This document shows positions 1-64,000 of a DNA stretch of 64,000 nt, piece by piece; positions within the stretch are counted from its first letter, which is position 1; every line of letters begins with the position of its first letter. Where the stretch lies: contig OZ244937.1 of the NCBI GenBank assembly GCA_965222075.1, forward strand, positions 2,976,001-3,040,000, given 5' to 3'. The notes under the pieces were generated by a model. The model was not told the origin of the DNA. It worked only from the letters and a program-made list of their open reading frames with translations, and ran no database searches. Made by a program: the position numbers and the translations under genes. Source of the stretch: Candidatus Latescibacterota bacterium (GTDB taxonomy: Bacteria; Latescibacterota; UBA2968; GCA-2709665).

Positions 1-330
1 ATCGGCGACCTCGCATTCTTCTACCAATCCAACTGCAGTGAACCGGGCACTGCGGGGCTGGTGGAAATCGTCCGGGAAGGCTACCCCGACCCGTCCCAGT
101 TCGATCCCGAACAGACCTATTACGACCCCAAAGCCACCCAGGACAACCCCAGGTGGTTCTCCGTGGACGTCAAGTGGAAAAAGGCCTTCCAGACCTTCGT
201 CCACCTCAAAGACCTCAAAGCCAACCCCGAACTCAAAGACATGAAAGCCGTCCAGAGAGGCCAACGCCTCTCCATCCAGCCGGTCACAAAAAAGGAATTT
301 GACACCGTCTGCAAAATGGGCGGGGTGTGA
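1..330 (+). CDS. EVE domain-containing protein (5'-truncated by window edge)
   Basis: Frame 1 reads IGDLAFFYQSNCSEPGTAGLVEIVREGYPDPSQFDP...YYDPKA...PRWFSVDV...RLSIQPV, typical of EVE/Thy28 proteins. Confidence 0.85.
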   Translation: MGDLAFFYQSNCSEPGTAGLVEIVREGYPDPSQFDPEQTYYDPKATQDNPRWFSVDVKWKKAFQTFVHLKDLKANPELKDMKAVQRGQRLSIQPVTKKEFDTVCKMGGV

Positions 331-342
331 ACAGAGGCAGAC

Positions 343-3300
343 ATGGCAAAATACGAACACATTCTGGACAATCGCCAGCGCAGCGTTGTCGACTATCTGC
401 GGTCGCACCTGTCCGACGCCAACGGGTTTCGCCTCGTTTCGGCGTATTTCACCATTTACGGATACGAGGCCCTGGAACGCGAATTGCGCGGCGTTGAGGA
501 TGTCCGCTTTCTCTTTGGCGATCCGGCCTCGGTCGGCGAGTTGGACCCGGGAGAAAAAGAGCGGAAATCCTTTGACCTGACCGAAGATGGGCTGTCGCCA
601 CGACACGTTCTACAACAGAAGCATCTGGCGCGGAGGTGCGCTGATTGGGTACGACGCGAGGGCGTGAGCATACGTTCCATCGGCAAGTCCAACTTCCTTC
701 ACGGCAAAATGTATCTGGTCGAATCATGCGACGGAGGCGCAGCGGTAGTCGGCAGTTCTAACTTTACAAAAAGAGGGCTTGGTCGCGACCAGGGTGCGAA
801 CGTGGAAATCAATCTTTCAACCACCGATTCGACGATTCGTGCCGAACTGCGAGCATGGTTTGACGATCTCTGGACGAACAAGGATGTCACCTACGACGTC
901 AAGGAAGACGTGCTCCTGGCTCTCAACAGGATTGGCGAGGACCATCCGCCGGAACTTATCTATTACAAGACTCTATATCAGTTGTTCCGCGATGACATAG
1001 AAGCAAGAGAAGCCAGAGACCAGAGGCTGGAAGACACTCACCTGTATGACACGGAAATCTGGAATACGCTGTACGACTTCCAGAAGGATGGCGCAAAAAG
1101 CGTGATTACACGCCTGTTGAGGCACAATGGCTGCATCCTGGCAGACAGCGTAGGATTGGGAAAGACATATACAGCACTGGCGGTAATCAAGTATTTTGAG
1201 TTGAGAAACGAGCGGGTGCTGGTATTGTGCCCAAAAAAGCTGCGGGAAAACTGGGCGCTGTATCCGGCCTATAACGCCCACGAGAACAATCCCTTTGAGA
1301 AAGACCGCTTTGGATACACGTTGCTATCGCATACTGACTTGTCCCGAAATAGCGGAAAATCGGGCGACATCGATCTGGCAAACTTCAATTGGCGCAATTT
1401 TGATATGGTGGTCATCGACGAATCCCATAATTTCAGGAATGACTCAAATCCCCGAAAGGATGAAGACGGCAAAACCCGCCACAGTCGCTATTCTCGTTTG
1501 CTGGAAGAGGTGATCAAGGAGGGCACAAAAACAAAAGTGCTAATGCTCTCGGCGACACCTGTAAACACCTCCCTCATCGATCTGCGCAATCAAATCTATC
1601 TGATGACCGAAAAGCGCGACAACGTGTTCCAGGATAGCCTGGGCATCGGCAATATTGGCGAGTTGCTGAAACAGGCCCAAAGGGAATTTAAATCGTGGGA
1701 GAACACGACTGCGCAGGACGGCAGGAAGGACAAAACGAAGCTGCTGGAACAACTGGGCGCAGACTTTTTCCAGTTGCTTGGTGGTGTCTCCATTGCCAGA
1801 TCCCGACGCCAGATTGAGACATTTTACTCAGACGAAATGAGTCGAATTGGTGAGTTTCCGATACAGTTGAGCCCCGAAAACCACCATCCACGGACCGACT
1901 TGACGGGCGGACTATCCTATCAGAGTCTGGCCGAACAGATAGAAGCGTTCGCCCTTTCGGTGTACAGGCCGTCCAGATACGTCGCGAGCGAAGAGGCAAA
2001 ACGACGTTTGGCGGATGAAAAACAAACTCTGAGATTCAACCAGGAGGACCGTGAGCGTTTTCTTATCGGCATGATCCGGACCAACTTCCTCAAGCGCCTG
2101 GAGAGTTCGGCCCACTCGCTTGCCGAAACGCTTGGTCGCACGGTCGGTAAGATTGACGACTTGCTCCAAAAAATAGACCGCTACGAACAAAACCAGCCGT
2201 TGGACGTGCAGGACACTCTCCCGGATGACGACGAAGACGATGAGGAGTTTCTGGTTAATCGGGCACGCAACCCCTATCACCTGCGAGAACTCGACCTGTC
2301 ACGCTGGAAGGCAGATCTATTGACAGATCGGGAAACGCTTGCTGCGGCATGGGAGAAAGTCCGGGGGATCTCACCCGATCGGGACGGAAAGCTGAGAAAG
2401 ATAAGGGCGCATATTCGAAACAGGGTGCTCAGCCCATCCACGGACAAGGATGGCAGGGTCAATCGCAAGATTTTGGTGTTTACGACCTTCAGAGATACGG
2501 CGGAATATCTGTACGAGAACCTGGCGAATTTGGCGAGCGAACTGGGGTTGAACATGGCGATAGTCTCAGGGGACGCAACGCGCACTACTTTCGACGACAA
2601 CAACTTCAACGCCATTCTGACCAACTTCTCGCCCCGGGCGCGTGGGCGTGCCAGCACCGCAAACGGGGAGATTGACTTACTAATCGCGACCGACTGCATC
2701 TCGGAGGGGCAAAACCTTCAAGATTGCGACACTGTTTTGAATTACGATATCCACTGGAATCCCATACGAATTATCCAGCGCTTCGGGCGGATTGACCGGA
2801 TCGGCAGTCGCAGCAAGGCAGTGCGGATGATCAATTACTGGCCTACCGACGATATGGAAGTCTACCTGCGCCTGCAAAGCCGTGTGCAGGCTCGAATGGC
2901 GCTTGCAGACGCGGCGGCAAGCGGCGCCGATGATCCCCTGGACGAAGACACATATGACGGGGTCCAGAGAGAACTGAATTTTCGCGACCGGCAACTTCAG
3001 CAACTTCGCGAGGAAGTGCTTGATCTGGACGAAGTCACGGATGGCGTCGTAATAAGTGATTTTACGCTTGATTACTTCTTTGCCCAACTGTTGCAGTATT
3101 TGGAGAAAAACAAGGCGGAACTGGAAGCAATGCCCAACGGGGCCTACGCAGTAACCGAAGGGGACGACGACACCAGGCGCCCGGGCGTGCTATTTTTCCT
3201 GCGCCAACGCAATGCCGGCACCGACAAGCGGGAAAAAACCGCCAGCCCGATACATCCGTATTATGCGGTGTACATACGCGACAACGGTGACATTCGCTAC

Positions 3301-3606
3301 GGTTGCGCAAGTGCCAGACAGGTGCTGGAGTTGTTTGAATCGGCGGCCATCGGAAAAACCGAGCCGCTGCAAAAACTCTGCGATCAGTTTGACCACGAAA
3401 CCCAAAACGGCAAAGACATGGCGCGTTACAACCAGCTATTGGCCGCGGTTATGGCCCACATCAGCAGGGCGAACAAAACGACGCGGAGTCGGCAACTGGG
3501 CATTCACGGGAGACGCGATGCCAGACTGCCCATCCAATCCGCCAACCCGCACAACAGCGATTTTGAGCTGGTAACCTGGCTCGTTATATTTGAACGCAAA
3601 GGCTGA
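343..3606 (+). CDS. PLD-nuclease domain + SNF2-family helicase (R-M-associated helicase)
   Basis: N-terminal HGKMY...GSSNFT PLD motif; LADSVGLGKT, DESH, SAT, SEGQNLQ, QRFGRIDRIG helicase motifs. Confidence 0.88.
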   Translation: MAKYEHILDNRQRSVVDYLRSHLSDANGFRLVSAYFTIYGYEALERELRGVEDVRFLFGDPASVGELDPGEKERKSFDLTEDGLSPRHVLQQKHLARRCADWVRREGVSIRSIGKSNFLHGKMYLVESCDGGAAVVGSSNFTKRGLGRDQGANVEINLSTTDSTIRAELRAWFDDLWTNKDVTYDVKEDVLLALNRIGEDHPPELIYYKTLYQLFRDDIEAREARDQRLEDTHLYDTEIWNTLYDFQKDGAKSVITRLLRHNGCILADSVGLGKTYTALAVIKYFELRNERVLVLCPKKLRENWALYPAYNAHENNPFEKDRFGYTLLSHTDLSRNSGKSGDIDLANFNWRNFDMVVIDESHNFRNDSNPRKDEDGKTRHSRYSRLLEEVIKEGTKTKVLMLSATPVNTSLIDLRNQIYLMTEKRDNVFQDSLGIGNIGELLKQAQREFKSWENTTAQDGRKDKTKLLEQLGADFFQLLGGVSIARSRRQIETFYSDEMSRIGEFPIQLSPENHHPRTDLTGGLSYQSLAEQIEAFALSVYRPSRYVASEEAKRRLADEKQTLRFNQEDRERFLIGMIRTNFLKRLESSAHSLAETLGRTVGKIDDLLQKIDRYEQNQPLDVQDTLPDDDEDDEEFLVNRARNPYHLRELDLSRWKADLLTDRETLAAAWEKVRGISPDRDGKLRKIRAHIRNRVLSPSTDKDGRVNRKILVFTTFRDTAEYLYENLANLASELGLNMAIVSGDATRTTFDDNNFNAILTNFSPRARGRASTANGEIDLLIATDCISEGQNLQDCDTVLNYDIHWNPIRIIQRFGRIDRIGSRSKAVRMINYWPTDDMEVYLRLQSRVQARMALADAAASGADDPLDEDTYDGVQRELNFRDRQLQQLREEVLDLDEVTDGVVISDFTLDYFFAQLLQYLEKNKAELEAMPNGAYAVTEGDDDTRRPGVLFFLRQRNAGTDKREKTASPIHPYYAVYIRDNGDIRYGCASARQVLELFESAAIGKTEPLQKLCDQFDHETQNGKDMARYNQLLAAVMAHISRANKTTRSRQLGIHGRRDARLPIQSANPHNSDFELVTWLVIFERKG

Positions 3607-3618
3607 CAACAGGTCAAC

Positions 3619-4854
3619 ATGAGCGGAGCAATCGCAATGCCGGATTTCACAGAAGAAGAGCTACTGCAAATCATCGCAGCCGGCGAAGCTGACCGCGTCG
3701 AATTCAAGGAGTCTTTGTCCGGTGACGCCGCCACCAGGATCAGGGAAGCCATCTGCGCTTTTGCCAACGACCTGCCCGACCACGGAAAACCCGGTCTCGT
3801 CTTCGTCGGAGTAAGGGACAACAAAACGATCGGGGATATATCGGTCACAAACCAATTGCTCCGACAGTTGGCCGATATGAAAACCGACGGCAATATCGTG
3901 CCGCCGCCATCGCTGACCGTTGAAAAGCGGGTGCTGCAAGGCAAAGAAGTGGCGCTGATCACAGTGCAACCCTCCAACTCGCCGCCGGTTCGCTGCAAAG
4001 GAGCCATCCACATCCGCATCGGCCCGCGCCGCGGCATCGCCACATCTCAGGATGAAAGGATGCTCAACGAAAAGCGGCGATACGGAGACCGCCCTTTCGA
4101 CCTCCAGCCAATTCCTACCGCCGGCTTGCCCGACCTCAATCTGACCCAGTTTGAGAACGAATACTTAACCGCAGCATTTCCGGATGAGGTACTGGCAGCA
4201 AACGATCGCAGCCTGAATGAGCAACTCGCCGCGACAAAAATGATCGTCGCTGCCGACCAGCCCACCGCGACCGTGCTGGGCATACTCACGATCGGCAAAA
4301 ACCCGCAGGATTTTCTGCCAGGTGCTTATGTGCAATTCCTCAGAATTAATGGCAACGAATATGCTAATGAAATAATTGATGCCGAAGAGATACGCGGTGC
4401 CATTCCAGAGCTTCTTCGCCATCTCGAAGAAAAACTGACGGCCCACAATCGCATCGCTGTGGATATCACAACGAGCTACATTGAACAACGAACTGAGCTG
4501 TACCCTATGGAAGCGTTGCACCAGATCACCCGCAACGCAGTGATGCACAGGACGTACGAAACAACCAACGCGCCGGTTCATGTCTATTGGTTCAATGACC
4601 GTATTGAGGTGATGAGCCCCGGTGGCGCGTTCGGGGCGGTGACAATCGAGAGCTTTGGGAAACCGGGATTGGTCGATTACCGCAACCCCAACCTGGCGGA
4701 ATCCATGAAAACACTGGGATATGTCCAGCGTTTTGGCGTAGGAATACCAATCGCCAAACGGCAGTTGGCGGCCGCGGGACATCCGGAACCTGAATTCGAT
4801 ATTTCCGATCACTTTGTGTCGGTAACGGTAAGGGGCAGGGGAGCAAAACAATGA
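3619..4854 (+). CDS. AlbA_2/Schlafen domain + RecG-C-like (HATPase_c_4) protein
   Basis: RVEFKES, ICAFAN, LVFVGVRD (AlbA_2); NAVMHRTY, IEVMSPG, YRNP, VQRFGVGI (C-terminal domain). Confidence 0.82.
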   Translation: MSGAIAMPDFTEEELLQIIAAGEADRVEFKESLSGDAATRIREAICAFANDLPDHGKPGLVFVGVRDNKTIGDISVTNQLLRQLADMKTDGNIVPPPSLTVEKRVLQGKEVALITVQPSNSPPVRCKGAIHIRIGPRRGIATSQDERMLNEKRRYGDRPFDLQPIPTAGLPDLNLTQFENEYLTAAFPDEVLAANDRSLNEQLAATKMIVAADQPTATVLGILTIGKNPQDFLPGAYVQFLRINGNEYANEIIDAEEIRGAIPELLRHLEEKLTAHNRIAVDITTSYIEQRTELYPMEALHQITRNAVMHRTYETTNAPVHVYWFNDRIEVMSPGGAFGAVTIESFGKPGLVDYRNPNLAESMKTLGYVQRFGVGIPIAKRQLAAAGHPEPEFDISDHFVSVTVRGRGAKQ

Positions 4855-5894
4855 CCGTTCCCGTTTTGACTTTCTTCAACAACAAGAGCGGCGTCGGCAA
4901 AACTTCCCTTGTCTACCATCTGGCGTGGATGCTGTCCGACATCGGTTATCGGGTATTGGCCTGTGACCTGGACCCGCAGGCGAACCTCACCGCTGCATTT
5001 CTGAATGAAGAACAGTTGGAAAAGCTGTGGGACGAAGACAACGATGCCTCCGGGCGGACCATCCTGCAGTGCGTCCGGCCTTTGACGAAAGTAGGCGACA
5101 TTGAGGCCCCTACACTCGCAAATATCAGTCCTGCGCTGAGTCTGATACCAGGAGACTTAGCTTTGGCCGGATTTGAAGACACCCTCTCGTCAGAATGGCC
5201 CAACGCATTGGGCTCCGGCGAACTCTACCGCCCCTTCCGTATTCTGACTGCCTTCTCGACCGTCATGCAATCCGGGGCAAAACAGATGAACGCCTCGGTC
5301 ATCCTGGCCGACGTCGGCCCCAATCTTGGTGCGATTAACCGCTCCGCATTGATTGCCACCGATTACATCATCGTTCCGCTGGGTACCGACCTGTTTTCAC
5401 TCCAGGGCCTGCGCAACCTCGGCCCGACGCTGAATCGGTGGCGGCAAGACTGGCAGCGGCGAAGGGACAACTGGAGACAACCGGGCTTTCCACTGCCGGA
5501 TGGGGAGATGCAACCCGTCGGCTATGTGGTACAACAGCACGGCGTACGCCTGAGCCGCCCCGTCAAGGCGTATGACAAGTGGGTCAATCGAATGCCGGAA
5601 GAATACGCCCGCAACCTGCGCGGCGATAACGAAGGACCTTACCCCGCGACACCGGCACAAGATGAAGAACACGCCCTCGCCACCGTCAAGCACTACCGGA
5701 GCTTAGTGCCAATGGCTCAGGAAGCGCGCAAGCCCATTTTTCACCTCACCACGGCCGACGGTGCCATTGGCAGCCATGCCGCCGCTGCAAATGACGCACG
5801 CCGGGATTTCAGGGATTTGGCGAAGAAGATCGTACAAAGAATCAAGCTCAGGGACCTGCGGAGCACAGGAAAAGAGGCAACATGGAAAACGTAA
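4851..5894 (+). CDS. ParA/Soj-family ATPase
   Basis: FFNNKSGVGKT deviant Walker A, DLDPQANLT, DVGPNLG; ATGA overlap with upstream gene. Confidence 0.85.
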   Translation: MTVPVLTFFNNKSGVGKTSLVYHLAWMLSDIGYRVLACDLDPQANLTAAFLNEEQLEKLWDEDNDASGRTILQCVRPLTKVGDIEAPTLANISPALSLIPGDLALAGFEDTLSSEWPNALGSGELYRPFRILTAFSTVMQSGAKQMNASVILADVGPNLGAINRSALIATDYIIVPLGTDLFSLQGLRNLGPTLNRWRQDWQRRRDNWRQPGFPLPDGEMQPVGYVVQQHGVRLSRPVKAYDKWVNRMPEEYARNLRGDNEGPYPATPAQDEEHALATVKHYRSLVPMAQEARKPIFHLTTADGAIGSHAAAANDARRDFRDLAKKIVQRIKLRDLRSTGKEATWKT

Positions 5895-6028
5895 AAGAAG
5901 ATATAGGCGCCGCCAAAGCTGCCGATCCGACGGCGGACACCAGCGAGCAGGAAGCGGAGATAGATCAACAGGTCTATACACTGTACGGACTGACGGCGGA
6001 AGAGATCGCGGCGGTGGAAACTGTCTGA
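5882..6028 (+). pseudogene. Orphan C-terminal tail of a type IIG (Eco57I-like) R-M enzyme, copy 1
   Basis: Translates MENVKEDIGAAKAADPTADTSEQEAEIDQQVYTLYGLTAEEIAAVETV*. Confidence 0.75.
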
Positions 6029-6031
6029 ATC

Positions 6032-6315
6032 AGGATTATCAGGATGATAGGATTTTCAGGATGGAGGGATAGGTGGTTAAGCAGAGAGGAGGGGGTTCAG
6101 GATGAGCAGGATGGGAGGATGGGAGAATGAATGGATAAGTGGAGGGCAGAGTTTTCAAGATGGGAGGATTATCAGGATGATAGGATTTTCAGGATGGAGG
6201 GATAGGTGGTTAAGCAGAGAGGAGGGGGTTCAGGATGAGCAGGATGGGAGGATGGGAGAATGAATGGATAAGTGGAGGGCAGAGTTTTCAAGATGGGAGG
6301 ATTATCAGGATGATA
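6032..6315. repeat. 133-bp purine-rich tandem repeat, 2 full copies plus 18 bp
   Basis: aggattatcaggatgata starts at 6032, 6165 and 6298; the two full units read identical. Confidence 0.92.
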
Positions 6316-6319
6316 CAGG

Positions 6320-6715
6320 ATGATAAATGATCCGCTGACATATAAGATTATTGGTTGTGCTATGAAAGTACACAATACGCTTGGGAATGGGTTTCAGGAA
6401 GTTATTTATCAGAGGTGCCTCGCTATTGAGTTGGAACGGACTGGAATCGATTTCAGTCGGGAGGTGGAGCAGACGATTTTTTATGATGGCATTGTAGTGG
6501 GAACGAGAAGAGCCGACTTTGTTGTCGCTAATCAAGTTGTGGTTGAGTTAAAAGCGGTCATTGAGCTGGCGGATGTTCACATTGCACAGGTGAAAAACTA
6601 TGTGGTGGCGTACGATTTTAATCTCGGTCTTTTGATCAACTTCGGGACAGAAAGTCTGGAATACAGACGGATATTCAACACGAAAAAGAATCCTGCAAAT
6701 CCAAAAATCCAGTAA
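6320..6715 (+). CDS. GxxExxY protein (PD-(D/E)XK-like fold)
   Basis: GNGFQEVIY, RADFVV...VELKA, GLLINFG motifs. Confidence 0.92.
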   Translation: MINDPLTYKIIGCAMKVHNTLGNGFQEVIYQRCLAIELERTGIDFSREVEQTIFYDGIVVGTRRADFVVANQVVVELKAVIELADVHIAQVKNYVVAYDFNLGLLINFGTESLEYRRIFNTKKNPANPKIQ

Positions 6716-6716
6716 A

Positions 6717-6774
6717 GAAATCGCTCGAATCGGACGATCCCCGGCCAAAAGCCGGGGCATTCTGCGAGATTTTC
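6717..6774. repeat. 58-bp palindromic MITE/REP-like element, copy 1
   Basis: gaaatcgctcgaat...ccccggccaaaagccgggg...attctgcgagattttc; near-identical to 9103-9160 and partly to 13341-13378. Confidence 0.85.
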
Positions 6775-6860
6775 GTAACCATACACCGTTTGCCAACGCC
6801 CAAACGTCGGCGGCAACACCTTCCACTGGCAGCCGATTTTGGTCCGGTAGAGGATGCCAG

Positions 6861-6914
6861 TATGAGCTGTACAGACTGACAGCGGAAGAAGTCGCGGCAG
6901 TGGAGGAGCGGTAG
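6861..6914 (+). pseudogene. Orphan type IIG R-M C-terminal tail, copy 2
   Basis: Translates YELYRLTAEEVAAVEER*. Confidence 0.6.
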
Positions 6915-6923
6915 GGTTGACAG

Positions 6924-7085
6924 ATGAGGAACTCGTTCATCCGCCTGGCAGACCGCATCCTGACGGCCAAATCCGCCGACCCGAAGGCCAATACCAGTGA
7001 GCTGGAAGCGGAGATAGATCGGCTGGTCTATGCGCTGTACGGCCTGACGGAGGAAGAAATAGCAACAATAGAGGTGAAGATATGA
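6924..7085 (+). pseudogene. Orphan type IIG R-M C-terminal tail, copy 3
   Basis: MRNSFIRLADRILTAKSADPKANTSELEAEIDRLVYALYGLTEEEIATIEVKI*; stop overlaps ATG of next gene (ATGA). Confidence 0.78.
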
Positions 7086-8496
7086 AAATCAGCGTGAAAA
7101 ATCTGGGCGTCCTGAAGCAGGCGGAATTTGAACTGGGCGAGTTGACCCTTATTTGCGGCGGCAATAATACGGGCAAAACCTACGCGACGTACGCCCTGTT
7201 TGGCTTTTTACGGCGCTGGGAACATTTGTTGAAAGTCGAAATTCCCAGTCAGGCTATTGACGCCCTACTGAGGGACGGCGTAACGCGGGTTGATATTGAG
7301 CCCTATGCCATCATGGAAGCGAACGACATCCTTAGACAGGGTTGCCGAGAGTACACCCGGCGACTCCCGAGAGTCTTTGCTTCGAAACCGGACCGCTTCA
7401 AAGACGCGACATTTCAAGTGTCTCTTGAACCGGAAACAATATCATCGATAAAGAGCCGTGCTTTTGAGCGCAGAAGAGGATCTGCCGAAGACGATCTTCT
7501 CTCCCTGTCCAAGTCTGAAGGAGAAAAGGACCTGGTGATCTCGCTACTGATGGACAAGGGGAAAAGAGCATTGCCCGCTGAAATGATTAAGGAAATAATC
7601 TCAGACGGGATTGTTGAATTACTCTTCGACCAATTTTTTCCCCGGCCTTTTATCGCCAGCACAGAGCGCACCGGCGCGGCAATTTTTCGCAAGGAACTGA
7701 ATTTTGCCCGAAACCGCTTGCTGGAAGAAATGAGTCGAGCGGATGAAAACATTAACCCGATGGAATTGTTGTTCAAGTCCTACCAGGACTATCCCTTGCC
7801 TGTCAAAGTCAACGTGGACTTTATCCGGCAACTTGAGAACGTTGCCAAAGAAGACAGCTTTCTTGTCGAAAACCATCATACTGAATGATTTCGCCGACAT
7901 CATCGGTGGCGAATACATCGCGGAAAGTAATGACACGATTTACTTCAAGCCCGCACGCAGACAACTGAAGCTGACAATGGACGAAAGTTCCAGCGCGGTG
8001 CGTTCCCTGTTGGATCGCGGGAATTGACACGATTTTTATTTGAGTCATGTCGCAAAATGTCGCAAAACCTGGCGACCTGCTGATGGTAGATGAGCCGGAA
8101 TTAAACCTGCACCCGGAAAATCAGCGTCGCATGGCTCGGCTCTTTGCGCGGTTGGTAAATCTGGGTATCCGCGTCTTCGTGACCACGCACAGCGACTATA
8201 TTGTCAAGGAACTCAACACCCTGATTATGTTGAATCAGAACAAGCCCTACCTGAAGCAAATCGCGCAAGAGGAAGGCTACCAAACCGAAGAGCTTATAGC
8301 TGCTGAAAAAATCAGGGTTTATATCGCAGAGAAAGCGTTGGTGAAGCTGGAAAACAAAAGCAGGAGAAGCCGACACCCAACGCTCGTGCCAACCAGGATA
8401 GACCCAGAGTTGGGGATTGAGGCACGTAGTTTCGACGAGACCATCAATAAAATGAATGAGATTCAGGAAGCCATTGTGTGGGGTGGAGATGAATGA
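7082..8496 (+). pseudogene. AAA_15/AAA_21-type ATPase, disrupted by frameshifts
   Basis: GGNNTGKT in 7082-7888; continuation ILNDFADIIGGEY...SSSAVRSLLD in another frame; Walker B LMVDEPELNLHP and TTHS in 8047-8496; 10-bp duplication atgtcgcaaa at 8047-8066. Confidence 0.8.
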
Positions 8497-9080
8497 TGTC
8501 CGACTTTGATATATTACGAGATTTGATTCGGGATGAGACGTTGGCCTCGGTTGAGTGTCAACATGGCAAAAAGATTATCGTCCTGGAGGAACCTGGCAAT
8601 CAACAACAATCAGCATATTCCCTGAAGATATGCAACGTGCCGGATGACATTATCGCGTTCAAAGCGGATGCTTTCCCGCCGCCAAACAGTATTTTCAAAA
8701 ACAGCAAAGGAGAATGTAAGCGGGCCGATTTTGTGGTCATCGCCAGTGACGACAAAGCAAACTGGATTGTTTACATAGAAATGAAAAGTGGCAAAGGCGA
8801 TTCGGAAAAAGAAATCGAGCAACAATTGCGTGGAGCACAATGCCTTGTCGCCTACTGCCGCGCCATTGGTCAGGAATTCTGGCAAGAGCCGAAATTCCTT
8901 GAAAAAAAGAATTACCAACAGCGTTTTATCAGCGTTAAAAATATTGGGATACCAAAACGGCCAACACAAATGCGGCCAGAATCCGGTCAGCACGACACGC
9001 CGGAACGTATGCTGAAAATCAACGCGCCAGCTGAAGGCGACCTGCGATTTAACAAACTGGTCGGATCAAATCGTGGTTGA
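8493..9080 (+). CDS. Hypothetical partner of the AAA ATPase, PD-(D/E)XK-like nuclease motif
   Basis: KRADFVVI...YIEMKS...QQL; ATGA-coupled to the ATPase. Confidence 0.6.
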   Translation: MMSDFDILRDLIRDETLASVECQHGKKIIVLEEPGNQQQSAYSLKICNVPDDIIAFKADAFPPPNSIFKNSKGECKRADFVVIASDDKANWIVYIEMKSGKGDSEKEIEQQLRGAQCLVAYCRAIGQEFWQEPKFLEKKNYQQRFISVKNIGIPKRPTQMRPESGQHDTPERMLKINAPAEGDLRFNKLVGSNRG

Positions 9081-9102
9081 GTAAATCCCAAAATCCAGTA
9101 AA

Positions 9103-9160
9103 GAAATCGCTCGAATCGGACGACCTCCGGCCAAAGGCCGGGGCATTCTGCGAGATTTTC
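9103..9160. repeat. 58-bp palindromic element, copy 2, flanked by gtaaa direct repeats
   Basis: gtaaa at 9098-9102 and 9161-9165. Confidence 0.85.
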
Positions 9161-9226
9161 GTAAATCCTGATCCTGACAATTGCACGGTCTCACGCCGAA
9201 GAAACTGCTATTGTGGAGGAAAGAGA

Positions 9227-19428: not shown

Positions 19429-19625
19429 AGCAAACCTCCAAGGAAACACCCGGCTCATGCCGGGTAGAGAATCGGCGTTTCGGACCGATGAACCCTTCGG
19501 GTTCACGACTCCAAAACCCTTGACACCTGAACAAATTGATATAATCGTACGGGACGTGCCCCCGGATACGCGACGCAAAGGTCCTCCGGATCCAGCGTTC
19601 CGCTTCAAAAACGCACATCCACCGC

Positions 19626-20318
19626 TCAGCCTATCTCTATCCTCACCACCCACCCCGATGTCGCATCGCAATACAGAAACCCCGTCTCGTAAATCGACAG
19701 CCCGTGCGGCTGCGGGTGGGGCGTCGGCACCTCAATCCGGTCCAGTTCACCCTCCCCTTCCAGGCCGAGCTTCACAACCACGCGGTCCGCCGTATGCACC
19801 ACCCAGATCCCATCCCGGACCCGCACCACCCCGTGCGCGCGTGTATAGGGCAGCGGAATCGTCCGCAGGGACGACCAGTCTGAAATCCGGACCTGTGTCA
19901 GCGTCTGGCTCTTCAGCGTGGACAGCCAGAGCGTCCCCTCCTCATACCGGTCGTACTCCAGCCCGTGCGTGCCCCCTCCCCCCGGCAGCGGATAGCGGTT
20001 CAGCGTCGCTCCCGTCTCCGGGTCCACCTTCAAAATCTCCCCCGACTGCGCATCGGTGGGCCGCTCCCGCCGCCACCGCGCTCCCGTCCCGTTCGCCGCC
20101 AGCCACAGCGCTCCGTCGCCCCACGTCAACCCGCTCGTATTGGACGACTCGGTCGGAACATCCGCCAGCAGCTGTGTCACCCCGTAATCGTTCGCCTCCG
20201 AAATCTCCACCAGCGCGGCCCGGTCGGTCATCTGGTCCACAACCCAGAGCCCGTCGTCGGTCACCTGTAAGCCGTTGGGCAGCGCATAGGGCGCCCGGAA
20301 CAGCGGTTCAATATTCAT
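19626..20318 (-). CDS. Hypothetical beta-propeller-like protein
   Basis: Repeated PNGL/SGLTW/HGL/HGV motifs followed by LW; RBS gaggg. Confidence 0.6.
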   Translation of the reverse strand: MNIEPLFRAPYALPNGLQVTDDGLWVVDQMTDRAALVEISEANDYGVTQLLADVPTESSNTSGLTWGDGALWLAANGTGARWRRERPTDAQSGEILKVDPETGATLNRYPLPGGGGTHGLEYDRYEEGTLWLSTLKSQTLTQVRISDWSSLRTIPLPYTRAHGVVRVRDGIWVVHTADRVVVKLGLEGEGELDRIEVPTPHPQPHGLSIYETGFLYCDATSGWVVRIEIG

Positions 20319-20328
20319 ATCATTTCCC

Positions 20329-21438
20329 TCAACTCGCGGCCCGGGCCGACTCTGCCTTAAAAAGCCTGTATTCCACCCACTCGTGCTCGCACGCCGGCCC
20401 GCACACAAACCACGCCCTCCCCTCCATCGGCGCCAGCACAATCCCGCAGATTGTCTGTCCGCACCCCTCCCCATCGTGCACCTCATTGTGCCGACAGATC
20501 GCGATCGGGTAGTTCACATGGTCGCTGAGCATTCCCTTCAGGGCATCCGCGTCAGGCCGTTCGCACCCCCGCAGCAACCGGGTGGCGCGCCCCCACCGGG
20601 CAATACTCTGCCCGCGCTGGTCCCACGCCCGCCGCTCCAGAGGCTTGAGCCGGTCGGTCAGATAATGGTTCGAATGCGCCATCGGCCCCTCAAAGGGACA
20701 GAGCACCTCCACCTCTCTGGCCGTTGTTTCCAGGTCGTAGACCTCCCCGTGCCGATCGCAGATTACATAGTTCATCCCCGACGCCCGGCGGGTCCCCCCC
20801 ACCGCGTTGAGCGCATCGCCGATCTGCTCCTGCGACAGAATCCGCCGGATCACGAACGGATAGGGCACCCCGGGACCTGCATCGGCCGGAATCAGCTTGT
20901 TGATCACCACCCCGATCCCCGCACTGTTGAGCCCTGCGCACCCCAGCATCCCCGCCGAAGTGTAGACCAGAGCGTCCGGCCCCTCACCCCCTCTCACCTT
21001 CAACAGCACCGCCGCGGGCGCAAAAATCGCCGGCAGATCGTAATTCTGCCCGATCATCGCTCCGTCGGTGCCGCCCGGCGCCATCAGCGTCGTGCACCCC
21101 GCCCCCACAAAGGCCGGGGAAAGGGAATCGAACAGGTCCAAAAAGGCGTTCAGCGCCAGAATCTCCCCAAACGGAACATCCGCCCCCTCGGCGATCCCCC
21201 TTGCCTCTTCCACCAGCCCCGGCGCATACCGCTCCGCCGGCCCGAGGTAGGTCCCGGCAGTCCCCAGCGCCCGTTCCATCGTCACCGGCTCGACGCCGTG
21301 GTCCCGGCTCGTGGCGTCCATATAGTCAAAGTAGGCCGGCAGAAGCGCTCCGATCTCCTCCCGAAACGCCTCCCCGTGCGCCCGCCCCCTCTCCCTCGGC
21401 CCCCCGGACACCTCAAGCAGCGGAAGCCCTGCGTCCAT
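20329..21438 (-). CDS. Peptidase C45 / acyl-CoA:6-APA acyltransferase family
   Basis: ERGRAHG, GCT autoprocessing site, GQNYD, GLNSAG, HSNHY. Confidence 0.88.
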   Translation of the reverse strand: MDAGLPLLEVSGGPRERGRAHGEAFREEIGALLPAYFDYMDATSRDHGVEPVTMERALGTAGTYLGPAERYAPGLVEEARGIAEGADVPFGEILALNAFLDLFDSLSPAFVGAGCTTLMAPGGTDGAMIGQNYDLPAIFAPAAVLLKVRGGEGPDALVYTSAGMLGCAGLNSAGIGVVINKLIPADAGPGVPYPFVIRRILSQEQIGDALNAVGGTRRASGMNYVICDRHGEVYDLETTAREVEVLCPFEGPMAHSNHYLTDRLKPLERRAWDQRGQSIARWGRATRLLRGCERPDADALKGMLSDHVNYPIAICRHNEVHDGEGCGQTICGIVLAPMEGRAWFVCGPACEHEWVEYRLFKAESARAAS

Positions 21439-21457
21439 ATCTACCTCCCTCCGAAAC

Positions 21458-22339
21458 TCACACTCGCACAAACTTCTGCAACCGCTGTCCTTGATCCTCC
21501 ATCCCGATCTCCGCCACGTAGATGCTCCCCTCGTCGTCCACGCAGATCCCGTGCGGCGACTGCACCTCCCGCTCCCCTTCAAACCGGCAGAGCCGCTCCC
21601 CCTCCGGCGACCAGGCGCTGATGCGTCCACCCGCCCCCTGTTCGGCCACATAGATCGTGTTGTCGTTTGTAATCCACACATCCCCCGGTGCGGCCACATC
21701 CGTCCACGCCTCCATAAACACCCCCTCCGGATCGAAAATCTGGATCCGATCGTTCTCCCGGTCGCAGACCAGCACCCGGCCCGTCTTGTCGCACCCGATA
21801 TTGTGCACCACCGCAAACTGGCCTGGCTCGCTGCCCGCCTCGCCCCACGACAGCAGGTGCTCCCCCTCCTTCGAGTACCTGTGCACACGTCGGTTGCCGT
21901 ACCCGTCCGACACGTAGAACGACGCTCCGTCCGGAGCAAACGCGACCCCGGTCGGCATGTTGTACTCGCGGCCGTAGAACGTCACCCCGGGCACCCCCGG
22001 TGCCCCCCACTCCCGTTCCATCTCGCCCAGCAGCGTGTACCGGCGCACCACATGCTGGTATGCATCGGTCAGATAGACCCCATCGTCCGGCCCGATAAAA
22101 ATCCCGTGCGACTGGCTCACCAGGTGCGGAGAGATACCGAACTCCCCGTAGCCCCACGACGTCACGAAATTCCCTTCCTTATCGAACACGACAATCGGAT
22201 GCTTCCCCCGGGTAAACGCATAGATGCGCCCCCGGGAATCGACCGCCGCATCCGACACCTGCGTAAACACCCACCCCTCGGGCAGCCTCGCCCACCCCTC
22301 TACCACTTCATACTTGTAGTCTCCCTCCCCCAGAACCAT
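21458..22339 (-). CDS. NHL-repeat protein (PAL-like)
   Basis: YVSDGYGNRRV, GSEPGQF..VH, DRENDRIQIF, PHGI. Confidence 0.88.
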   Translation of the reverse strand: MVLGEGDYKYEVVEGWARLPEGWVFTQVSDAAVDSRGRIYAFTRGKHPIVVFDKEGNFVTSWGYGEFGISPHLVSQSHGIFIGPDDGVYLTDAYQHVVRRYTLLGEMEREWGAPGVPGVTFYGREYNMPTGVAFAPDGASFYVSDGYGNRRVHRYSKEGEHLLSWGEAGSEPGQFAVVHNIGCDKTGRVLVCDRENDRIQIFDPEGVFMEAWTDVAAPGDVWITNDNTIYVAEQGAGGRISAWSPEGERLCRFEGEREVQSPHGICVDDEGSIYVAEIGMEDQGQRLQKFVRV

Positions 22340-22364
22340 ATCATACCTCCTTGAGGGCTACTTT

Positions 22365-23783
22365 CTACCCCTCGTCTTCTTCGCCTTCTTCACCCTTCGC
22401 ATCCCTGGCCTGCAGCCGTTCCGCCGTCTTCACCGACCCGATGTAGAGTCCGTTATAAGCCGCTTCCGAGCTGGAAAAAGGCCCCTGGCCCTCCTTCCCG
22501 TGCCACTGCAGGTTCGTAACCATCGGATTCCTCTTCCCCGTCTCCTTTTCCCGCCGGGCGATCCAGGCCTCCATCCGATCCTTCAGCATCCGCACCACCT
22601 CCGGCTCCTTCCCGGCCAGGTTCACATTCTCCCCCGGGTCCTCCACCAGATTGTAAAGCTCCACCTCCGGCTTGAAATGAAAATCCGGCTCTAAGGCCAC
22701 AATCAACTTCCACGCCGGCGTCCGCCACCCGTGCTTCCGCATCCAGGTCGCCTCCGTAATGTAGAATTCCGGCGAATGGGACGCTCGCCGGCCCCGGATC
22801 AACGGCATCAGGCTTCGGCCGTCGAACCGGATCTTCGTCTTCACCCCCAGCAGCTCCAGGATCGTGGGCGCCAGATCCTGGTGCGTCGTATACCCCCCCA
22901 CCCGCGCCCCCTCCGGCAGCCGTCCGGGCAGCCGGAGAATCAACGGCACATACAGGGTGCAGTCGTAGATCCCGTGGTGGTCGAAATAACACTCGTGGTC
23001 CATCAGCGTCTCGCCGTGGTCCCCATTGAACACCACCAGCGTATCCTCGGCCAGCCCCAGCTCGTCCAGCCGCGTCAGAATCCGCTGGATGCAGGCGTCC
23101 ATATAGGCAACTTCGCCGTCGTACTGCGCAATCACGTAATCCGCATCCGTAATCCCCGGTGGCATCCAGCTTGCAAAAAAATCCCGAAACGGCTTGAACC
23201 GCATCACCGGCTCCATCGACGCCTTCGCTGGATCGCACGGATCGCCGCTGTAAAACATCGTGTCATAAGGCGGTGGCGGAAGATAGGGCGCGTGGGGGTC
23301 CATATGTCTCAGGAAAAGGGAAAAGGGCCGATCGTCCTTTGCCAGACACTCCAGCTCCGGAATCGTCACCTCGTTCAACCCCTCCGCCTTGCGCAGCGGC
23401 CGCTCCTGCCAGCTCCCCCACTGCGGGTAGTCCAGATACGTGTCGAACCCTCGCGAACTCGGATTCCCCGTAAACCCCACGCAGGTCGTGTTGTACCCCG
23501 CCTCCCGCAGAATCTCCGGCAGCGAGGCCATATCCCCCCTTAATCCCCCCCTGTGTCGCAGCGCCACCACCTGCGTCGAAAAGCAGTCCATCCCGGTCAG
23601 CATCGACGCGTACGCCGACGTGGTCGGGATATGGGGGCTGTAATTCCGCTCGAACAGCACCCCCTGGGTCGCCAGCCGGTCAATATGCGGCGTTGTCAAC
23701 CGCCCGTACCCGTAACAGCTCATATGGTCGGCCCGGAGGCTGTCCACCCCGAACAACACCAGATTCCGCTTCCGCCTGGCCAT
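22365..23783 (-). CDS. Sulfatase-like hydrolase (alkaline phosphatase superfamily)
   Basis: DSLRADH, DPHAPY, YDGEV, GDHGE, DHHG, ELYNL..DPGE. Confidence 0.9.
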   Translation of the reverse strand: MARRKRNLVLFGVDSLRADHMSCYGYGRLTTPHIDRLATQGVLFERNYSPHIPTTSAYASMLTGMDCFSTQVVALRHRGGLRGDMASLPEILREAGYNTTCVGFTGNPSSRGFDTYLDYPQWGSWQERPLRKAEGLNEVTIPELECLAKDDRPFSLFLRHMDPHAPYLPPPPYDTMFYSGDPCDPAKASMEPVMRFKPFRDFFASWMPPGITDADYVIAQYDGEVAYMDACIQRILTRLDELGLAEDTLVVFNGDHGETLMDHECYFDHHGIYDCTLYVPLILRLPGRLPEGARVGGYTTHQDLAPTILELLGVKTKIRFDGRSLMPLIRGRRASHSPEFYITEATWMRKHGWRTPAWKLIVALEPDFHFKPEVELYNLVEDPGENVNLAGKEPEVVRMLKDRMEAWIARREKETGKRNPMVTNLQWHGKEGQGPFSSSEAAYNGLYIGSVKTAERLQARDAKGEEGEEDEG

Positions 23784-23863
23784 CGAACCTCCTTCAAAGT
23801 CAGTTCCAGGTTCCAGCTGTCTCTGACTTCAACCTGGAACCTGGAACACGTTCTTGCCTCTAC

Positions 23864-24958
23864 TCACCCCTGAATCAACGGCAACCTCACCGGCTTCTTC
23901 GTCTCATAACACGCAAGCGCGGCAAACACAATCTCGTGACTCACAATCGCATCTTCCAGGTTGCAGTGCGACTCCTTCTTCTCCAGAATACAGTCCACAA
24001 AATGGTCCATCTGTCCCTGGAAGGGGTGGTGCGTCACATCCGCGCTGTCCGGGAGAATCGCCGGGATCTCCACCCAGCTGTTCTGGCCCGGATACTTGTG
24101 CGACCAGACCCGGTTGTCCTTGACCGTTCCCTTGTCCCCGAAAATCTCCACCGGGAAGGTATACGGCATAACACACCCGTAATTTACCGAAACCTTTCCG
24201 ATTGCGCCGTTAGAAAACTTCACCAGAGCCACCTCTAAGTCTTCGTACTCCAGCGGCTTGCTGGCCACCCATTTATTGGCCAGATAGTTGAACTCCTTTG
24301 TCAACCCCTTTCGGTAGCCGCCCGAATAGGCGAACACCTCCACCGGCTTTGCCGCCTCGAACTCCCCCCGTCCGGCAAACCAGCGCAACGAGTCAATGGC
24401 GTGACACCCTCCCGTCAAAAACGCGCTGACCCCCGTCTGCTTCTTCCGCGCCTCCTCCCAACCCGTCCACCAACTCGCGATATCGTGCTGGTAATCGGTC
24501 TCCACATAGTAGACATCCCCCAGCGCATCGTCGGCAACCATCGCCTTGATCGTCTCAAACAGCGGGTTCCACCTCAATACAAAACTGACAATGGTCCGCA
24601 CCTTCGCCTGCCGCACCGCCCGCCGCATCGCCTTCATCTCATCCAGGCTGTTGGCGATCGGTTTCTCAATCACAATATGTTTTCCCGCCTCTGCCGCCGC
24701 GATCGTATTCTCTGCGTGAAAACGCTGGGGCGTACACACCGAAACAATATCCACCCCCTCATGCTCCAATGCCTTCTCATAATTATTGTACAGCCCGATC
24801 CCCTCCAGCCCCGCCTCCTCCGCCCGCGCCCTGGCGCTCGCCAGCTTCCGGCTTGAAACCGCCACCACCTCGGTGTGCGGATTGTTGTGAAACGCCATAA
24901 TATGCTGCGTTGACACCCACCCTGCGCCGTGAACCAGTACGCCCAGTTTCTTTGCCAT
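23864..24958 (-). CDS. Gfo/Idh/MocA oxidoreductase
   Basis: GAGWVS, AGKHIVIEKP, GGCHAID. Confidence 0.92.
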   Translation of the reverse strand: MAKKLGVLVHGAGWVSTQHIMAFHNNPHTEVVAVSSRKLASARARAEEAGLEGIGLYNNYEKALEHEGVDIVSVCTPQRFHAENTIAAAEAGKHIVIEKPIANSLDEMKAMRRAVRQAKVRTIVSFVLRWNPLFETIKAMVADDALGDVYYVETDYQHDIASWWTGWEEARKKQTGVSAFLTGGCHAIDSLRWFAGRGEFEAAKPVEVFAYSGGYRKGLTKEFNYLANKWVASKPLEYEDLEVALVKFSNGAIGKVSVNYGCVMPYTFPVEIFGDKGTVKDNRVWSHKYPGQNSWVEIPAILPDSADVTHHPFQGQMDHFVDCILEKKESHCNLEDAIVSHEIVFAALACYETKKPVRLPLIQG

Positions 24959-25012
24959 CCTTCCCTCCTTTAACTCAAACTTGGAACGTGGAACCTGAAA
25001 CCTGGAACTTTC

Positions 25013-25185
25013 TTACAACCGCGACTGATCAAACAGCGGCACTTCTGTAAACGCTGCGTCCCCTACTTCCAGAGACCCCCGCGTCAACTCCCGGTTTTTC
25101 TCGATATAATCCATAAGCTTCTCGTGATACTCGGCCGCAACATCCGGATGCTCGGCCACCACGTTGTGCAGCTCGTCGGGATCGC
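25013..25185 (-). pseudogene. C-terminal remnant of a sulfatase
   Basis: DPDELHNVVAEHPDVAAEYHEKL with no N-terminal part; begins just after the stop of the upstream gene. Confidence 0.6.
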
Positions 25186-25190
25186 CCCTC

Positions 25191-26009
25191 TCAGAACGCT
25201 TCCACGATTCCCCGAAACCCCTCCGCATACTGCCCCAGCACCCCGTCCACATCGTGCTCGCTGCCGGGCCTGTGGATCACCTCCACCGAAAAGTACCCGT
25301 CGAACCCCGCCTCGTTCAGCAGGCGCAGCGGCGTTGCATGGTCAATCGTACCCTCTCCCAGCCCCACATTGGTCATTCGCGACTCCGGCGTCTCGTAGCG
25401 CCCGTCGTGCGCGTGCAAATGCGCCGTCAGATGCCCGATGGTCTGAAACGTCTCCTGCGGCCGCTCCATAAACCGCTGCGTGTGCATCAGGTCCCACAGC
25501 ACCCGCAAATGCGGGTGGTTCACCCGCTCCACCACCTCCCGGACCTGCGTGGACACGCACCACTCATCGTGCGTCTCCATCAACACCCTCACCCCCTTCT
25601 CCACGGCCCGGTCCATCACCCGCTGGTAGGCCTCGGCCGTCCGGTGCACGATTCCGTGCAGCTCGCCGCTTCCCCGGGGGCCGCCAAACGTCCGGATACA
25701 CGACGCCCCCAGGTCCGCAGCCAGATCGATCCCCGCCACCGCCTCCTCGATCGACGTCTCCAACTCCTCCGGATCGGGCGTGGCAAACCGGGCGCCGGTC
25801 GCCACACAGCAAATCGCCAGCCCCTCCTTCTCAAACCGCTCCCGCACGGCCCTGCGCATGTCCGCCGGCATCTCCGGCTCGATCCCCGCTGCATGCCCCC
25901 AGCCGATGCGCGGCTCCAGCCCCTGGTACCCGTGGCGTTTCATGCCCTCAACAACCTGATCCAGGCTCCAATCCGGACAAACGCTCGTCATCGTCGCCAG
26001 CTTGACCAT
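25191..26009 (-). CDS. Sugar phosphate isomerase/epimerase (xylose isomerase-like TIM barrel)
   Basis: METHD, WDLMH, HLHAHD, GEG.ID, SVE metal ligands. Confidence 0.88.
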   Translation of the reverse strand: MVKLATMTSVCPDWSLDQVVEGMKRHGYQGLEPRIGWGHAAGIEPEMPADMRRAVRERFEKEGLAICCVATGARFATPDPEELETSIEEAVAGIDLAADLGASCIRTFGGPRGSGELHGIVHRTAEAYQRVMDRAVEKGVRVLMETHDEWCVSTQVREVVERVNHPHLRVLWDLMHTQRFMERPQETFQTIGHLTAHLHAHDGRYETPESRMTNVGLGEGTIDHATPLRLLNEAGFDGYFSVEVIHRPGSEHDVDGVLGQYAEGFRGIVEAF

Positions 26010-26147
26010 CCCGCCCTCCTTTCACAATACCCACCCTGACCGCTTCAAAAGATAACCATAACCTAATACGATCTTTCACCAATCGCAAGCAGAATTCACA
26101 ACGCCGAATCCTGGGTTCACCCCCTCAATCCACGACCCGAAACAGAA

Positions 26148-26176
26148 TTGACATCCCACCCCACGAACCCTATCTT
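26148..26176 (+). promoter_or_regulatory. Sigma70-type promoter of manA
   Basis: TTGACA-17 bp-TATCTT. Confidence 0.6.
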
Positions 26177-26233
26177 CTAACCCATCGCCCACCCCCGCTT
26201 TTCAATCCTCAATCCCTCTTCAAGGAGCCCTCC

Positions 26234-27220
26234 ATGCTCCCTGCCCTCCTCCCCATGCGCCCTTACCTTCGGGAAATGATCTGGGGAGGCCGCGGTCTCC
26301 AGCTCCATTACAACAAACCTCTACCGCCCGGCAAATCCATCGGCGAATCCTGGGAAGTCTCCGCCTATCCGGACATGGAAAGCACGGTCGCCGCCGGCCC
26401 TCTCGCAGGTCAACCTCTTCGCCAACTCGTAGAAATTCACGGTCATGAGCTTCTTGGCAGGACGGTTTACAACCGTTACGATGGCGAGTTTCCCCTGCTC
26501 GTCAAACTGCTGGACGCGCAGAAGGATCTCTCCATTCAGGTGCATCCGGACGACGCTTATGCCCGAATGAAAAACATCGGCAATTTTGGAAAAATGGAAG
26601 CCTGGTACGTCCTCCACTCAGACAACGGCCAAATCGCCTGTGGCCTGAAAGACGGCGTTGACAAACCCGCCTTTGTCGAAGCCATTCGCAACAACCGCGT
26701 CGAAGACGCCGTTCAGTTCTTCACCGCCCGTCCCGGCGACGTCATCTTTATCCCGCCCGGCACCGTCCACGCCCTCTGCAGGGGTGTGATGGTCTACGAA
26801 GTCCAGCAGTCCAGTGACCTCACCTTCCGGATCTACGACTACAACCGCCCCGGATCGGATGGAAAACCCCGGGAATTGCATATCGAAAACGCACTGGAGG
26901 TTATCACCTTCGGCGAATCCAGCCGTGCACCCGTTTCGTGGTGCGACCTGCCGGGGGCGACGTCCAACCACACCCTCCTCATTGAATCCGAACATTTCCG
27001 CCTGGAACGCTGCAATCCGCCCGAACGCAAAACCGAACATTCAGCCTATCCTTCGCTCGCCGCGGTCACCTTTCTTGAAGGAAACGCCGAAATCACCAGC
27101 GCGCGGGAATCCTATCCTGGGAAAAAAGGCGACACGTTTCTTATCCGCGCGGGCCGCCCTTTCCAGGTTCTCCATCGGGACGGCCTCCACCCCGAATACC
27201 TCATCTCCTCGATTCCCTGA
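26234..27220 (+). CDS. manA: Mannose-6-phosphate isomerase, class I
   Basis: IWGG, GESWE, FPLLVKLLDA, LSIQVHPDD, GTVHAL, EVQQSSDLTFRIYDY. Confidence 0.92.
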   Translation: MLPALLPMRPYLREMIWGGRGLQLHYNKPLPPGKSIGESWEVSAYPDMESTVAAGPLAGQPLRQLVEIHGHELLGRTVYNRYDGEFPLLVKLLDAQKDLSIQVHPDDAYARMKNIGNFGKMEAWYVLHSDNGQIACGLKDGVDKPAFVEAIRNNRVEDAVQFFTARPGDVIFIPPGTVHALCRGVMVYEVQQSSDLTFRIYDYNRPGSDGKPRELHIENALEVITFGESSRAPVSWCDLPGATSNHTLLIESEHFRLERCNPPERKTEHSAYPSLAAVTFLEGNAEITSARESYPGKKGDTFLIRAGRPFQVLHRDGLHPEYLISSIP

Positions 27221-27417
27221 ACAACCGCGGCGCTGGAAAAAACGAAGCCCCGGAGAAGCGAATCCCCAGGGCTTTCTTGTGTGGGTTACAATTGCCAACA
27301 GCGATGGATCAGGCGTCCTGGTCCTGACCGTTTCCCCTCTCATCGGTAGCCTTTGGACGCTGCATCGTTCGTTCCACCTGGTCGGCCAAGCCGCCGTAAA
27401 CGGCCGGGGCGGGTGTC

Positions 27418-28101
27418 TCACCAGCACCCTGTCCACTTGCCCGTTACCCTTGCCAATTCCTCCATCACGGGTTCATCGGTGTTTCGCCGCTTCAGCACCC
27501 TGAATCCGTGATCTGCCGTATCCACCACATGAAGCGTCGCGTGCTTCAGCTTCTTCACCACCGGCTCCAACAGGTTCAAATCCGCCATCTTATCCCGCTG
27601 TCCGGACAAAAACAGCATCGGCACTGCCACATCCTTCAAATGCTCAGCGCGCTTTGTATTCGGTTTGCCCGCGTGAAGCGGAAATGCAAAAAACACAATA
27701 CCCTTCAGTCCGTCTATGGGTTCCTGAGCAGAGGCCATGGATACCATGCGTCCGCTCATGGAATGCCCACCGGCAAACACCGGCAATCCCCGCGCCTGTT
27801 TCATCGCCGTTGCGATTGCCGCACGCACGGTTGCCAACCGCACCTTCTCACCGTCCATCCCACCGCCCTTTTCAGAATAGGGATAGTTAAAACAAAACGT
27901 CGCCAGACCCACGTTGTTCAACGCATCGCTCAGTTCCTGCATAAATTGATGTCGCATATTCGTGCCCGCTCCGTGACCCAACACCAATAATGCCTTTGCC
28001 CCACGCGGTCGCGCGTACAGTGCCGACACCTCACCCTTTTCCTCTGTCGCCAGAAATTTCAACCCCACGGGTTCAACGGCCACTTTCTTCCCTTCCTCCA
28101 T
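27418..28101 (-). CDS. Alpha/beta hydrolase family protein
   Basis: HGAG, GGHSMSGR nucleophile elbow, FPLH, G.RD, ADH. Confidence 0.85.
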   Translation of the reverse strand: MEEGKKVAVEPVGLKFLATEEKGEVSALYARPRGAKALLVLGHGAGTNMRHQFMQELSDALNNVGLATFCFNYPYSEKGGGMDGEKVRLATVRAAIATAMKQARGLPVFAGGHSMSGRMVSMASAQEPIDGLKGIVFFAFPLHAGKPNTKRAEHLKDVAVPMLFLSGQRDKMADLNLLEPVVKKLKHATLHVVDTADHGFRVLKRRNTDEPVMEELARVTGKWTGCW

Positions 28102-28134
28102 GGTGCAGCGTGTCACAAAGGGGGCTTCCGTAAT

Positions 28135-28159
28135 GGGCGATCACAAGGATCGCCCCTAC
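28135..28159. repeat. GTAG-type REP element
   Basis: gggcgatcacaaggatcgcccctac hairpin; related copy at 63727-63751. Confidence 0.7.
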
Positions 28160-28185
28160 CGACCCCTGACCCCTGATTTCTGACC

Positions 28186-28316
28186 CCTCTGCATCCTCGC
28201 CCACGAATCCCGCAGCGTAATCGTCCGGTTGAATACCGGCTTCTCCGCCGACGAATCGGGATCCACGCAAAAATACCCCAACCGCTCGAACTGGTACACG
28301 GTTCCTGGAGCTGCGC
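28186..28316 (-). pseudogene. Duplicated 3' end of glnS
   Basis: 131 bp with 9 mismatches against 30645-30775; encodes [20 protein letters not shown]...[10 protein letters not shown]. Confidence 0.9.
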
Positions 28317-28332
28317 GCCTCCCGCGCTTCGG

Positions 28333-28458
28333 TGCGGGGTGAAGGGGCTTTTCCGCGCAGATCCCTCCAGCACCACCGCCCAAAAACGCCCAAAAGGTCC
28401 GCTGGGCACAAACGCCTGCTTCCACCACAGGGGCAGTTCGCGGAAAAGCAGCCCCCGC
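28333..28458. repeat. About 126-bp MITE-like repeat, copy 1
   Basis: Inverted ends gcttttccgcg / cgcggaaaagc; second copy at 63797-63923. Confidence 0.8.
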
Positions 28459-28900
28459 GGCGTCTGAGCGGCGCCCTTCTTTTTCGGCCTTTTTCTTGGG
28501 CGTGCAAGAAAAAGGCCAAGAGCAAAAGAATGGGATGAAAGGAAGCCGACCCGCTCTTATTTTTCAAGCAGTTTCTGAGAAATCCCCGGCGTACCGCAAA
28601 ACTGTTGACAAATCATCACAGGCGTAATTCAGATTCACACGTAGTCCGTAAAAACAACATCCTTCCGAAGCATCGCCTGTCGTCACCAGAGACAGTCCCG
28701 TTTCAGGAGAATCTCCATAACCAGTTGAAGGTGTTGAAAATACATCCTTCCATACCCAGCTGCCTTTCTCTCACCAGCAGAAACCAGACAGCCTTGATCC
28801 TCCTGGCACGCTTCTTGACGGACTCTTCTGACGGATATCCCGACAAACGGAGGTGCCAGATGCGGTATGCAAATTGAACCACCAGGCTCCCTCCTGTTGC

Positions 28901-29257
28901 TTACTCGTTGCTGTGATGGTGATGGTCATCGTCGTTGTTGCCGGATACGTATTCCGCTGTTCTGGCGTCGACTTGCTCCTGTGTGATCAGGCCTTTTCTT
29001 ACGGCCAGGGTCTCCAGAGAAGCGATCCATCGAGCATAGTAGCTCGATGGGTCTTTTTTGTTCTCGGCAGCGGCAATTATCGACGCCAGCGCGGCGCTGA
29101 ATTCATGCCATTCGTAGAGGCCTTGTTCGCTGAGTACGACCGCAAGACCGAAAGCGCGGGCCTCCCACGGTGCCTGAAAAACCAGCGCTCCGTTTTCTCT
29201 GGGCAGGGCGATGCCGGTTTCCATCATGGAGATTTGCCCGCCGGGCTCTGGAGTCAC
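28901..29257 (-). CDS. Nitrile hydratase accessory protein (start uncertain)
   Basis: VFQAPWEARAF, YYARW..LE, His-rich C-terminus; follows the alpha subunit. Confidence 0.85.
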   Translation of the reverse strand: MTPEPGGQISMMETGIALPRENGALVFQAPWEARAFGLAVVLSEQGLYEWHEFSAALASIIAAAENKKDPSSYYARWIASLETLAVRKGLITQEQVDARTAEYVSGNNDDDHHHHSNE

Positions 29258-29264
29258 GCCGGCC

Positions 29265-29873
29265 TCACGCTGAAGGGGTTTCAATTTTGGCCACACCGAT
29301 CATCGAGTCGCGTGTGACGAGGGAGATAAGCTCCTCTTCGGTGTAGTCCCCGGTGCCGGCAGGACGTTCCGGCAGGACCATGTAGCGGAGATCCGAGTTG
29401 CTGTCCCAGACGCGGATTTCGACGGAGTCGGGCAGATGCAGATCGAACTCCCGTAAAACGGCTCGGGGTTCGCGGACGACCCGTGAACGGTACGCGTAGG
29501 ATTTGTACCAGCCGGGCGGCAGACCGAGTACCGGCCACGGGTAACAGGAGCAGAGGGTGCACACGACCACGTGGTGAACCGTTGACGTGTTCTCCAGTAC
29601 GACCATTCTCGCGCCGTGCGTTCCGCCAAAACCCAGCTCGGCGATGGCCGCTGTACCGTCTTCCAGCAGCCGGCGCTTGTAATCCGCATCGATCCATGCA
29701 CGGGCAACCACTCTGGCGCCGTTTAGCGGGCCGACATCTTTTTCGTACTTGTGCACCACTTTGTCGATCAGATCCGCTGTAAGCAACCCCTTCTCGATCA
29801 GGAGCGACTCGAGTGCACGGGTCCGCAGGGCGGGATCCGATTCGGTCTGGACAGGTTCCTGATGCGTGTTCAT
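29265..29873 (-). CDS. nthA: Nitrile hydratase alpha subunit, Co-type
   Basis: [10 protein letters not shown] metal-binding motif (Thr indicates Co-type). Confidence 0.96.
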
Positions 29874-29888
29874 GGGCGTGGAATCCCT

Positions 29889-30575
29889 TTATGATGAGGA
29901 TGACGTCGCCGGTTCCAGATAGCTCTCCCACATATCCAGATAGACGGCGCTTTTCGATTCGGCCGATTCGCCCCATAGCTCCGAGGCTTCGAAACGGACG
30001 GCATACAGGGGCTGCCGGCGGTGGCCACACCCGCTGGGCAAGACGCTGTCCTGCAGGTTGTGGATTCCGTAGAAAGCGTCGACCTCGCCAGCCTTGCCCC
30101 GCACGTATCGAGGAAGGCGGGTGTGACCGGAAGGATGCAAATTGCGCGCGCTTACGCGGTCCCCCCTGGAAAACCGCGGCGGGATGTCCAGCTTCTCCGC
30201 GCGCGGCTCCGCACGGCGCGAACGCTCGAATTTCGCCCTGACGGCATCGGGGTTGGGATGAAGGGGCGTTTTGGCGTTGGGGTTCTTCCGGAAGAGCGCC
30301 ATCCGCGTCTCCAGCTCCTCCGCGGTCAGCACCCCGGCATCGATGAGGCCTTTGACCCGGGAATAAAGCCACTTTTCGTAATAGCTGGACGACAGGTAGT
30401 GCGCCGGGTCCATGTTCTCGATATTGTTGCGTGATCCTCCGGGGACGGCGACGGGCGTGACCACGGCGATGGCCAGCACCCGGCTTTCCCACCAGTGGTG
30501 AAAGATGGGTTCGTTTTCTTCGCGCACGATGGGGCCGAATCCGTGCATCCCGCCCATGTCGTGAATGCCGTCCAT
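29889..30575 (-). CDS. nthB: Nitrile hydratase beta subunit
   Basis: MDGIHDMGG, YYEKW, HTRLPRYVRG, WESYL. Confidence 0.96.
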   Translation of the reverse strand: MDGIHDMGGMHGFGPIVREENEPIFHHWWESRVLAIAVVTPVAVPGGSRNNIENMDPAHYLSSSYYEKWLYSRVKGLIDAGVLTAEELETRMALFRKNPNAKTPLHPNPDAVRAKFERSRRAEPRAEKLDIPPRFSRGDRVSARNLHPSGHTRLPRYVRGKAGEVDAFYGIHNLQDSVLPSGCGHRRQPLYAVRFEASELWGESAESKSAVYLDMWESYLEPATSSSS

Positions 30576-30638
30576 GTTCGCTCCTGTGGTTCAGCGCGGC
30601 CGCCAGGCTGGCGCGGATGCCCGCTCGCTGGACGATGA

Positions 30639-32363
30639 TTATTTCCTCTGCATCCTCGCCCACGAATCCCGCAGCGTAATCGTCCGGTTGAACACCGGCT
30701 TATCGGGCGTGGAATCCGGATCCACGCAAAAATACCCCAACCGCTCGAACTGGTACACGGTTCCCGGCGCTGCGCCTTTCACACTGGGCTCGATATAACA
30801 CGCAGGCCTCACCTCCAGCGAGTTCGGGTTCAGACTGGCCTTAAAATCCTGGCCCTCGAGCGGGTTCTCCTTCAAAAACAGCCGATCGAACAGCCGCACT
30901 TCGGCCTCAACCGCGTGTTTGACCGATACCCAGTGCAGCGTGCTGCGTACCTTCCGGCCGTCCGGTGTGGACCCGCCCCGGCTCTCCGGATCGAACGTGC
31001 AGCGCAATTCCACCACCTTGCCGTTTTCGTCCTTCACCGCCTTCTGGCAGGTAATATAACACGCCGCCCTGAGCCGCACCTCTCGCCCCGGCGCCAGCCG
31101 GCGGAATCTTCTGGGCGGATCCTCCATAAAATCGTCCCGCTCGATGTAGACCACCCGTGAAAACGGCACTTTACGCATCCCGGCCGACGGGTCCTCCGGA
31201 TTAATCAGCGCCTCGAACGTCTCCTCTTCACCCTCTGGATAGTTTTCGATCACCACCTTCAGCGGATCAACCACCCCCATCACACGGGGCGCAGTCTTGT
31301 TCAGATGCTCGCGAATGTACGACTCAAACAGATCCATTTCCGCCACCGTATCCCGCCGATTCACCCCCACCCGCCGGATAAAATCCCTGATCGCCCCGGG
31401 TGGCACCCCTCTTCTGCGCATGCCTCTCAGGGTGGGCATACGTGGATCGTCCCAGCCGCTGACGTACCCCGCTTCCACCAGTTGCCGCAAATATCGCTTG
31501 CTCACCACCGTAAACGTAATGTTCAATAGAGAAAACTCAATCTGACGCGAGGGGAAAATCCCCAGTTCCTTGATATACCAGTTGTAAAGGGGCTGGTGGT
31601 CGGCAAACTCAATGCTGCAAAGCGAATGGGTCACCCCCTCAATGGCATCCGACTGCCCGTGCGCCCAATCGTACGTCGGGTAGATGCACCACCTGTCCCC
31701 CGTCCGGTGATGCGCTGTATGAATAATCCGGTACATCACCGGATCACGCATGTTCATATTTGGCGATGCCATATCAATCTTTGCCCTGAGCGTCCGGCAC
31801 CCGTCCGCGAATTCCCCATTTTTCATTCGCTCGAACAAATCCAGATTCTCCTCCACCAATCGGTTTCGGTAGGGACTCTCTTTCCCCGGCCTGGTCACCG
31901 ATCCCCGGTATTCCCGAATCTCCTCAGCGCTCAGATCGCACACATATACCTTGCCTTTTTTCATCAACCGGATCGCAAATTCGTAGAGCTGATCGAAATA
32001 GTCCGAAGCAAAATACAGCCGGTCACCCCAGTCGAACCCCACCCATTTGATGTCCTCCTTCATAGACTCCACATATTCTGTTTCTTCCCTCACCGGGTTG
32101 GTATCGTCAAAACGCAAATTGCAGATTCCGCCGAACGCTTCCGCCACACCAAAATTCAGGCAAAACCCAAAGGCATTGCCAATATGCAAATACCCGTTCG
32201 GCTCCGGCGGAAATCGGGTCACAATACGGCCGTGTTTCCCTGTCTTCAGGTCTTCCCGGATAATATCCCGGATAAAATCAGACGGCGCGTCTTCGCCTGC
32301 CTGCCGAGCAGATCTCGGCGCAGGCAGGCCCGCTTCCACGTTCTTCTCTTCTACCTGTTCCAT
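30639..32363 (-). CDS. glnS: Glutamine--tRNA ligase (divergent signature motifs)
   Basis: [44 protein letters not shown]. Confidence 0.92.
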
Positions 32364-32573
32364 AAGCGTCGCCTCGCGTGAATACAACCGAATCCGTCGA
32401 AGCAATATGCCTCTCATCGTTATTGGACAGAAGCCTGAAAAACCGCCAGTTATCGAGAAAACGCCTCACCCAATTATATCAAACAAGCACGGTATGATCA
32501 AGAAATTCTTGAGCACGGCCCTCTACTGCAATCCAACATGGCCTGCCTGACACACACAAAGGAAGCCACAGAA

Positions 32574-35500
32574 TTACGAAGTTCCATCCCTCCAGAAAAA
32601 GAGACTGCTTCGTTCCCGGCAGAACTCATAAAATGCCTTAAAACACCTGTTGGCCTTCAAGTCCTCCTCCATTTGAGGCACGGTTGAGAAAAACATCCGG
32701 CTTCCCACCACAATCAGCTTCTGTCTTGCGCGTGTGATTGCCACGTTGAAACGGTTCGGATTGTTCAGAAAATGGCTCGTGATATGATCCGGATCGGATG
32801 CCGTAAATGCGAACAGGATCACATCCCGTTCGGCCCCCTGAACGCGCTCTACAGTATCGATCAGGGGAAGCGTCTCGCCCACGAGCAACCTCCCAAGCCG
32901 GTCTGCGGTGGCGTTGTTCTGCGCTCGATGTGGGGAAATCAAGGCCAGTTGATCTGCGGTCAAACCGTATCTGCTCATCAGCCGATAGGCAAGTTCAGTC
33001 ACAATTTCAACTTCCGGATCCGACTTCTGGTGGCACCCCCGATGATCCACCACCAGGAGTGAGACCGGTTTTTCAGGGTCAAGAACGCAATCCAACAAAT
33101 CGTTCTGTCGGGGGTCACTTAAAACAAGCCGGCTATGGGCGTTGTCAGCCGCGGCGACAAGCGTCCCGTCGTACCAGGTCCGGCTTGGAAAAGCACACAG
33201 CTCCTCATTCATCCGATAGGTCTGATCCAGCCGGACACGGCATGCCGGACCATAACAATCCAGAAGATGGGAAAGGACCGACCGATGCGCGTCGAACGTC
33301 GCGCCTGCATCCTCACCGTAGTCTCCCAGAACCACGGGCGGCAGCTGTTTCACATCGCCGTAAAAGAGAACTTTTCCCTTTCCATAAATCAGGCTCAGAA
33401 GCGCCTGGGGGATGAGCACCTGAGAAGCCTCATCGAAAACAACCCGGTCAAACACCTGGGGAAAGGCGCCTTTGCGTCCCTCAAACATCTGATAAAGCCC
33501 AAACCCCGTAGCACCCAGAATCACATAAGGATATTCCGCAAGCGCTTCCACACTGTCCAGGGGTTCTACGCGCCAGCCGCCTTCTACCGCCGGGTCTTCC
33601 CCTTCCCAGCGTCCCCACTTCAGACACTTCCCCGGAAAGTCCTGCAAGCCGTGCTGTCTGACCAGTGTCACCACCTTTTGCAGCACCTGGTCAATGGCCT
33701 GATGCGTCAATGCGCTCACCACAATACGCAGCGGCACCCCCACCTCCCGGGCTTGTTGAATGAGGGCGATCAACGTCCAGCCCAGCAAATGCGTCTTACC
33801 CGTTCCCGGCGGCCCCTCAATCAAGCTCACGCGGTACTGGAAAGGAAGGGCCAGCGCCTGCTGCTGCGTCGGGTTGAGTCCCGATACCGGCCCAAACGCA
33901 CCCAGCCAGTTCTGCGCCCAGCGCAGCCCTTCGGGGTCCTGGTCTGTGGACCACCCGCCCGAAAACAGCTTCGACAGCGGATGGGGGCGGTCCGCAGAAA
34001 AAACCGTCCGAACCGCGTGGACCAGCTTTGGACCGTTCCAGTCGGTCACGTCCTCCTCTAAGGAACAGACCAGCCGCCGATTCAGGGCCAGCCGCCCCTG
34101 TCGGGAATGCACCCACACCCGACCGGCATTCCGATCGTCCGCAGCCAGAATAACGGGAAAGCCGCTTTGAAGATCGGGCGTGCCGACCGGTGCAAGTTTA
34201 AGAAAATCGCCCTCACGAAATTTTGAAACCCCGGCCTCCGGATCGGTCTCAAACCCGTAAAGAAAACGGCCTTCGTCGTCAAGCGCCGTCTCCTGAAAAC
34301 GCAGCGGACCCATGGCCCGGAAGCGCTCCACGCGTTCTTCTAAAGTATATGCCTGCAGGGTGAGAATATCCTCTTCTCGAAGTCGCTTTTCCTCCTCTAA
34401 AAAATTCAAATACGGCGTCTCCGGCGCGTAGACCACACCGGGCACCACCTCCCAGCCCCTCTGTTCCCACTCGCTCTCCAGATGCGAAGACGCCCATCGC
34501 CAGACCCCCGCCTGAAGGGTCAGAATAGCGTCCACGCGTTCGGCCATCTCCCTCCGCTGACCTTCGTTCCGCGCCCATTCTTCGGGCAAAACACAGGGGG
34601 CGTCATCTGCATGGAACAGACTCTCCGGCTCACGCAGTTCCGGCTTCAGCCCCAGCAGGCGTCCAAGGGAAAAAAGCGTCAAATTACCGGGCGCGGGGAG
34701 GTCGAAATGCGCCCCAACCAGCCGCCGCAGGTCGGTCCGGTGGGTGCGTTCGTGCGCCCACAGGAAGGCCAGCTCTGTCGCCTCGCCCCACACCTGGAGC
34801 GCCTGCCAGCACCGCTCCCCAAAATGAAACACGTGCGGCCCCTGTCCTCCTTCAACGCTTTCTTCCCACACCTTCAAAAATCGCTCTGTAAAAGCCTGCA
34901 ACACCTGCGGCAGTTCACCCTCCGATGCGTCAACCCAGACCTGGCCGTCTACAACGGTCCCCCCCCGCAACGCCCGCCAGCCTGCACCGCGCGGCAACCC
35001 CGAAATCGGGTCTTCAATCAGATGGATGAAAATGGCCGTTGAAAGGTTATCCGGAAAAAGCCGGGTCTTCCGTTCCCGAAGGCCAATCCGGTTTGTTCTC
35101 AGAGCCGTAAGACGGCCCTCCAGCAGTTCTCGCTGGTGCGGGCTGAAAAGATCGCCCTCGACCGGTTCTTGAGACGGTCGTTCAAACCACGCACCGGCTG
35201 CCTCTACGGTCTTCAGCCCAAGCGCCCGAAACTTCTGCAAAGCGCCCGCAGTCAATTGCGGCAGAAACAGCACGTCTTCTACCCCGAGCGCCTCCCGGTA
35301 ACAATGCTCAAAATTGGGACAGGTCGTGCAGTGGGTCCGGAGCCGATAGGTCGCTTCCGAAGGCGCCTTCAGCAAAACCTCGCCCACATTTCGAAAGAGC
35401 ATGGGAAACGCGGCCAGATAAGGCTGGAGATCAAACCTGTGCTGCTCGGGCGCCTCAGTCCGTAGGCGTGGACGCAGCATCAGAAAACCCGAAGCGGCAA

Positions 35501-38369
35501 CCTCGGCCTGCACCTGTGGGCGAATCAACGCCTTCAGCATCAGGGCGTAAAACGCCACCTGCCATTTCTGGCTGTCATAGGGCATCCGACTATCCTTGAT
35601 ATCCCCCACCTCTATCAGCGGCCCCCGATCCCCCATCGAAACCCGGATGAGATCGGGAATACCAACCCCGTCTACGCCGCACAGCCAATCGTCTTCCCGG
35701 CCCAGCACGGATGGCAGGATCAGGACGGCCTGAGCGAGCACAAACGACCGGTCCGGCTCCGATTCGACTCTGTGGACCAGGCATTTCAGCTGTTCTAAAG
35801 ACGCTTCAAACCGCGCCTTCAGGGAATGCCTCCGGCCATCGGCATCGATCTCCTCCACAACGGACAGCGCCTCTCCACTATCCCGGATGTGGTCCAGCAC
35901 TCGCCGCTCGTGCAGCCTTCCCCGCTCCATCCGCAGCGCTCCTGAATCCGTATCTCCCCCTCGCCATTCGGGGGGACGCTGGTCGGGCGGCATAAAATTG
36001 AGACTCAGCCACCGTTCACACTGCTGATGCCCAAGATAGGCCCCTACCATCGTCCCGGTAAGCGTCCGCGGCCGGTGCCGCGCATCCGGTCCAAACGCGA
36101 ACACATCCTGTTTTACGCCAATGCCCCACCGCTGCTTTTCTCCTGTCAACAGGGCATCTACCCCAGGCGCCGTATCAAACAGAACCGGCGTGCGCCGCTC
36201 CGCTTCTTGCACCTCCTGTTCAAGTACGGTGGGATCTCCTGAAACCACCTCCGAAGATCGGTCTGAATACCGGCGAAAAACCTCCGCGATCCGGCAATCA
36301 AAAAGAAAATCCGTCAGTTCCTCCACCAGCAACGCACGTGGCAAAACCGCACAGAAGGCATTCAACGGAAACAGCCCGCACAGGGCTTCCAGGTGCCGCT
36401 CTGTCCACCGGGAAAACGCCTCTTTCTCTGTGGGCAGAGAAAGGGTTTGGAAATCAATCCGATGTGAACAGTCGATCCCAACCTCATCGGAGACCACGGT
36501 AAGATCCTCCGGACGAGGACTTAAGTCGTGTTCAACCGTCCACTGAAGCACCAGATTGCCCACAGATCCGAGATAAGTCCAATAGCGGTAAAGCCCTCCC
36601 ACCCCGCGTCCAACCTCAATACCGTTATCCAGCACCACCCTTCGCCCGGCGCGATCCAGTGCGGTCTCCAACAGCCTCCGGGTGCGGGCAAACAGCCCCG
36701 GCGCCTGCGCTTCGGCGCCTGCCCGGAACACCTCCCGAATCGATTGGGCCACTTCGTAGGAAATCCGGAAGCCGGCGCCCAGCCAGAAAAGCTCCTTCTC
36801 GTCTAACCGGTCCACGGGCCGCGCCACCACATGCCTCCGCTCTCCGGCCTCGATCTTCAGAACCTGAAGGCGCTTCCCTGCAAGCTGCACCCGATCTCCC
36901 GGTTCAAGCTGTCGGACAACCGATTTCGGAAGGTCCGCAATCGCCTCTCCCGAAAGCTCTAAGGTATAATCCACCTCGGCTTCGGGGAAATTGCTCCAGA
37001 TCCGTCGTTCCAGAAAACAATCCCGGTAGCGCCGCCCGCCCCGGAAAAGGCCCCTGGTCCGGTCTTCCCGCAACCACCCCTGCCGGACCATCGAGGCAAA
37101 CAGAGGGTCAATGGCCTCCCGACGATCCGGAAACAGCGCCTGAAGAGCCGACAGGGAAATCCGCTTTTTCTCGTACAAACAGGAAAGGACCTGCTGGACC
37201 AGCACGCTGGGCAAGTCTCGGGGCTGGGGAGACTCAACGATGCCCTGCCGGGCCAGACGCAGTAGCCCCAAAAACCGAAAAAGCTGCGCCTCGGCCTCCT
37301 CTCCCCGGCAGATTCCCCAGAAGTGTGTGCAAGCCTCCCGGCGGTTGGACCGGCCGATGCGCTGGAGAAAGGCCGACGCCGAATCGGGCGGCTCGTAAAG
37401 CAGCACGCCGTCCACATCGCCGATATCGATGCCCAGTTCAAGCGTGCTTGTCGCAATACAGAGCGCGTGTGCACGGCGTCGAAACCGGTGCTCCACCCCC
37501 CGGCGTTCTTTCGACTTTAAATTGGAGTAGTGCAACTCGGTAACGCCCTGAAAACGCCCGTGGTGGCTTAAAAGCGAAAACAGCCGGTCGCAGCAGCTCC
37601 GGCTGTTGGCAAACACCAAAACCTTCCGGTAATCCCATACGTCGTAAAGATCGTCCAGCAGAGCGACGAGTTCGTGCTCATCGTTTTTCAGGTGAACGAA
37701 GTGGGGCGCAATCTCCCGCTGAACGGGCTCGGTTAACCGAACCGCATCGTCCCCAAACCCAAAAAATCGTACCACCGCATCCACGTCGGCAATCGTAGCC
37801 GAAAGGGCAACCTTCTGCACCGGCCCGGCCGTGCGGCGCTCTAAGCGCTGCAGCAAATAGGCCAGTTGTCGCCCCCGATAGCGATAAATCAGCGGATGCA
37901 CCTCGTCGATAATCACCGTACCGATGCGCTGTACAAAACCCCTCAGATCCGCGTTGGAGCTGCCCAGCGTGACATCCAAAGACTCGGGCGTCGTCAGCAG
38001 CAGATCCGGGCGCGCCCCACCGGCCCGCTTGAGATCCCCGGTGCGCACCCCCATCCGCAGGCCCAGCCGTTCGGCCAGAACCGGCGCCAGACGCCGCTCT
38101 AAGTCCACGGCTAAGGCCCGGGTGGGGACCACGTAAAGAACCGCCTGTTCTCGTCCCGATTGAATCACCCGTTCCATGCAGGGCGCCAGCACCGCCTCGG
38201 TCTTTCCCGACCCGGTTGCCGACTGCACAATCAGGTCTTTGCCCTCAAGCAGAGGTTCGATTGCCCGTTTCTGAATAGGATAAAGATAGGGAAAAGACCC
38301 GTAAAACGCCCGGTAAGTGTTGGGAAGTTGAAGGAGGGAGGAGGTTGAATCGTGGAGGAGAGGGGACAT
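32574..38369 (-). CDS. Lhr-like DEAH helicase + Fe-S RecB/TM0106-like nuclease + Dna2/Nam7-like SF1 helicase fusion
   Basis: ATGSGKT, DEVH, SAT, QRIGRSNR; C...PDL..DIK..QVAFY..CTTCPNFEHC; GPPGTGKT, DEASQ, GDVKQLPP, YRM, VQGAERD, NVAITRA. Confidence 0.88.
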   Translation of the reverse strand: MSPLLHDSTSSLLQLPNTYRAFYGSFPYLYPIQKRAIEPLLEGKDLIVQSATGSGKTEAVLAPCMERVIQSGREQAVLYVVPTRALAVDLERRLAPVLAERLGLRMGVRTGDLKRAGGARPDLLLTTPESLDVTLGSSNADLRGFVQRIGTVIIDEVHPLIYRYRGRQLAYLLQRLERRTAGPVQKVALSATIADVDAVVRFFGFGDDAVRLTEPVQREIAPHFVHLKNDEHELVALLDDLYDVWDYRKVLVFANSRSCCDRLFSLLSHHGRFQGVTELHYSNLKSKERRGVEHRFRRRAHALCIATSTLELGIDIGDVDGVLLYEPPDSASAFLQRIGRSNRREACTHFWGICRGEEAEAQLFRFLGLLRLARQGIVESPQPRDLPSVLVQQVLSCLYEKKRISLSALQALFPDRREAIDPLFASMVRQGWLREDRTRGLFRGGRRYRDCFLERRIWSNFPEAEVDYTLELSGEAIADLPKSVVRQLEPGDRVQLAGKRLQVLKIEAGERRHVVARPVDRLDEKELFWLGAGFRISYEVAQSIREVFRAGAEAQAPGLFARTRRLLETALDRAGRRVVLDNGIEVGRGVGGLYRYWTYLGSVGNLVLQWTVEHDLSPRPEDLTVVSDEVGIDCSHRIDFQTLSLPTEKEAFSRWTERHLEALCGLFPLNAFCAVLPRALLVEELTDFLFDCRIAEVFRRYSDRSSEVVSGDPTVLEQEVQEAERRTPVLFDTAPGVDALLTGEKQRWGIGVKQDVFAFGPDARHRPRTLTGTMVGAYLGHQQCERWLSLNFMPPDQRPPEWRGGDTDSGALRMERGRLHERRVLDHIRDSGEALSVVEEIDADGRRHSLKARFEASLEQLKCLVHRVESEPDRSFVLAQAVLILPSVLGREDDWLCGVDGVGIPDLIRVSMGDRGPLIEVGDIKDSRMPYDSQKWQVAFYALMLKALIRPQVQAEVAASGFLMLRPRLRTEAPEQHRFDLQPYLAAFPMLFRNVGEVLLKAPSEATYRLRTHCTTCPNFEHCYREALGVEDVLFLPQLTAGALQKFRALGLKTVEAAGAWFERPSQEPVEGDLFSPHQRELLEGRLTALRTNRIGLRERKTRLFPDNLSTAIFIHLIEDPISGLPRGAGWRALRGGTVVDGQVWVDASEGELPQVLQAFTERFLKVWEESVEGGQGPHVFHFGERCWQALQVWGEATELAFLWAHERTHRTDLRRLVGAHFDLPAPGNLTLFSLGRLLGLKPELREPESLFHADDAPCVLPEEWARNEGQRREMAERVDAILTLQAGVWRWASSHLESEWEQRGWEVVPGVVYAPETPYLNFLEEEKRLREEDILTLQAYTLEERVERFRAMGPLRFQETALDDEGRFLYGFETDPEAGVSKFREGDFLKLAPVGTPDLQSGFPVILAADDRNAGRVWVHSRQGRLALNRRLVCSLEEDVTDWNGPKLVHAVRTVFSADRPHPLSKLFSGGWSTDQDPEGLRWAQNWLGAFGPVSGLNPTQQQALALPFQYRVSLIEGPPGTGKTHLLGWTLIALIQQAREVGVPLRIVVSALTHQAIDQVLQKVVTLVRQHGLQDFPGKCLKWGRWEGEDPAVEGGWRVEPLDSVEALAEYPYVILGATGFGLYQMFEGRKGAFPQVFDRVVFDEASQVLIPQALLSLIYGKGKVLFYGDVKQLPPVVLGDYGEDAGATFDAHRSVLSHLLDCYGPACRVRLDQTYRMNEELCAFPSRTWYDGTLVAAADNAHSRLVLSDPRQNDLLDCVLDPEKPVSLLVVDHRGCHQKSDPEVEIVTELAYRLMSRYGLTADQLALISPHRAQNNATADRLGRLLVGETLPLIDTVERVQGAERDVILFAFTASDPDHITSHFLNNPNRFNVAITRARQKLIVVGSRMFFSTVPQMEEDLKANRCFKAFYEFCRERSSLFFWRDGTS

Positions 38370-38394
38370 GATAAGGGCTCGGAATGATGTGCGG

Positions 38395-39618
38395 CTACAA
38401 CACCCGTTCTTGATGCACCAGGTCCAGCTGGTCCACCAGCGCCTTCAGCTTGTAGCGGGTCTCCTGGCCCTGCATCTCGGCCAATCGTTCGGCCATCTCT
38501 TTGCGCACCCGTGCCGGCGGCGGCCGCCACTGGTAGGCCCTGCCGTGGAGGTGCATCAGTTTTCCGGCCAGTTCATCCCATTCCCGCCCGGATAGATCCT
38601 GTAACCGATAGCGCATCAGGCCTTTCCAGGTATCGGCATAATCCTTTTCAAAATAGGGCATTTCCAGGTCGCCCCGAACCTTCACCCGGTCGTATTCCTC
38701 TTCCTCTACCTTCTGAAAAAAGTCGTCCGTAAAAGCGAAAATCGGATAAAGATAACGAACCGTTGCCTCGGGGACAAACATCCGATCCAGGATCTGGTAA
38801 CTCCGGCTGCGGGCCGTAATACGCACCTGCGAGATCGATTCCCCCTCGTCAAACAGCAGCACCCACCCCCGGTACCCCATCTTCCGAAAAAGCCGGGCCA
38901 GCCCCCGGACCATCTGAAGATAAGGCTCGGCGCCCCGACAGGTCAGCGACGCCTGCATGTAGAAATCGACCTGCCGGTACTTGAGCGCGTGCCGCAGCCG
39001 GAAGACCGGCGCCACATCGCCTGCAAGCGCCCGGGAAAGCAGATAGGGAAATTCCCTTGGCCGGTACGACGCGTGTTTTTTGGTCTTCCGCTGCCGCCTG
39101 GAAAGCAAAACCGTCTTCTGCGCAATCCCCACCAGCACCGACCGGAACAGGTGGGGCATTTCCTCCGGCAGGAGGTCAACCACCCCGTTCTCAACCCCCT
39201 CGCCCGTCTGCCCCTCGGCCCACGTTCGCCACTGTGCAATCAACGACGCCCCGGTTCCCGGAAACCGCAGATTGGCCATCAGCGCCCGGTAAGTCTGCCG
39301 AAAATCGTGGAAGGCAACCTCCCGGGGATCCAGGTTGATCATACTGGTTACGAAATTTTCCCTCAGCGCCCGGCCCTGGATATAGGTCAAACTGTGCGAT
39401 TTCCCCTGCCCGTAGGCCCCGCAGATGCACAGGTGTGGGACCTTTCCTCGATCCAGCGCCTGGAACCCCCCGTCCACCGCCTGGTTCAGCCGCTCCTCGT
39501 GGGCCGTCAACAGCCGGACCGCCACCGGGTCGAACAGCCCCTCCCGCAGCCGTTCCACCGCGCGCCGCAAGTGAAAATCGGTCTCTCCGTCCAGCCTCTG
39601 AAAATCTCTCGTCCCCAT
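38395..39618 (-). CDS. BrxD/DUF2791-like P-loop ATPase (paralogue 2)
   Basis: AVERLREG, GAYGQGKSH, LLFDEGE; start overlaps upstream stop (TGATG). Confidence 0.8.
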   Translation of the reverse strand: MGTRDFQRLDGETDFHLRRAVERLREGLFDPVAVRLLTAHEERLNQAVDGGFQALDRGKVPHLCICGAYGQGKSHSLTYIQGRALRENFVTSMINLDPREVAFHDFRQTYRALMANLRFPGTGASLIAQWRTWAEGQTGEGVENGVVDLLPEEMPHLFRSVLVGIAQKTVLLSRRQRKTKKHASYRPREFPYLLSRALAGDVAPVFRLRHALKYRQVDFYMQASLTCRGAEPYLQMVRGLARLFRKMGYRGWVLLFDEGESISQVRITARSRSYQILDRMFVPEATVRYLYPIFAFTDDFFQKVEEEEYDRVKVRGDLEMPYFEKDYADTWKGLMRYRLQDLSGREWDELAGKLMHLHGRAYQWRPPPARVRKEMAERLAEMQGQETRYKLKALVDQLDLVHQERVL

Positions 39619-40922
39619 CACGCATCCCACTTCGGCTGAAGCTGCTCCACCTTCTCCTGCTCCATCTCCTGCTGGCTGGCCACAAGCTGCTCGCTCAGAT
39701 CCGCATCTTCGTCCGGAGGACTCCCCTGCTCGGCCATGTCCAGGAGGCGAATCACCTGTTTGATAAAAAGCCGAACTTCGCTTAAAAGCCCCATGCGCCT
39801 CTGGACAGCGCACACTTTTTTCATCAGCGCTTCCCCGATCTGGCCCTTTGTCTCCCACCTGTAAGCCAGCTCATGGATGCGGCACAGGCACAGCCCCAGT
39901 TCGAGCAGCTCTTTGGTCTCCAAAGGCGTCCTGTGCAAATCGATCAGCACGCTGCGGTAATTCAGTCGTTTGCCTTCGCCAATGGAGCGCACCCGACTCC
40001 AGAGCGCATCGTAAGACTTAAACCCCTTTTCCGAGAGGATCACATCGGGGATAATAGACATGAAAATGTGCAGGTAGGCCGCCTGCTCGGCATTGTCGAT
40101 CAGCAGCCGGACGTTCTCATAGGACGCATTGCGGATGGATGTCGATTGGGCAATCACCGTCTCTAACTCGTCCATCAGCAGAATCAGCCCCCTGTACCCC
40201 AAATGGTGCAAAAACGCAATCAAAGACCCCATAAAACGCTTGCTGTTGGTCTTGTCCAAAGCTTCAAAAATCTGGAACGGCTTTAACTCCCGCTTGCTTA
40301 CCCGCGCCCCTTCAAACCACTGGTAGAGCACTTCGCGCCCCTCAAGCCGGTCGCCTTCGGCCTCGCCCTCTTCCAGGGGTCTGAGTTGATTGTCCGCCAG
40401 CCCCATCAGCGCGTTGGCAAAATTGAGGTCCATCCCCGGAAGCGCGCGCAGAGATTCACCCAATGACGCCAGCCGCTCCTCAAGCGGAGGGCCCTCTTTT
40501 GTCGTCAGATCGGCCTTCAAGCTTTCTGTCCAGCCGTTGACCATCTGCCGGATACCCGTGCCTTCAAAAGTCCCGCAGAGTTGCCGGGCAATGGACTGGT
40601 AGACCACCTCGAATTTGTGGATGGGCACTTCGCGGGTGAGCACCACAAAGGATACCGCGAACGCCTTTTGCAGGGAAAGGTGTCGAACAATCGACATAAA
40701 ATGCGTCTTGCCGTCGCCGTAGTCCCCGTTGATAAAACGGACCTTGGCCCCGCCCTCCGCAATATAGTTATCTAAATCCTCTTCAATAAACTTCAGCCAG
40801 TTCTGGCGGCCCACCGTGAAAAACGGCACATGCTCGATCGGCACACTGCCCTTCCGGAGGTCTTCGATAATCGCCCGGGCCTCAAAGGGCTTCAACCTTT
40901 CCAGTTCTTCTCTGTGAGTCAT
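39618..40922 (-). CDS. BrxD/DUF2791-like P-loop ATPase (paralogue 1)
   Basis: IIEDLRKGSVP..VGR, GGAKVRFINGDYGDGKTH, LLMDELE, YDALWSR. Confidence 0.85.
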   Translation of the reverse strand: MTHREELERLKPFEARAIIEDLRKGSVPIEHVPFFTVGRQNWLKFIEEDLDNYIAEGGAKVRFINGDYGDGKTHFMSIVRHLSLQKAFAVSFVVLTREVPIHKFEVVYQSIARQLCGTFEGTGIRQMVNGWTESLKADLTTKEGPPLEERLASLGESLRALPGMDLNFANALMGLADNQLRPLEEGEAEGDRLEGREVLYQWFEGARVSKRELKPFQIFEALDKTNSKRFMGSLIAFLHHLGYRGLILLMDELETVIAQSTSIRNASYENVRLLIDNAEQAAYLHIFMSIIPDVILSEKGFKSYDALWSRVRSIGEGKRLNYRSVLIDLHRTPLETKELLELGLCLCRIHELAYRWETKGQIGEALMKKVCAVQRRMGLLSEVRLFIKQVIRLLDMAEQGSPPDEDADLSEQLVASQQEMEQEKVEQLQPKWDA

Positions 40923-40942
40923 CGCTTACGCCCCTTTCGTCC

Positions 40943-41776
40943 TTATTTCTGAAAAGCAATCGTCGTAATCTGCCGCCGTTCGCCATCGCTGTCGATCAGC
41001 CAGAGGGCGCGGTTGCGTCCCGATCTGATCTGTAAGGCGTACCCATCCGAAGTGCCCCCTGTGTAGGCCTGAAAATAGCGCCAGAGGTCTACGGCGAACT
41101 GATCTAAGCTGTAGCCCCGGAACTTTCCCTTGTCCATATCCTGAAAAAAAGACTTGCTCTGAAGCGAAATCACGTATTCGAGATAAAACTGCTGCATCGG
41201 AACGGTCTCCCCCGGTTCCCCCTGCGCTTTCTTGAGAATATCCACGTAGACCTGAAAAAGCCCGTCGATAAACGCCTGCGGGTCGTAGGGACGGTCGTAA
41301 AGCTGCTGCTTCACCCTGCGAACCGCCGTGATAATACGCCTCGGGTCAACCGACTTCAACGTCTTGTTGTTGATCACGGTCTTCCGCACGGTAAAATCGA
41401 CGTTTCCCTCAATACCCTTCAAAACGGTAAACCGGGGAAAGTCGATCTTCATCGGAAGCTCGGCCTCTTTTGCCTGCGCCTTCAAATCTTTGATGAACTG
41501 GATGCGATAAAGCTCCACCTGTTCGTTGGCATAACCGCGCAGCTGATCCAGCAATGCCTTGCAGGCCTTCAGACCGGTCTCCGCTTCCACATCGCCGGCC
41601 ATCTTAGACCTGAGCAGTTCGTCGAGTTGAAAAAAATCGTTCCGGTCGGCGCACCGGATGCACTGCCGCACAAAATCGGCCATCCGCTGACGCCGGTTCA
41701 GCCGCTGTTGATAGGGCCTGAGCACCTCCGACAGCCCCTCCTGCATCTCTTCAAGAAATTCTCCATCATTTGCCAT
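40943..41776 (-). CDS. Hypothetical protein, first gene of the BrxD-like operon
   Basis: 277-aa ORF after aggaa, 20 bp upstream of the next gene. Confidence 0.7.
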   Translation of the reverse strand: MANDGEFLEEMQEGLSEVLRPYQQRLNRRQRMADFVRQCIRCADRNDFFQLDELLRSKMAGDVEAETGLKACKALLDQLRGYANEQVELYRIQFIKDLKAQAKEAELPMKIDFPRFTVLKGIEGNVDFTVRKTVINNKTLKSVDPRRIITAVRRVKQQLYDRPYDPQAFIDGLFQVYVDILKKAQGEPGETVPMQQFYLEYVISLQSKSFFQDMDKGKFRGYSLDQFAVDLWRYFQAYTGGTSDGYALQIRSGRNRALWLIDSDGERRQITTIAFQK

Positions 41777-41865
41777 TCGGGATTCCTGACGGTTTAAGGG
41801 GTGGACGGGACAACTGATATGGCACACAAAATAACACGCCCGGAATGGAAAAGCAAGGCATACGA

Positions 41866-42099
41866 TCAGTCTGGCCATCCCGGTATTTTGCAGCTGTCAA
41901 ACCCTGGCTTCACCTGTTCTGGGAACATAGGCGAAACAACAAATTTGTCCTTTTGATCAAACCGGGTCAAAATACAAAAAGGCTCCTCCGATGGGTCATC
42001 TTCTTTTGCGCAGGACAGGCAGAGACCCGGTTTGGGTATCAGATCAGGCGTAATCTCCGTGCCGTCATCATCAAAGAACCGGAGTGGATGCGCTTCCAT
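41866..42099 (-). CDS. Small Cys-containing hypothetical protein
   Basis: FFDDDGTEITPDLIPKPGLCLSC...CILTR; agaaggg upstream. Confidence 0.45.
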   Translation of the reverse strand: MEAHPLRFFDDDGTEITPDLIPKPGLCLSCAKEDDPSEEPFCILTRFDQKDKFVVSPMFPEQVKPGFDSCKIPGWPD

Positions 42100-42479
42100 T
42101 TTCTAACCCTTCTCACAATGTTCCAGAATCCAGGGCCAATCCCGCTGGATCGCCGCTTTCAGGGCCTCGACATCCGTTTTTCGTACCATCTTCTCCTCCG
42201 CCTATGTAGAAAATGCCAGCGAAAATCCACTTTCCACCTGAAAAGAAACTCCCAAATCCGGACCATAGACTCCGGATAATATAAGGAAATTCTCGCGCAT
42301 CAGAAAGTGTAATCCAGGCCCAAAATCTGGTGCCCGGATGGTGACCTTTAATCATTCTCTGCCCAACCAATACTTTCGTTCGAGTGGCCAGGAGATCAGC
42401 GCAATCCCCTTGAACCGCTCAAAGCGGCTGAAACCTTGGCGCCACCTGAAGATGGCGATCAATCAAACAGGTTCAGTTG

Positions 42480-42737
42480 ATCCAGTCCTCGACATCCACC
42501 AAAGGTCCAAGCCACATAAATCGCGCTTTTCCCTTTGATGTAACCCACCACTTGAGAAACCGCATACTTTGGGAGGACCGACACAAACATATGCACGTGA
42601 TCCCCCATCAGGTGGCCTTCCAATACCTAACTCTCCTTCTGGCGAGCCAATTCACGCAACACTTCGCCCAGATACTTACGCAAATGACCATACAACACTT
42701 TCTTCCGACATTTTGGAATCCACACCAAATGATACTT
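42480..42737 (-). mobile_element. tnpA: IS200/IS605 Y1 transposase remnant
   Basis: KYHLVWIPKCRKK..*..DHVHMFVSVLPKYAVSQVVGYIKGKS with internal stop at 42627-42629. Confidence 0.85.
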
Positions 42738-42805
42738 TAGCCCTTCAGAAAAAGAATCTGAAAAATAGGTAGTGCCTCCAGGGTGAGGTGATAAAATGGT
42801 GCTGA

Positions 42806-42989
42806 GTGGTTGAGCCACCTTTGCCTGGTTGTTGAATTTCCGGCGTCTTTCCAAGGATTATGAAGTCTTGACACGAAATAGCGAAACGCTCATTCCTGCC
42901 TGTGCCAACGGCAGACAGGTACATTGCGATGATTCACCTTTTGATCAAGAGACTCGCTCCCAAATCTGAATTTTAAAACGGCTTCTTAA
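42806..42989 (+). mobile_element. IS5-family transposase 3' remnant
   Basis: VVE..FAWLLNFRRLSKDYE...LI/YIAMIHLLIKRL, interrupted by a 25-bp palindrome at 42895-42919. Confidence 0.72.
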
Positions 42990-43000
42990 CGATTTGTCCA

Positions 43001-44203
43001 TTATATTTCCTCCAAGACGATCTCATATTTGGCAATGACGAAATTGTCAGGCTGATCATTCTGAATGTGATACAAAAAACCGTCTGCATCAGCGGCAATG
43101 CGTTGAAACCTTATTGGTATTTCCGATTGGAGAGGCATATCCGTCATTAAACATTGCCCTGTATTTACATCATACGCACTCAGGTAGTGAGAGCGCGTCC
43201 AGTTGGGTATGCCCCGGCGTACTTCTTCTGTTTGCAAAACCAACAAGAGTGAATGCTTAGCAACATACGCAATATCCACAAGAAATGTTATCGTCGAATG
43301 CTCGTTTTTCATTTTTTCAAAGGCCAATCTTGCTTTTGCTCTGTTGCTCAAATGTCGAAGTTTTGCCGCGTTTTTCTCAGCATCTTTATCAATCCACCTT
43401 GGTTTCGTAATCGGCGTTGCAACGTTGAAAACTCTGGAAACCGCATTCCTGTCGTCATATCTAACAACAATAGGGATGTTAAAGAACCAGAGATACGTTT
43501 GTGAATCGCCACTTGCGATAAATTTGGGAAATGACCACTTAAATTCCGCTAAAGGTTTGTCGAGTTTGTCACCGACGATCTCTTGATTGAATTTTCCATA
43601 ATAAGACAGTACGTTACCCAATGTATCAAATTCACAGATCAACCAGGGATAGGAGTATGATTGCCACTGCTTTTTGGGTAGTCCCACAGATTTCTGGCAG
43701 TGTAGAATGGTATGATGGAACGTGATTGCCACACGATTGCCCGAAGGTACTGACGTTTGCGTCTGGGTTCCAAAAGACCTTATGAACACGCCCGAAGTAT
43801 CAAACAGGGTTATTCTACGGGTTCCCTGGTCAAAACAAGCGACCATGTTGCCTTTGACATCCATCGTATATAAATAGCGAAATTCCCCAGGACCTTCGCC
43901 GCTTCTGCCCAAGGCGCGAATAAATCCGCCTTCCATAGAGAACATCAGAATTTGCTTCAGACTCTTGTCCATAAGATAAATTCGGTTTTCATCAACTATT
44001 ATTTTTAATATTTTTCCAATATAAGCTTCTTCTCTTTCTTTCAGGTGGATCTCGGAAACCTTCTCCATCCGTATCTGCCGGTTCTTCTTCGTATGCACGG
44101 TTGAACCTTGCAAAAGCGGTGTCTTTTCTTGAGGCATTTCCGCCTTTTGATTGCACGCAAAAAAGAAACAGAAAGCACAAAATAGAATGATTGAATTTGT
44201 CAT
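43001..44203 (-). CDS. 6-bladed beta-propeller lipoprotein
   Basis: Lipobox-like FFAC; GRSGEGPGEF motif. Confidence 0.8.
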   Translation of the reverse strand: MTNSIILFCAFCFFFACNQKAEMPQEKTPLLQGSTVHTKKNRQIRMEKVSEIHLKEREEAYIGKILKIIVDENRIYLMDKSLKQILMFSMEGGFIRALGRSGEGPGEFRYLYTMDVKGNMVACFDQGTRRITLFDTSGVFIRSFGTQTQTSVPSGNRVAITFHHTILHCQKSVGLPKKQWQSYSYPWLICEFDTLGNVLSYYGKFNQEIVGDKLDKPLAEFKWSFPKFIASGDSQTYLWFFNIPIVVRYDDRNAVSRVFNVATPITKPRWIDKDAEKNAAKLRHLSNRAKARLAFEKMKNEHSTITFLVDIAYVAKHSLLLVLQTEEVRRGIPNWTRSHYLSAYDVNTGQCLMTDMPLQSEIPIRFQRIAADADGFLYHIQNDQPDNFVIAKYEIVLEEI

Positions 44204-44319
44204 ACAAACAACCTTCTCGGAACACAATAACAAGGGAATAGAAATCGGGTTCAAGTCAGTAATTTCCGGTTACGCTCCGTTCCTCAACGCCATCTGAACT
44301 CTGCACGGCTCTCAATTAA

Positions 44320-47300
44320 TCACACTCGCTTTGCTTTGTAAAAAAGCGCGGGGAGTATCAATAATACGCCAACAGAGGAAAACCAGAGTCCACCGACAGT
44401 ACCCAAGGCAAAAGCGTGCCAGAGCGTGCCGTTTTGAAACCAGATTAAGAAGGGCAATAACCCGCCTATAGAAGTCGCGCCAGTGACCAGAATGGGACGA
44501 AGCCGACTCAGACAAACCTCGAATATTGCCGACTGGGGAAGAGGAGTTTGATTCTTCAGTGCTCTTTTTTGTAGCTGATAGAGTAAAATGATCGCGTTAT
44601 TAACAGAAATCCCTATCAAGAACACCATCGCAAAATATCCACCCTGTGTAAATACGCCGTCAAAAATGAAAAACACAAGAAAGAGCCCAATAAAAGCCAT
44701 TGGCACAGTCCAAAGAATGATAAAAGGTTGTCGAAAAGATTCATATAGTGCAGCCAAAATCATATAAATGAGGATAGCACTCAAAAAAACCGCACCCCAC
44801 AACGCCCCCTCATCATCAAAAAAATCAAATCCCCCCCTATTAAAACCATATCCCAGAGGCAAAACCATTGCGTCTCGGATTTTCCTGATAATTCGACCGC
44901 CATAGCGTCCTAGCCCTGCGTAGTCATAGGTCACCAAACGCGAGTAGGCTTGATTTCTTCTCTGAATAACGGGAAGTGTGGGGCGTTTTTCGATTTGTGC
45001 AATATCTTCTACTTTCAATACTCTTTCTGCGGCCTGTGTTTGTTTGTTCAGATCAGAAATGGTATGGACGCGATCTTCTGGGAGGTAATCTATATATACT
45101 GAAATATTCTTCTTTTGTCCCTCTATAGCAGACCGATACATTCCGTCCGGTAGGGTTAAACTGGAAATATGGCTGAACATTGCACCAACATCCTGATGCG
45201 CTTTCCACAATTGCTCTCTATCTGGTATTGCGACAACATTCCATGCAGGTTTTCTGCCAAATGATGCTTGATCTATCGAAATATTAGAGAAACGTCTGTG
45301 CTTAGAGATTTGCACAGCTAAATTTCGCGCTATTTCTTTTACCTTCAAATAATTATAACCACTCACGAAAGTGAAAAGTTTTGAGATATCAGCTCCTCTC
45401 ATATTCCGAAATCCCGGACCATACCCCTGAACTGAGCATTCTATGCCGCCAAGCGAAACAGCCACCTGCTCAAATACCTGGTGGAGCGTGATCAGTAAAT
45501 CATCTGGATCTTGCCTGCGCGCCATTTTAACCTTCAAAAGTGCTTCGTAATTATTCGCAACACGCGTTTCGTAATAAATATCTGAAGGAAATTTGTCCAA
45601 ATGGGTCTCAAATGCAGACACGACTTGTAAAAGATATTTGACCTCTGTATAACGAGGCATTTTAATTCCAACAGTTACATAACTTTCCTCTAATCTTACA
45701 CGTCCTTCCACAGATCCAACAATGGGAACATGGCGATAAAATAAATAATGGCTTCCCCCCAGCACAGTGTCAATATAAGGTCTCGCATTCAAGTACGCCT
45801 CACTTGCAAAGATCGCATCGTATAATTCAGCAAACCGCGATTTAATCATCTGTGTAGTAGATAATTCACGTCCACTCTCTGTGCTTTGAACACCAGATGC
45901 CATATTGTCTGGCAAGAGCCACATCGGTATTCCAAACAACCACACCATCGCAACCAGAGCAAATCGTCGGTAACGAATTGTTTTATTCAATAGCCACCAG
46001 TAAGCAGCTTGCCACCCACCTCGTTTTTCGGATTCGGTCTGAGCAGAAATAACCCCTTGAGGATGATTTTTTTTAGATCGCAAAATAAAGCGGTGGGTAG
46101 CGACATAAACCAGTGTAAAAGCAGACAAAGTCGAGGCTACGAGGGCGCTTGATACGACAATGGCAAAAGGTATGAGATAAAGTTTTGTTTGAGCCGACAA
46201 AATGACCAGAGGTAAAAACGCGCCAAGCGTCGTAAGCGTAGATGCGAGTATAGGCATTCTAACACTTCGAATGCCACTCTCTTCTAATGCACCAGTGTTG
46301 CGAGTCGCATGGTCTTTTTGCAACCGGTCAATAACCACAATAGCATTGTCAGCCATGATACCCAATGCAATGCCAAGCCCAATCAAAGTCACGCTGTTCA
46401 AACTGATTTTGCAAAAGAACATCACAATAAACGTCAAGCATAGAGAAAATATTAAAGAAACAAATACAATGATAACGGCTGGCACAGAACGAAACGCAAC
46501 AAGCAAAATCAAGAACAGACACCCGGCAGAAAAAACCACACTTTTAAGTAAAACCGAAATATCTTCTTTCAAATCCTGGCTTCTGTCTTGAATGACATCG
46601 ATTTTGACCTGGCGTGGTAAAGCACGTTCTTTTTTTAAATTCTCCAACTTTTTGTGAATATTGTCGGCAAGGGCTAAAATATTAGACCCCGGTTCGCGCG
46701 TGATTTCCATGACCACAAAGTCGCGCCCATTGATTCGAAAAAAAGTTTCGGGATCGTCATAATCGTATTTTATGGTCGCTATATCACCGAGCAAAACAGT
46801 CAGGTCGCCTGCTGAAATAGGCAATTTGGAAAGCGCGGAAACAGGGTGAGTATCCAAAGATTCTAATTTGACCCAGAATGTCTGGTCATTATTAGATATT
46901 TTTCCAAGATAAATTTTTCTATTAAATGCAGAGATTTGTTGATAAATCTCCCGGAGATTCAAGCCCAAAGAATTTATCATCGCTTGGGAAACTTCAATTC
47001 GCAAGACTTTCTGCGCCCCTCCAGTAATGCTAATTTCACCAACCCCATCCATACCGATAAGCTCAGGCCTTAAAATTTCTTCTGAAATTTTGCGAAGTTC
47101 ATGAAGGCTTTTTAAGCCCAATATTCTCAGACGCATAAAACCAATTTTATCGCGAAATTCTTTGGGAACATAAGGTCGAATTTTAGGAGGTTTAATCCCT
47201 TCGGGAAGTTGCTCATAGAAACGAGCCAATTTGTCTTTTAACTCCAGACGAATAAATGTCGGGTTGGCTGTTCTCAATAGCTCTATCGTCAACTGTGCAT

Positions 47301-47565
47301 AGCCAAAACCAGAACTGGAACTCACACTCTTAACGCCAGGGATGCTGACAGCGATCGCTTCAAGAGGTGCTGTTAATTGTGCCTCTATCGATTCTGGAGA
47401 AGCCCCTGTCCATGACGCAGAAAGACTCATCCGGGGATATTCTAAAGCAGGCAGCAGTTCAATAGGCAATTGCAAAACAGCGATCAGGCCAATCGAAATG
47501 ACAGCAATCGTAAACATGGCGACCGCTATGGGCCGCCTTTGTAATTTATCAGTAAATGTCATCAA
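44320..47565 (-). CDS. RND efflux permease (AcrB/AcrD/AcrF family), subunit 2
   Basis: RRPI, GIMADNAIVV, STLTT, YES..QP, RLRPILVT. Confidence 0.92.
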   Translation of the reverse strand: MMTFTDKLQRRPIAVAMFTIAVISIGLIAVLQLPIELLPALEYPRMSLSASWTGASPESIEAQLTAPLEAIAVSIPGVKSVSSSSGFGYAQLTIELLRTANPTFIRLELKDKLARFYEQLPEGIKPPKIRPYVPKEFRDKIGFMRLRILGLKSLHELRKISEEILRPELIGMDGVGEISITGGAQKVLRIEVSQAMINSLGLNLREIYQQISAFNRKIYLGKISNNDQTFWVKLESLDTHPVSALSKLPISAGDLTVLLGDIATIKYDYDDPETFFRINGRDFVVMEITREPGSNILALADNIHKKLENLKKERALPRQVKIDVIQDRSQDLKEDISVLLKSVVFSAGCLFLILLVAFRSVPAVIIVFVSLIFSLCLTFIVMFFCKISLNSVTLIGLGIALGIMADNAIVVIDRLQKDHATRNTGALEESGIRSVRMPILASTLTTLGAFLPLVILSAQTKLYLIPFAIVVSSALVASTLSAFTLVYVATHRFILRSKKNHPQGVISAQTESEKRGGWQAAYWWLLNKTIRYRRFALVAMVWLFGIPMWLLPDNMASGVQSTESGRELSTTQMIKSRFAELYDAIFASEAYLNARPYIDTVLGGSHYLFYRHVPIVGSVEGRVRLEESYVTVGIKMPRYTEVKYLLQVVSAFETHLDKFPSDIYYETRVANNYEALLKVKMARRQDPDDLLITLHQVFEQVAVSLGGIECSVQGYGPGFRNMRGADISKLFTFVSGYNYLKVKEIARNLAVQISKHRRFSNISIDQASFGRKPAWNVVAIPDREQLWKAHQDVGAMFSHISSLTLPDGMYRSAIEGQKKNISVYIDYLPEDRVHTISDLNKQTQAAERVLKVEDIAQIEKRPTLPVIQRRNQAYSRLVTYDYAGLGRYGGRIIRKIRDAMVLPLGYGFNRGGFDFFDDEGALWGAVFLSAILIYMILAALYESFRQPFIILWTVPMAFIGLFLVFFIFDGVFTQGGYFAMVFLIGISVNNAIILLYQLQKRALKNQTPLPQSAIFEVCLSRLRPILVTGATSIGGLLPFLIWFQNGTLWHAFALGTVGGLWFSSVGVLLILPALFYKAKRV

Positions 47566-50500
47566 TTTTTACGCACCACTATGCCATACAAGGCAGGCAC
47601 AGCGAATAAAATCAAAAAGGTTGACAACCCAATACCCCCAATAATCGTCCAGGCAAGCGGATGCCACAACTCAGCGCCTACCCCTTTGCTAAGCGCCATG
47701 GGAATCAATCCCAAAATCGTTGTGACCGTCGTCATAATAATAGGTCGAAGACGTTTTCGCCCGGCCTCCTGAATCGCGACCAGCAGAGTCGCTCCCTCTT
47801 TATATCGCTTATCAATAAAATCGATTTTAACAATAGAATCATTAACGACGATGCCCACCAGCACCACAATGCCAATCAGAGACATAATATTTAAAGATTG
47901 TCCTGTGATCAGGAGAGTAAAAACGACACCTGCCAGGGCAAGCGGAACTGCCGTGAGAATAACAAATGGCAGACGCAGAGACTCAAAATGGGACGCAATG
48001 ACCATAAAAACGAGAGCAACCGAAAGGGCAATAATGACGGTTAAATTATCGAACGACTCAGCGATAAAGGCATTTTGTCCCACGATTTCAACATGATATC
48101 CTTCGGGTATTTCCAGTTGGTTGAGATAAGCCTGTAAATTCTGAGAAATCTCGACGGGATCTTCTCCCCGAACGTCGGCCAAAATTGCCACAACTCTCGT
48201 GCCCTTTTCATGTCGAATTTCGGCATACCCCACGCCTTCTCTCACGCGAATAAATTCCCGCAGGGGTAGCATTGTACCAGACTGATGCGGTATTTCAGCA
48301 TTCAAGAGATCGGACAATTGCATCTGGGCATCTCGTTTTATTGTCACCTCTAAAGGTGTTTTGCTGCCAAAGGCTTCAATCTGGCTCGCCTCAACGCCGC
48401 GCAAGTACGCGCCTAAAAAATCAATGATCTGCTGTGATGTAATACCGTAGTGGGCGGTTCGGTCTCTGTCTATGTAAATGTGGTATTCGGGATTTCCAAG
48501 TTTCGGAACAATCCGAATGAAATCGAGTGAAGTCCAGGTGGTCAGTGTCTTTGCAATATTCTGTGCGATAGATTCGCATTTTTTTAAATCGGGTCCAAAG
48601 AAACGTATTTGAATCTCACTCGGAGATAACTGAAAAAGAGTTACAAAAGCGGACTGGGGTTCTTGAATTTCGATATCACAACCAGGAAATTCCCTTATGG
48701 TTTCCTGAACACGTTGAATAAACGGATCAAAAGAATAACCCTCCTTGAATCGTACTTCAATTTTTGCAGTTTCTACAGATACCTCATCGCGTTGTGTTGA
48801 CAAAACCGCATGTACAATACCCACTTGAGAAAAGACGTCTTTAACCCCCGGATGATCGAGAAATAAACCTTCTACTTTACTGGCAATATGGCGTGTGACA
48901 AGTAGATCCGTCCCCTGGGGTAGAGAAATTTTAATGGTGATGCCTCGCTGATCAACCGATGGCACAAGCTCTTTCTCAAGCCCTGAATACAGATAGGCAG
49001 AGAGTCCCAATAGGCATCCACAAATGCAGAGTACAAAGACGCGATGTTGAATCACCCACCGCAAACGCGCTTCATACCAGCGGGCAAATGCGTTAAACAC
49101 GGTCTGAAATGCGTCAAAAAGGAGATTAAAAACAAAAAAAATAGGCCGCGTAGCAAATGTTGTCAGGCCATGTAAGAATTGAAATAAACCGCGTGTTAAA
49201 TTCCGATGAAAATATCCGGGGTCTTCTGTTATGGTATCTGAGCTCGGAACATGATCTGATGATGTTTGTTCAATACCTCTGAGACGAGAAGTCAACATGG
49301 GAAGAAGGGTTAAAGACACCAAAAGGGAGATCAAAAGCACACATGTCACGGCCATTGAGAGGTCAAAAAAGAGCTCTCCTGCTAATCCTTTTACAAAAAC
49401 CATAGGGGAAAAAACGGAAACAGTGGTGAGGGTTGACGCTGTTACCGCGAGACTGATTTCACGACTTCCAGAAATTGCAGCCGACATAAGCGGCTTGCCG
49501 CTTTCCCGGTGTCTTTGAATATTTTCCAAAACGACGATAGAATTATCAACGATCAATCCCGTGCCTAACGCCAATCCACCTAAGGAAATAACGTTAAAAT
49601 TTATTTTCAGCAGGAACAGGAGGATGAATGTCGCAGTGATTGCTATCGGTATGGCGACACCAACCATCGCAGGAATTTTCCAGCCCCTTAAAAAAAGAAA
49701 AAGAACACCGAAGGCACAGCTGGCCCCTAAACACAGGGACATTAATACATTGTGAATAGCTTGCTCAATAAAAAATCCTTGATCTGAAATGACCCCTACT
49801 TTAAAGCCTGGAAATTCGCGCTGTATTTGACCCAAGATTCGATGCACTTCCCGACAGCTCAAGACGGTGTTGCTACTGCCTTCTTTTAAGATGGACAAAG
49901 CAACAACCTCTCGCCCATTCCAATTTGTAAAACCGGATCTTTCTCGATAAGATTCTAAAACTGATGCCACATTTGAAAGATAAATCACAGCTCCATTAGA
50001 TTTCCGTCCAATGATCGTTTTTTGAATATCCTCTACTGCTTGAAATTGGCCAATGGCCCGAAATGAATAACGAAAAAGTCCTTTTCGAATCGTGCCCACA
50101 GACCGCTGCGTCCAGTTGTTGCGGTCAAGTGCTTGAGCTACCTGGGGCAATGCAATCCCCATACTATTGAGGCGGTTTATGTCGACAATAACACTTATTT
50201 CGCGTTCAATACCCCCTAAAATAACCGCTTGAGCAATACCCTTTATCTGCTCCAACCTGCGTTTGGCAATAAATGTAACAAAATCTTTGAGTTCGATTAA
50301 TGCCTCAATCGCATCGGGCTGGTTCTTTGGATTTTCAAGGCGATTAGAAGTTACAACCAACGTCATAATGGGATCTGCAGCCGGATCAAACCGCAACAGA
50401 TTTGGCCTCCCTGCGGATTCCGGGAGCGCATAAGACAAATCATCGAGTTTCTCCCTCGCTTCCAAAAGCACCTGATCCATACGCGTTCCCCAATAAAACT

Positions 50501-50780
50501 CAAGCGTAACCAGGGAGATGCCTGACCTCGATACGGATTGTATGTTTCTAATTGACTTGAGTGTCGCAAACTGAGATTCGATTTGTTGCGTTATTTGGGT
50601 CTCAACTTCCTCGGGCGCAGCCCCTGGATATCTCGTTTCTATCACCAGACGAGGAATCGATATATCGGGAAGCAGTTCCACGCTTAAATGGGAAAACCCA
50701 AAAGCCCCCAAAAGGCAAAACGCGACAAAAAACATCAAAGTCGCAACGGGCCTTTTGACTGATAGTTCGGAGATATGCAT
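47562..50780 (-). CDS. RND efflux permease (AcrB/AcrD/AcrF family), subunit 1
   Basis: KRPVAT, GLIVDNSIVVLEN, FES..LP, RLRPIIMT. Confidence 0.94.
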   Translation of the reverse strand: MHISELSVKRPVATLMFFVAFCLLGAFGFSHLSVELLPDISIPRLVIETRYPGAAPEEVETQITQQIESQFATLKSIRNIQSVSRSGISLVTLEFYWGTRMDQVLLEAREKLDDLSYALPESAGRPNLLRFDPAADPIMTLVVTSNRLENPKNQPDAIEALIELKDFVTFIAKRRLEQIKGIAQAVILGGIEREISVIVDINRLNSMGIALPQVAQALDRNNWTQRSVGTIRKGLFRYSFRAIGQFQAVEDIQKTIIGRKSNGAVIYLSNVASVLESYRERSGFTNWNGREVVALSILKEGSSNTVLSCREVHRILGQIQREFPGFKVGVISDQGFFIEQAIHNVLMSLCLGASCAFGVLFLFLRGWKIPAMVGVAIPIAITATFILLFLLKINFNVISLGGLALGTGLIVDNSIVVLENIQRHRESGKPLMSAAISGSREISLAVTASTLTTVSVFSPMVFVKGLAGELFFDLSMAVTCVLLISLLVSLTLLPMLTSRLRGIEQTSSDHVPSSDTITEDPGYFHRNLTRGLFQFLHGLTTFATRPIFFVFNLLFDAFQTVFNAFARWYEARLRWVIQHRVFVLCICGCLLGLSAYLYSGLEKELVPSVDQRGITIKISLPQGTDLLVTRHIASKVEGLFLDHPGVKDVFSQVGIVHAVLSTQRDEVSVETAKIEVRFKEGYSFDPFIQRVQETIREFPGCDIEIQEPQSAFVTLFQLSPSEIQIRFFGPDLKKCESIAQNIAKTLTTWTSLDFIRIVPKLGNPEYHIYIDRDRTAHYGITSQQIIDFLGAYLRGVEASQIEAFGSKTPLEVTIKRDAQMQLSDLLNAEIPHQSGTMLPLREFIRVREGVGYAEIRHEKGTRVVAILADVRGEDPVEISQNLQAYLNQLEIPEGYHVEIVGQNAFIAESFDNLTVIIALSVALVFMVIASHFESLRLPFVILTAVPLALAGVVFTLLITGQSLNIMSLIGIVVLVGIVVNDSIVKIDFIDKRYKEGATLLVAIQEAGRKRLRPIIMTTVTTILGLIPMALSKGVGAELWHPLAWTIIGGIGLSTFLILFAVPALYGIVVRKN

Positions 50781-50804
50781 CGTCTGTCCAGAATCTCTTA
50801 AATT

Positions 50805-52034
50805 TTACGGCTCAATCGTCTTGACAACCGCAACAGGTGTATCGTGAGCGAGGTTGTAATGCCCAGAGACTATCACGGAATCTCCTTCTTGAACACCATC
50901 TAAGATCTCCGTATAGAACTCATTTTTTTTGCCGCTCATTATATACCGCCATTTTGCCAATCCATTTTCAACAACAAAAACAACATCTCTCTCATCTCGA
51001 TTTAAAATAGCCTCGGTCTTTACGACCAATCTATTACTGTAAACGAGAGCACCAATCCGAGCATTAGCAAACATGCCAGGTTTAAGCCTGAATCTGGGAT
51101 TATCTATTAAAATGCTTACTTCGCAAGTGCCTGTTTCAGGATCAACCATAGAACGAATCATATTTACCGTACCCGTGTAAACAGTATCGGGGTAAGCAAC
51201 AAAAATCACTTGAGCAGGTGCTCTCACATTGATATGGCGAATTTCGCTCTCTAACACACGGGAGTTAACAACGACGTGATCCAAATCGATCAGCCGTAGA
51301 ACCTCCTCGTCATTTCTTATCCAATCTCCCGAAGAGAAGTTCAAATCCACTACGTGACCATCAAATGGGGCATATAGCCTTGTTTGTTCAAGAGATAACC
51401 TGGCTCGCTCTACAGCGGTCCAGGCATTAATCAAACCAACTCTTCCAGCTATAAACCAGGATCGGTTATGTCTGGTGGATGTATTGGAGAGCCTTGAATT
51501 CGTCTTTCGGTTCTTTGTTTGACTGTCAAATGTCTTTAATTCTTCAGTCATCGAGGCCCGAAAGCGTTCCTCAACCTTTTCTAAAATATCTACACTTTCT
51601 GAAGGATTAAATCCCAGTTCAAGAGCGTATTGCGTCAACGTCGACATGTAGAGGTTTTTGGCATCAATTAATGCATAACTCTGTTCATCTGAATTCAGGG
51701 CGAATAAGAGTTGACCCTGTTTCACAAGCGTATTTTCTCGAATCGGTAATTCCGTAATCTGTCCGGGCTGTTTCGAAATGATCGACACTTCTCGCAGGGC
51801 TTTCGTATAACCCGTCGCACGGACGTGTTGTATCAATTTTTGTTTTGTTGCGATTGCCACTTCAATCGGTACAGGTTCTATGTTTAGCTGAACCTTAAGC
51901 GTTTCAACAGATGTCGTGTCGGGTGCGCTTTCACTTACGCTATGACGAATCGTCAAATTTTCAGAATTGAGAACGAATCCAATAAAAAAACCCCCGACTA
52001 TTACCAATATCCATTTTTTTTTCTTATTTTTCAT
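50805..52034 (-). CDS. RND periplasmic adaptor (membrane fusion protein)
   Basis: N-terminal TM segment, LYAPFDGHV, LKPGMFA, EILDGVQEGD. Confidence 0.9.
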   Translation of the reverse strand: MKNKKKKWILVIVGGFFIGFVLNSENLTIRHSVSESAPDTTSVETLKVQLNIEPVPIEVAIATKQKLIQHVRATGYTKALREVSIISKQPGQITELPIRENTLVKQGQLLFALNSDEQSYALIDAKNLYMSTLTQYALELGFNPSESVDILEKVEERFRASMTEELKTFDSQTKNRKTNSRLSNTSTRHNRSWFIAGRVGLINAWTAVERARLSLEQTRLYAPFDGHVVDLNFSSGDWIRNDEEVLRLIDLDHVVVNSRVLESEIRHINVRAPAQVIFVAYPDTVYTGTVNMIRSMVDPETGTCEVSILIDNPRFRLKPGMFANARIGALVYSNRLVVKTEAILNRDERDVVFVVENGLAKWRYIMSGKKNEFYTEILDGVQEGDSVIVSGHYNLAHDTPVAVVKTIEP

Positions 52035-52119
52035 AACCTTGAATCCGTTATACACGCAAGAAAAAAAAGCAATCGGGCTGTTTTCACTGCAATAAGACAA
52101 TTATTTGACAATATCAAGT

Positions 52120-52148
52120 AATAAATCCCTTGAAACAAGGGATTTATT
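52120..52148. terminator. Perfect 13-bp inverted repeat (terminator or operator)
   Basis: aataaatcccttg-aaa-caagggatttatt between the ABC remnant and the MFP gene. Confidence 0.5.
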
Positions 52149-52175
52149 TTTGCGGGGTTTCTCAAAAGGCAAATA

Positions 52176-52459
52176 TTAACTTTCCAACAGGGCGAGATCT
52201 TTAGGCGTTTCTTCCTCTCTTAATCCTTGGTTTGGCTCAGGGGGATGAAATGTGTCACCATCGGAAGATTCTCGATATTGATCTTGAAACAGCCGCCAGC
52301 AAACCCCGCGTTTTTGCATTAATTCCTCAGGGGTTCCTTGTTCTGCGATTTTACCATCCGACAGGCAAATCACTTCCTCAACCTTTTGTATCGTGGACCA
52401 GCGATGGCTAACCACAAGAATCGTCTTGTCTTTATAATGTGAACGCAATAAGTCATATA
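52176..52459 (-). pseudogene. ABC transporter ATP-binding domain, C-terminal remnant truncated by IS
   Basis: KTILVVSHRWSTIQ..GKIAEQGTPEEL begins directly at the IS end. Confidence 0.8.
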
Positions 52460-52892
52460 GGGTGCTGACTCGGCTTTACGTAGATATTTTCTGTCTATGC
52501 AGCATCGGCATAGTCAAGGAGTTCATCACCGTCATATCGAACTTGTTTATACTGACTCCAGAAAGCATCCCATCGTTTTGACTTGACATAAGTGCGTAAC
52601 TGCAAGATGCGTTGTCCGCCTTTCCACGACCATTGCATACCCGATCGACAAAGCCTTGTTTTGACCAGGGTTTTGCAAGCCGCTTCGACGGGTCCAGAGC
52701 CGATGGGCAGTCCTCTTCGACGGAAGTCTGCATAGGCCATCCGGTGTTTATTTCTTCGGAAGAAAGTTCGTTCGTCCTGTATGGCTTTCAATCGTTTTGG
52801 GCCCAGCTTTCGACGGCTTTTGTAATAGTCGATGGAGCGAATAAGGGTTTCTGCTGCGCCATCTTGGGTCAGTAGTTTGTGGTAATAGGTTT

Positions 52893-54452
52893 GGGTGTAG
52901 CCTCGTTTTTACGCTGCGATTCTGTGAATTGTTATAGGTGTGGTTTGCTGCAGGTACCAGTTCCAGAAAGCATCCCATCGTTTCGATTGAACGAGGACTC
53001 GTAGGTTGAGGATCCGCTGGCCGCCTTCTCGAGTCCAGCGCATGCCGCTTCTTTTAAGCCGGTGGCCAACGATGGTCTTGGCAGCGGCCTCCACAGGGCC
53101 ACTGGCAATGATCAACCCCAAGGCGTGATAGCGAGCGTATTCCATTTTGTCCCGGTTGTTGCGGAAGTAGCCCAGTTCGACGCTCGCTTGGCGATAGCGT
53201 TTTGATCCGCTTGGCAGTTTGCGGCGGTGGTAGGATAGGGAGCGGATCAGGCCCTTTATGGCATTGGGTTCATGGCGCAATTTGTGCCGCCAAGATCGGT
53301 ACCAGCGATCTGCTTTCGCCGAGGCCTTGCCGAAAAGATGCTCGGCGGCCTTGGACAGGTGGTGCGCTGCGTGATAGAAGTCCAGAATGCGGGTGAACCC
53401 GTCGAACACACTTTGCTGGTCTACAGTATGCCAGATCGCTCGTTTGCCGTCGGCCAACACGACCCGGTGGTCATAGCTTCCCTGCTGCAAGGCCTTTGCC
53501 GTCTGGTCCACCAAGCCGTTGACCAGGGTCTCCATCTTCGTCTCGGGCATACGCGCGGCATAGCGCACGTCAACGCGTTGGGGCTCTTCCGTCTCCGGAT
53601 GCAGCGGCGTCAGGTAGGTGGCGACCATGCCCACACCCGCCTCCTTCCAGGCCGTGGGCGCGCTGTTGGTGTCCCTATCCATCGGTCGTTGGGGTGGACG
53701 CCCGCGCTTGGGCGCTGGTTCCCGCAAGGGCACGGTGACCCCGTCCCAACTCACCACCAGGGTGTCGGCTTGGGCATTTAGGGGCGCCGCCTCTTGCAAG
53801 GCCAACTCGAGCTGTTGGGTACCGTCCTCGGCACACTGCCCGACGGTGGTCAACAGGTGCTGAATCGCGGTGCGGGAAGGCGGCTCGGGCAGCACTTCAG
53901 CCAAGCTGTCCTCCACTTCGGCCGGGACCAGGCGGGCACTTAGAAACGCCGTCACGCGCTCCAGCGCCGGTACCATGAAACGATTCACCATGCCGCAGCG
54001 CTCATCCAAAGGCACCCGGCTTGCCCCGCCCCGGTCGTGCTGATACAGCCGTCGTGGCATCACAACCTTGCCCCACAGGGTCATCCACTCCTTGTTGACC
54101 ACTTGCTTGAATCGGTATACCCGATCCTCACTTACCACCGTCTCGTCCGCGATCTCACAGGCCTGCGCCAGGTGTTGGAACCCAGCCCGACCGATGTCGT
54201 CCAAAGAGGCTCGAAGCTCGTCCATCACCTCGCCGAATGCCTCTGGTCCTGATTGCTCCGACTGCAGGTGTTGCTCCCACTGGAGGACATTTTCTTGCAA
54301 TTTCGCTATACAAGCACTCAGATTCTGTGTATCTTCCATCTGGGACCCCCTTCCGGGTTTTGGGCTTAAGTGTATACACCCAAAAATACATTCGTACCCG
54401 GATTTGGGGTCCCTCTTTTTGAAAAAAGCTGCGTAAATCAAAACCTACACCC
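52893..54452 (-). mobile_element. ISKra4/ISLre2-like IS (inner), intact transposase 54339-52909
   Basis: IRs GGGTGTAG...TTTACGC; 8-bp TSD ataggttt at 52885-52892 and 54453-54460; SWDG, ADG, DFYH, SGPVEA motifs. Confidence 0.92.
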
Positions 54453-54857
54453 ATAGGTTTCATACCAGCTTTGCGCTTTTGCTGATTTTTTGCCAAACAG
54501 GAGTTCGGCAGCCCCAGACAGATGTTCTGTCGTGTGATAAAAATCCACCAGTTTTTCATAACCGGTGAACCAAGGCGTGGTATCAGCATATTTCCACAAT
54601 CCTCGTGCCCCATCACACAGGAACACTTTCTCAACCTCATCTTTCAGTTGTCCTTCAATATGATCGAGTTCTTCCTCAAAGCGCCTTTTCAACGTTTGGC
54701 TACCCTCTTCGGGCATTTGTGCCACATACCGAGAGACCAAGCGCTTTGGTGGGGTGCCGTCCTTTGGAGGTGCCCCATAAAAGGACAGGCTGCCCACCAG
54801 GGCCTGTTTGAAATGAGTCGGGCTTTCTTGGGAGGGTTTTTCCCCCGGCCTCTCTTG

Positions 54858-54893
54858 CCTGCCTGTGCGTGCAGCCGCACGCACGCAGACAGG
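54858..54893. repeat. 36-bp palindromic element inserted in frame in the transposase
   Basis: cctgcctgtgcgtgcagccgcacgcacgcagacagg; relatives at 42895-42919, 63923-63955 and 63971-63998. Confidence 0.8.
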
Positions 54894-55647
54894 TGGACGC
54901 CCGCGTTTTTTCCCCGGCCCCTTGAGCCTGAGGTTTGTCCCATCCAGGCTGGCCACCATCACCTTTGTCCCTTCGGGGGTCTCCTCCTTCTGGCGGATCG
55001 ACTGGTTGAGGGTTTCATCCATCGTTTCCAGCCAGGTGCCCGTCTCTTCTGCGATGTGTTTGATCGCTGTGGCAGAAGGCTGATACAAAGCTGTCTTTTC
55101 CAGCACATTGACCGTTTCCTCTGGCGTGATAAGGGAAACCGCGAACAATACCGCTTCACGAACTTCTACGGTGGCAAACTCACCCACCATACCCCACATC
55201 ACATCCAAGGGCACATAAGAAGACCCCCCTTCATCGGCCTGAAACAGATTTCGAGAAAGCTTCATCTTCCCAAAGGGAGTCAAAAACGTCTTCTCACTTT
55301 GTTGCTTAAACCGATACAGCACACCCTCAACCTGTTTTGGCACCTCATCCACTTCGTAGGCTTCCAAAAACGTGCGAAGACCTGCGATCCCACAAGCCTT
55401 GAGGGCTTCACCAAGCCCACTTGTGACCTGTTCTGCCAATTGAGGGGTCAAGCTCTCCAGGTCCAGATTTTTGCAATGGGCGCTCAATTTTTGCTTAAAT
55501 TCCCAGGTGGCGGCTTCGATCATCTCTGCGAGGTCCATCTTGGGCTCCTTTCCCGAATCTATACAACTTTATGGTTTTCAGCTTGTTGTATAATCGGGAT
55601 CTGGAGCCCTTTATGCAACTGCTTTACGTAAAATCAGAACAGCACCC

Positions 55648-56430
55648 ATGAGAAAGAACAAGAGGTGGCCAAAGACCTGATCAAAGCGCATCCCAATGCG
55701 CCCAAGCGTGTCGTCGCCCTTTTGGCCGGAAAAACGGGAAAAACTATCAGCACTTCCAGCCTAAGAAGGATTGCCAAAGGGACCGGCTTACGTTGGAAGC
55801 GAGTCAGAAAATCCGTCAAATCGAAACGAAACGATAAGGCGTTTGAAGAGGGGAAAAAAGAGCTTGAAGGGTTAAAAAAAACACCGGACCGGAGCGCTTG
55901 ATCTGTTCTATTATGATGAAGCCGGATTTTCTCTGGACCCTTACATTCCCTACGCCTGGCAACCTGTTGGGCAAACCATAGAGATACCCGCCGCAAAAGG
56001 CAAACGCCTCAATGTTTTGGGATTTTTCAACACGGATAATGATCTGACGCCTTTCTGTGTAGAAGGCAGCGTTGACACACAGACAGTCATCGGATGCTTT
56101 GACGCCTTTTGCGATACCATCACCAAGAAGACCGTGGTGGTGATAGATAATGCCCCCATCCACAAATCGCAGGCATTTCAGGAGAAGATACCAACTTGGC
56201 AGAAGAAAGGACTCTTCCTTTACTTTTTACCAAAATATTCTCCTGAACTCAATCTGATCGAAAACTTGTGGCGCTTTATCAAGTATTACTGGCTGCCCTT
56301 TTCGGCCTATTTGAATTTCGAGGCTTTGGTTGAAGCTGTTGAAGATATTTTGGTGAACGTGGGAACGAAATACCAAATCTCTTTTCAGTAGATCCTTCAA
56401 TATGTCAGAAAATTTGTGAACGACTACTTA
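55648..56430 (+). mobile_element. IS630-family element, 5'-truncated
   Basis: GLRWKRVRKS; A-run near 55874-55881 joins to YDEAGF..DNAPIHKS..LPKYSPELNLIE; ends in TA. Confidence 0.88.
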
Positions 56431-56592
56431 CCTCCCACTTGTGCTGAATCTTGCGGTATGCCTCCCGGATCTCCTGTTGCCGGGCCTTCGACAGCGTGAG
56501 CCAGTCTTTCACGGGGTGACGTTGAAAGTAGTCAAGCTTTTCGGCCGTGGCCCTCTCTCTGGTGCGGAATGCGCGGCAATCTCATCTCTGTT

Positions 56593-56979
56593 TTAGAAAA
56601 ACCAGCCCTCGGGATCTGGGTACGCTTCTTCGCGCAACTCGTATTTCAAACCTTTTATGCACCGAATAATCATCCAGATCACCCAAAATACCCACACCGC
56701 CCCGCCAACCACGACCATTAACAGCATAAGGTCTCGGCTCACAACGACCATTAACAGCACAATGCCTGCGATCATGAGGTACAACAATCCAATCCAGAAC
56801 GTGCGAATTTGAAACCGATAGTGCGAAGCCAACCACTCAGGTGCGTCCGATCGGTTCACATAGGCCATAATAACGCCAATCAAACCCGTGATACCGACAA
56901 AAAGCTCGGCCAGATATAGAATGTAAACGATCCTGGCTATATTTGTGGCCGCCGAATGTGTTCGTTCTGTATCAGCCAT
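56593..56979 (-). CDS. DUF4870-like membrane protein
   Basis: IGVIMAYV..WLASHYRFQIRTFW..RCIKGL; RBS aggagg. Confidence 0.75.
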   Translation of the reverse strand: MADTERTHSAATNIARIVYILYLAELFVGITGLIGVIMAYVNRSDAPEWLASHYRFQIRTFWIGLLYLMIAGIVLLMVVVSRDLMLLMVVVGGAVWVFWVIWMIIRCIKGLKYELREEAYPDPEGWFF

Positions 56980-57235
56980 CGAGTCCTCCTTTTGTGATCA
57001 GGTCACGACAAAAGTCGCTTCAACTTCTTCACCCTCTTTATATCTGATCCAATTGAAGTGGACCCCAAAGTCAAGACCAATTTTGGGCGCATTGGGGTTG
57101 TCCCTTATCTGAGGGTTTGTTACGGATGAAGCTGACCTGGCCTGCTGAAGAACTTCTAAAAAAGACAGTGATTCTGATTTGGGGACTGTTCCTGGTGCCA
57201 CAAAACTGCACGATGTGTTGTCACTTCTCATCTAT

Positions 57236-57465
57236 AGCAACCCGCATTCCCATTTTGTCCGGAAAACAAAAAAGCACTTGAAAAACTCTCAAGTGCCTTG
57301 AAAAACAATAAGATAAATCTTTGACCGGTTACAACTTGAGAACCCTTTTCAAAAACAACCGCCAACAAATGTTGGCGCATATTCCATACCTGTAGAGTCT
57401 TTACAAAACAAAATGTCCGCAACCTACTGTACAATATAAACTAAGGTTCGCCAACATGCGTTGGC
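57236..57465 (-). promoter_or_regulatory. Putative sigma54 promoter with two upstream palindromic activator sites
   Basis: GG-N10-GC (tgggaatgcgggttgct) at 57236-57252; GCCAAC-N4-GTTGGC at 57361-57376 and 57450-57465. Confidence 0.4.
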
Positions 57466-57497
57466 AACCCTTGTGACCGTGTACTGCCAACAGGGGT

Positions 57498-60400
57498 TTA
57501 CATATCAGAGCCACTCCCTCTCCGTATCTCCAACCGGGCCATCTTCTTCTGCAGACCATACCGGGTTAGACCCAATCTGGCAGCAGCCTGAGTTATATTT
57601 CCCTCGCACTCTGCCAGCATCCTGATAATCGTTTGCTTTTCAAATGCGTCAACATGCGCCTTGAGATATCCCTTCTGAGAAAGATCCGCTCCCGGTTCTA
57701 CTCCGGTACTGATCGGGGCCGAAAAGAGATCCGACGAAATCTCTCCTCCTTCCTCCACAATCGCCACCACACGGCGGACCTCATTCTCAAGTTCCCGTAC
57801 ATTGCCCGGCCACGCGTACCCCATCAAGGCCTGAATAGCCTCTATCGTAAATCCCTTCACCGATTTACCCGTCTCTTCCGTCACGCGTTTCAGCAGCCCC
57901 TCCGCCAACAGGGGGATATCTTCTGAAAATTGCCTCAGGGACGGCATTTCAATCTGCAACACCCGCAACCGGTAGTACAGGTCTTCCCGGAAAGTCCCCT
58001 GCTCCACATCGACTTCTAAGTCCCGGTTGGTTGCTGCAATGACCCGAACATCTACCTTCCGGGCCGTATTCTCTCCGATCCTCCTGATTTCACCTTCTTG
58101 CAGCACCCTTAACAGATTGGATTGAACCTCAGGGGAAGCATCACCGATCTCATCTAAAAAAACCGTACCACCCTCAGCTGCCTCAAACAGGCCTTCCTGA
58201 TCATTCACAGCACCTGTAAAGGCGCCCTTCTGATGTCCAAACAGTTGGCTTTGCAGCAGTTCTGGTGAAAGTGCTGCACAATTCTGAGAGAGAAACGGAC
58301 CGTCTTTCCGGGCACTATTGTAATGAATAGCACGCGTTGCCAGTTCTTTGCCTGTACCGGTTTCGCCCCGGAGCAGCACGGTAACATCCATACCTGCCGC
58401 CTGCTCGATGAGTTGATACACCTTCTGCATCGCTTCACTTTGTCCTATCAGTTCCCCAAGCTGATATCTTCCTTCCACTTGCTGTTGCAGATGAAGCGTC
58501 TGGTTCTTCACCTGGGTATGCACCCGGGCATTATGTATCGCTATAGAAACCATATTTCCGAAGGCAGACAGAAATAACCGATCTTCTTCAGAAAACACAT
58601 TCGTTACCCCTCTGCAATCTACATACAACGCCCCGGTTCCACCTTCCTCTGCATGAAAGAGGGGTACGCAGAGAACCGACCGAATGTCATAATCAATCAC
58701 ACTTTGATACCCGCCGAACCGTTCATCGGCTCGTGCATCCAGGCTCAGGATGGGGTTATTTTGCTCGACAACCTCTCGAATGATGCCCCGGCTAATCTCT
58801 TCCGCCGTCTCATCCTGAATGTCGTGCGACCGGGCAACTTGAATCCGGATCTCTCCCGCAGATTCGTCCTTTAACACAACAATTGCCCGTTCGGCCTTGC
58901 TGATTTTCAGCAGGCGATCCAGAACGCGATCCAAAAGGGGATTCAAATCAAGCAGTGTGATCAGGTCGCCACTTACCTCGTAGAGTGTACGCAGGCGATC
59001 CTGAGAAAGCTTATCACTTACCAGGGTTAACGGTTGATCTTCATCTATTTCTGAAATCCGTTCAAGCAGGCCGACAGCCCTCTGCTCAAAATACGTCGCT
59101 CCCATCTCCTCAAATCCCGCTCTGGCAACCTCGACGTGCGACCGTGCAAATTCCTGATTCCCTCTTTCCAGGAAAAATTCCCCCGCCTGCATATATGCCC
59201 GCATCCTGGCGAATCCTCTGGCCCTATCCCGAACCCCAACCGCTTTCTCGAATGCCTCTCTGGCCTCATCATAACGGCCTGCTGCTGAAAGGGCTTTGCC
59301 AATTCCAGCCCAAATCGAAATATGAATATTGCCGCTTAACCCTACACCTGGTCGCACCCGGTCCGCCCAGGCAAGCGCCTGATCCATATCACCGGACGCA
59401 ACCGCCACCTCCATCAACAGGACATAAGCCATGTAAATCAGCCGGTCACGTCCCGTCTCGGATAAAAGCATCTCAGCTTCACGGGCGTACGTCTCAGCCC
59501 GATCGAACTCCCCGGTCTCTAAAACCAACCTCCCCAAAGAGAGCAATACACTTGCCTGCACTGCCTTAGCACCACGCCTGTGCCAGACATCATAGGTTTC
59601 CTGGTAAATTTCTTCAGCCCGACCGAACTCCCCTGTGCAGAAATACACCCATCCCAAATGATGCAAGCTGACATGTCGGTAGTTCTGGTCCTCTACCTGA
59701 TCCTGAAGGCCTAAGGCAGACTCAAAGCAGGATTGGGCTTCTTGAAGCCGGTTTTCCATTAATGCTGCATATCCCAGATAACTGTATGCGCGTACTTTAT
59801 AAACAGGCTCTCCAAAATTCCGACATTTTTCAGCGGCAAATCGACAACATTTTATCGCATCTTCTACCTTACCCCCCACCTCATACACGCTCGACAACTG
59901 GACCAGGGTGTCTAATTCACTTCGCTCATCCCCCAATTGCTGGTAAATAGCCAGGGCATCCCGCAAGTTGGTTTCTGCGGTCCGGACCTCTTGCGGATTA
60001 TTGATTATACCCAAAAGCATCAATGCACGCGCCTTTTGCGCCAACATCTGATCGGATGCCAGTTCGGTCACCTTCCCAATCTTTGCCTTCGCCTCTTCAT
60101 ATCGGCCACATCCGATTAAAGCTTTTGCATAGTCACACAGAAAATCCAAACCTTCTACCCTCTTTTGGGACGACTGGATCAAAACTTCATCAGAAAACAA
60201 CCCCTGTTCAAAAGCCGTTTGGAAAAGCTCAACAGCCCGTGCAAAAGCGAACGAATCCAATGCCTTCCGTCCGGCTTTGACCAGGTAGCGTCTCATCCGC
60301 TCTGCATCTCCTGCCCTGGAAACATGATAGGCCAAATCGTCCAGGCGTTCGTCCTCACCTTTTTCATAGAGGTTCTCCAGGCTTTTCCCCACCGTCAGAT

Positions 60401-62414
60401 GCAGCAGTTCACGCTTCTTTTCCGAAAGGCCCTGATAAATCGCTTGCTGAAACAATACATGACAAAAACGATACCTCCCCTCGTAATCTTCCAAATCTTG
60501 AATCAGACCAAGGCGCCCCAAATCTTCGAGTATCTCCAGAAGCTCAAATTCATCGCCGCGCCAGATTTCCGAAATCAGACCAAACGAAAATGCCCCTCGA
60601 AACACCGAGGCGTATTCCAGCACCTTGTTCTGCTCCAACCTCAGCTTCTTGATCCGTATTCTGATCATCTCCGCCACCCCGGACGGTACCAGTGTCTTTG
60701 GGACAGATTGCCACACCCACTTCCCCTCTTTCTCCCGGTAGACCACACCAGTCGCAATCAGCTCCCGGACCAGCGCAATGACAAAAAAGGGGCTCCCTCC
60801 GGTTTTTTCGAAAAGGTCTTGAGCGATCTCCTTCGGAATATTTCGCTCACCCAGCATCGATGCGGCAAGATGCCCCACATCCGTCAGGGTTAAATTGTTC
60901 AACTGAAGGTGAGCATCCCCTTGCATCTCAATGCTATGAAAAAATTCTTCTATCCTTTCGGGTAAAGACGCTCCTTCAACCCTTCGGCAGGTGAGACATA
61001 ACAGGATCGGTGTTTGCTCCCGATCTCTTCTCAGAAGATTCAGATATTCAACGGTCAACTCATCTGCCCATTGAATATCTTCAATACACAGCAGCATCGG
61101 TTGTTCCCGGCTCAGACGCTTTACAAATTCTGCCAACATTTCCATAACCGGGTAAGGGTCTGAATGCTTGATCTGCATCTGTCGCCCAGGAAGATGCAAA
61201 GACCCGCCTCTTCCCTCTTCACCGTCAACCAACTTCCCGATATTCCAGCCCTCTTTATGCCTGTGAACCTCCCCACTGAACGCCTCAATCAACGGTTCAT
61301 AAGCCCGTCCATTGACCTCGTAACAATTGCCCTGTAACACCTGCATCCCCAGAACCCGCGCATCTCCTTGCAACTCTTCCATCATCCCCGACTTTCCAAT
61401 GCCGGCCTCGCCACTGATCAAAACAACGCGCCGCATCCCATTTTGAACCTCCTTCACCAGATCCCGGAGGACCTTCATCTCCCCATCTCGCCCTACAAAT
61501 TGAGGATAAAGCATTGGAGTCGATGGAAGCGATACGGGAAGCGTGCTTTCTCTGTACCGAGAATCTTGAATACCGACACGCTGTAGTGATTTCAGCAAAG
61601 CCTCCACTGAGTGATACCGATCAATCGGTTCCTTCTCCAGCAACTTCATCACCACCTGTTGAAGCTGCGCGGAGATCCCCTTGCGATGTGTTCTGAGAGG
61701 TCGTGGCAGATCTCTGAAGTGTTGTAATATCACTGAGACAGGATTCGCGCCCGTAAATGGAGGCGTTCCCGTCAGGATTTCATACATGATCGCGCCCAGC
61801 GAATAGAGATCCGAACGCTGATCCACCCATTTCCCCTTGATCTGCTCAGGCGACATATATTCCACAGTACCGATCGTCATACCCGGTTGGGTCAGGGATA
61901 GATCCTTCGGTTGCCGCAACCGCACCAGCCCGAAATCCAGAATGGTCACGGCAAAATTCCCATCTGCTTCACAGATCATAATATTAGAGGGTTTCAAATC
62001 GCGATGTACCCACCCCCGCTCGTGAATATGGGCCAGCCCCTCCCCAATTTGGTGAATAAGAGAAAAAAAGTGCGAATCGATTAATTGCGCTCTCTTCTCC
62101 CCCTCCTTCACCCAGACATCCAGGGAATTGCCGGAAATGTAATCCATAGCGAAATAGGGCCTGCCCTTATACATGCCCCACTGGTGGGGCCGTACGATTC
62201 GGGGGTGCCGGATCCTGGAAAGAATACTGAATTCTCTCAGAAATCGCTGACGTACTTCACCCTGGTCTACAGCTGTATTGAGCACCTTAAGTGCCGCATC
62301 TCCATCCCCCTGCAGATCCCGCACACGATATACAGCTCCCATACCACCGCTTCCCAGGTGGGATAGAATTTCGTAGCGACTGTCAACAACTGTTCCCGGA
62401 TCTAACTCTGCCAT
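57498..62414 (-). CDS. Ser/Thr kinase-AAA-TPR-GAF-sigma54 activator-Fis HTH fusion
   Basis: [22 protein letters not shown]; [16 protein letters not shown]; TPR-like helices; GAF SVLCVPL; [22 protein letters not shown]; C-terminal HTH. Confidence 0.92.
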
Positions 62415-62421
62415 GCGACCC

Positions 62422-64000: not shown

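Follow-up and report, generated by a model that had tools for sequence, protein, structure and literature searches.

A single polypeptide joining SF2 and SF1B helicases to an iron-staple-type nuclease at the end of a BrxD-like ATPase cassette in a Latescibacterota genome

A giant open reading frame in a Candidatus Latescibacterota genome encodes, in one chain, an SF2 helicase of the Lhr/BrxHI type, a nuclease of the iron-staple type and an SF1B helicase of the Dna2 type. This combination had been proposed from the letters of the DNA in an earlier reading (here, the original prediction), and it is supported by Pfam, by matches to the PDB, by the fold of an AF2 model and by residue conservation. 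We put at about even the chance that the protein is a single-chain bipolar helicase-nuclease serving as effector of a cassette related to Shango and to the BrxD-BrxHI pair, probably acting against foreign DNA. The stretch analyzed (the window) is 64,000 nucleotides long, and the features of the giant gene within it are as follows.

32574..38369 (-): giant ORF, 1931 aa, comprising SF2 helicase, Fe-S-type nuclease, DEDD-fold domain, barrel and SF1B helicase
37335..38294 (-): SF2 RecA-like core, DExH type (aa 26-345); Pfam DEAD and Helicase_C, with Lhr as best PDB matches
36273..37334 (-): BrxHI/Lhr-type accessory region after the SF2 core (aa 346-699), placed by coverage of the BrxHI profile
35253..36074 (-): Cas4/Dna2-type PD-(D/E)xK nuclease with four Cys (aa 766-1039), placed by AF2 model fold and conservation
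35094..35252 (-): short helical, HhH-like linker, tentatively named (aa 1040-1092), placed by helices in the model and by one P and one G that are invariant
34461..35057 (-): DEDD-exonuclease (RNase H-like) fold domain (aa 1105-1303), placed by structural superposition; without a conserved acidic catalytic set
33999..34439 (-): Upf1/Ighmbp2-type N-terminal stalk and beta-barrel before the SF1B core (aa 1311-1457), placed by fold match
32670..33887 (-): SF1B helicase core, Dna2/Upf1 type (aa 1495-1900); Pfam AAA_11, AAA_12 and AAA_19, with a Dna2 PDB match

Integrity and domain architecture of the giant protein

The giant gene begins with ATG and runs for 1931 codons without an internal stop. 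Contigs from two other sequencing studies cover it in full, differ from it by 12 and 14 substitutions that change only 2 and 3 amino acids, and contain neither indels nor stops, in agreement with the claim of a single frame free of frameshifts. Of 42 metagenome loci covering the gene from end to end, 41 encode one ORF of 1785-2197 aa, and the gene is interrupted only in L053 (1037 + 1005 aa); two loci outside this count, L086 and L048, also appear interrupted. In a second phylum, open frames of 1934-2077 aa were found at 7 of 8 places. The same fusion recurs in the architecture of database homologues: PF00270 and PF13087 occur together, in proteins of 1882-2174 aa, in 117 of the best 120 listed, one of which is the window's own protein. 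The family numbers roughly 450 representatives at E 1e-30 or better. Homologues are thus not always split into two genes, and the fusion is conserved and not an assembly artefact; judged from these domain matches, the joint SF2 and SF1B architecture is far beyond chance. Proteins of approximately 685-830 aa that resemble the N-terminal module (43-70% identity over 98-100% of the module), some of them on long contigs, may represent genuinely split genes, truncated copies or relatives that stand alone. Database records label the giant protein merely “DEAD/DEAH box helicase.” RNA contigs from two sponge metatranscriptome runs match short stretches of the gene at 99-100%; DNA carry-over is possible, and we did not count these matches as expression.

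Conservation of single residues was counted in an alignment of 165 full-length homologues. The N-terminal module contains the full set of SF2 motifs that had been claimed, namely motif I (ATGSGKT, 51-57), a DExH-type motif II (DEVH, 155-158), motif III (SAT, 190-192) and motif VI (QRIGRSNRR, 336-344), and Pfam agrees, with DEAD at aa 30-196 (E 5.7e-34) and Helicase_C at aa 238-343 (E 3.5e-16). Residues K56, D155, E156, S190-A191-T192, Q336, R337, R340 and R343 are present in 165/165 homologues. The best PDB sequence matches of the N terminus are the Lhr structures 5v9x (E 1.5e-31) and 7lhl (E 7e-31). The PADLOC BrxHI profile PDLC02503 aligned aa 26-699 with its positions 22-688 of 698 (E 6.5e-92), a coverage that implies the probable presence of the accessory domains (winged helix, barrel and Lhr-like C-terminal domain); Lhr models matched this module more weakly (PRK09751, E 2e-24; TIGR04121, E 3.1e-58, partial). 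Lhr translocates 3'-to-5' on single-stranded DNA, according to the portion of the literature consulted (PMC5758891), and family membership suggests the same polarity for the SF2 module.

The nuclease string of the original prediction, C...PD..DxK..QxxxY..CxxCxxxxxC, agrees exactly with C784, P905-D906, D923-I-K925, Q937-x3-Y941 and C1014-x2-C1017-x5-C1023. The cysteines are almost invariant (C784, C1017 and C1023 in all 165 homologues, C1014 in 164), and the remaining residues are widely kept (D906 in 162, D923 in 146, K925 in 160, Q937 in 161 and Y941 in 155). Profile matches to this region were weak: Pfam PDDEXK_1 reached 21.1 bits on aa 885-1021 (E 3.3e-4; cut-off 22), TIGR03491 (TM0106 RecB-like nuclease) reached 18.7 bits on aa 690-1500 (E 6.8e-4; cut-off 97.45), and a PDB sequence search with aa 690-1500 returned no match at E values up to 10. 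An AF2 model of aa 690-1500 (pLDDT 83.3, pTM 0.73) placed the nuclease closest to Cas4 (7mi4_A; Z 12.6 over 198 residues, rmsd 4.1) and Dna2 (5ean_A; Z 12.0). Foldseek returned Dna2 as the best match of the nuclease and middle domains (E 3.4e-5), with AdnA (2.3e-4), Cas4 (9.6e-4) and chains of AddB and RecBCD also among the matches. Stand-alone relatives of approximately 1240 aa consist of a TM0106-type nuclease and an SF1B helicase, and one of them (P0155) passes TIGR03491 at 107.3 bits.

Between the nuclease and the SF1B core, the model shows a pair of short helices at aa ~1040-1092, in which a P and a G are invariant in the alignment; no profile matched this part, and an HhH-like character is plausible from the model. 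The following domain (aa 1105-1303, model residues 416-614) superposes on DEDD exonucleases with Z 10.4-11.9 over 134-168 residues (rmsd ~3), the best scores being those of REXO2 (Z 11.9), ERI2 (Z 11.6) and the RNase T and PolB exonuclease domains (Z ~11). Its only conserved polar residues are D1120, H1179, D1213, H1221 and S1299, of which the acidic ones are D1120 (134/165) and D1213 (157/165), and the positions conserved in the 165 homologues include no DxE. The segment described beforehand as degenerate and RNase H-like is therefore present as a fold, and “degenerate” is a fair word for it. The barrel region matches Ighmbp2 (4b3f; Z 11.9 over 139 residues, rmsd 4.2).

The C-terminal core carries the SF1 motifs GPPGTGKT (1519-1526), DEASQ (1646-1650), TVERVQGAERD (1839-1849) and NVAITRAR (1875-1882), the complete set that had been predicted, and Pfam concurs (AAA_11, E 2.1e-19; AAA_12, E 1.6e-28). 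Among PDB sequences, Dna2 matches this domain best (5eaw_A, aa 1495-1898, E 6.8e-23), followed by Upf1 (E 4.7e-21), and Upf1, Ighmbp2 and Sen1 all lie near Dna2 among the matches. The SF1B motif residues are present in 164-165 of the 165 homologues, with K1525, D1646, E1647, R1719 and Q1844 in every one. Neither motor seems inactive, given that K56, D155/E156, K1525 and D1646/E1647 are each kept in 165/165, and the nuclease, too, appears active by its residues.

The C-terminal 1170 aa keep the order of Dna2 and of Bad, a bacterial DNA2-like protein: a four-Cys PD-(D/E)xK nuclease, a barrel and an SF1B core. Bad was likened in layout (TM0106-type nuclease plus SF1B) by its published description; the part of that description drawn on here reports an Fe-S cluster, single-stranded DNA endonuclease activity and 5'-to-3' helicase activity, with nuclease residue D150 and Walker A residue K815 (PMC7430649). 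Membership of this family suggests an Fe-S cluster and a 5'-to-3' SF1B motor in the giant protein as well. Unlike Dna2 and Bad, the giant protein has a whole SF2 module fused in front, and it differs from Dna2 in the DEDD-fold domain between nuclease and barrel, a domain that falls within the TM0106 profile and was not aligned to Dna2.

A four-gene cassette related to Shango and to BrxD-BrxHI

Three genes on the same strand precede the giant gene, which is the last of the cassette.

40943..41776 (-): first cassette gene, 277-aa protein of unknown family, start placed at M35 of a 311-aa ORF
39618..40922 (-): brxD1, first BrxD-like AAA+ ATPase, 434 aa (Pfam PF10923, PADLOC BrxD)
38395..39618 (-): brxD2, second BrxD-like AAA+ ATPase, 407 aa (Pfam PF10923, PADLOC BrxD)

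The four genes are spaced by 20, -1 and 25 nt, and the brxD2 ATG overlaps the brxD1 stop (TGATG). BrxD1 matches PF10923 (E 5.9e-57), PADLOC BrxD (1.1e-41) and SngB (2.7e-33), and BrxD2 matches PF10923 (E 7e-25) and PADLOC BrxD (E 1.3e-18); on NCBIfam BREX_BrxD, BrxD1 scored 140 bits and the other BrxD-like gene 65 bits, both under the cut-off of 350. Walker A and Walker B are kept in 30 sequences of each ATPase (GDYGDGKTH and LLMDELE in BrxD1; GAYGQGKSH and LLFDEGE in BrxD2). BrxD2 orthologues measure 404-432 aa, and the order of D1 before D2 is fixed in 29/29 cases. A search with the BrxD1 profile found no PDB relative at E 0.01.

The 277-aa protein has 27 orthologues with a mean column identity of 59%, and in its AF2 model (pLDDT 91) a long hairpin of helices is accompanied by a small beta part and, at the C terminus, a helix/hairpin unit. 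It matched no family in Pfam (E 0.05), NCBIfam or PADLOC (E 1e-3), a DUF5402 match being at chance level, and an ESM Atlas search returned unnamed clusters only. Fold searches against the PDB gave generic helical matches and nothing significant: the best Foldseek match had E 0.54 (ORC1/Cdc6-type chains), and the best VIA-align score was Z 7.7 on the helical hairpin. A single row pairs residues 165-277 with an OCCM chain at Z 6.0, and a C-terminal winged helix in the model is only a lead. A complex prediction for BrxD1 with the 277-aa protein scored 0.01 against a mark of 0.32, a result that is uninformative either way.

The function of the giant protein is most constrained by two features that the original prediction did not contain, the full-length BrxHI match and the fourth place in a BrxD cassette. 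In type-2 BREX (Pgl), too, the gene of a BrxHI-type SF2 helicase is immediately preceded by that of an ORC/Cdc6-like BrxD-type ATPase. The consulted part of the source treats BrxD and BrxHI as a tightly linked dyad with BrxD as the proposed loader; in that same part, BrxHI is proposed only as unwinding and the role of BrxD is called uncharacterised (PMC12839542). Unlike type-2 BREX, the cassette has its ATPase duplicated into two fixed paralogues, its helicase has ~1230 extra residues (nuclease and SF1B helicase), and it has no BrxC, PglX, PglZ or PglW partner as judged from a genome-wide search with PF10923 and from the neighbors, glnS and an IS remnant. In the 5.36-Mb genome, PF10923 (BrxC_BrxD) matches only the two cassette genes; we rejected membership of BREX, since this search revealed no BrxC.

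Shango, which consists of a TerB-like protein, an ATPase and a DEAD/DEAH helicase, protects against phages, according to the part of its report consulted (bioRxiv 10.1101/2022.11.11.516204). The gene order of small protein, ATPase and DEAD/DEAH helicase is shared, and the Shango profiles match accordingly, SngB on BrxD1 and SngC on aa 26-626 of the giant protein (E 2.1e-72). The cassette differs from Shango in that its first protein has no TerB domain detectable with PADLOC or Pfam, it has two ATPases versus one, and its helicase is fused to a nuclease-helicase beyond the 720-position SngC profile.

DpdJ-type dual helicases of the Dpd system provide a precedent, in a defense setting, for SF1B and SF2 helicases in a single polypeptide. 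The PADLOC DpdJ profile PDLC02895 (2112 positions) matches aa 1496-1914 of the giant protein (E 8.8e-49). In DpdJ, however, the order is reversed, with SF1B first, and the SF2 part is of the YprA type and not the BrxHI/Lhr type, as in P0227 (2128 aa; SF1B at 47-479, DpdJ/YprA-type SF2 at 706-1409); no iron-staple nuclease was seen in the DpdJ-type rows that we read.

Distribution, genomic setting and alternative roles

The cassette recurs in at least two phyla. It was found in 7/7 Latescibacterota-type genome loci, in 5/5 further genomes of the second phylum and in 24 of the 32 metagenome loci with sufficient upstream sequence, one further locus having the trio downstream. It is nevertheless rare, with 9/151 genomes of its own phylum and 7/401 genomes of another, and of 18 further genomes of the same family that we searched, 17 yielded none. 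Related genomes carry it at differing chromosomal places, and synteny with the sister genus ends at glnS. The own genome also encodes a separate AddAB-like pair elsewhere, and we discarded the idea that the giant protein is its sole end-resection enzyme because of this pair.

Flanks in the window and in the g4 genomes consist of ordinary genes (glnS, a sulfatase gene, a ComM-like gene and an RND efflux operon) and not of a defense island, and the cassette GC of 0.58-0.60 is native to a genome of 0.593. In one locus (L036), an endonuclease III-like gene lies upstream. A PADLOC scan of 114 flanking ORFs at 36 loci gave some strong matches (DpdF, 6.7e-209; PDC-S01, 5.3e-154; PDC-S02, 3.6e-154; PsyrT, 4e-111; SoFic, 2.4e-61; and mad2, 3 ORFs), but it lacked a baseline and does not amount to a test of enrichment, and these models also match non-defense relatives.

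These observations bear on an accessory machine for DNA repair or recombination, in which BrxD-like loaders would direct resection or fork processing at chromosomal breaks, crosslinks or stalled forks and foreign DNA would play no part, a role that we consider rather unlikely. It would fit the same architecture, as the nearest characterized relatives of both halves, Lhr (PMC5758891, PMC9841417) on one side and Dna2 and Bad on the other, are repair and replication enzymes, as far as the consulted parts of those sources go. The housekeeping flanks (the endonuclease III-like gene included), the native GC and the lack of a modification gene also agree with repair. The flanks and the GC count against a defense reading as well, as do the sub-cut-off BrxD scores and a first gene that is not recognizably TerB. 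The rare and patchy distribution, the varying chromosomal location and the AddAB-like pair that the genome already holds speak against repair and for an accessory nature, and the N terminus fits the defense profile BrxHI over its full length far better than it fits the Lhr models.

A cassette that serves a mobile element and not the host, for example in the replication, transfer or counter-defense of an integrated element, appears improbable. In Eth-SRB-type Desulfobacterota, the giant gene lies downstream of a gene for an 833-aa Pif1-HRDC-HTH_40 helicase in 6/8 loci, near an integrase fragment and a Fic gene, with two copies in one genome and a degraded further copy at another locus; an IS200-type transposase remnant also lies ~0.7 kb upstream of the window's cassette. 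However, no relative was found in 2.9 million viral contigs, plasmid records gave two weak matches to the nuclease domain only, the common cassette type has no adjacent integrase or transfer genes in the loci read, and the GC is native. In a second cassette type the Pif1-HRDC-HTH_40 helicase replaces the trio, so the BrxD partners are not obligatory.

We likewise see little chance that the target is RNA or RNA:DNA hybrids in R-loop or transcript surveillance, with the Lhr-type module unwinding RNA:DNA and the Upf1-like SF1B acting on RNA: the preference of Lhr for RNA:DNA duplexes (PMC5758891, in the part consulted), the nearness of Upf1, Ighmbp2 and Sen1, a match to the Mokosh RNA-helicase-type protein MkoA (E 1.1e-39) and a DEDD fold typical of RNases all point that way, but Dna2 is the best SF1B match, the nuclease-barrel-helicase order is that of Dna2 and Bad, the DEDD-fold domain seems to lack its acidic set, and the iron-staple nucleases listed in the consulted part of the Bad paper act on DNA (PMC7430649).

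Proposed mechanism and significance

For the reading that we prefer, a bipolar helicase-nuclease directed at foreign DNA, the N-terminal BrxHI/Lhr-type module would follow one DNA strand 3'-to-5', while the C-terminal Dna2/Bad-type module (Fe-S iron-staple nuclease, barrel and SF1B motor) would follow the complementary strand 5'-to-3' and pass it to the nuclease. Both motors would push the enzyme the same way into the duplex from an end, nick or fork, degrading it as it goes. The functional counterpart would be a fused RecBCD or AddAB, or the eukaryotic pair of a RecQ-type helicase and DNA2. The description “analogous to RecBCD” serves as a working model. RecBCD, AddAB and AdnAB share the proposed logic of two opposite-polarity motors with a RecB-family nuclease (Fe-S in AddB), but they are multi-subunit enzymes with SF1A UvrD-like and SF1B RecD-like motors, whereas the giant protein is one chain of SF2 and Dna2-type SF1B with no UvrD-like SF1A motor.

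The two ORC/Cdc6-like BrxD paralogues would probably load or license the SF2 module, with the giant protein as effector of a self-contained four-gene cassette. Built like Shango and the BrxD-BrxHI dyad, the cassette would by analogy have restriction of phage or plasmid DNA as its most likely role. No methyltransferase or other self-marking gene lies within it, which leaves self/non-self discrimination unexplained. A more specific version, which we advance tentatively as a possibility, is a self-contained system in which a heteromeric BrxD1-BrxD2 loader and the 277-aa protein as DNA-binding partner place the bipolar helicase-nuclease, which would correspond to a RecQ-type helicase and DNA2 fused by nature, on the ends or replication intermediates of phage or plasmid DNA, with both strands degraded processively and no modification mark.

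Known double-strand-end processors achieve bipolar translocation through separate subunits or separate proteins. We found no description of the fusion or the cassette in the literature, though the parts (BrxD-BrxHI, Shango, Bad and Lhr) are known and supplementary tables may list either. One natural protein uniting a motor of the SF2 3'-5' type, an SF1B motor of the 5'-3' type and an Fe-S nuclease would offer a compact model of coordination between two motors and a nuclease. Type-2 BREX and Shango contain modules of the same kind as the N-terminal part and its ATPase partners, and a form in which a nuclease-helicase effector is fused on allows their role to be tested directly. Should the anti-foreign-DNA reading be true, the cassette, since it carries its own effector, would reveal the function of the BrxD-BrxHI and Shango modules.

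A single reading frame with two motors and a nuclease

The giant, a protein of 1931 aa, is encoded by the last gene of a four-gene cassette.

Genes of the cassette (window positions)
40943..41776 (-): 277-aa protein (its start lies downstream of that of the listed 311-aa ORF)
39618..40922 (-): BrxD1, upstream of the giant gene on the same strand
38395..39618 (-): BrxD2, upstream of the giant gene on the same strand
32574..38369 (-): giant ORF, 1931 codons plus stop, ATG start

The original prediction was of one unbroken polypeptide in which SF2 and SF1 motors flank an Fe-S nuclease. A single ORF indeed runs uninterrupted from ATG through all 1931 codons, and it contains the SF2 motif set (ATGSGKT 51-57, DEVH 155-158, SAT 190-192, QRIGRSNRR 336-344), the nuclease string (C784, P905-D906, D923-I-K925, Q937-x3-Y941, C1014-x2-C1017-x5-C1023) and the SF1 motif set (GPPGTGKT 1519-1526, DEASQ 1646-1650, TVERVQGAERD 1839-1849, NVAITRAR 1875-1882). 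Pfam recognized DEAD (E 5.7e-34), Helicase_C (3.5e-16), AAA_11 (2.1e-19) and AAA_12 (1.6e-28), while PDDEXK_1, at 21.1 bits, fell marginally below its cut-off of 22.

Contigs from two separate sequencing studies (runs X3 and X6) covered the whole gene and differed from the window by 12 and 14 substitutions, respectively, with no indels; these changes introduced no stops and altered two and three amino acids. A closely related genome carries the gene at 96% identity. Of 120 top-ranking homologues listed from the database, 117 (1882-2174 aa) had both PF00270 and PF13087, the remaining three being shorter and without the DEAD domain. The gene was a single ORF of 1785-2197 aa in 41 of the 42 metagenome loci with the whole gene span inside the contig; the sole interrupted locus (L053) encoded 1037 and 1005 aa. 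In a second phylum, Desulfobacterota, open frames of 1934-2077 aa were present in seven of eight places, the eighth reaching only 980 aa. Given the intact X3 and X6 contigs, the 41 metagenome loci and the seven places in the second phylum, homologues are mostly single ORFs, not always gene pairs, and the reads hold no stop.

The PADLOC profile BrxHI matched aa 26-699 over profile positions 22-688 of 698 (E 6.5e-92), and the Shango profile SngC matched the N-terminal ~700 residues (E 2.1e-72). By sequence, the closest solved relatives of this N-terminal module were the Lhr cores 5v9x (E 1.5e-31) and 7lhl (7e-31). The structure of aa 690-1500 was predicted from an alignment of 33 homologues (pLDDT 83.3, pTM 0.73) and compared with the PDB.

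Fold matches of the aa 690-1500 model (protein residue = model residue + 689)
Model 77-350, nuclease region: Cas4 (7mi4_A), Z 12.6, 198 aligned, rmsd 4.1; Dna2 (5ean_A), Z 12.0
Model 416-614, DEDD-fold domain: REXO2, Z 11.9; ERI2, 11.6; RNase T and PolB exonuclease domains, ~11
Model 622-768, stalk and barrel: N-terminal stalk and barrel of Ighmbp2, Z 11.9

The Foldseek list for the nuclease region also contained AdnA, AddB, Exo5, MGME1 and RecE, and the top sequence match of the SF1B core (aa 1495-1898) was Dna2 (5eaw_A, E 6.8e-23), followed by Upf1, Ighmbp2 and Sen1. On the strength of these fold matches and the SF1B sequence match, the C-terminal 1170 residues follow the Dna2 order of Fe-S-type nuclease, barrel and SF1B helicase; unlike Dna2, the giant has an additional DEDD-fold domain inserted in this series. 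The segment at ~1040-1092, previously termed HhH-like, does have two helices and an invariant proline and glycine, but no profile names the region.

Conservation in an alignment of 165 full-length homologues (redundancy kept; identity to the query 39-100%)
SF2 motor: K56, D155, E156, S190-A191-T192, Q336, R337, G339, R340, R343, 165/165 each
SF1B motor: K1525, T1526, D1646, E1647, Q1650, R1719, Q1844, 165/165 each
SF1B motor: R1842, R1880, 164/165 each
Nuclease cysteines: C784 165, C1014 164, C1017 165, C1023 165, of 165
Nuclease catalytic residues: D906 162, D923 146, K925 160, Q937 161, Y941 155, of 165

By this conservation both motors and the nuclease look active. Within the DEDD-fold domain, the only conserved polar positions were D1120 (134 of 165), H1179 (157), D1213 (157), H1221 (151) and S1299 (161). 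No DxE was found in this domain across the 165-homologue alignment; judged from sequence, the domain is unlikely to act as a canonical exonuclease.

With aa 804-1931 as query against 1.84 billion representatives, 455 proteins matched with E no higher than 1e-30, and the relatives of the C-terminal module comprised giants and stand-alone proteins of ~1240 aa. In four database proteins (P0155, P0171, P0184 and P0203), a TM0106-family RecB-like nuclease (TIGR03491; 107.3 bits for P0155, above the curated cut-off of 97.45) precedes an SF1B helicase. [quoted passage not shown] The fusion order is reversed in P0227 (2128 aa), where SF1B comes first and a DpdJ/YprA-type SF2 helicase follows, and thus the fusion of two helicases in one polypeptide has a precedent in a known defence system. 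Proteins P0266-P0312 (~685-830 aa), some on long contigs, align with 98-100% of the N-terminal SF2 module at 43-70% identity; they could represent a split giant gene, or else the nearest relatives of the giant that stand alone.

The cassette and its variants

The intergenic spacers of the cassette are 20, -1 and 25 nt, the BrxD1 stop overlapping the BrxD2 start in TGATG. BrxD1 matched Pfam BrxC_BrxD (5.9e-57), PADLOC BrxD (1.1e-41) and SngB (2.7e-33), and BrxD2 matched BrxC_BrxD (7e-25) and PADLOC BrxD (1.3e-18); both fell below the NCBIfam BrxD cut-off. Walker A and B motifs are kept in both (30 sequences each), and the D1-type gene preceded the D2-type gene in 29 of 29 loci. PF10923 was absent from the 5.36-Mb genome outside the cassette genes; there is therefore no BrxC, and BREX membership was rejected on this ground. 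Searches of Pfam, NCBIfam and PADLOC assigned the 277-aa protein, well conserved among orthologues, to no family, and its Atlas matches were all unnamed clusters. Its predicted fold (pLDDT 91) combines a long helical hairpin, a minor beta portion and, at the C-terminus, a helix/hairpin unit, and had no significant match in the PDB.

These three genes (the trio) lay upstream of the giant gene in all seven Latescibacterota-type genome loci and were present in 5/5 further genomes of the second phylum. In 32 metagenome loci the upstream sequence reached 3.9 kb or more; of these, 24 had the trio, seven a Pif1-like helicase instead, and one (L094) the trio downstream; in this permuted cassette (L094 7850..17390), the giant gene is followed on the same strand by a 278-aa gene, BrxD1 and BrxD2. 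The Pif1 variant, whose partner is an 833-aa Pif1-HRDC-HTH_40 protein, was confined to near-identical Eth-SRB-type loci (6/8 genome loci and one metagenome series). The Eth-SRB1 genome has two full giant copies, each behind such a helicase. An integrase fragment and a Fic gene lie near the giant in Eth-SRB-type loci, and locus L013 (21100..25965) holds a fragmented, degraded giant copy on the opposite strand.

Occurrence and chromosomal surroundings

The window comes from a Latescibacterota bacterium. Within that phylum, 9 of 151 genomes gave a match to the middle region of the giant (by family, 1/18, 6/30 and 1/64); among 401 genomes of the second phylum, 7 matched the N-terminal module with E no higher than 1e-100. 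In a sister genus, synteny covers the genes downstream of glnS, and nothing upstream of glnS matches the window; in another genome (G071), ~1.5 Mb separates glnS from the cassette, which has a sulfatase gene on one side and a ComM-like gene on the other. The host genome is a single contig of 5.36 Mb, which also encodes an AddB-like protein (910 aa; PDDEXK_1 68.8 bits) and, after it, an AddA-like helicase-nuclease (addA_alphas E 6.3e-73) at G000:C1:897694-903868 (L116 4694..10868), by sequence the genome's conventional end-processing pair. A search of viral contigs gave no relative, and plasmids gave weak matches only, to the nuclease.

Cassette GC is 0.58-0.60, against 0.593 for the genome and 0.43-0.50 for the DNA just beyond (42-52 kb).

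Other features of the window
42462..42740 (-): IS200/IS605-type TnpA transposase remnant with an in-frame TAG, on the native-GC/low-GC border ~0.7 kb upstream of the cassette; its post-stop part matches Sulfolobus IS200 transposases (2ec2_A, E 5.7e-6; 2f4f_A, 1e-5)
43001..52100 (-): low-GC block (0.43-0.50 versus a genome mean of 0.593) with genes for a DUF5128 beta-propeller, two AcrB-type RND transporters (1081 and 1072 aa) and an HlyD-type membrane-fusion protein; it looks horizontally acquired
57498..62414 (-): 1638-aa fusion of Ser/Thr protein kinase, AAA_16 (STAND-like) ATPase, TPR, GAF, sigma-54 activator and HTH_8

In sponge metatranscriptome runs X19 and X20, short contigs matched parts of the giant gene at 99-100% identity, which hints at a sponge-associated habitat and possibly transcription; the contigs may also stem from DNA carry-over.

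Proposed mechanism and biological role

The domain architecture supports the central idea of the original prediction, a two-motor helicase-nuclease. Lhr-type helicases are described as moving 3' to 5' on ssDNA (PMC5758891), and Bad and Dna2 as moving 5' to 3' and cutting the tracked strand (PMC7430649). By analogy, motors of opposite polarity placed on the two strands of a duplex would travel in the same direction, as in RecBCD. A eukaryotic parallel is end resection, in which DNA2 works together with a RecQ-type helicase.

That the giant and its cassette form a defence effector is, in our estimate, an evenly balanced proposition. Among 114 flanking ORFs (36 loci, within ~3.9 kb of the cassette), a handful, a raw count without baseline, strongly matched defence models (DpdF, PDC-S01, PDC-S02, PsyrT, SoFic and mad2/mad3). 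Against the defence reading stand the repair pedigree of both giant halves, a cassette without a self-marking gene, and a window that offers no defence-island setting, the cassette being flanked there by ordinary genes; an accessory role in DNA repair, which we consider rather doubtful, would fit these points.

Our literature search, confined to article texts, turned up no description of the combination: a helicase of the BrxHI type joined in one chain to a nuclease-helicase of the Dna2/Bad type, with a fixed pair of BrxD paralogues and a protein that fits no family encoded ahead of it. The component parts are of known kinds. Shango is described as having the order TerB-like protein, ATPase, DEAD/DEAH helicase (bioRxiv 10.1101/2022.11.11.516204), and the cassette order is alike; for type-2 BREX, a BrxD-BrxHI dyad is described, with BrxD proposed as loader (PMC12839542). 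The biological role is less certain than the architecture. We lean towards defence, or action against mobile elements, rather than housekeeping repair because of the full-length BrxHI match and the BrxD partners, because of the Shango-like gene order and the type-2 BREX dyad, because the cassette is rare and varies in location, and because the genome here has a separate AddAB-like pair.
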